Assembly (NCBI GenBank): GCA_964514965.1
Contig: CAZETV010000001.1
Coordinates: 210,001-242,000, forward strand
Length of the DNA stretch: 32,000 nt
Direction: 5' to 3'
Source of the DNA: Candidatus Hadarchaeota archaeon
GTDB lineage: Archaea > Hadarchaeota > Hadarchaeia > Hadarchaeales > Hadarchaeaceae
Each line of letters opens with the position of its first letter. Within the stretch, counting starts at the first letter, position 1. A model generated the notes under the pieces. That model did not search any database. It saw nothing but the letters and a program-made list of their open reading frames with translations, and was not told the DNA's origin. The position numbers and the translations under genes are program-made. Of this stretch, positions 1 through 32,000 are shown piece after piece.

Positions 1-2
1 TC

Positions 3-302
3 GCGCAGGTCAGGCAGGCGGTTCGTGTGCCGGGTGTCGACAAGCGCCTGATGCTGATCGAGCCTACACCACGGGGACATGTTGAAAGTCCAGTTATCGG
101 TAGGGAAGCTGAGGTGGCGAAGCATGTCAATGTTAGCTTGGGGATTGTTCGAGAGCGCGTGCAGGTCCTGACTCGTAGGAAAGATGTAGGTCACACTGGA
201 ATTTTCATCCAACGCACACTTTTGCCAGACGAAAGTTTTGAGGAAGTTTTCAAGCGGTTGGTGGAGAGCCATCCGGAGATGAAAGTTCGACTCAAGAAGT
301 AG
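3..302 (+). CDS. hypothetical protein, C-terminal fragment (reading frame open to the window edge)
   Basis: The frame is open from position 3 with no upstream stop, so the listed ATG at 27 may be internal. No motif recognised. The 3' end overlaps the convergent lysK by 11 nt. Confidence 0.3.
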   Translation, partial: AQVRQAVRVPGVDKRLMLIEPTPRGHVESPVIGREAEVAKHVNVSLGIVRERVQVLTRRKDVGHTGIFIQRTLLPDESFEEVFKRLVESHPEMKVRLKK

Positions 303-1881
303 CTTCCTTAAGGCGCGAGATGACGAACTCCTTATCAAGAACCGATATGAAGCTGCCCGCTCGGGGGCCGGACTCCCTACCCAGCAAGACTAGATAAATA
401 GCTTTGAATAATTCGGGTGTTTTCAGATTAACTTGCTGGGCGAGTTCATAGATGTGGTTGTGAAGTTCGACCGGGGTAAAATCGCGGGAAGATATATCGG
501 TAGTCAACTGTGTCAAACCCTGTTTCTGTTTTTGGGTGAGGAGCCCTGCAGCTTCGGCAGGAAGGGTTTCAGTAACTTTGAACCGCAGACGCTCGGGTGC
601 ATATTTTGGTACCCAATTTTGCGCACACCTCAATCGGCGGAGGGCTAGTTTAATATCAACTTCGCTTGGGTCCGTTAGTATTCCTCTGGAAGTTAAAACG
701 TCGATTGTCTGCTTTTCATCTCGCATGACTTGGCTCAGCACTGCGGAAAATTTGAATGGTACACGCTGCACAGGTCGTTTTGACGTTTCGTGAATCTGGG
801 AAAGCTGGTAGATGCGCTTGAGCTGTTCTCCCTTTCGGGCACCTGTTTCAATCATGCCGAAATAGACTTGCTCCACGAGGTCGTACTCATCGTAAAGATC
901 CAGCAGCGCTAGTCCAGGGTCGAACTCCTTGGCCTTCATAGATTTACTCTTAAAGATGAAGTAGCGCAGAAGTTCGGGCTCGGCTATCTCAAGCCATTGG
1001 GGGAGCGTGAACACAACTCCTTTCGAAGATGACATCTGTTTGCCCTTGAGGCTGACCCATTCATATGGTACGGGATAAGGGGCTTTGTATCCGAAAATTT
1101 GTTTTGCGATCGATTTACCCGTATCGTAACTTCCGCCAACGACTGCATGATCTTTGCCGAAGGGCTCGCAGGTAACGCCGAGCAACTTCCAGCGCGCGGG
1201 CCACTCCACCCGCCAAGTCAGTTTACCCTGACCTTTGGTGAAATCGGCCTCTCCCTCATAACCACAGCCGGCAGCGTAGTCAGACCCCTCGCACCTATAA
1301 CTTACGTAGTTATCGTGCCAGCTGTACGACCGAGTAGTTGCAAGCTTACCGCATCGCTCGCACAATGCATCATAAGGCAGCCAGTCCTCGGGCAATGGTC
1401 TGGAACGGTATCGGTTGAGGATCGTGCGAATTTTGTCGGCTTTCTCGAGGGCGACTCGGATTGAATCAGCCATCTTTCCGCTTTGATAAATTTCTGCACC
1501 TGAGTAAACCTTCACATCGACTCCGAAATCGTCGAATGATTCGATGAACGGGCGGGCGAAGTAATCGACGAAATTTTTGTACTTGGGATCGGGCGAGGGA
1601 ATATCGATGTAGGGCACACCTAAGTACTGCGCATATTTTTCAGCCAACTCACCCTCGTTCAACGGCCAAGGTATCCTGCGCATGGGGTCGAAATCGTCGG
1701 CATACCAAAAAGCCTCCCCTTCGCCCCCTAATTCCTCTAGCGCTCTTCGGACCCCGTCTGCTATGAAGACATCATTGCAATGGCCAATGTGAATGTGACC
1801 GGAAACGGAGATTCCGCTGGCGATAACATGTTTTTTTCCCCGTTTGAGCAGGGTTTTTGCGACTCGGTCTATCCAGTGCAT
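292..1881 (-). CDS. lysK: lysyl-tRNA synthetase, class I (archaeal type)
   Basis: 529 aa. N-terminus MHW...SGISVSGHIHIGH carries the HIGH motif. Also GKLTWRVEWPARW, GKDHAVVGGSYDTG, the KMSKS-equivalent MSSSKGVVF, and C-terminal GSFISVLDKEFVISR. The whole-length pattern is typical of class I LysRS. Confidence 0.95.
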   Translation of the reverse strand: MHWIDRVAKTLLKRGKKHVIASGISVSGHIHIGHCNDVFIADGVRRALEELGGEGEAFWYADDFDPMRRIPWPLNEGELAEKYAQYLGVPYIDIPSPDPKYKNFVDYFARPFIESFDDFGVDVKVYSGAEIYQSGKMADSIRVALEKADKIRTILNRYRSRPLPEDWLPYDALCERCGKLATTRSYSWHDNYVSYRCEGSDYAAGCGYEGEADFTKGQGKLTWRVEWPARWKLLGVTCEPFGKDHAVVGGSYDTGKSIAKQIFGYKAPYPVPYEWVSLKGKQMSSSKGVVFTLPQWLEIAEPELLRYFIFKSKSMKAKEFDPGLALLDLYDEYDLVEQVYFGMIETGARKGEQLKRIYQLSQIHETSKRPVQRVPFKFSAVLSQVMRDEKQTIDVLTSRGILTDPSEVDIKLALRRLRCAQNWVPKYAPERLRFKVTETLPAEAAGLLTQKQKQGLTQLTTDISSRDFTPVELHNHIYELAQQVNLKTPELFKAIYLVLLGRESGPRAGSFISVLDKEFVISRLKEATS

Positions 1882-1914
1882 GTAACCGAGTAGATTTAAT
1901 ATTGTACACCTAAA

Positions 1915-3090
1915 ATGTTAGCGGGTGTGAGATTGAAACCAGCCAAGCGTATGAAAGAAATCCCTCCGTCGAGCACGTTTAAAGTTTTGAACCTCGCCAA
2001 GGAACTCGAGCGCCAAGGAAAGGATATCGTCCACATGGAAGTTGGCGAGCCAGATTTTGACACTCCGGCCCACGTCAAGCGGGCCGCGGAGGAGGCCCTT
2101 GCGCGGGGGATGACAAAATATACACCGAGTGCCGGCCTGCCCGAGTTACGTGAAGCGATTGCGGAGCACTTAGCCACGAAGGGCATTTCCACGGATTCGA
2201 AAAACGTGATAGTTACTCCGGGAGCGAAACACGCTATCTTCTGCGCCTTGGCCGCAACACTTGACCCTGGAGACGAAGTGATAATTCCCAGCCCGTGTTG
2301 GACTTACGAAGCCATGGTGCGGATAGCTGGGGGTAAACCTGTGCTCATAGAGAGTAAACAATCTGATGAATTCAAGGTGAAAGTAGAACAAGTGCAGGAG
2401 GCGCTAAATAGAAATACAAGGATGCTTTTGCTCAACTATCCTAACAACCCAACCGGCGCGGTCATGCAACAAAAAGACCTTCAGCCCATCATCGATCTTG
2501 CTATCGATCATGAGCTTTGGGTTTTGTCCGATGAGATTTACGATTGCTTGGTGTACGATGAAAAACACATGAGCGTTATGTCGCTAGCGAATGCTGCTGA
2601 GCGCACGATTTACATCAACGGTTTTTCGAAAGCTTACGCGATGACAGGCTGGCGTTTGGGTTACGCGGTTGCACCGGTCGAATTGGTCAAGGAGATAAAC
2701 AAGATACAGCAGGCATCGACAACGTGCGCAGCGGGATTTGTACAAGCTGGAGGCGTGGCGGCTTTGTGCGGTCCTCAGGATTGCGTCCGTGAGATGCGTG
2801 ACGAATATCGAAAGCGTCGAGATGCGATCGTCAATGGATTAAACTCGATCGATGAATTCGAATGCGCAAAACCTGCAGGTGCTTTCTACGTATTTCCTCG
2901 CATCAAAAAACCGGAAGTTTCATCCTTAGATTTTTGCGAATCTCTTTTGCGCGAGGCGGGCGTTGCCGCGGTGCCCGGCAGCGGCTTCGGTCCCTATGGT
3001 GAGGGGCATGTACGTTTCAGCTATGCTACCTCGATACAGAATATCCAACGGGCGCTAGATCGGATAGAAGATGCTCTCGCAAAACGTTAG
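1915..3090 (+). CDS. PLP-dependent aminotransferase, class I/II (aspartate/aromatic aminotransferase-like)
   Basis: 391 aa. Contains GEPDFDTP, NYPNNPTG, and FSKAYAMTGWRLGY, where the SKA lysine is the PLP-binding lysine context. Substrate specificity cannot be inferred by eye. Confidence 0.9.
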   Translation: MLAGVRLKPAKRMKEIPPSSTFKVLNLAKELERQGKDIVHMEVGEPDFDTPAHVKRAAEEALARGMTKYTPSAGLPELREAIAEHLATKGISTDSKNVIVTPGAKHAIFCALAATLDPGDEVIIPSPCWTYEAMVRIAGGKPVLIESKQSDEFKVKVEQVQEALNRNTRMLLLNYPNNPTGAVMQQKDLQPIIDLAIDHELWVLSDEIYDCLVYDEKHMSVMSLANAAERTIYINGFSKAYAMTGWRLGYAVAPVELVKEINKIQQASTTCAAGFVQAGGVAALCGPQDCVREMRDEYRKRRDAIVNGLNSIDEFECAKPAGAFYVFPRIKKPEVSSLDFCESLLREAGVAAVPGSGFGPYGEGHVRFSYATSIQNIQRALDRIEDALAKR

Positions 3091-3114
3091 TTTAAATACC
3101 ATAAAAAAAAATTA
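3091..3114 (+). promoter_or_regulatory. AT-rich TATA-like region upstream of receiver gene 1
   Basis: tttaaatacc ataaaaaaaaatta lies directly after the aminotransferase stop, 15-38 nt upstream of ATG 3129. It is followed by the SD-like aggagtg. The exact TATA box and TSS cannot be placed. Confidence 0.25.
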
Positions 3115-3128
3115 TACTAGGAGTGAAA

Positions 3129-3161
3129 ATGTCGAAGAAGATAATGGTTGTAGATGACGAG
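3129..3161. repeat. inverted repeat A, copy 1 (33 nt, perfect; 5' end of receiver gene 1)
   Basis: atgtcgaagaagataatggttgtagatgacgag is identical to the reverse complement of 7872-7904. Identity extends 3 nt upstream of the ATG. Confidence 0.95.
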
Positions 3162-3497
3162 CCCCACATTTGTGAAGCGGTTAAAATCAATCTGGAGGCC
3201 GAAGGGTTCAAAGTGTTAACCGCGTCAAGTGGTCAAGAATGTTTAGACATGTTGAAAAACGAGTCAGTTGATTTGATCTTAATGGATTTCTTTATGCCAG
3301 AGATGAATGGTAGAGAATTGTGTTCAAAAATCAGGAAAGACCCAAAATTAGCGTCCCTCCCGGTAGTATTTCTAACCGTTGCGCAATTTGGTGGAATAGG
3401 GAAGGAGAAATTACGTAAATTGAATATCGCAGATTACATAGCGAAACCTTTCGACAACTCTGATTTAATCAGAATGGTAAAGAAAATTTTTAGATAA
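3129..3497 (+). CDS. stand-alone response-regulator receiver domain protein (CheY-like), paralog 1
   Basis: MSKKIMVVDDE acidic pocket, phospho-acceptor context DLILMDFFMP, conserved T (FLTV) and K (YIAKPF). No output domain. I prefer ATG 3129 over the listed GTG 3123 because paralog 2 starts with the identical MSKKIMVVDDE. Confidence 0.9.
   Translation: MSKKIMVVDDEPHICEAVKINLEAEGFKVLTASSGQECLDMLKNESVDLILMDFFMPEMNGRELCSKIRKDPKLASLPVVFLTVAQFGGIGKEKLRKLNIADYIAKPFDNSDLIRMVKKIFR
3417..3474. repeat. inverted repeat B, copy 1 (58 nt, perfect; 3' part of receiver gene 1)
   Basis: aaattgaatatcgcagattacatagcgaaacctttcgacaactctgatttaatcagaa is identical to the reverse complement of 7559-7616. Confidence 0.95.
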
Positions 3498-3841
3498 ACG
3501 GGAAAAATTGAAAATTTCAGAATTATCTCTTGTAAGCAAAGGGTGAGGCACGGCGCCACCTGCTAGGATTGATTAGAAGAGCGTTACTTAAGTCTGTTTA
3601 TTCTAGGCTTTTGTCCAATTTTAGGAGAATTAACACCAATTTTATAAAAAAATTCGTTGAAATTTTGGGAATTGTGATAAAACACCTTTTTTTATGGCTT
3701 ATTACGAAGCTTTTAAAGTCTAAGATAAATGTTAATCAGTGGGGGTGAACAGGTTGGGCGAAGGCGAGGGCCTCGGAAAAATACTGTTCTTTTTCCGGCA
3801 AGCAATTGACGGAAATCAAGAGAGGTTAAGGAGGCAAAACT

Positions 3842-3874
3842 ATGAAATCTGAAGAAAATGAGGTGGAAGTCTGA
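3842..3874 (+). other. possible 10-codon upstream ORF (MKSEENEVEV) with a strong SD
   Basis: aaggagg lies 7 nt upstream of the ATG. A similar MKGEENV mini-ORF sits upstream of the paralogous 3-TM gene at 9350-9373. Confidence 0.2.
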
Positions 3875-3894
3875 GTATTGATATCGGTTCCATA

Positions 3895-4167
3895 GTGGCT
3901 ATTGTCCTGTCCATCACATATATCGTTATCATCAGTTGGGCCCTTATCTATTTCAGAAAAACTATAAGAATGCTCAGCGGCGGTAAGAACTGGAAGTTAT
4001 TGATAGCGGGGGGCGCGGTATACGGTTTTAGCTTCATCGCCTTTTCACTATGGCATGAACACTCAATCGAATTTCTGATAAGCGACTTGAGCGGAGTGTT
4101 AGGGTCGGCTTTACTTTTGTACGGACTTATGCGGATGCACCGCTCGATAAAGAGGGCGAAAGGATGA
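3895..4167 (+). CDS. small 3-TM membrane protein, module 1
   Basis: 90 aa with three hydrophobic segments and a basic C-tail (MRMHRSIKRAKG). Its stop overlaps the kinase start (ATGA). It is homologous in layout and partly in sequence to ORF 9366-9653. Confidence 0.6.
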   Translation: MAIVLSITYIVIISWALIYFRKTIRMLSGGKNWKLLIAGGAVYGFSFIAFSLWHEHSIEFLISDLSGVLGSALLLYGLMRMHRSIKRAKG

Positions 4168-6098
4168 CAGTTCTCAGCTTCGTCGCTTTTATTATCATGC
4201 TCTTCGCGGTGTTTTATGCGTTCAGTATTCGGAGGATTTATCCGCATCCATTTTGGACTTGGTTCGGGATCGCACTCGTAGGAGCGACCTTGGGTGAAGC
4301 TGGACTCTTTTTACCTAGACCGGTTGCTGAATCGATTTGGCATTTCAATGTGCTCGTCCCCGCGTTGGTGGCAAGTGTATCAGCTCTAATCGCCGCTAAA
4401 AAATTGAAGGCCAGCGCCACATTTTCGAGGGCAGGGGTAGTTGTTGAGGAGAGAGGACTGTTGCGTGGGGAGTTGAGAGTGCTGAGGGCTTACACTCTTT
4501 TGACGAATCATTTTTTGGCAATCATCGCGCCACTTGTCCGAGTTGAACCTTTGAAATATACATTAAATAAATGCGTTGCCGAGCATGAGACACTAAAAGG
4601 TTGCGAAATAACCGACGAAGGGACGCTGAAAACGGATGGAATCATTAATCTTTTGAGTCGGATGAGTGAAGAGGAAGCTACACGAGAAATTTACAATGCA
4701 TTTTCGGCGCTTAATTCGAGCTTAATCGAGCTTTACGCGAATCTCACTTCGCCTAGAAATGCTAGCATAACTGCGGCATCAGCAGCGATGGCAGAAATAG
4801 AACCGTATGCTGATATCTTTAGCAAGACTGGCGTACCGTTTGGTAAACATGAAGAGGTTATTTACCAGTATGGAGTATTACTCCACCTGCCTGACGGTAT
4901 GGCAACACATGACAAAGCGAAAACATTCGCGTTTCTACTGTTCAAAGATGTTTTGGAGCCCCTCCTGAAGCGATGCAAATTGGAAACTGTCGATGCGGTT
5001 CGAGAGCTGATCAGAGAACTCATCGAGAAGAGGCTAATGACCGCCGGAATTAAAATAGCAAACGATGGGACGGTAGACCTCAGCGCGGTTTATGATGGAA
5101 TTGAGGGGTTGCCCACTGAAATGAGCATCAGGGGGGCAGTATCACTGTTTTCTGCCGCCGCGAAAGCCTGTCTTCCCGTTATTCAGAAAGATATAGGTTT
5201 TGAACTCCTGAAGGAGAATATTGAAAATTTTTTCCGTTTGATGATGGTAGAAAAACTGCCACCAGGGTTTGACACGTTAGTTTTTTCTGAAGCGATCAAC
5301 GTCCTACCAGAAGGCTTGCTAGAAAAGGAAAAAATGGAAATCTTGGAAAAAGACGAATTGGAAAGGAGAGTGAGAAAAAAAACCGCCGAACTGGAAAAGG
5401 CATATGCAGAACTTAAAGCGCTGGATCAGCTGAAGGACGAATTCCTCAGTATGATCGCACATGAATTGAAAACACCGCTGACACCTATGAGTAGTTTTTT
5501 GCAGTTGATTGAAAGCGAAAAACTTGGAGAAGTAACCGATAAGCAGAGGGATGCTTTAAAAATAATTTTTCAGGAGATCGGGCGCATGAGAGGCACAATC
5601 GATAAGATTCTGGAGATATCAAGGATAGAATCAGGAAAGATGAAGCTCGAACTTGAAAACTTGCAACTGACGGATCTTATCCAAAACACGATTGAGAAGA
5701 TGAGGCCGATAGCCGATCAAAAGGGTATTGCTCTTAATCAAGAGGTAATCGAATTGCCACTGATCAGAGCAGATGGAGAATGGTTAAGGGTTGTTTTGAA
5801 CAACTTGGTCGAAAACGGGATCAAGTTTACGCCTGAGGGACGCCCAATAACAGTCAGGGCCAAATTACAGGAAGACGCTGTTTTGGTCGAGGTGATAGAC
5901 ACTGGCATAGGGATTGCACCAGAAAACATCCCGAAGCTTTTCACGAAATTCTCCCAAATAGACTATTCCGTTCCGGGAGCTGGTCTGGGTCTGAGTATAT
6001 GCAAGATGATCGTGGAAGCACATGGGGGGAAAATAGGGGTGAAGAGTAGACTGGGTAAAGGCTCGACATTCTTTTTCAAACTACCGGTAAAAATATGA
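4164..6098 (+). CDS. membrane-anchored sensor histidine kinase, paralog 1 (3 TM + unassigned ~280-aa domain + coiled coil + HisKA + HATPase_c)
   Basis: H-box SMIAHELKTPL, N-box NLVENGIKFTP, G1 DTGIGI, F-box FTKF, G2 GAGLGLSICK. The N-terminal ~90 aa are hydrophobic (3 TM). Confidence 0.9.
   Translation: MTVLSFVAFIIMLFAVFYAFSIRRIYPHPFWTWFGIALVGATLGEAGLFLPRPVAESIWHFNVLVPALVASVSALIAAKKLKASATFSRAGVVVEERGLLRGELRVLRAYTLLTNHFLAIIAPLVRVEPLKYTLNKCVAEHETLKGCEITDEGTLKTDGIINLLSRMSEEEATREIYNAFSALNSSLIELYANLTSPRNASITAASAAMAEIEPYADIFSKTGVPFGKHEEVIYQYGVLLHLPDGMATHDKAKTFAFLLFKDVLEPLLKRCKLETVDAVRELIRELIEKRLMTAGIKIANDGTVDLSAVYDGIEGLPTEMSIRGAVSLFSAAAKACLPVIQKDIGFELLKENIENFFRLMMVEKLPPGFDTLVFSEAINVLPEGLLEKEKMEILEKDELERRVRKKTAELEKAYAELKALDQLKDEFLSMIAHELKTPLTPMSSFLQLIESEKLGEVTDKQRDALKIIFQEIGRMRGTIDKILEISRIESGKMKLELENLQLTDLIQNTIEKMRPIADQKGIALNQEVIELPLIRADGEWLRVVLNNLVENGIKFTPEGRPITVRAKLQEDAVLVEVIDTGIGIAPENIPKLFTKFSQIDYSVPGAGLGLSICKMIVEAHGGKIGVKSRLGKGSTFFFKLPVKI
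6021..6077. repeat. direct repeat C, copy 1 (57 nt, 54/57 identical; 3' end of kinase 1)
   Basis: catggggggaaaataggggtgaagagtagactgggtaaaggctcgacattctttttc compared with 11501-11557. Mismatches at 6038, 6043 and 6062. Confidence 0.9.
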
Positions 6099-6107
6099 AT
6101 TTCATCA

Positions 6108-6118
6108 TTTTTTGTTTG
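6108..6118 (+). terminator. oligo-T archaeal-type terminator candidate after kinase 1
   Basis: tttttttgttt begins 10 nt after the TGA stop at 6096-6098. Confidence 0.35.
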
Positions 6119-6351
6119 CCAAGAGTTTACATAGGGGGCGAAATATCTTCCAGCCACGCGGAAATGCAAAGTACACTTTTCAGTCTTTGAGAGAGTGTTT
6201 GAATCTAGGAAAAATTTTAACATCGGAACAAAAATAGCGAAACAAAATCTAACTTTCAAGCAATGATTACACTCGTCTTTCATCGTAGAAAACAAAACAC
6301 AAAACTATTAATATGACGGTCAAGATAATAAATTAGAATAGGAAGGAAAAC

Positions 6352-7518
6352 ATGACTAAGAAACTGGTTCTAGCTGATCTCTTTTTCAACACCGAAAAAG
6401 GGTTTGAAGATTATGGCATGGTGACTTGGGGTAAGGAGCGCAAAATCAATGTTAATCTAGTGCATACGGAGACACTTTCAGCCTATGATGCCTTCATGAA
6501 CGCAACCAAACTTGGCATTTGCAGATACGACGTTACCATGATATGGGGTGGTCTCATCCCCTCAATAGCGGCAAGGAGATACGTCTTGAATCTAGATGAT
6601 TATGTGACCCCTCAGAAAATAGCTGGTTTCCTTCCAGCCAGCATGACCTACATGGATTACAGGGGCTCTTTGTATGCTCTACCCGTAGTATCCAACGTTA
6701 TGGTGTTTTATTATCGGACGGACCTGATCAAAACTCCACCCGCCACGGCGGAAGAATTCCTAGAGCTATCGCGAAAATTCAGCAGGCCCCCTTATCTGTA
6801 TGGATCTGTTTTCTCACTTGCGAGGGGTCCTGCTTTGGTGAACAAGTTTCTAGTCTGGCTGTACACGAACGATGGCAAGCTGTTCGATGAAGACGGCAAA
6901 CCCGCTTTCAACAGTAGAGAAGGAGTAGAAGCCTTGCAGTTCATGGTGGATTTGGTAAAGGTAAGCGGCAGCACCCCCCCTGCGCTGAAGTATTTGGATA
7001 CACTGAGTGAATTGGGCTATTTCGCCTCGGGGAAAGCGGCCATGGCGGTAAATTGGTCAACCATTGGTCAGATTATTGACCCCAGATCAGTTGTGAAAGA
7101 CAAGTGGGCCATCGCTCTGATCCCGGGGATTAAGCACACGGCATCCCTGATCGGTACGGACGGATACATCGTTTCTCCTTACACTCGTTACCCAGAGGAA
7201 GCGGTCGAACTGGCTAAGTATATGACAATGAATTACGAAGTGGCAAAACGTCGCATGTTCTACGGAGAGCTACCAGCGCTAAAAGCCGTTTGGAAAGACC
7301 CTGAAATAGTGGCGAAACGTGGACCTTTCCTCAAGGTAGTCCAGGAGCAGCTGAAATCCTCGAAGGTCGAGTTCAATCATTCCGAGCTAGCGAGGGAGTT
7401 TACAAACCCGATGGTAAACGAAATACAATCCGCGTTGCTCAGACAGAAAACACCCGCACAGGCGTTAGATGACGCCGCGGCCGCAGTGGAGAGGATACTC
7501 GAGATAGGGATAGTTTAG
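6352..7518 (+). CDS. ABC-type solute-binding-protein-like protein (family 1, sugar-binding-like) lacking a signal peptide
   Basis: 388 aa. Typical SBP_bac_1 strings: YDVTMIWGG, LYALPVVSNVMVFYYRTDL, KAAMAVNW, GTDGYIVSPYT. The N-terminus MTKKLVLADLFFNTEKGFEDYG has no hydrophobic signal or lipobox. In-frame stops lie just upstream. Confidence 0.85.
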   Translation: MTKKLVLADLFFNTEKGFEDYGMVTWGKERKINVNLVHTETLSAYDAFMNATKLGICRYDVTMIWGGLIPSIAARRYVLNLDDYVTPQKIAGFLPASMTYMDYRGSLYALPVVSNVMVFYYRTDLIKTPPATAEEFLELSRKFSRPPYLYGSVFSLARGPALVNKFLVWLYTNDGKLFDEDGKPAFNSREGVEALQFMVDLVKVSGSTPPALKYLDTLSELGYFASGKAAMAVNWSTIGQIIDPRSVVKDKWAIALIPGIKHTASLIGTDGYIVSPYTRYPEEAVELAKYMTMNYEVAKRRMFYGELPALKAVWKDPEIVAKRGPFLKVVQEQLKSSKVEFNHSELAREFTNPMVNEIQSALLRQKTPAQALDDAAAAVERILEIGIV

Positions 7519-7535
7519 CTGAACGTTTTCGATAC

Positions 7536-7904
7536 CTATTTTATAAGCCTTTTTACCCTTCTGATTAAATCAGAGTTGTCGAAAGGTTTCGCTATGTAAT
7601 CTGCGATATTCAATTTGCGCAGCTTCTTCTTCCCAACTTCGCCGAATTGTGCGACGGTGCGAATCGCTACTTTGAGGAACTTTAACGTGGGATCCTCTCT
7701 TATCTTTTCAAGCACTTCCCTGCCATTCATTCCCGGCATGAAGAAATCTAACAAGACTAGGTCGACTTGTTCATTTTTTAATTTTTCCAAACACTCTGGT
7801 CCACTTGCAGCGGTCAGAACTTTTAATCCTTCGGCTTCAAACATTGCTTTCATCGCTTCACGAATGGGCGCCTCGTCATCTACAACCATTATCTTCTTCG
7901 ACAT
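7536..7904 (-). CDS. stand-alone response-regulator receiver domain protein (CheY-like), paralog 2
   Basis: MSKKIMVVDDE..., DLVLLDFFMPGMNG, YIAKPF. The start is set at the ATG at 7904, homologous to paralog 1. The 37-aa upstream extension in the ORF track has no counterpart in paralog 1. Confidence 0.9.
   Translation of the reverse strand: MSKKIMVVDDEAPIREAMKAMFEAEGLKVLTAASGPECLEKLKNEQVDLVLLDFFMPGMNGREVLEKIREDPTLKFLKVAIRTVAQFGEVGKKKLRKLNIADYIAKPFDNSDLIRRVKRLIK
7559..7616. repeat. inverted repeat B, copy 2 (3' part of receiver gene 2)
   Basis: Reverse complement identical to 3417-3474. Confidence 0.95.
7872..7904. repeat. inverted repeat A, copy 2 (5' end of receiver gene 2)
   Basis: Reverse complement identical to 3129-3161. 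Confidence 0.95.
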
Positions 7905-8351
7905 TTTTCTCAAATAAAAAAGAACTTTTGCTCTCTTTAACTCTTGCGGCGCCAAGCGGCAGACAGCAATTCTTTTAAGGGCGGGACTTGACGCAAAGCC
8001 ATTCTGGTAGCTCAATTCGGGATAATAACCAATACGTGAGTAGTATTCAAAGGTGTAATCTCAAAGCACATACTTTTTTCATTGTCGATTGTATAGAGTC
8101 CATTGTAATCGAAAATTGTTTCAAGTGATAGGATGGTTGGAAAAGGTGAAGAATAAAATAGTCAAAAGCAAATCCAATTTGTTAGTCACGATAGACCCGA
8201 GTAATTTTTCAAACAGACAATTCGCAAATATGAGGAGAAAAATGAAGGAGATGAATGTAAAATAATTTGTGTATATGTGAAAAGTTACATAAGGTTAATC
8301 AAAGATGGAGGATATATCTGAACACGAAATCAGCTAGAAGCAGGCGTTTAA

Positions 8352-9224
8352 ATGCAAAAACATAGTATGACGAAAATAGCGAAGGGAGTGTTTTGGATAC
8401 ACAGGCCACAGCTTTCTATAATGGCGTTTCTTATCTCTATTGCCGGAATCTTTTTAGCAGGCGGGTTTGATTTGGTCCTAATGTTAGAGGTGGGTTTCTT
8501 ATTCTGGTTTATACAGTGTTTAGCCCACCCAATAAATGACTACTTCGATAGAAAATCAGATGAAACTGGCAGGCCAAGTGCGCCGATTCCTGCAAAATTG
8601 TTAACTTTAAAACAAGCCAAAATTATTATTGGTCTGGATTATATTACTGCGGCAATCTTAATCATAATCATACCTCTGAATCTCACAGTTAAAATTTTCG
8701 CGACAATTGCCCTTTTTCACACTTACATCTTTTCTGCACCCCCTGTTCATGCAACCGCAAAAGGCATTTTGGCGAGTATTGTACTGGCCACCGCATTTAT
8801 TACAACATTCTTAGGCGGGTGGGTGGCAGCAAGTGGGTGGAGATATGACCCCATCCTCATACCTCTTTCTTTGCTCATAGGTTCTACGCATATGACCGCG
8901 AAAAATATTGCAGATATTATTGACGTGCACTCAGATAAAAGATCAGGACGTGTCACGCTTCCGATGCAGATAGGTGTCAAGAAATCGTTTTACGTAGCGG
9001 CTTTTTTTGGAATATTCACCATTTTTTTGTTTTTCTTATCAGATTTCTTTTGCCGTATGAATGTCCTTTACTTGGCTACAGGTGCGATCGGTTCTATTAT
9101 TACCTTTCTGTGTCTTTTCTATTTTCAAAAAGATTTTGGTAAAGTGACGGGGAGAAAATATTTTGAAATATCCACGCTACCAACATTTATATTTCCTATC
9201 GCGATAATACTGGGGTCAATCTGA
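8352..9224 (+). CDS. UbiA-family integral-membrane prenyltransferase (DGGGP-synthase-like)
   Basis: 290 aa, polytopic. First Asp-rich motif NDYFDRKSDETGRPSAPIP; second KNIADIIDVHSDKRSGRVTLP. Confidence 0.85.
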   Translation: MQKHSMTKIAKGVFWIHRPQLSIMAFLISIAGIFLAGGFDLVLMLEVGFLFWFIQCLAHPINDYFDRKSDETGRPSAPIPAKLLTLKQAKIIIGLDYITAAILIIIIPLNLTVKIFATIALFHTYIFSAPPVHATAKGILASIVLATAFITTFLGGWVAASGWRYDPILIPLSLLIGSTHMTAKNIADIIDVHSDKRSGRVTLPMQIGVKKSFYVAAFFGIFTIFLFFLSDFFCRMNVLYLATGAIGSIITFLCLFYFQKDFGKVTGRKYFEISTLPTFIFPIAIILGSI

Positions 9225-9349
9225 ACACATTTAAATTTGGATTCAACTCTAAGGTACTGGTTGGGTGTTGATAGTGCCTAATGATAAAAGAAAGTCATCG
9301 CGACTAATTGCAAAAATTACAAAATTTTATCGAAGTGTAACTCTAAAGA

Positions 9350-9373
9350 ATGAAAGGGGAAGAGAATGTTTGA
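9350..9373 (+). other. possible 7-codon upstream ORF (MKGEENV) overlapping the start of the module 2 3-TM gene
   Basis: atgaaaggggaagagaatgtttga. The ATG of ORF 9366 is embedded in it in another frame. It resembles the module 1 mini-ORF. No clear SD. Confidence 0.15.
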
Positions 9374-9653
9374 GCCATTAATTTTTTTATTTGTGAGTTT
9401 TGGGCTTGTGTTTGTTATTTATTCCGTTTTAAGCATTTACAAAGCCCTGAATTTTCTTCGCTTCCCTAAGCTTTTGATGCCTATAGGATTAGGCTTCATC
9501 GGTGGCACACTACTCTCTGTGGGAATTCTCTTTCTACATCTGGGTGGGGTTCTCGATAAGTATGGCTGGATCATTTTCATTTATCCATGTGTTGTCGGCC
9601 CTCTGTCTATCCTTGCAGTTTACAGCCTTAGGAGGAAGTTGCACGCTAGTTGA
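9366..9653 (+). CDS. small 3-TM membrane protein, module 2
   Basis: 95 aa. It aligns by eye with the module 1 protein: KLLMPIGLGFIGGTLLSVGILFLH vs KLLIAGGAVYGFSFIAFSLWH, and C-tail VYSLRRKLHAS vs LYGLMRMHRS. Confidence 0.55.
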   Translation: MFEPLIFLFVSFGLVFVIYSVLSIYKALNFLRFPKLLMPIGLGFIGGTLLSVGILFLHLGGVLDKYGWIIFIYPCVVGPLSILAVYSLRRKLHAS

Positions 9654-9681
9654 CCTACTTGCAACATTTGGCATTGGAACG

Positions 9682-9942
9682 ATGTTAATAACGTGCTTTC
9701 TAGTACGTTACTTACCTATAAGTTTCAAACTTCAGAAATATATCGGGAGTTCAGCTTTTTTTGCGACGTTAGTCTGGATATTACTCTATGTGTTTATTCA
9801 AACTGGACAGGATGTATTTATTGTGGGTTTAGCGATATCTACCCTCATCTCTTCTATTCTCGGAGCATTAGCTGGCAGAGAAGTATTAAAAATTACTCGC
9901 GCGCCAAAATATATGTTAGAAACGTCCGAGAAAACTCATTAA
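9682..9942 (+). CDS. TM fragment corresponding to the N-terminal membrane anchor of kinase paralog 2
   Basis: This frame gives TM-like sequence that aligns with the kinase 1 N-terminus: M12, L13 and F17 match when counted from codon 9649, and LISSILGALAGREVLKI resembles ALVASVSALIAAKKLKA. The first in-frame ATG is at 9682. It is separated from the kinase core by a frame change. Confidence 0.45.
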   Translation: MLITCFLVRYLPISFKLQKYIGSSAFFATLVWILLYVFIQTGQDVFIVGLAISTLISSILGALAGREVLKITRAPKYMLETSEKTH

Positions 9943-9949
9943 AAAACAG

Positions 9950-11578
9950 GTGATTTTGCTTGAAACCTATGCCGAGATAATAAATAGATTATTGAGCCGC
10001 ATGGTTTTTATTTGTGATATCAAAGCAATTAAAAATATATTTGACAAGCGCGAGGAAGACCAACCAATTCTCAAAGGATGTTGGTCAAATGAAAATACGA
10101 TAAACACAGACGCGGTGTTAAAGAATCTTGGAGAAACAAGCGAGGGAGAATCCGAATCCAAGTTGTTAAATGCATTTTCGAGTCTTACTTCAGGGCTCAT
10201 CGACTTGTACGGCACCGTCACCTCGCATGACCGCGCAACCGCGATGGCAGCAACAGTAATAAACGAGGTAGGAATCAAGCGGCACGACGGAATCTTGGGG
10301 AGAGTAGGGGTACCGCTTGGTAAATATAATGAAATCTTATACGAACGGGGGATATTGCTCCATTTACCAGATGGTATAGCCCTACAGGGAAAAGCGAAAA
10401 CCTTTGCATTCATGGTTTTCAAAGATATTCTTGAACCACTTTTAAGACAATGCATTCCGAATACTATCGATGAAATTAGAGATCGATTCAGAGAACTCAC
10501 AAAGAGAAAACCGATTATTATGGGAGTCAAAATAGCCGACAATGGAACGGTGAATATCAGCAAGTTATATAGCGACATTGAAGGATTACCCGCCGAAAAA
10601 AGTGTTGAAGAGATAATATCCGCCTCTTCCGCTGCATTAGATGTTTGTTTTCCTATTATCCAAAAAGATATAGGCTTTAATAGTTTGAAAAAAATCACGG
10701 AAAATATTTTTCACTCCAAGATTTTCGAAAAAATACCAAAAGAGTTCGACTTATTGGCAACTTTTTTAGAAATTACTAAACCAATGCCTAAAGGTATGCT
10801 GGAAAAAGAAAAGTTAACTTTCTTAAGTAAGGAAGAATTGGAGCGAAGGGTAAGGGATAGAACTGCCGAATTGGAAAAGGCTTACAGAAAATTGAAAGTA
10901 CTGGATCGTATGAAAGATGATTTTCTAGACATGACTTCACATGAGTTGAGGACTCCGCTGACCGCTATAAACAGCTTTCTACAGTTAATAGGCAGTGAAA
11001 AGTTAGGAAAAATTACTAAAAAACAAAAGAATGCTGTGAAAACCATTTCTCAGGAGTTGAAGCGTCTTAGGGATTCAATCGATAAAATTTTAGAAACATC
11101 TAGGCTGGAATCGGGGCGCATACAATCTGATATGAAAGCCCTGCAACTAGCGGAACTCATTCAAAAAACGGTTAAAAAAATGAAAATATTAGCCAAGCAA
11201 AAAGGGATTACAATAACCCAAAAAATAGCAAAATTACCTTTGATCAAAGGTGATGAAGGGCAGCTGATAGGAGTCATGACCAATTTGATTGATAATGCGA
11301 TTAAATTCACCCCGAGAGGAGGCATAATCACAGTTGATGCCAAAAAGAAGAAAGATAATATTTTAGTCGAAGTAAAAGACACGGGCATGGGAATAGCCAA
11401 GAAGAACCTGCCAAAGCTGTTTACAAAGTTCTTCCAGGTAGAGCACTCCATTCCAGGTGCTGGTATGGGGTTACGGATATGCAAGATAATTGTGGAAAAG
11501 CATGGGGGGAAAATAGGAGTGAGGAGTAGACTGGGTAAAGGTTCGACATTCTTTTTCGTGCTGCCAATAAAACAATAG
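9950..11578 (+). CDS. sensor histidine kinase, paralog 2, cytoplasmic core (unassigned domain + HisKA + HATPase_c); probably the 3' part of a frameshifted gene
   Basis: H-box DMTSHELRTPL, N-box NLIDNAIKFTP, DTGMGI, GAGMGLRICK. It is collinear with kinase 1 residues ~105-644. The listed start is a GTG without an SD. Confidence 0.85.
   Translation: MILLETYAEIINRLLSRMVFICDIKAIKNIFDKREEDQPILKGCWSNENTINTDAVLKNLGETSEGESESKLLNAFSSLTSGLIDLYGTVTSHDRATAMAATVINEVGIKRHDGILGRVGVPLGKYNEILYERGILLHLPDGIALQGKAKTFAFMVFKDILEPLLRQCIPNTIDEIRDRFRELTKRKPIIMGVKIADNGTVNISKLYSDIEGLPAEKSVEEIISASSAALDVCFPIIQKDIGFNSLKKITENIFHSKIFEKIPKEFDLLATFLEITKPMPKGMLEKEKLTFLSKEELERRVRDRTAELEKAYRKLKVLDRMKDDFLDMTSHELRTPLTAINSFLQLIGSEKLGKITKKQKNAVKTISQELKRLRDSIDKILETSRLESGRIQSDMKALQLAELIQKTVKKMKILAKQKGITITQKIAKLPLIKGDEGQLIGVMTNLIDNAIKFTPRGGIITVDAKKKKDNILVEVKDTGMGIAKKNLPKLFTKFFQVEHSIPGAGMGLRICKIIVEKHGGKIGVRSRLGKGSTFFFVLPIKQ
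11501..11557. repeat. direct repeat C, copy 2 (3' end of kinase 2)
   Basis: catggggggaaaataggagtgaggagtagactgggtaaaggttcgacattctttttc. Confidence 0.9.
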
Positions 11579-11694
11579 ACAACTGTTGATAACATCTTTA
11601 ATTTAGGCAAAATGGCGAATAGACTCCATGAAATAATTAAACTTTTTCCAAAGGAAACCTTTTATTTCAAACTCAGCAATAACTATTTGATTAC

Positions 11695-12537
11695 ATGCGC
11701 AATTTACTAAAACGGACGGAGAAAGAACCACCCTTAGATGTAACCGTGAAAAAGCTGACGAAGGAACGGAAAAAACGTGAAAAAGAGGTTGAGGGCCCTG
11801 AATGGGTGAAAACTGGAATTCCCGGGTTTGATGACTTAATCGAGGAAGGGGGCATCCCAAAAGGCGCAAATATCCTCATTTCGGGAGGGCCGGGAACCGG
11901 AAAAACGATTTTCTGTTTACAGACCCTTTATAACGCAGCCTGCAACGGACATAAATGCCTGTATATCACATTTGAAGAATCGCCGGAGAGTTTGAAAAAA
12001 CACATGAAGCAATTTGGTTGGAAAATCGACACCCTCGAGAAAAATGATTTATTCGTTATAAAAAGGTTGGATCCATTCCGCATAGCGAGGTCTGTCGAGG
12101 CGTTACTTGCAAAGGCAGCAGGCCAGTTGCCGATAGAAATGAAAGGATTGCCGAAATTAATCCCTGATGGTTTCAATCCGTACATGATTGCGATGGACTC
12201 GGTCTCTGCTCTTGAATCCGCGTTCACAGGAAAACCAGAGAGTTACAGAATTTATATCGAACAACTATTCAGGCTTTTTGAGGAGGCTGGAGGGATGACC
12301 TTTTTGATAACGGAAACGGAGGAAGCTCCGAAGAGATACTCAAGAACTGGCGTAGAAGAATTTCTCGCGGATGGTGTATTTGTCTTTTACTACGGCAAGG
12401 TGCGAGATATGCGATTGAGGGCCGTTGAAATATTAAAGTTGAGAGGAGCAAAGCACATAAACAAAATCGTGCCCGTCTATATAACTGACAAGGGAATAGA
12501 AATTCTCCCTGGCGAACGCATTTTTGAGGTTGAATAA
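11695..12537 (+). CDS. KaiC-like / RecA-superfamily ATPase (single domain), motifs intact
   Basis: GIPGFDDLIEEGGIPKG, then Walker A ILISGGPGTGKT, Walker B YMIAMDSVSAL and FLITETEE. The start is uncertain. An in-frame GTG at 11806 would give MKTGIPGFDDL, matching the N-terminus of the neighbouring paralog. Confidence 0.85.
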   Translation: MRNLLKRTEKEPPLDVTVKKLTKERKKREKEVEGPEWVKTGIPGFDDLIEEGGIPKGANILISGGPGTGKTIFCLQTLYNAACNGHKCLYITFEESPESLKKHMKQFGWKIDTLEKNDLFVIKRLDPFRIARSVEALLAKAAGQLPIEMKGLPKLIPDGFNPYMIAMDSVSALESAFTGKPESYRIYIEQLFRLFEEAGGMTFLITETEEAPKRYSRTGVEEFLADGVFVFYYGKVRDMRLRAVEILKLRGAKHINKIVPVYITDKGIEILPGERIFEVE

Positions 12538-12593
12538 AAATTAATTATGTTAGTTAACCGAGTCCAAGTAATCAAACGAAACAGCGGCAGATA

Positions 12594-13340
12594 TCAACCT
12601 TCTCCAGTAATTCCCCAACCCTTTAAAATAATTCCCTTGTGGGTTAACTTGTACGGGGTTGGTTTCATGACGTAATTTATCCCTGGCATTTTTTTAATTG
12701 TTAGCCAGCGATGATATTTTTCTTTCCCCCTCAATGACAGTTCGAACACAGCATCAGAAAAATCCATCGCCCAACTCACGGTTGTTTGACTATGCGAGCG
12801 CGGATTTAATATGAAAATCCCTATGCTCCCGTTAAGCTTGGCTAACACGCTTAGGTACCTCATGAGCTTTAAAACAGGGGCTTCTCCCGCAAAGAGCATC
12901 AGTACAGAAAAAGTGTGATGGATAAACCGTAAGTTGTTGTCTGCTTTCTCGCCAAGAGACTCTCTAGCCATGGCAAAAGCTCGTTGAACTTTGCTCAAAT
13001 CGCTTATGTCCTCTATGACATGCTCCACATCTGTCGGAGTTTGTTTGAACCCGCTGACTTGCGTGTATCCGTCGATTATTTGTAGCTTACCCGTCTCCTC
13101 ATATGGTCTCACGTTAAATTCGAGGTCATCGGCAATCGACCTGACCAAGGCAGGTGGGTGGTCGTAAGAAACGAACTGGCCGTATTCACCCTTTGCCAGA
13201 CCTTCGCAAAGAATTTTCATAGCGAAAGTTGCACCCTTTGTCCCTGGCTCTTCAAGCAAAAGTATGGATGTTCCTCTGGGGATTCCGCCACCCAAAAATT
13301 CATCTAAACCCTTAATACCGGTTTTTGCTAACTTTTCCAA
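12594..13340 (-). CDS. KaiC-like / RecA-fold protein with degenerate nucleotide-binding motifs (predicted inactive)
   Basis: KTGIKGLDEFLGGGIPRGTSILLLEEPGTKGATF aligns with the KaiC-like N-terminus, but the P-loop GK[ST] is lost (EEPGTKGA). The Walker B aspartate position reads FIHHTFSVL. Confidence 0.7.
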   Translation of the reverse strand: MEKLAKTGIKGLDEFLGGGIPRGTSILLLEEPGTKGATFAMKILCEGLAKGEYGQFVSYDHPPALVRSIADDLEFNVRPYEETGKLQIIDGYTQVSGFKQTPTDVEHVIEDISDLSKVQRAFAMARESLGEKADNNLRFIHHTFSVLMLFAGEAPVLKLMRYLSVLAKLNGSIGIFILNPRSHSQTTVSWAMDFSDAVFELSLRGKEKYHRWLTIKKMPGINYVMKPTPYKLTHKGIILKGWGITGEG

Positions 13341-13721
13341 AACTACACCAACCTCTTTTTTAAGCCTCCAACTTCATATTAGTTAAATCGCCCCTTTATT
13401 AGTGTTTTTCCTTTGATAGATTACCATTTTTTCCTTAGATATCCATATTTTTCACATTCTAAATCTTATGTTTATTCATGAGATGTTTATTCTGTACTTT
13501 CTAGGGGCCAACACAATTAAAGAGAGGGCGAATTCGGCATGAATGAATCGATAACTTTGTTTATCCCATAAAATAGAAGATTTGGTGCGCAATAAATCTC
13601 TTTGAAGTTTTTGTTATTGGTATTATAAAGGGGGAAACTAGAATATTAATGGCAAGCATATGTATAGTGAAAACCCAAGGTATCTCTGTAGGTACCGGAG
13701 TACCGCGGAAGAGGATGGAGG

Positions 13722-15806
13722 ATGAGACAAATTAAGAAATTGCGGCGATTGCCTGCAACGCTTTTGCTGGTAGCCGCAGTAATAATATCTTTGTTGGCAT
13801 GCTTAATCACGCTACCTGCTGCCGTCCATGCCAGCATCAGTACACTAAATCCTAATGCAGACGGAAATTATCAACAATGGACTCCTGTTGGTGGCACTTC
13901 TTACGAAGCAACTTCAGACGAGTCAAATAACACTTTTGTTTATGTCGCTGGAAATATAACTTATAAAGAAACTGTAAATTTGCAAGACCCAACCTTTCAA
14001 GATACCGCTGCAATCAACAATGTTACCGTGTATGTGCGCGTTTTGGCTAGTACGCAAGGACAACAAGTCGTTATCCTCATCAGAACTGACGGCACAGATT
14101 ATGAAAGTGGAACAATGGGAGTAAGCAAGGGTGCTTTTACAGATTACTCAAATGTTTGGGGAAATAATCCTAAAACTGGTCTGCCGTGGACTAAAGCGCA
14201 AGTGGCAGCTTTGGAAGTTGACATAATGGCGTCAAAATTGGATGCCGGTGAAAATATAGAGTGTTCAGAGATATGGGTAGTGATCAACTATACGCCATTC
14301 GACTTCTCGATAAGCGCATCACCCAGCAGCCTCTCGGTCCAGCAGGCTGGCTCGGTATCGACAACGGTTAATGTTATGCTTATCCAAGGTACGGCTGGGA
14401 CTGTCAACCTTAGCGGCACATGGATTGGGACTGCGCCGGGCGGGGTTACTCCAAGTTTTAGCCCATCCTCTAGTACTCCAGATTTTGATAGTACTCTAAC
14501 TTTTTCAACAACCGCAGCTGCAACAGTTGACAACTTTACCTACAGGGTGTTCGGTAAAAGTGGTGATCAGACTCACACCATAGATGTCAAGCTGGAGATA
14601 ACCGAGCTGATATTCCCGGCTGCCTCCACTTTGCTTTCACCGGAGAACGGAATAACCACAGATATCCTCACGCCAAAGTTTGACTGGGCCAATGCCGCGG
14701 GTGCCACATCTTATATACTGGAGATAGCAACAGACAACACTTTTTCAAACATCGTACGCACCAAAACTACGATAGAATCGACCACGACTCTTTCCGAAAC
14801 CGAAAAGTTATCTTATGGGATTCATTACTACTGGAGAGTCCGGGGAATAAACGCCGCAGGGTCAGGAGATTGGTCGTCTATTTGGAGCTTCATCGCAAAG
14901 ACAACCGCCCCGAAGATTTTGATTTTTAAAATTGATACCAAAAATCAATATACAAATTCCACGAGTGTCGAGTTGGCCATATCCGCGCTGAACGCGGTGG
15001 AGATGCAGTTCTCAAACGACGGGGTGATATGGGGTGAATGGGAACCCTACCAGACATTAAAATCTTATTCGTTGGAGCCACCGGACGGCGTCAAAAACGT
15101 TTACGTCAAGGTCATGGACAATGTTGGAGATATTGGGCAGACAATTCTAGATTCGATAATCTTGGACCAAACGCCACCAAGCACCACCTATTCTCTTTCG
15201 GGAGACCTGGGCACAGATGGTTACAAGGACTCGGTTGTGGTCACGCTGACCAGTATAGACGTTTACAGTGTTGCGTCAATAAAACACAAAGTTGATAACG
15301 GCGAGTGGCAAACAGGGAACACATTCGTGATTTCGAGTGAGGGTAAGCACACAATCGAATATTACTCAACAGACGCCGCTGGGAACGACGAGGGGATAAA
15401 ATCTTTCCAAGTGACGGTATACACACCTTTTACCTTCCCGCTGACCCTATTGTTGGGCATTCTTTTGGTGATTGCGGCAGTTGTATTCGTCGCATTGCTC
15501 CGCCTAAGAGGTCCCTCGCCTAAAAAAATGTTAAATATGGTTCTGGAGGAAAAAAAGGAAGCCTTAATGCTCAAAAAAGATGCTGCCATAAAATATTTCA
15601 AAAATGGCTCCATAAGCAGGGATATCTACGATGAGTTGATGGCAAAATATGATAGCAGGATGGCGGAACTCGAAGAAAAGGAGCGATTGTTGCGGGCGAG
15701 AATAAAAAGAAAACCAAAGAAAAATGCCAAAAAGCGCGAGAAGAAAAAGTCGAGAGAAGCAACGGAGAGGCTCCAGAGTATAAAAAAGAAAATAGATCGC
15801 GTTTGA
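13722..15806 (+). CDS. large secreted/surface-anchored protein with Ig/FN3-like repeats, a C-terminal TM helix and a Lys-rich cytoplasmic tail
   Basis: N-terminal signal-like MRQIKKLRRLPATLLLVAAVIISLLACLITLPAAVHA. FN3-like segment (SPENG...YYWRVRGINAAGSGDWS). Beta-sandwich segment DQTPPSTTYSLSG...KHKVDNGEWQTGNTF...GKHTIEYYSTDAAGNDEG. TM LTLLLGILLVIAAVVFVALL. The last ~110 aa are K/E/R-rich. Confidence 0.8.
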   Translation: MRQIKKLRRLPATLLLVAAVIISLLACLITLPAAVHASISTLNPNADGNYQQWTPVGGTSYEATSDESNNTFVYVAGNITYKETVNLQDPTFQDTAAINNVTVYVRVLASTQGQQVVILIRTDGTDYESGTMGVSKGAFTDYSNVWGNNPKTGLPWTKAQVAALEVDIMASKLDAGENIECSEIWVVINYTPFDFSISASPSSLSVQQAGSVSTTVNVMLIQGTAGTVNLSGTWIGTAPGGVTPSFSPSSSTPDFDSTLTFSTTAAATVDNFTYRVFGKSGDQTHTIDVKLEITELIFPAASTLLSPENGITTDILTPKFDWANAAGATSYILEIATDNTFSNIVRTKTTIESTTTLSETEKLSYGIHYYWRVRGINAAGSGDWSSIWSFIAKTTAPKILIFKIDTKNQYTNSTSVELAISALNAVEMQFSNDGVIWGEWEPYQTLKSYSLEPPDGVKNVYVKVMDNVGDIGQTILDSIILDQTPPSTTYSLSGDLGTDGYKDSVVVTLTSIDVYSVASIKHKVDNGEWQTGNTFVISSEGKHTIEYYSTDAAGNDEGIKSFQVTVYTPFTFPLTLLLGILLVIAAVVFVALLRLRGPSPKKMLNMVLEEKKEALMLKKDAAIKYFKNGSISRDIYDELMAKYDSRMAELEEKERLLRARIKRKPKKNAKKREKKKSREATERLQSIKKKIDRV

Positions 15807-15904
15807 AATACGCCGTACAGGGCGGCCGATAATGACGAATAAAAGTAGGAATTAAAAAGATTATAGCGAGAAAACCTCGAATTCATTCGCAGGGGGGCCA
15901 AGAA

Positions 15905-16594
15905 CTAGGCTTCAGAAAATTCATAACTGCTGCTAAGCACTAACTTTATTTTTTTGGCTTTTTCACGTCCGATGCCACGCACCTGCCGTAAATTGTCTTC
16001 GGATGCCGCCATCACCCGTTCAACCGTGCCAAAGTGTTCGAGCAGCCGCTTGGCGAGCACAGCCGATACTCCGGGAAGTCCTTCGACTACGAACCGCTGT
16101 TGCTCGGACAAAGCCAACCCCTTGGGTTCACCGCGTATGGCAATCTCTCGAGCCTCCCCAACCTGTTCGCGTCTAGCGACGACGGCGAGGATTAGCGCGG
16201 TTTCTTTTTCATCTCGGGTTGGCAATATTGGAATTTTAAACTCCACGGCAAGCGCGGCAAGCGCCCCACGAATCGCGTTCGGGTGAATTCTCCTTCGTGA
16301 GTACAAACTTTTACCTTCCAAGATGAGTATCGGGCGCTCAAAGGTTTCGCTCAATTGCTTGGCTTGACCTAAGAGCCGTTTGTCGACAATTGACTGCAAA
16401 AAATCAGCCGTGGATTTTCTTTCTACCGCCACTCGGTCAGACAGAATGAAATCTCCAACACTAAGCTGACGTGATTCAACGTCGACACCGAGCTGCGTGA
16501 GTTCGTGCACAACGCCAGATGGAATTTCACGATTGTCTGCTATTATTTTTATCTTTTTTTCAACGAACCTTTCAATTGGTTTTTGTTCGGTCAT
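15905..16594 (-). CDS. xpf: short-form ERCC4/XPF-family structure-specific endonuclease (nuclease + HhH2, no helicase domain)
   Basis: GDFILSDRVAVERKSTADFLQSIVDKRL carries the ERCC4 GDxn-ERK-xxxD signature. The C-terminal tandem helix-hairpin-helix is LPGVSAVLAKRLLEHFG...LRQVRGIGREKAKKI. 229 aa. Confidence 0.85.
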   Translation of the reverse strand: MTEQKPIERFVEKKIKIIADNREIPSGVVHELTQLGVDVESRQLSVGDFILSDRVAVERKSTADFLQSIVDKRLLGQAKQLSETFERPILILEGKSLYSRRRIHPNAIRGALAALAVEFKIPILPTRDEKETALILAVVARREQVGEAREIAIRGEPKGLALSEQQRFVVEGLPGVSAVLAKRLLEHFGTVERVMAASEDNLRQVRGIGREKAKKIKLVLSSSYEFSEA

Positions 16595-16671
16595 TTCTTA
16601 GCCTCTTCTCAAAATATGCGGCGAGAAGATAAAAATAGCGATTAAAAATGGAGGAAAATCATGACTGTTTA

Positions 16672-16980
16672 TCAGGGAATTATAATGCTATAAACCATTA
16701 TCCACAGGATTAGCCACATGATGAAAAATCCCCAAAATCCTTTCTTAAACGCAGTACCCCCTGTCCAATTTCCACCTAGGAATTCACTAGGAGAAAATTT
16801 CAGAACACGTGGAGCCAGCTTATACGCGATGTAAAAGAAAAAGAAAATAATCGCAAGTAAAGCTAATGCACCTTGTTCCGACGATAGGCTGCGCGGTAGA
16901 AGACCCGAAATGCAGCCGGCTATCGCCCCCCAGCCCGCAAACAGAAGGGTAATTTTACCTACGAGTTCCATATTATACAC
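16672..16980 (-). CDS. small membrane protein (3 predicted TM)
   Basis: 102 aa, hydrophobic throughout, no motif recognised. Divergent from the NFACT gene with only about 11 nt between the listed starts. An internal Met at 16971 is an alternative start. Confidence 0.5.
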   Translation of the reverse strand: MYNMELVGKITLLFAGWGAIAGCISGLLPRSLSSEQGALALLAIIFFFFYIAYKLAPRVLKFSPSEFLGGNWTGGTAFKKGFWGFFIMWLILWIMVYSIIIP

Positions 16981-16991
16981 CCGGTGATAAC

Positions 16992-18944
16992 ATGAAGCTA
17001 TTCATGTCTTCCTTGGACATTATGGTCTGCACTCAAGAGCTTAAAAACGCTATCGGTGGCTGGGTCGATAACGTGTATGAGCTAGACGGAACTTTCCTTA
17101 TGCGATTGCGCTCGCCAGACAAGGGGCGCCAAGATCTGATCCTTGAGCCGGGCCGCAGGGTTCACCTCACAAGTAGAAAATATAAAACTCCAAAAAAGCC
17201 GAGTGCCTACGCGATGTTTTTGCGCAAGTACTTGGTTGGTGCACAACTAACAGCAGTTGAACAGCCCGGTTTAGAACGCATTGTCGAGTTCAAATTTTCT
17301 GGGAAGGAAAAAAGCGTCCTCATCTTGGAACTCTTCGGTAAAGGAAACCTAATTCTCTGCAACATCCAGCTCGACATTATCCAACCCTACCGAGTTGAAG
17401 TATGGCGGCATCGCGTACTTAAGCCTCGTGAAAAATATCTTCACCCTCCAACGAAGAGCGTTGATATACGAGAACTCGATGTTCAAGGACTGCGCCGTGC
17501 TCTCGAGGGAGCTCCAGATGTGGTGCGAGCCCTAGCGGTAAACCTGAATGTGGGCGGCCCGCTCGCCGAGGAGATATGCGCTCGAGCTGCGGTGGCGAAA
17601 AGTCGCGGACCAAGCGAACTCTCCAAACAAGAACTCATTGTAATCCTTCAGGCCGTCAAGAGCTTGTTCACACAGGAACCATCGGTGCATGTCGTATATG
17701 GTGATGGTAAACCTGTAGATGTTCTACCGTTTGATTTCAAAACGCACATAAGAAAGCGGGTGAAAAGATTTGATTCATTTAGCGAGGCCCTTGATGAATA
17801 TTTCGGTACTCTCGCAGTTAGCTCAGCGACAGATAAACAGAGCAAGAACTTTGAAAGAGAGCTTAGTAAGCTTCGCAGCCGGCTGACAGAGCAAGAAAGA
17901 CACTTCGCGGACCTCTATGCGAAGTCCAGCAGTGCCAAACAGAAAGCAGATTTCGCCGCAATCCATCATGCGCAGATAAACGATTTGATGAATTATTTAG
18001 AGAGGCTTAGGCGTGCGAAAGGTTGGCAATCGGCAATCAAGGCAATAGACGAAGCTAAAGCGGCTGGGGAGTTATGGGCAAAGACTATCAGAAAGGTCGA
18101 TCCAGGGGCTGCAAAAGTTGAATTTGAGTTAGCTGGGCAACGTATTCTCCTCGACCTTCGTTTATCCGCGTTCGATAATGCGTCGCGATTGTACAAGCGG
18201 TATAAGAAACTAGCGGAAAAAGCGGCGGGAGCTAAGGACGCTATGGAACAGACAAGGCGGGAGCTTGACCGATTGCTTACCGTTGGCATGCCGAAGCCCA
18301 AGGTTTCAATGCCAAGTAAGCGCAGAAAAATGAGGTGGTTTGAGCGTTATAGGTGGTTCATCTCGTCCGACGATATGCTGGTTATCGGAGGACGGGATGT
18401 GAAGACCAATCAGGAAGTTGTTGAGAAACACATGGAAGCTGGCGATCGATACCTGCACGCCGATATAGTCGGCGCTCCACATGTCGTGGTCAAGGCAGCA
18501 GGCAAGGAAGTACCTGAGACCACCATCAGGGAAGCAGCAGAGTTCGCAGCTATGCACTCACGGGCGTGGCGGGAGGGGCTGGGAGAACTGGATGTCTACT
18601 GGGTGACGCCCGCGCAAGTTTCGAAGCGGGCGCCGACCAGCACCTACCTGCCAAAAGGAAGCTATATGATTCGCGGAGAACGCAACTTTCTAAAAGTTCC
18701 AACCGAGGCGGCCGTTGGTGCAATGGTTGTTAATGATGAACCGGTGGTCATTTGCGGCCCTTTAAGTGCGATTAAAAAACATTCGCAAAATGTTGTCAGA
18801 GTCGTCCCGGGAAGGTTAAAGAAATCCGAGCTTGCACGTGAAGTCCGGGCATTTTTGCAGACGGGGAAAGTAGATGTTTCGTTGGATGAACTCGAGCGAG
18901 CGCTCCCGCCCGGCAAAGGCGACATCAAGCGGGAGCCAAGCTGA
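16992..18944 (+). CDS. NFACT-family protein (archaeal Rqc2/Tae2/FbpA homolog, ribosome quality control)
   Basis: 650 aa. NFACT-N-like N-terminus (SSLDIMVCTQELKNAIGGWVDNVYE), a long central coiled coil, and an NFACT-R/DUF814 segment (FISSDDMLVIGGRDVKTNQEVVEKH...LHADIVGAPHVVVK...DVYWVTPAQVSK). Confidence 0.85.
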   Translation: MKLFMSSLDIMVCTQELKNAIGGWVDNVYELDGTFLMRLRSPDKGRQDLILEPGRRVHLTSRKYKTPKKPSAYAMFLRKYLVGAQLTAVEQPGLERIVEFKFSGKEKSVLILELFGKGNLILCNIQLDIIQPYRVEVWRHRVLKPREKYLHPPTKSVDIRELDVQGLRRALEGAPDVVRALAVNLNVGGPLAEEICARAAVAKSRGPSELSKQELIVILQAVKSLFTQEPSVHVVYGDGKPVDVLPFDFKTHIRKRVKRFDSFSEALDEYFGTLAVSSATDKQSKNFERELSKLRSRLTEQERHFADLYAKSSSAKQKADFAAIHHAQINDLMNYLERLRRAKGWQSAIKAIDEAKAAGELWAKTIRKVDPGAAKVEFELAGQRILLDLRLSAFDNASRLYKRYKKLAEKAAGAKDAMEQTRRELDRLLTVGMPKPKVSMPSKRRKMRWFERYRWFISSDDMLVIGGRDVKTNQEVVEKHMEAGDRYLHADIVGAPHVVVKAAGKEVPETTIREAAEFAAMHSRAWREGLGELDVYWVTPAQVSKRAPTSTYLPKGSYMIRGERNFLKVPTEAAVGAMVVNDEPVVICGPLSAIKKHSQNVVRVVPGRLKKSELAREVRAFLQTGKVDVSLDELERALPPGKGDIKREPS

Positions 18945-20167
18945 TGCAAAAGCGAATTTTTGTGATCGCAATTTTTTTGATAATTTTCGGCTGCGTAGCA
19001 ACTGCTCACTTGGGTGAAGCTCAGCAAGAGTCGGTCTATGTAATAGATGTTAATGGGACGATCGACTCCGGCATCTCGAACTTCATCAGGAAATCAATTG
19101 ACCGAGCCGAGCGAGACAACGTTACGTTGATAATAAAGATGAACACACCAGGCGGATTGCTCTCGTCGACGAAGGAAATCGTTGATCGAATGCTGAATGC
19201 GAAGGTGAAGCTCGTTGTATGGGTCACGCCACGAGGGGCATGGGCTTACTCCGCTGGTACCTTCATCCTTCTAGCATCCGATACCGCGGTCATGGACAAC
19301 GGGACAACAATCGGGGCCGCGCAACCGAGGCCGGAGGACCCAAAAGTTACCGCGGCGATGGCGGAGTGGATAGGAGAAGTGACCGACCAACGAGGGCGAC
19401 CTGGAGATATCGCAGAATTATTTGTAGCCCAAAATTCAACGATGGAATCTCAGGAAGCTCTCGACAACGGGATAATAGAGCTGCGCGCCAGCAGCATTGA
19501 CGAGATATTAGATAACATTGGCTTATCTGGAGCTACGGTAAAAAATCTCGAGATGGGCGTCTTCGAAAAAGTGTTGAGGGTGCTCAGCGACCCAAACATA
19601 GTTTCCATCTTGTTTATAGCCGGCCTGCTTGGTGTCTTAGCCGAGATAACAACCCCTGGAATAGGGGTCCCCGGCATAGCTGGCGTGATATGTTTGTTGC
19701 TGGCCTTCTGGGGTTTAGGGATACTCGAAATAAATTATGTCGGAGTTGCGCTGATCCTGCTTGGAGTGGTGTTGATTGCGGCCGAACTCTTCACGCCCGG
19801 CTTCGGTGTTTTTGGGATTGGTGGGGGAATTGCCCTCTTCTTGGGCCTGCTGATGATCGATAAAGAGCCGTGGATTGAAGTCGCAGGCAACTTGGCGAAA
19901 GGAGCAGCGATAGGTTTGCTCGCTTTATTTGCCATTTTAATCGCGCTGGCGAGGCGTGCCATGAAGAAGCCCGTGACTGTGGGCAGAGAAGCGATGGTAG
20001 GACAAGTTGGTGTCGCTACTACCAACATCGCCCCAGACGGGATGGTCAAACTAAAGGGTGAATTTTGGCGTGCAACTTCTGAAACACGAATACGAAAGGG
20101 CGAGGAAGTCGTGGTCAAGGATGTGAAGGGTTTGGTGCTAATAGTCGAAAAAAGTGACAAGAAATAA
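18944..20167 (+). CDS. nfeD: NfeD-type membrane-bound ClpP-class serine protease (stomatin-specific protease-like)
   Basis: Signal/TM, then a ClpP/S49-like domain (IIKMNTPGGLLSST..., WAYSAGTFILLASD). A polytopic middle follows, then the C-terminal NfeD OB-fold (GMVKLKGEFWRATSE...VVVKDVKGLVLIVE). The start ATG overlaps the NFACT stop (TGATG). Confidence 0.85.
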   Translation: MQKRIFVIAIFLIIFGCVATAHLGEAQQESVYVIDVNGTIDSGISNFIRKSIDRAERDNVTLIIKMNTPGGLLSSTKEIVDRMLNAKVKLVVWVTPRGAWAYSAGTFILLASDTAVMDNGTTIGAAQPRPEDPKVTAAMAEWIGEVTDQRGRPGDIAELFVAQNSTMESQEALDNGIIELRASSIDEILDNIGLSGATVKNLEMGVFEKVLRVLSDPNIVSILFIAGLLGVLAEITTPGIGVPGIAGVICLLLAFWGLGILEINYVGVALILLGVVLIAAELFTPGFGVFGIGGGIALFLGLLMIDKEPWIEVAGNLAKGAAIGLLALFAILIALARRAMKKPVTVGREAMVGQVGVATTNIAPDGMVKLKGEFWRATSETRIRKGEEVVVKDVKGLVLIVEKSDKK

Positions 20168-20178
20168 TTTTTCTTTAA

Positions 20179-20973
20179 TTACTTTTTCGTGCTTTCCCTT
20201 CCTTTTCTCTGAGCTGCAGAGATTAAACCGAGCACTTCTCCAAGCTGGGTTCCGAGCTGGGTCGGGCTCACCACAATCATGTTCTTTTCTCGGGCTATCT
20301 CGGTAAGCGTTTGAAGTTCTCGAAGCCTTAGTGCAGCAGGATCTGCCCGATATTGCTTCGCGGCCTCAGCCATCTTCTTCGCGGCCTCGAACTCACCCTG
20401 AGCCATTATCACTCTCGATCTCCGCTCCCGCTCTGCTTCCGCTTGCTTCGCTATCGCGCGGAGCATTTCCTCGGGCAAGCTCACGTCCCTTATCGTCACC
20501 GAACTCACCTTTATGCCCCAAGCGTCAGTCGCCTCATCGAGAATCTTCTGAATGCCTATATTCAGTTCGTCACGTTTAGTCAGCAATTCGTCCAAGTCCC
20601 TTTGTCCAAGTACATCGCGCAGCGTGGTTTGAGCGAGTAAGCTCGTGGCCATGATGTAGTTCTCAACTTTCAGTATGGCATCGTTCGGATTTACCACCCG
20701 CATGTAAACGACCGCATCTACATTGACGCTCACGTTGTCTCTGGTGACCACTCTCTGTTTAGGCACATCGAGCGTTATCGTGCGCAGGTCAACTTTCTTT
20801 ATCCTATCTAGTACCGGATTTATCAGGAAGATTCCAGGCCCCTTAATCCCTGCGTACCTGCCCAACCTGAATTTCACTGCACGCTCGTATTCCCGAAGAA
20901 CCTTTATCGCGAGCATCAGAAATACGGCGAAGATAAAAACGATGAAAATAATCAAACCTTCCAACCATGTCAC
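20179..20973 (-). CDS. SPFH/Band 7 family protein (stomatin/prohibitin homolog)
   Basis: N-terminal TM, then VLREYERAVKFRLGRY, TRDNVSVNVDAVVYMRV, AQTTLRDVLGQRDLDELLTKRDELN and a coiled-coil tail. Confidence 0.9.
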   Translation of the reverse strand: MTWLEGLIIFIVFIFAVFLMLAIKVLREYERAVKFRLGRYAGIKGPGIFLINPVLDRIKKVDLRTITLDVPKQRVVTRDNVSVNVDAVVYMRVVNPNDAILKVENYIMATSLLAQTTLRDVLGQRDLDELLTKRDELNIGIQKILDEATDAWGIKVSSVTIRDVSLPEEMLRAIAKQAEAERERRSRVIMAQGEFEAAKKMAEAAKQYRADPAALRLRELQTLTEIAREKNMIVVSPTQLGTQLGEVLGLISAAQRKGRESTKK

Positions 20974-21080
20974 AAACTCACCAAGCTCTATTCTATAGAG
21001 TACCAGTATTTGTATTTATAGGTCAGGTGCTACGCCAAGTCAAAACATAGAACGATATGAGTTGTAGAACGAAATTTAGG

Positions 21081-21167
21081 TGGAGCCGCCGGCGAGGATT
21101 GAACTCGCGACCTCCACCTTTTTGTAAGCATACCAAGGTGGCGTTCTACCAACTGAGCTACGGCGGC
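21081..21167 (-). tRNA. tRNA-Thr (anticodon GGU) with an 11-nt intron at 37/38, CCA encoded
   Basis: Manual fold: acceptor GCCGCCG/CGGCGGC, D arm GCTC-AGTTGGTA-GAAC (one mismatch), anticodon stem CCACC/GGTGG. Loop TTGGTA[TGCTTACAAAA]A, variable AGGTC, T arm GCGAG-TTCAATC-CTCGC, discriminator U, then CCA. Confidence 0.8.
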
Positions 21168-21187
21168 TCGCTTAAAACTAACATCTG

Positions 21188-21199
21188 AAATCTAAAAGG
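21188..21199 (-). promoter_or_regulatory. TATA-like box upstream of tRNA-Thr
   Basis: The minus strand reads ccttttagattt, centred about 27 nt upstream of the tRNA 5' end. It is similar to the box upstream of tRNA-Glu (ctttttacattt). Confidence 0.3.
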
Positions 21200-21251
21200 C
21201 TTCCGAGGTTAGCAATTTAATATCCTCGGACGATATGGATGCGGGATTGAG

Positions 21252-22040
21252 ATGAAAATCGGAGTTATCGGTTGTGGTAATCTCGGCAGTTCCTTGGTGA
21301 AAGGTTTACTAAAGACTAAGGTCCTGCATGTTGAGGAGATGATTGTGAGCGATATCAGAGAAGAAAATCTAACTAAATTAAAAAATCTCGGTATCGAAAC
21401 CACTAGTGACAATCAAAAATTGGTTAAGCAGTGCGATGCTGTGCTCATCGCAGTGAAGCCCGATATCGTCGAATCCGTGCTAGAAAAAACCAAAGGAATT
21501 TCCGAGGGCAAGCTATTCATCTCGACTGCAGCAGGGATCTCAACAAAATTTATTGAAGCGCGAACGAACGCCCGCGCGGTGAGGGTGATACCCAACATAT
21601 GCGGGAGTGTTGGCGAGATGGCTTCATGTTTCTCCCTAGGCAAGAGGGCTTCGAGCGAAGATGAAAAATTGGTGGAGAAGCTTCTAGCTAACATGGGCAC
21701 GACGTTTAAAGTGGATGAAAGGCTGATGGACGCAGTCACGGGGCTGAGCGGGAGCGGCCCGGCATATTTTTACTTTATTATGAAAGCTCTGCAAGAAGCT
21801 GGGATAGAACTCGGTCTGTCGAGCGAGGTTGCCCTCAAGCTTGCCGCGCAGACAGCGAAAGGTGCAGGAGAAACAATTTTGCGTGGAGAAACTACGCCAG
21901 AGGAGTTTATGAAAATGGTCTGCACTCCGAAGGGCACGACAATCGAAGGGCTCAAGGTGCTGGAAGAACAAAAGGTGGCAGACGCGCTTAAAAATGCTGT
22001 GAAGGCCGCCGCGAAAAGGGCAAAGGAGCTATCGAGATAA
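21252..22040 (+). CDS. proC: pyrroline-5-carboxylate reductase
   Basis: MKIGVIGCGNLGSSL (Rossmann), VKPDIV, GLSGSGPAYFYF, VCTPKGTTIEGL. 262 aa. Confidence 0.92.
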   Translation: MKIGVIGCGNLGSSLVKGLLKTKVLHVEEMIVSDIREENLTKLKNLGIETTSDNQKLVKQCDAVLIAVKPDIVESVLEKTKGISEGKLFISTAAGISTKFIEARTNARAVRVIPNICGSVGEMASCFSLGKRASSEDEKLVEKLLANMGTTFKVDERLMDAVTGLSGSGPAYFYFIMKALQEAGIELGLSSEVALKLAAQTAKGAGETILRGETTPEEFMKMVCTPKGTTIEGLKVLEEQKVADALKNAVKAAAKRAKELSR

Positions 22041-22091
22041 TATCACTTTTCTATTTTAGGGTGCACGACTTAAAATAAACGGTGCGGCAGC

Positions 22092-22892
22092 ATGAGAGCC
22101 AAAGGTCGAAAGGAGTTAATCACTGACGTTGAAGGAGTGCTCAATGCGCTATTGGCCAGAAAACTAACTGCTGAGCAGGCCAAACGAAAGTTGGCGGCCC
22201 TAAACATAAAGCGGATCGGAAATCTAGCAAGACTCGATGTCGAACGAGTTCACCGAATTGGGATCCCAGAAGTGGTGCTAGCGGAGGGAAAGAATCCAAA
22301 AACAGTTGCTAAAGCTGCGGTTGCTCTTGCAAGCACGAGTGGCTATGCCCTAGTGACCCGGGTGAAAAAAGAACACCTCAAATTAATTCAAAAAGAAATT
22401 CGGAAGAACTTTGAAATTGAGCACAATTCTAAGGCTAGAACTATTGTCGTCAAAAAGAAGGGGCACCGTTTTCCAGAGAGGGGGAAAATAGGAGTACTTG
22501 CAGCGGGTACCGCCGATGTGCCGGTCGCGGAGGAGGCTGCGGTTTCGGCAGAAGTGATGGGTTGTGAGGTGTTGAAAGCCTACGATGTTGGTGTTGCTGG
22601 GATTCACCGATTGTTTGAACCTCTTAAGCATATGGTTGAGCAAGGAGTAGCAGCCATCGTGGTCGTAGCAGGCATGGAGGGGACTTTACCTTCACTCGTC
22701 TCAAGTTTGGTTGATGCGCCAGTCATTGGAGTGCCAACATCGATCGGATATGGGACGGGGCTGAAAGGAATAGGTGCCCTCGTGACGATGCTTCAAACAT
22801 GCTCACCCAAAATCGCGGTTGTCAACATAGACAACGGGTTCGGGGGAGGAGTTTTCGCGGCTTCAATTGCAAAGCGGTCGAAACAAAAATAG
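22092..22892 (+). CDS. larB: LarB-like PurE-fold protein (pyridinium-3,5-biscarboxylic acid mononucleotide synthase / NCAIR-mutase-related)
   Basis: C-terminal PurE-like half: KIGVLAAGTADVPVAEEA, VVVAGMEGTLPSLVSSLVDAPVIGVPTSIGYG. The N-terminal extension is typical of LarB. Confidence 0.75.
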   Translation: MRAKGRKELITDVEGVLNALLARKLTAEQAKRKLAALNIKRIGNLARLDVERVHRIGIPEVVLAEGKNPKTVAKAAVALASTSGYALVTRVKKEHLKLIQKEIRKNFEIEHNSKARTIVVKKKGHRFPERGKIGVLAAGTADVPVAEEAAVSAEVMGCEVLKAYDVGVAGIHRLFEPLKHMVEQGVAAIVVVAGMEGTLPSLVSSLVDAPVIGVPTSIGYGTGLKGIGALVTMLQTCSPKIAVVNIDNGFGGGVFAASIAKRSKQK

Positions 22893-23525
22893 TCATTTGA
22901 GAATTGTTGAGAGTTCCTTTTTCGATATTGGGCCCTCTCTCAGAACTCGTAGGGATCTGGAGCTGAGATCCACAACAGTCGATGGTGTGCCTAATTTGCA
23001 TTTACCGGCGTCCAGCGCTACATCAACACATTTGCCAAGTTGCTCAAGCGCCTCCCTTATTGTACTGGGTGCTGATTTTCCTGAGAGATTTGCGGAAGTC
23101 GCTGTGATTGGGCCCCCCACGAAATCAACGAGCTTGAGCACAACCGGATTATCAGGAATTCTTATCCCTATATTTGCAGTGCCGCCAGTCACGATTTTTG
23201 AAATTTTCTTTGGCTTTGCTTTGACCACCATAGTGAGTGGTCCGGGCAAAAATTTCTTGAAAGCTAGCTCGGCAATGGGTGTTAGCTCGGCGATTTGCTG
23301 GGCCATCTCAAAAGAGTTAACCGCAACAGGGATGGGGTTCTCCAATTGTCTTGCCTTTGCCACGAAAACTTTCGCAACGGCTTCGTCCGAGCAGGCATCA
23401 GCCCCTAAGCCATACACCGTTTCTGTTGGATAAATGACCAAACCGCCAGTCCTGATCGTCGCCGCAGCCTCCGAAATTACCATGATTTCCGGATTTTTCG
23501 AATCGACTTCAAAAATTTTGACCAT
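22893..23525 (-). CDS. tsaC: L-threonylcarbamoyladenylate synthase, YrdC/Sua5 family (short form)
   Basis: GGLVIYPTETVYGLGADA, LPGPLTMVV, IGIRIPDNPV, PITATSANLSG. At 210 aa it has the YrdC domain only. Confidence 0.9.
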   Translation of the reverse strand: MVKIFEVDSKNPEIMVISEAAATIRTGGLVIYPTETVYGLGADACSDEAVAKVFVAKARQLENPIPVAVNSFEMAQQIAELTPIAELAFKKFLPGPLTMVVKAKPKKISKIVTGGTANIGIRIPDNPVVLKLVDFVGGPITATSANLSGKSAPSTIREALEQLGKCVDVALDAGKCKLGTPSTVVDLSSRSLRVLREGPISKKELSTILK

Positions 23526-23712
23526 CTACACCCCAGGATTGACCTCTTTTTTAACCATTTTTTTATGAGGGGGACTTACTCTTAAGTTATCCGTTCAAGA
23601 TATTCGGCTACGGTATAAAAACGCCAAGATTTCAAACAATTATCAGCAACAAGATGAAAAGTCTTATATTTCCCATCTCAAATCACTTCCATCTCTAAAT
23701 ATTAGTTATATG

Positions 23713-23816
23713 TGGTGCGGGGGGCAGGATTCGGACCTGCGAAGGCCCTGCGGCCACAGGATTTCTTAGCCTGACTCTTAAGTCCTGCCCCTTAGACCTG
23801 ACTCGGGAACCCCCGC
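23713..23816 (-). tRNA. tRNA-Leu (anticodon UAA) with a 14-nt canonical BHB intron, CCA encoded
   Basis: Acceptor GCGGGGG/CCCCCGC, discriminator A, anticodon stem CAGGA/TCCTG. Loop CTTAAG[AGTCAGGCTAAGAA]A, long variable arm TGGCCGCAGGGCCTTC, T arm GCAGG-TCCGAATC-CTGCC. CUUA/UAAG forms the 4-bp helix between two 3-nt bulges. Confidence 0.9.
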
Positions 23817-23848
23817 AGGATAAACCTCTCTCGAATGGGGCAATAAAA

Positions 23849-23953
23849 CTAGCGCCCTTTCTTGTAGGCCCTGCGATAGACCGCGCGATACTTCTTTTTC
23901 TTAAGCTTCCTCTCAAGTTCGCGCTCTAGGTTCTCCATCCTCTTGCGCGTCAT
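23849..23953 (-). CDS. possible small basic protein (34 aa, MTRKRMENLERELERKLKKKKYRAVYRRAYKKGR)
   Basis: ATG-to-TAG ORF immediately upstream of tRNA-Leu on the same strand. It is below the ORF-track size cut-off. No homology recognised, so coding status is unproven. Confidence 0.2.
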   Translation of the reverse strand: MTRKRMENLERELERKLKKKKYRAVYRRAYKKGR

Positions 23954-24089
23954 CCTTATCCATAGATACTTTCAAACCGCGGTTATTTATCGCCCTCTGG
24001 CCCACCAATAATTTAAAAATTCGACACGTACTGAGCCACGTCGCCAAAAGATTAAAACATCTCGGATTAAACCAACAACAGGCGAAAGC

Positions 24090-24941
24090 GTGCCCGTGAT
24101 CGAAACCAAGAATGTCAAGAAGTATTACGGCAATGTCCGGGGTGTTGAGAAGCTCAGCTTTGAAGTTAAAGAGGGTGAGATATACGGCTTTCTCGGTCCA
24201 AATGGGGCAGGGAAAACAACAACCGTAAAAATCCTATCAAAAATTCTCAGGGGCTATGGTGGGGATATCAAAGTTTTCGGCAAGGATTTAAAAAAGTGGG
24301 GAAAGGATTACTACCAAAGAATTAGCGTTTCCTTTGAGTTTCCCGCCATCTATTCCAAGCTCACGGCGTTTGAAAATTTAGAATTTTTTGCGTCGTTTTA
24401 CAAGAGTCATCTCAAACCGATGGAGGTTCTCAAGATCGTGGGGCTCGGTAAAGAAGCGGACCAAAGAGTCTCGACCTTTTCAAAGGGGATGAAGAAAAAG
24501 CTCGACCTGGCCAGGGCTCTGCTCCCGGGCCCGGAAATACTCTTCCTCGATGAACCCCTTGAGGGACTGGACCCTGCAAGCGCAAGAAAACTCAAAGACC
24601 TCTTCCTGGAGATGAAGGAAGACAGAGGAACAATATTTCTGACGACGCACAACATGTACGTGGCGGACGAACTTTGTGATAGAGTCGCCTTTATAGTCGA
24701 CGGTGCGGTAAAACTCGTCGACAACCCTGAAGAGCTAAAGGTGAAAATGGGCAAGCACAGGGTTAAAGTCGAATACTACGTCAGAAACAGGGCAAAGAGC
24801 AGGGAATTCCCCCTTCAGGAAATTGGTCGGAGCAAGGAGTTCACGGACATTCTCAAAAAATACGAAGTGAGGAGAATAAACACGGAGGAGCCGACGTTGG
24901 AGGAGATCTTCCTGAATATCACGGGCAGGAGGCTCTTATGA
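24090..24941 (+). CDS. ABC transporter ATP-binding protein (ABC-2 exporter type)
   Basis: Walker A GPNGAGKTT, signature FSKGMKKKLDLA, Walker B ILFLDEPLEGLD, H-loop TTHNM. GTG start. Confidence 0.9.
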   Translation: MPVIETKNVKKYYGNVRGVEKLSFEVKEGEIYGFLGPNGAGKTTTVKILSKILRGYGGDIKVFGKDLKKWGKDYYQRISVSFEFPAIYSKLTAFENLEFFASFYKSHLKPMEVLKIVGLGKEADQRVSTFSKGMKKKLDLARALLPGPEILFLDEPLEGLDPASARKLKDLFLEMKEDRGTIFLTTHNMYVADELCDRVAFIVDGAVKLVDNPEELKVKMGKHRVKVEYYVRNRAKSREFPLQEIGRSKEFTDILKKYEVRRINTEEPTLEEIFLNITGRRLL

Positions 24942-25642
24942 GCTTTGCTCAACTGCTGGAGATAGACCTAAGAATCGGAACTCGGAATTACACTTATCCA
25001 ATTTATCTTCTTGCGGCGTTTGCATACGGGCTGATGATTAGGGCGTCGCCAACGGGTTATTACCACGTGGTTGGGCCACTTCTCATATTTTTTGAACCTG
25101 CGCTACTCGGATTCACCTTCGTCGGAACTATAATATTCTCGGAGAAAAAAGATGGCACCATAGGAGCGCTCTCCACCACGCCGATAAATTGGAGAAATTA
25201 CTACATTTCGAAAACTCTGGTGATGACCATCTTGGCCGTGATAGGTGCGTTCATAATTCTCGTGGTGGGAACTGGACTGGGTGCGGACTACGGTTACATT
25301 CTTCCCGGGACCTTTCTGACATCAATTGTCTACACCCTGCTGGGAGTGGCAATAGCGGCGAAATACCGGGATCTGGAGGACTACTTTGTCCCGCTCTTAG
25401 GTGTGCTGATAATTTCCCTTCTTCCATTCGCTGCATACCATGGCCTTATCAGCGGTGCGTGGACAACAATATTATACATCATCCCGAGTTATCCTGCGCT
25501 TTATTTTTTTCAAGCGGGCTTTGAGAGCGTGCCATCAGAAACACTTATCATCTCCGGAGTGGCGCTGATAGTTTGGGCCATCATCGCATACTACCTTGCC
25601 AGACATAAATTTCACAGCTGTGCGGTGGAGGGAGGAGAATGA
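24938..25642 (+). CDS. ABC-2 type transporter permease, subunit 1
   Basis: 234 aa, about 6 TM. The start overlaps the ATPase stop (ATGA), which suggests translational coupling. Confidence 0.75.
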   Translation: MSFAQLLEIDLRIGTRNYTYPIYLLAAFAYGLMIRASPTGYYHVVGPLLIFFEPALLGFTFVGTIIFSEKKDGTIGALSTTPINWRNYYISKTLVMTILAVIGAFIILVVGTGLGADYGYILPGTFLTSIVYTLLGVAIAAKYRDLEDYFVPLLGVLIISLLPFAAYHGLISGAWTTILYIIPSYPALYFFQAGFESVPSETLIISGVALIVWAIIAYYLARHKFHSCAVEGGE

Positions 25643-26346
25643 GTTTTATCAGGAGATTTCTGAGCATCTTCAAGGCCGACCTGAAGATGACCAGAAGAGA
25701 TCCGATTCTGCTTTACACCGTTTTGATGACCCTCGTCTTCCTCGTTTTGGTGCGGTGTCTAAAGGGTGCTATCCCTCCCCAGCTTTATTTTGCCCCTGCA
25801 TTCTTCACAATCCTCTTGATCCCTATGGTATTCGGTATGGCGCCCGGTTTCATAGTGGTAAACGAGAAGGAAGAGAAGACCATCCAGGCCCTGCAGGTTG
25901 TGCCGATTTCAAGTGCTGGATTTCTGGCTTACAGACTTTTCTGGAGTGCCATCCTAACAGCTGCTCTGTGCATCGCCGCACCTACGATACTGGACACACC
26001 CATCGCGATAGGACCTCTGATTATGCTGGCAGTATTGCTGGTTTTTGAGACGATGATTTTTGCCCTACTTATAATCGACTTCCCCCAAACCAGGATGCAG
26101 GCATTGACGATGATGAAGATAGTGGGGTGGATCCTGCTCCTTCCCATTGTTGTAAAATTCATAGTCGTGATGGGTAATTTCTCCACGGACTGGTGCACCT
26201 TCACGGCTTTTCTGCCCACTCACTGGATATACAAATTTTATGAGGGGACTTCGCTTGGGGATTATGGTGCCTTTTGGATAGGCCTAGTGATTCATGCTGT
26301 TTGGCTCGGTGCCCTGACCCTGATCTTCAGAAGGAGAGTTCTCTGA
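25639..26346 (+). CDS. ABC-2 type transporter permease, subunit 2
   Basis: 235 aa, about 6 TM. The start overlaps the preceding permease stop (ATGA). Confidence 0.75.
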   Translation: MSFIRRFLSIFKADLKMTRRDPILLYTVLMTLVFLVLVRCLKGAIPPQLYFAPAFFTILLIPMVFGMAPGFIVVNEKEEKTIQALQVVPISSAGFLAYRLFWSAILTAALCIAAPTILDTPIAIGPLIMLAVLLVFETMIFALLIIDFPQTRMQALTMMKIVGWILLLPIVVKFIVVMGNFSTDWCTFTAFLPTHWIYKFYEGTSLGDYGAFWIGLVIHAVWLGALTLIFRRRVL

Positions 26347-26470
26347 TATCCATCCCGAGAATCGCAACGTGCCTTTCCTTATCACCGAAATTCAAGTTAA
26401 ACTGGTTTTTGGACTTTTGATAAAACGAACTAACCTTGTGGCTCGTTAAACGTGAACGACGTGAAGAAGA

Positions 26471-26545
26471 TGCCCCCGCCGGGATTTGAACCCGAGTCGC
26501 GAGCTCGAGAGGCTCGCATGATTGACCGGTCTACACCACAGGGGC
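26471..26545 (-). tRNA. tRNA-Glu (anticodon CUC), no intron, CCA not encoded
   Basis: GCCCCTG-TG-GTGTAGACCGGTCAATCAT-G-CGAGC-CTCTCGA-GCTCG-CGAC-TCGGG-TTCAAAT-CCCGG-CGGGGGC-A. The D-arm string GGTGTAG.CCGG.CAATCAT is typical of archaeal tRNA-Glu. Confidence 0.9.
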
Positions 26546-26567
26546 ACCGTTTAATCGTACCCGCTCA

Positions 26568-26579
26568 AATGTAAAAAGT
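26568..26579 (-). promoter_or_regulatory. TATA-like box upstream of tRNA-Glu
   Basis: The minus strand reads ctttttacattt, centred about 28 nt upstream of the tRNA 5' end. Confidence 0.35.
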
Positions 26580-26644
26580 TTCTCAGGATGGCGGGCCCGG
26601 TAGACTAGAACCCGAGTCCAAGCTTGCTGCCGTTTTTTTGATAT

Positions 26645-27577
26645 TCACGGAATTTTTTCCAAGACAGCTTCGACATTCCACATATTCGAGTCTCGGAGAA
26701 TCCGTATCTCTACTTTTTCTCCAACATTTCTTTTTTGAATTTCTTCCACCAGTTCTTCTATTTTATTTGTTGTTTTGCCCTCGAATTCAAGAACGATATC
26801 ACCGGGAACGATTCCAGAATTGTCTGCGGGGCTGCCCGACATCACTCTTGCAACAAGAACTCCTTTGACAACAGGCAAGCCATAATAAGATGAGATTTCT
26901 CTGGTGATAGTCAATCCACTTATACCCAGCCAAGCCCCAATCACACCTTTGCGAGTAATTATTTCTTCGGCGCATTTTTTAGCTGAATTTATCGGAATAG
27001 CGAAACCTATGCCCTGAGCAAAAGGGATAATCGCTGTGTTAATGGCGACCACTTTCCCCCGCATATCAACCAGAGGTCCACCACTATTCCCAGGATTTAT
27101 AGCGGCGTCGGTTTGAACGAGATTTTCTATCACGCCTCGTTGAGATTCTATAGATCTGTTCAGAGCGCTTACCACCCCAGAGGTAACTGTCGGACCACCG
27201 GTGAGTCCGAAAGGATTGCCAATAGCAAAAACCCTTTGACCAACTTTTAATTTATCAGAGTCACCCAGTTCTGCGGCCGGGAGCTTTTCACCCTTCACTT
27301 TAATAATAGCCACATCATGGATTGAACATGACCCCACAATTTCCCCGGATAACGTATGCCCATCGACCGTAGTAACGCCGATTTTCTCTGCATCCATAAT
27401 AACATGGTTGTTTGTCAAGATGTGGTCTTTTGAAATAATAATCCCCGAACCCATTCCTTTGAGCGGGACTACTCTGTAGAAGATGTGGTGGAGAAGCTTA
27501 ATCGTGCTTACGTTGACCACACTGTGACTGACTTTATCTAGCACTTCCAAAACTGAAGCCTCATCATAATTTGGCAA
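26645..27577 (-). CDS. HtrA/DegP-family trypsin-like serine protease with C-terminal PDZ domain
   Basis: Catalytic triad contexts TNNHVI (His), HDVAIIKV (Asp) and GNSGGPLV (Ser). PDZ-like segment GVLVARVMSGSPADNSGIVPGDIVLEFEG. No obvious signal peptide. Confidence 0.9.
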   Translation of the reverse strand: MPNYDEASVLEVLDKVSHSVVNVSTIKLLHHIFYRVVPLKGMGSGIIISKDHILTNNHVIMDAEKIGVTTVDGHTLSGEIVGSCSIHDVAIIKVKGEKLPAAELGDSDKLKVGQRVFAIGNPFGLTGGPTVTSGVVSALNRSIESQRGVIENLVQTDAAINPGNSGGPLVDMRGKVVAINTAIIPFAQGIGFAIPINSAKKCAEEIITRKGVIGAWLGISGLTITREISSYYGLPVVKGVLVARVMSGSPADNSGIVPGDIVLEFEGKTTNKIEELVEEIQKRNVGEKVEIRILRDSNMWNVEAVLEKIP

Positions 27578-27653
27578 GATTCCCCTCCAAACTTTAGAAC
27601 AAAATATTTAGGCCTTCCTACTTTTTATTTTTTTTGATAATGGAAGTTTAGAA

Positions 27654-28505
27654 CTACATAAATTCCTGTAAAACACTCTGAACCGAGGGTAACGGTTTTT
27701 CACCGACGAGCACTCGGTCACCCAGCAACTGCTTTTCGTAAATTTCTTTCTTCACTTGGTAAAAGAGACCAATCGGGATTCGATCGTTCCACTCCTTGGC
27801 TTTCTCCCATGCCGCCGCGAAGTCCTCCAAGTTGTGCCCTTCTTTGTTGAGATCGTAAACTTTGGGTTTGAATTTTTCCAGAGTGGGGTTGAAGCTCGGG
27901 CAGTGCTGAAGAACATCAATGAAGGCAAATCCGCGATGTCGCATCGCCTGCAAGATGAGGGAGCGCAGGTGCTGCATATCTCCAGTGAAGCCACGGGCCA
28001 CGAACGTCGCGCCACAGGCCAGCATCAGGTGAAGCGGGTTAAGCGGGGGCTCGAAGCTCCCCCTGGGGGCTGACTTGGTCCTGAACCCTATGGGGGTAGT
28101 GGGGGTGATTTGGGAAGTTGTCAGGGCGAAAACCTGGTTGTCGTGCACGACGAAGGTGGCATCGAGATTTCTCCGGGCCGCGTGGATGAGGTGGCTGACC
28201 CCCTCGTCGTAAGCGTCGCCATCGCCGGCAAACCCGATAACTTTCAGGCGCTGGTTCGCAACCTTCATGCCCATGATGGGCGGTACTACCCTGCCGTGCA
28301 GACAGTAAAAGCTGTTGACCTTGATGTAGTCAGATACCTCACCGTGACAGCCAATCCCAGAAGAGACGACGATCTGCTCCGGCTTCACGTCTTCCGACCT
28401 CACGAGCTCGGCCATTGCCCATTTGACTGCCGCGAGAATGATGAAGTTGCCGCACCCAGGGCACCAAGTGTTCTTGGCAGGACTATCGAATTCTCTTATG
28501 TCCAC
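27654..28505 (-). CDS. 2-oxoacid:ferredoxin oxidoreductase, beta subunit (TPP-binding)
   Basis: WCPGCGNF, GIGCHG, and GFAGDGDAYDEG (the TPP GDG motif). The start is set at GTG 28505 (VDIREFDSPAKNTWCPGCG), overlapping the alpha stop by 10 nt. The upstream 94 codons of the listed ORF lie inside the alpha gene in another frame. Confidence 0.88.
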   Translation of the reverse strand: MDIREFDSPAKNTWCPGCGNFIILAAVKWAMAELVRSEDVKPEQIVVSSGIGCHGEVSDYIKVNSFYCLHGRVVPPIMGMKVANQRLKVIGFAGDGDAYDEGVSHLIHAARRNLDATFVVHDNQVFALTTSQITPTTPIGFRTKSAPRGSFEPPLNPLHLMLACGATFVARGFTGDMQHLRSLILQAMRHRGFAFIDVLQHCPSFNPTLEKFKPKVYDLNKEGHNLEDFAAAWEKAKEWNDRIPIGLFYQVKKEIYEKQLLGDRVLVGEKPLPSVQSVLQEFM

Positions 28506-30187
28506 TCGAATGCCTCCTTTAGCTTCGCCGCGAGCCCCACGGGGTCGAATGGTCTCCCGTCGCTCTTGAGTATCGCCTTCTCGATGTAGCGTCCCGTCTG
28601 CTCCCTGATAAGCGAGCGAAGCTGCCCAGTCATGTTGACCTCGACGCAAACAATGCTCTTCGCCTGCTCCAAGTGCCCTTCCACGCCCCATGCGGGGAAG
28701 GGACTGAGGTACATAATCTGTAGAAACTTCAGCGGCTTGTCGATGAGTTGCATCGCCTCGAGCACCGCGCCCTTGGTTGACCCCCACGAAACTACCAAAT
28801 TCTCTGCGTTGGAGTCACCGTGAATTTTCACATTTTCTCGCTTCTTTAAATCCTCGATTATTCCTTCCATTTTCCGCAGTCGTTTCTGCAGCATGTTGGT
28901 TATGCCCTCGCGGGTGTCGACCTCGTATCCTTGCTCGTCGTGCTCGTAGCTCGAAACTTTAACAATTGCCCCAGGCGTTCCGGGGAGGACTATGGGGGAA
29001 ACCCCGCTGTCGGTGAATTTGTATCGTTTGTACTCATCCTCCCACCTTTCGACAATACTGCTGGGCTCAACGTTTACTTTGCGCTCATCAATCACGATGC
29101 TCATATAGCTCTCCAGCAGGTGCTTGTCCGCCAAAACCACGACCGGAATCTGATATCTCCAAGCGAGGTTCATTGCTTCTCCACATTTCACGAACGCCTC
29201 CTCGGGATCTCCTGGTGCTACCACTATGCGGGGAAACTCTCCATGCCCGGCGTGAAGAATGAACTCCAGGTCGGCCTGCGCTGTGTAAGTCGGCGCTCCT
29301 ACAGCAGGCGCCGGGCGCTGACCCACCACGAAGATCGCTGGTATCTCGGACTGGCCCGCCATGCTGAATGCCTCCTGCATCAGCGCGAACCCTCCACTGG
29401 CTGTACCAACCATGCACCTCACCCCACCGTAGGCGACGCCCAATGCCATGTTGGCCACGCCCACCTCATTCTCGGGATGAACCACCGCTATCCCGAGCTC
29501 ATCCTGATGTGTACCCATAAAAGAAAGGATCGGGGTTGATGGCGTCATCGGGTAACTTATGTAAACTTTCATTCCTGCCTTTACTGCCCCGAGCGAGACG
29601 GCTTCGGTCCCGGAAATGAAAGGAGTCGGACCGCGCTTGACTGAATCGAGTTTGAGGATTTGATCGAATTTCTGCTTGGCGTGGTTGAACCCCATGCTTG
29701 CAATCGCGATGTTTTTTTCAGCCTTTTTGCCGTAAACCGAAGTCAAGATTTCGTTAACGAGGTCAAGAGGCATACCATACAGGTGGGCGATGGAACCAAT
29801 CATAGCTGAGTTTCTCATTATCGGGATGCCCCCAACTTCCCTGACCATGGTGGAGAGTGGGATCGGGTAAGCATTGTGTGATCCGGTATAACTCGCCTTG
29901 TCACTGTCGAAGAGTACACGGCCATCCTCCGTCAATTCATTATCGTGTCGGGATATTGTGTCTTGATTAAGGGCGGCAACCAGACCCACCGCTTCCAGAT
30001 GGCTCCATATCTGACGACTTGAAGCCCTCACTCTACAGAAGTTGTGGCCGCCTCGGATGAGAGAGGGATAGTCACTTATGACGAAAGCGTAAAGGCCGAG
30101 GCGGTTGAAAGCCTTGCCTAAGAGCTCTGCTGTCCGCATCACCCCGTCTCCAGCCTCTCCGCCAATGAGAAAAGAAATATCCTGCAT
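28496..30187 (-). CDS. 2-oxoacid:ferredoxin oxidoreductase, alpha subunit (fused gamma-alpha type)
   Basis: 563 aa. Gamma-like N-terminus FLIGGEAGDGVMRTAELLGKAF, then an alpha domain (ISYPMTPSTPIL, GASGGFALMQEA-like TASGGFALMQEAFSMAG). The two-subunit architecture resembles Sulfolobus-type OFOR or KorAB. Confidence 0.9.
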   Translation of the reverse strand: MQDISFLIGGEAGDGVMRTAELLGKAFNRLGLYAFVISDYPSLIRGGHNFCRVRASSRQIWSHLEAVGLVAALNQDTISRHDNELTEDGRVLFDSDKASYTGSHNAYPIPLSTMVREVGGIPIMRNSAMIGSIAHLYGMPLDLVNEILTSVYGKKAEKNIAIASMGFNHAKQKFDQILKLDSVKRGPTPFISGTEAVSLGAVKAGMKVYISYPMTPSTPILSFMGTHQDELGIAVVHPENEVGVANMALGVAYGGVRCMVGTASGGFALMQEAFSMAGQSEIPAIFVVGQRPAPAVGAPTYTAQADLEFILHAGHGEFPRIVVAPGDPEEAFVKCGEAMNLAWRYQIPVVVLADKHLLESYMSIVIDERKVNVEPSSIVERWEDEYKRYKFTDSGVSPIVLPGTPGAIVKVSSYEHDEQGYEVDTREGITNMLQKRLRKMEGIIEDLKKRENVKIHGDSNAENLVVSWGSTKGAVLEAMQLIDKPLKFLQIMYLSPFPAWGVEGHLEQAKSIVCVEVNMTGQLRSLIREQTGRYIEKAILKSDGRPFDPVGLAAKLKEAFEWT

Positions 30188-30373
30188 TCCAGCCCTTTCA
30201 AAAGCTTCGTTTTATCCCAAAGGCCTGTTTAAGTGTTTGTATCGCCGTACTTTCGAAAGAACCCGTCAAAACTTCAGGTTTAAATTCTACTTCGCTTGGA
30301 AAGAGTGGCCCTGCGATAAATATCCCCATAGTTTCTACAATATACTATTAATCCTCAAAAGATAAAATTATTA

Positions 30374-30670
30374 CGCCGGTGAGCTGGTGGGCGACTTCCG
30401 GGCGAAAGCCTGAGGAAACTCCGTCCATCAAGCAGGCCCGCGAACCCAAAAGGGTACGGTCGAGAGATCGGGAAGATGGAACAGAAACGACACCTCCCGA
30501 CTCGCGCAAGGATGCGGTGACGCTGAGGTCGAGTCGACGGGGATGAAACGGCCATCACGCGGGATGCAAGGGCAAATTACCGCCGATGAACGCCTACTGG
30601 AGGTGGGTGGTAGCCCGCTAAGCTAAATGTCGCCTTAAAACAGAAGACGGGTTACATCCAGCACGCCGGC
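30374..30670 (+). ncRNA. rnpB: RNase P RNA (archaeal type A-like)
   Basis: CR-I-like GAGGAAACUCCGUCC at about 30411-30425 and CR-V-like ACAGAAGACGGGUUAC at about 30640-30655. Together they can form P4 (AACUCCGUC / GACGGGUU) with the conserved bulged U. P1 pairs 12 of 13 positions between GCCGGUGAGCUGG (5' end) and CCAGCACGCCGGC (3' end). About 297 nt. Confidence 0.85.
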
Positions 30671-30740
30671 TTTGGTTATCTAACAAGATTGTCGGCTAAC
30701 AATTAAATATTATGAAAACTAACAACTAAGTGGGTAAAAA

Positions 30741-31049
30741 ATGTTATCGACAATACCCATAAATCTTGAGAAAGTAAAAAAAGAAGACTTGAATAAAGAA
30801 ATTCTAAGAATCGGGATAATAGCAGAATTGGACGCCGTAAATCTCTACGAACAAATGGCGGCCATGACCGAAAATGAAAATATTAAGAAAATTCTTTTAG
30901 ACATAACAAAAGAAGAAAAAACACATGTTGGAGAATTTCAAACTTTGTTGTTGAAAGAAGACAAAGAGCAAGAAAAAGAATTGGAAGAAGGCAAAAAAGA
31001 AGTTAATGAATTAGTGGGTAAAACAAGCCCATTGCAGCAAAAAACATGA
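30741..31049 (+). CDS. small ferritin-like protein resembling encapsulated ferritin (EncFtn-like)
   Basis: 102 aa. IAELDAVNLYEQMA and LLDITKEEKTHVGEF match by eye the EncFtn iron-ligand pattern (E-x-x-E/D-A-V-x-x-Y-x-Q ... E-E-K-x-H). The C-terminus is acidic/coiled, with no Gly-rich GSLxIGSL-type targeting peptide. Confidence 0.55.
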   Translation: MLSTIPINLEKVKKEDLNKEILRIGIIAELDAVNLYEQMAAMTENENIKKILLDITKEEKTHVGEFQTLLLKEDKEQEKELEEGKKEVNELVGKTSPLQQKT

Positions 31050-31074
31050 TTGAAGCTAGGAATTTGATGATCGC

Positions 31075-31590
31075 ATGGTAAAATTGTGGAGATGCGAGAT
31101 TTGTGGTGACCCCTACATAGGGGAGAGTCCGCCAAATAACTGCCCTTTTTGTGGGGCACATATAAAATACATGAAAGAGGTGAAAGAAGCCAAAGTTAAT
31201 TTTGATGTTGAACTGAATGATAAAGATAAAGCGAATGCTGAGCGCGCTTTACAGGTAGAAGTGAGCAACGCTGCGTTTTATTTCTGCGCTGCCGAAAAAA
31301 CAGACGACGAAGGAAAATTATTGTTCAAGGCTTTAGGAAAAGTAGAAGCAGAACATGCCAGTGTCTGGAAGAAAATATTAAAGCTTGAAAAAGTACCTCA
31401 GGCGAGTGAGCAATGTCACGTAAGCAATAAAGAAAATTTAGAAGAATCCCATGCGAGAGAAACAAGAGCCATTGAATTTTATGAAAAGGCAGCTGCAGAT
31501 TCTGAGAATGAGAGAGTAAAACAGATATTTGAAGCGTTTGTCGAAGTGGAAAAATATCATTTAAAACTTTCAGAAGAAAGGCTAGAATAA
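31075..31590 (+). CDS. rubrerythrin-family protein with N-terminal rubredoxin-like Cys4 ribbon (reverse domain order)
   Basis: The N-terminus has CEICG...CPFCG. The four-helix diiron pattern follows: EVSNAAFY, VEAEHASVW (ExxH), EESHARETRAIEFY and VEVEKYH (ExxH). Confidence 0.8.
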   Translation: MVKLWRCEICGDPYIGESPPNNCPFCGAHIKYMKEVKEAKVNFDVELNDKDKANAERALQVEVSNAAFYFCAAEKTDDEGKLLFKALGKVEAEHASVWKKILKLEKVPQASEQCHVSNKENLEESHARETRAIEFYEKAAADSENERVKQIFEAFVEVEKYHLKLSEERLE

Positions 31591-31624
31591 TCACGCTCAA
31601 GGCGAGAAAAAAAGGAGGTGAAAC

Positions 31625-32000
31625 ATGGCAGGACTAAAACGGATTTACAAATGCAATGTTTGCGGAAATATAGTCGAAGTTTTGCACGCAGGAGTAGGAG
31701 AGCTTGTTTGTTGCGGACAGCCGATGGAATTACTTAAAGGGAAGACTAAGGATGTTGGTCTAGAGAAACATGTCCCTGTTATAGAAAAAACAGATGCGGG
31801 AATAAAAGTAAAAATCGGTTCAGTTCCCCACCCAATGGAAGAAAACCACCACATAGAATGGGTGGAGATAATCGCCGATGGTGAGGTTTTCAGAAAATTC
31901 TTGAAACCAAGCGATAAACCAGAAGCAGAATTCGAAATAAAAACAGAAATGATTGAAGCAAGAGAATACTGCAATATCCACGGTTTGTGGAAGTCCGGAT
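31625..32000 (+). CDS. dfx: desulfoferrodoxin / 2Fe superoxide reductase (3'-truncated by window end)
   Basis: My own translation: [37 protein letters not shown] (desulforedoxin-like CxxC...CC). It continues [32 protein letters not shown] (SOR centre II ligands). Strong SD ggaggtg lies 6 nt upstream. It is absent from the ORF track because no stop falls within the window. Confidence 0.9.

Follow-up and report, generated by a model that had tools for sequence, protein, structure and literature searches.

A lineage-specific Hadarchaeota signalling cluster that may join a two-component phosphorelay to KaiC-family proteins

Introduction

Short membrane proteins are known to modulate histidine kinases, as exemplified by MgrB and SafA for PhoQ and by MzrA for EnvZ, and in bacteria there are kinases that depend on a solute-binding protein (SBP), such as those of the LuxP-LuxQ, TorT-TorS, and ChvE-VirA systems. 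Signal transduction in archaea is poorly understood. Stand-alone receiver (REC) domains make up about 40% of archaeal response regulators, and most of their genes have no informative neighborhood; regulators that bind DNA are rare (Galperin et al. 2018, PMC5847659). The same survey catalogued REC-DUF835, iKaiC-REC, and MEDS-REC fusions; Hadarchaeota have 0 occurrences in its census. KaiC proteins have been proposed as archaeal signal transduction hubs, and DUF835 and MEDS are counted as inactivated forms of KaiC (Makarova, Galperin & Koonin 2017, as summarized in PMC5847659). The hub proposal is still almost wholly computational.

We describe here an island at positions 3091-13340 of a 32,000-nt stretch (the window) of contig CAZETV010000001.1 from Candidatus Hadarchaeota archaeon (GCA_964514965.1). 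Loci and contigs used for comparison are given as L numbers.

Results

Gene content and conservation of the locus

All genes listed in a preliminary description of this DNA were found at the positions given, subject to three corrections; Pfam and motif reading agree on the stand-alone receivers, the SBP without a signal, UbiA, the intact KaiC, and its motif-dead convergent paralogue, and the AT-richness and the gap of 116 nt from kinase 2 to the KaiC-like gene are likewise correct. The features, with the basis of each assignment, are as follows.

3123-3497, plus strand: REC1, stand-alone receiver (Pfam Response_reg, E 1.5e-26)
3743-3803, plus strand: 5' remnant (~20 codons) of a GH3-like gene, left breakpoint (blastn)
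3895-4167, plus strand: sTM1, 90-aa 3-TM protein (ORF and hydropathy; no Pfam match)
4164-6098, plus strand: HK1, histidine kinase of 644 aa (Pfam HisKA and HATPase_c)
6352-7518, plus strand: SBP, signal-less CUT1-type sugar-binding-protein homologue, an orphan in the cassette (Pfam SBP_bac_1/8)
7536-7904, minus strand: REC2, inverted REC1 paralogue at the right end of the cassette (Pfam REC)
8006-8259, plus strand: frameshifted 3' remnant of a multi-TM DUF835 (iKaiC) gene, right breakpoint (tblastn)
8352-9224, plus strand: UbiA-family prenyltransferase (Pfam UbiA, E 6.5e-23)
9366-9653, plus strand: sTM2, 95-aa 3-TM protein, conserved partner of HK2 (syntenic orthologues)
9643-9942, plus strand: HK2 membrane fragment (comparison with the single-frame L002 orthologue; frame arithmetic with L004 and L005)
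9950-11578, plus strand: HK2 cytoplasmic ORF with modules A and B, linker, HisKA, and HATPase_c, still open (Pfam)
11695-12537, plus strand: KaiC1, single-domain KaiC-family ATPase with a Lys-rich N-terminal tail (Pfam KaiC, E 1.6e-54)
12594-13340, minus strand: iKaiC, inactivated KaiC-like protein, convergent with KaiC1 (Pfam KaiC, E 1.7e-23, and DUF7504)

The GC content of the island is 0.37-0.47, against ~0.50-0.52 in the flanks, and since the same dip is seen at the corresponding locus in all relatives, the AT-richness is no sign of recent import. The order UbiA-sTM2-HK2-KaiC-iKaiC forms a core that is retained in those related Hadarchaeota loci that extend across it, and HK2, KaiC1, and iKaiC remain adjacent in L005, L006, and L017-L022. 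The locus is a real and conserved, lineage-specific Hadarchaeota signalling cluster, although the housekeeping flanks (LysRS, aminotransferase, XPF, NFACT) are equally syntenic, so that conservation within the clade may reflect just recent common ancestry. Neither a DNA-binding or other terminal output nor che genes were found at the Hadarchaeota locus. The preliminary description regarded the missing output as an anomaly, which it is not, because stand-alone receivers are common and DNA-binding regulators rare in archaea (PMC5847659).

A tandem helical module in the kinases

HK1 is built as follows.

~aa 1-80: TM region
aa 102-222 (nt 4467-4829, plus strand): module A
aa 223-247: insert
aa 248-364 (nt 4905-5255, plus strand): module B
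aa 365-399: PEG-LEKEK linker
aa 424-491: HisKA
aa 537-643: HATPase_c

HK1 and HK2 are 51% identical over 540 aa, the unannotated region included. Both HK1 and the HK2 cytoplasmic ORF contain HisKA (E 2.9e-17 and 1.9e-15, respectively) and HATPase_c (E 3.9e-29 and 6.1e-27), and their sequences display the H-box with the phospho-acceptor His (HELKTPLT and HELRTPLT) together with readable N (NLVENGIKFTP), G1 (DTGIGI), and G2 (GAGLGLSICK) boxes. The preliminary description had noted in both kinases an unassigned cytoplasmic domain of ~280 aa. That it is unannotated was borne out: HK1 aa 96-399 gave nothing at E<=1 in Pfam except a chance Zein-binding match, no NCBIfam match covering the region, and insignificant calmodulin matches only among PDB sequence profiles, and the best Foldseek-PDB E-values were 0.57 and 3.1. 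Assignment to a known sensor or transmitter domain (PAS, GAF, HAMP, Cache, MEDS, PocR, HisKA_7TM, and others) was rejected on these profile and fold comparisons. The single-domain description was amended in that the region is, as judged by profile comparison, a tandem duplication of a ~120-aa helical unit, the two homologous repeats (hhalign 98%, E 2e-13) being followed by a linker. AlphaFold models have pLDDT 88.9 and pTM 0.79 for modules A and B together and pLDDT 92.1 and pTM 0.86 for module A alone.

Profile searching yielded a family of 100 cluster representatives, which come from Hadarchaeota and Thermoplasmatota where source names exist. Pfam scanning of 94 of them detected HATPase_c in 38, HisKA in 30, PAS in ~27, DUF835 in 23, DUF7504 in 3, KaiC in 2, and MEDS in 2, with the A/B module fused to iKaiC-type domains in ~28. 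Since it is joined either to HisKA-HATPase or to inactivated-KaiC domains (DUF835, DUF7504, MEDS), one module would feed either a kinase or an iKaiC output. Once the A/B module is defined as a family, better annotation would become possible for many proteins that currently carry labels such as "DUF835 domain-containing," "HAMP domain-containing histidine kinase," or "hypothetical."

A proposed membrane module in two polypeptides

Upstream of the A/B-domain sensor there is usually a small 3-TM protein, which, like the A/B tandem module, is without annotation in current Pfam and NCBIfam. The small genes (~90-110 aa) lie directly upstream of the sensor, overlapping it by 4 nt in the window (the sTM1 stop and HK1 start share ATGA), L011, and L012 and by 8-11 nt in L016 and L004, and standing 8 nt apart without overlap in L013. 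Orthologues of sTM2, 55-81% identical, are directly upstream of HK2 in L002-L005, L007, and L017-L021, and an sTM2 homologue also precedes a DUF835-output sensor in L016. The pairing of kinase and small TM protein recurs in unrelated lineages.

Some A/B sensors have a longer, fused membrane region. The small proteins match its N-terminal half (hhalign 92.6%, E 4.7e-7) and not its C-terminal half (0.9%), whereas the TM region of the short-form sensors matches the C-terminal half (78.7%) better than the N-terminal half (14%). The small protein and the short sensor TM region are therefore most likely a split version of the longer fused domain, as far as profile alignment can indicate. Within the window, sTM1 probably belongs, as a weak member, to this family of small proteins resembling the N-terminal half of long-form sensors; its score against the family profile is a marginal 9.4 bits (best of 520 shuffles, 12.3), and sTM2 alone does not match this profile. 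The two were formerly presented as a paralogous ~90-aa pair; no similarity is detectable in a pairwise comparison, and the relationship holds at the level of profile comparison only.

Receivers and cassette replacement

REC1 is the ancestral syntenic copy, 86-88% identical in amino acids to its relatives (dN/dS 0.06-0.10), with the D-D pair, phospho-acceptor D, T, and K residues readable in the sequence; these D/D/D/T/K residues are conserved in both REC1 and REC2. The two receivers share 71% amino acid identity and their genes form a 371-nt inverted repeat with 75% complementarity. Both are ~40% identical to the receiver of a REC-DUF835-wHTH protein in L012.

REC2 in its inverted orientation closes a 4.3-kb cassette, sTM1-HK1-SBP-REC2 (3804-8081). 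Nucleotide homology to L002, L004, L005, and L007 (blastn) spans 3000-3803, then ends, the equivalent position in L002 (5195) lying 60 nt inside its GH3-like gene, and homology to the relatives restarts at 8082. At the right-hand end, the L002 DUF835 protein is matched by tblastn in two pieces in different frames (E 4.6e-13). The cassette is found in none of 13 related Hadarchaeota loci, SBP and HK1 occurring together only in the present genome and the identical contig L001. By these alignments, the cassette has replaced ancestral GH3-like and multi-TM DUF835 genes in one genome, with remnants of both left behind. The earlier picture of two equal modules in one coherent system is not supported, module 1 and the SBP being a one-genome cassette over the GH3-like/DUF835 pair.

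The disrupted kinase HK2

Both kinases had been described as 3-TM proteins, but HK2 is not an intact one. The HK2 start codon (9643) is ACG in the window, against GTG in L002, where GGAGG precedes it; furthermore, the window lacks 2 nt (L002, ACTCTTATT; window, ACTCATT), so that the TM part stops at TAA (9940-9942) and the kinase ORF restarts in another frame at GTG 9950. By this comparison, HK2 is cut, apparently exactly at the membrane/cytoplasm junction, leaving a TM fragment apart from a soluble kinase ORF that is still open. The orthologues in L002, L004, and L005 are single-frame (644 aa in L004), and the lesions are seen in one assembly, the independent Logan contig L001 spanning only the REC1 3' end to SBP. 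The cytoplasmic ORF remains 77-81% identical to its orthologues with dN/dS of 0.25-0.28, not relaxed and no higher than between intact orthologues, and the A/B kinase of L003, which naturally has no TM region, begins 4 aa before the position equivalent to GTG 9950.

The solute-binding protein and UbiA

The SBP matches SBP_bac_1 (E 1e-26) and SBP_bac_8 (E 2.6e-25), has the type-I SBP fold, and aligns with its best PDB matches, MalE3 (E 6e-25) and TMBP (2e-22), from their mature N-terminus. No signal peptide, lipobox, or N-terminal anchor is present, the N-terminus not being hydrophobic; the ATG is preceded, at a distance of 5 codons, by an in-frame stop, and no frame is open upstream. Identity to the nearest homologue is 34%, and among the homologues read, those whose N-terminus is complete have signal peptides. 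No ABC permease or ATPase genes adjoin it within 3091-13340; 16 kb away, an ORF at 24090-24941 is ABC ATPase-like by sequence alone and is followed by two hydrophobic ORFs. The role of the SBP cannot be inferred from conservation, and its link to the system is unsupported.

UbiA has both Asp-rich motifs (NDYFDRKSD and DIIDVHSD). Its best NCBIfam match is the DGGGP synthase-like PRK12882 (80.2 bits; cut-off, 296), with 76.7 bits for PRK12884 (cut-off, 269), and with scores so far below the cut-offs, assignment as a DGGGP synthase equivalog was rejected. The gene is absent from L003 and from every locus examined outside the clade; its link is weak, being confined to one clade whose flanks are equally syntenic.

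KaiC1 and iKaiC

KaiC1, 116 nt downstream of HK2, has intact Walker A (GGPGTGKT), TFEES, and Walker B (MIAMDS) motifs and matches KaiC CI, PH0284, and PH0186 in the PDB. A circadian KaiC of a KaiABC oscillator was considered and rejected: the protein has 280 aa and one KaiC domain that aligns only to CI of the cyanobacterial KaiC structures, instead of tandem CI and CII. None of the 15 scanned proteins encoded between 292 and 16594 matches KaiA or KaiB. In iKaiC, all three motifs are degenerate (EEPGTKGAT, SYDHPP, LMLFAG), a degeneracy conserved in five genomes, and dN/dS is 0.2-0.3. The gene is retained in every related locus spanning its position, even in L003 and L004, where KaiC1 has been lost and is evidently dispensable.

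At least three unrelated loci have KaiC-family genes next to A/B sensors: L008, of a different, untyped lineage (KaiC, GH3, TM protein, DUF835, A/B-DUF835 sensor); L013 (A/B-iKaiC fusion, then two KaiC-like genes); and L014 (double-domain KaiC, then A/B-DUF835 sensor). In L012, the response regulator that follows the small-protein/kinase pair is REC-DUF835-wHTH, and in L011, a 45%-identical homologue follows the pair, aligning over the iKaiC region. Of the neighborhood proposed earlier, the kinase/small-TM pairing and the KaiC link hence recur in unrelated lineages, whereas the SBP link is absent and UbiA is clade-only.

Discussion

The results described above are best accommodated, with somewhat better than even probability in our judgment, by a locus in which a two-component phosphorelay is connected with KaiC-family proteins, running from a split sensor through the kinase and a stand-alone receiver to the KaiC/iKaiC pair, and rewired in the present genome. 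In the predicted mechanism, the small 3-TM protein and the sensor TM segment would form one membrane module, equivalent to the fused membrane domain of relatives, and the tandem A/B helical units would couple it to the HisKA/HATPase core via the conserved PEG-LEKEK helix. The kinase would then phosphorylate the stand-alone receiver, which in its phosphorylated form may act on the adjacent KaiC-like ATPase and its iKaiC paralogue, and the pair would relay the signal to an output outside the locus.

One alternative, which builds on the preliminary description, treats the complete 10-kb island as a single undescribed system: a cytoplasmic SBP would bind a ligand and feed the A/B domain of the kinase, and UbiA and the KaiC pair would belong to it as well. 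A complete SBP fold without signal peptide or nearby ABC partner, whose gene follows HK1 after 253 nt in the same orientation and the same cassette, would suit this proposal, the more so as SBP-dependent kinases are known in bacteria (LuxP-LuxQ, TorT-TorS). We nevertheless regard it as improbable, because the SBP occurs in none of the 13 related loci or other family neighborhoods examined, its nearest homologue is distant and those read with complete N-termini have signal peptides, and UbiA is missing from L003 and all loci outside the clade. The A/B module is unannotated, its family having no match in Pfam, NCBIfam, or the PDB; the REC/KaiC part fits the published hub framework, at least as summarized in PMC5847659, with DUF835 and MEDS as inactivated KaiC. 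At the other extreme, the island might be a mosaic of independent neighbors, the partners of the two-component proteins being encoded elsewhere and the KaiC pair, UbiA, and SBP being unrelated genes kept together by chromosomal ancestry. The island is indeed no more syntenic than its flanks, KaiC1 is lost in L003 and L004, and most archaeal stand-alone REC genes lack an informative neighborhood (PMC5847659). This explanation seems unlikely to us, however, in view of the physical fusion of the A/B module to iKaiC-type domains in more than a quarter of the family (~28/94), the KaiC-family genes beside A/B sensors in at least three unrelated loci, and the kinase-adjacent response regulator with an iKaiC domain in L012, to which the L011 homologue aligns.

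The state of module 2 in the present genome is a separate matter. HK2 may be a pseudogene and module 2 a dead relic, with only the acquired HK1-REC2 set, perhaps plus REC1, active. We take this to be a serious possibility, if below even: two independent lesions, the GTG-to-ACG start and the stop-producing 2-nt deletion, point to it, and a paralogous kinase cassette as the replacement fits a functional take-over. Yet the cytoplasmic reading frame extends over 1.6 kb without a stop in DNA of 39% GC, with dN/dS as low as between intact orthologues and a GTG at the junction, and a TM-less kinase with nearly the same start occurs naturally in L003. More speculative than any of these readings, and the least probable, is an extension in which the A/B module and its split membrane partner constitute a new class of archaeal transmembrane receptor with interchangeable kinase and iKaiC outputs, sensing a self-produced lipid or acyl-amino-acid cue in an autoinducer circuit read via the KaiC hub. 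The recurring adenylate-forming enzyme, GH3-like in Hadarchaeota loci and L008 and LuxE-like in L011, would make or modify the sensed signal; isoprenoid enzymes adjoin its gene (UbiA, or a weak terpene-synthase-like ORF in L003), and the two kinds of enzyme together would suggest such a cue.

Returning to the phosphorelay joined to KaiC-family proteins, the locus offers the hub proposal a concrete and tractable case, in which one confidently modelled module is wired to a kinase or to an inactivated KaiC, and because REC, KaiC, and iKaiC are separate proteins in Hadarchaeota, their interactions are testable pairwise. The window is also an example of locus evolution by cassette replacement with datable remnants.

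The arrangement is worth comparing with those of described systems. As in classical HisKA two-component systems with CheY-like regulators, HK1 and the HK2 cytoplasmic ORF retain intact H, N, G1, and G2 boxes, REC retains its acidic pocket, Thr, and Lys, and kinase and receiver share a locus. Unlike those systems, the window kinases have no periplasmic, PAS, HAMP, or GAF sensor, possessing instead a membrane module, probably split in 3+3 fashion, and, in the cytoplasm, a helical tandem domain without a known fold match, and the receiver has neither an effector domain nor accompanying che genes. An SBP homologue is encoded beside a histidine kinase, as for LuxP-LuxQ, TorT-TorS, and ChvE-VirA; those SBPs, however, are exported and contact a periplasmic kinase domain, whereas the SBP here has no signal peptide, the kinase almost lacks an extracytoplasmic loop, and the pairing is kept in no relative. 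With MgrB-PhoQ, SafA-PhoQ, and MzrA-EnvZ, the locus has in common a short membrane protein presumed to act on the kinase TM region. In clear contrast to these modulators, the small protein here is a homologue of the N-terminal half of a membrane domain that exists in fused form, implying gene fission or fusion, and is encoded directly upstream of the sensor, usually with a few-nt overlap, across phyla, which together speak for an obligate subunit and against an accessory regulator. The REC-DUF835-wHTH regulator of L012, like its 45%-identical homologue in L011, accompanies the same kinase family and the same small upstream membrane protein; in the window, unlike L012, separate genes encode REC and iKaiC, and the locus has no wHTH. 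Finally, the REC/KaiC connection fits the KaiC-hub framework already proposed. The A/B module and small 3-TM partner, unannotated in current Pfam and NCBIfam, may set the locus apart from the hub networks, and it shares with them single-domain KaiC-like ATPases beside inactivated KaiC homologues (DUF835, MEDS), tied to histidine kinases and receivers by fusion and neighborhood, and an output presumed to proceed via protein-protein interaction.

Gene content of the locus

The window DNA is archaeal, as its archaeal RNase P RNA, class I LysRS and XPF nuclease indicate, and the source names on the related loci, where given, are all those of Candidatus Hadarchaeota (Hadesarchaea) MAGs. The gene list of the preliminary description was borne out by Pfam and NCBIfam scans, and the genes considered here are the following.

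3123-3497 (+), REC1, stand-alone receiver (Pfam/NCBIfam)
3895-4167, sTM1, 90-aa 3-TM protein; its stop overlaps the HK1 start by 4 nt
4164-6098, HK1, histidine kinase (Pfam/NCBIfam)
6352-7518, SBP, solute-binding-protein homologue, SBP_bac_1 (Pfam/NCBIfam)
7536-7904 (-), REC2, stand-alone receiver (Pfam/NCBIfam)
8352-9224, UbiA (Pfam/NCBIfam)
9366-9653, sTM2, 95-aa 3-TM protein
9950-11578, HK2 kinase ORF (Pfam/NCBIfam)
11695-12537, KaiC1, KaiC-family ATPase (Pfam/NCBIfam)
12594-13340 (-), iKaiC, convergent KaiC-like gene (Pfam/NCBIfam)

REC1 and REC2 share 71% identity, and HK1 and HK2 share 51% across 540 aa. The Walker A, catalytic Glu pair and Walker B motifs are intact in KaiC1; all three are lost in its convergent paralogue iKaiC (12594-13340), and these degenerate motifs are kept in five genomes. 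KaiC1 begins with a Lys/Arg/Glu-rich N-terminal extension of ~35 aa (11695-11800, +), conserved in two related Hadarchaeota loci (L005 and L006) and holding a 30-nt tandem-like repeat (11742-11771 / 11773-11802, 70%). A scan of the window for sigma-70 promoters and terminators was uninformative, the host being an archaeon. Other features of the window are as follows.

21084-21167 (-), 84-nt tRNA by Rfam (52.9 bits), without an ARAGORN call; it may have an intron or a long variable arm
27654-30187 (-), GC-rich (54-57%) gene pair beside the RNase P RNA, 2-oxoacid:ferredoxin oxidoreductase-like by sequence
27654-28787 (-), ORF with an unusual Arg/Gly-rich N-terminal extension
30379-30666 (+), archaeal RNase P RNA (199.5 bits)

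A tandem helical module in the kinases

The unannotated sensor domain of HK1 and HK2 is composed of two units, module A (HK1 aa 102-222), which is the most widespread part and always adjoins the membrane, and module B (HK1 aa 248-364), which occurs in a subset of the family, followed by a conserved linker, 'lPEGlLEKEK..L..EELE', leading into the kinase. Profile alignment identifies A and B as homologous (hhalign 98%, E 2e-13). AlphaFold confidently models each unit as two long helices with a helix, a beta-hairpin and a short helix between them, in that order, with a pLDDT of 88.9 and a pTM of 0.79 for A+B, and 92.1 and 0.86 for A alone. Conservation is highest at F180, S196, N115 and Cys271, the last being present in 96% of the B-containing members; C147 is a further conserved residue. 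An EF-hand reading of the hairpin, 'I..DG.vdl..vY', was rejected, since the calmodulin matches (E 0.009-0.07) fall short of significance and acidic residues are missing from Ca-ligand positions 1, 3 and 12.

A word-indexed homologue search with the sensor domain alone gave zero matches and one with its profile only 2 proteins; an exhaustive profile search of representatives recovered 100 cluster representatives of the family. Their source names, where present, are Hadarchaeota, Thermoplasmatota or Thermoplasmata, and one unclassified 'bacterium' bin. The genome scan used a 6-sequence alignment, the patterns of which cover only the close subfamily.

Alternative outputs of the module

Among 94 family members, Pfam detected HATPase_c in 38, HisKA in 30, DUF835 in 23, DUF7504 in 3, KaiC in 2 and MEDS in 2. 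Galperin et al. 2018 (PMC5847659) class DUF835 and MEDS as inactivated KaiC (iKaiC) domains. Since some members thus carry kinase domains and others iKaiC-type domains, a single input module would drive either output, and the neighbourhoods of family members in other loci agree with such a dual output.

L008/L024 (untyped lineage): KaiC, GH3-like, TM protein, DUF835, long-TM A/B-DUF835 sensor
L011: arrangement as in L012, with a 100-aa protein; regulator 45% identical to that of L012 over its full length
L012: 99-aa membrane protein overlapping an A/B kinase, then a REC-DUF835-wHTH regulator
L013: two small ORFs, A/B-iKaiC fusion, two KaiC-like genes
L014: wHTH, double-domain KaiC, A/B-DUF835 sensor
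L015: kinase, then REC

Adenylate-forming enzymes also adjoin A/B-domain sensors across lineages, being LuxE-like in L011 (6679-8058) and GH3-like in L008 (4712-6334) and in the Hadarchaeota loci (5135-6754 in L002).

A proposed membrane module divided between two genes

A gene for a protein of ~90-110 aa sits directly upstream of the sensor gene. The two overlap by 4 nt in the window and also in L011 and L012, and the overlap is 8-11 nt in L004 and L016; in L013 the small gene ends 8 nt ahead of the sensor gene, with no overlap. Many family members have instead a membrane region of ~180 aa. Both 3-TM proteins attributed to the two modules in the preliminary description are present, but their proposed status as a paralogous pair finds no counterpart in pairwise BLASTP, which gave no similarity between sTM1 and sTM2. 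A phmmer search of the small proteins against the family returned one weak match, and the relationship is detectable by profile-profile comparison only: the small proteins match the N-terminal half of the long membrane region (92.6%, E 4.7e-7) and not its C-terminal half (0.9%), whereas the short sensors' own TM region matches the C-terminal half (78.7%) over the N-terminal half (14%). The trend was the same in a cruder test with HMMs and shuffled controls, in which sTM1 was marginal and sTM2 by itself negative. We read the small protein, a putative subunit of the sensor, and the sensor TM region as what would be one membrane module after gene fission or fusion.

Conservation of the locus and replacement by a cassette

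The comparison took in 13 related Hadarchaeota loci, six from genomes (L002-L007) and seven from metagenomes (L017-L023). Their composite gene order, of which most contigs span only a part, is LysRS, aminotransferase, REC1, GH3-like, multi-TM DUF835, UbiA, sTM2, HK2, KaiC1, iKaiC, surface protein, XPF and NFACT, and the most constant neighbour of HK2 is iKaiC. Variants of this order are as follows.

L003: two RECs, weak terpene-synthase-like ORF, sTM2, 3TM-A/B-DUF835 protein, soluble A/B kinase and iKaiC, with neither UbiA nor KaiC1
L004, 11450-11737: KaiC1 cut down to a 95-aa C-terminal remnant, iKaiC intact
L017: A/B-DUF835 protein and kinase both present
L018, 142-2245: two tandem UbiA copies

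The L003 ORF, of 345 aa and upstream of sTM2 (5994-7031), has a terpene-synthase match of E 1.8e-4, below the Pfam cut-off, and would be a second isoprenoid-type enzyme at the UbiA position in the Hadarchaeota variant lacking UbiA. Divergent from iKaiC in the window lies a gene (13722-15806, +) whose 694-aa product is predicted to be a surface protein. Besides Ig/fn3-like and OmpL47-type domains, the protein has a signal/anchor at its N-terminus, a TM helix at its C-terminus and a Lys-rich coiled tail. The gene is syntenic in relatives and duplicated in L021 and L022.

sTM1, the SBP and any orthologue of HK1 are absent from all 13 loci. Nucleotide homology between the window and its relatives extends over 3000-3803 and resumes at 8082. 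The left break, at 3803, falls 60 nt into the GH3-like gene, about 20 codons of whose 5' end are kept downstream of REC1 (3743-3803, +). The right break falls within the 3' end of the gene for a multi-TM DUF835 (inactivated-KaiC) protein, which relatives have intact; in the window, the REC2-UbiA spacer holds a frameshifted remnant of this 3' end (8006-8259, +). From the homology gap and the gene remnants, we conclude that a 4.3-kb cassette (sTM1-HK1-SBP and an inverted REC2) replaced the GH3-like and DUF835 genes. As a 371-nt inverted repeat (3126-3496 / 7537-7907, 75% complementary), REC1 and REC2 enclose most of the cassette, and this repeat could in principle mediate inversion. A REC pseudogene in the HK1-SBP spacer was considered for a 31-nt stretch resembling the REC 3' end (6213-6243, 71%) but found no support, tblastn giving E >= 1. 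All relatives share the low GC at this locus, and recent horizontal import was rejected on that ground as the source of its AT-richness.

The SBP has no signal peptide, and an in-frame stop 5 codons ahead of its ATG rules out an upstream extension. Its nearest homologue is 34% identical, and the homologues inspected that have complete N-termini bear signal peptides and are exported CUT1 sugar-binding proteins of the usual kind; on these comparisons the SBP is an orphan. Conservation lends no support to three readings that the preliminary description suggests: two equivalent modules, a cytoplasmic SBP feeding the kinase, and UbiA as a component of the system.

State of HK2

The HK2 orthologue is one single frame in L002, L004 (a 644-aa ORF) and L005, that of L002 starting at a GTG with GGAGG upstream and an 11-nt overlap with sTM2. 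In place of this GTG, the window has ACG (at 9643), and it is short of 2 nt farther on, at 9934-9940 (ACTCTTATT in L002 vs ACTCATT in the window), so that the frame of the membrane part closes at 9940-9942 and the cytoplasmic part forms an ORF of its own from a GTG at 9950. The second kinase is thus present where it had been placed, but is not the intact 3-TM kinase described.

The cytoplasmic ORF has a dN/dS of 0.25-0.28 against the orthologues, as compared with 0.39-0.42 among the intact orthologues, and by this measure relaxation of selection is absent. L003 encodes a natural TM-less kinase of this family, starting 4 residues from the position equivalent to the window ORF start. On account of these two observations, HK2 may be either a recent pseudogene or by now a soluble kinase. 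The frameshift adjoins an AAAA run (9931-9934), where a +1 slip would restore the frame with one residue deleted; such programmed frameshifting is of low probability, no stimulatory element being evident and the start codon being lost too, and no evidence for recoding was found at the frameshift (9931-9946).

Predicted signalling path

In the predicted path, the split membrane module, together with the A/B transmitter, would control the HisKA kinase, which would phosphorylate the stand-alone REC, and the phosphorylated REC would in turn act on iKaiC and KaiC1. These are the most likely targets because REC, iKaiC and wHTH form a single polypeptide in the homologous L012 system, with an L011 homologue aligning over its full length, because many relatives carry the A/B module in direct fusion with iKaiC domains, and because of the constancy of iKaiC beside HK2. 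As to the sensed signal, the conserved cysteines of the A/B domain and the recurring GH3-like/LuxE-like and UbiA/terpene-synthase-like neighbours are leads only.

The missing output had been taken to lie outside standard two-component logic. Stand-alone REC proteins, however, make up about 40% of archaeal response regulators, and archaeal signalling is thought to run mainly via protein-protein interaction (PMC5847659); the lack of a DNA-binding output is the archaeal norm. The REC/kinase/KaiC/iKaiC network of the locus matches the published 'KaiC hub' idea, and the features that appear to be new are a tandem helical module lacking annotation, the swapping of its output between kinase and iKaiC, and its split partner in the membrane.
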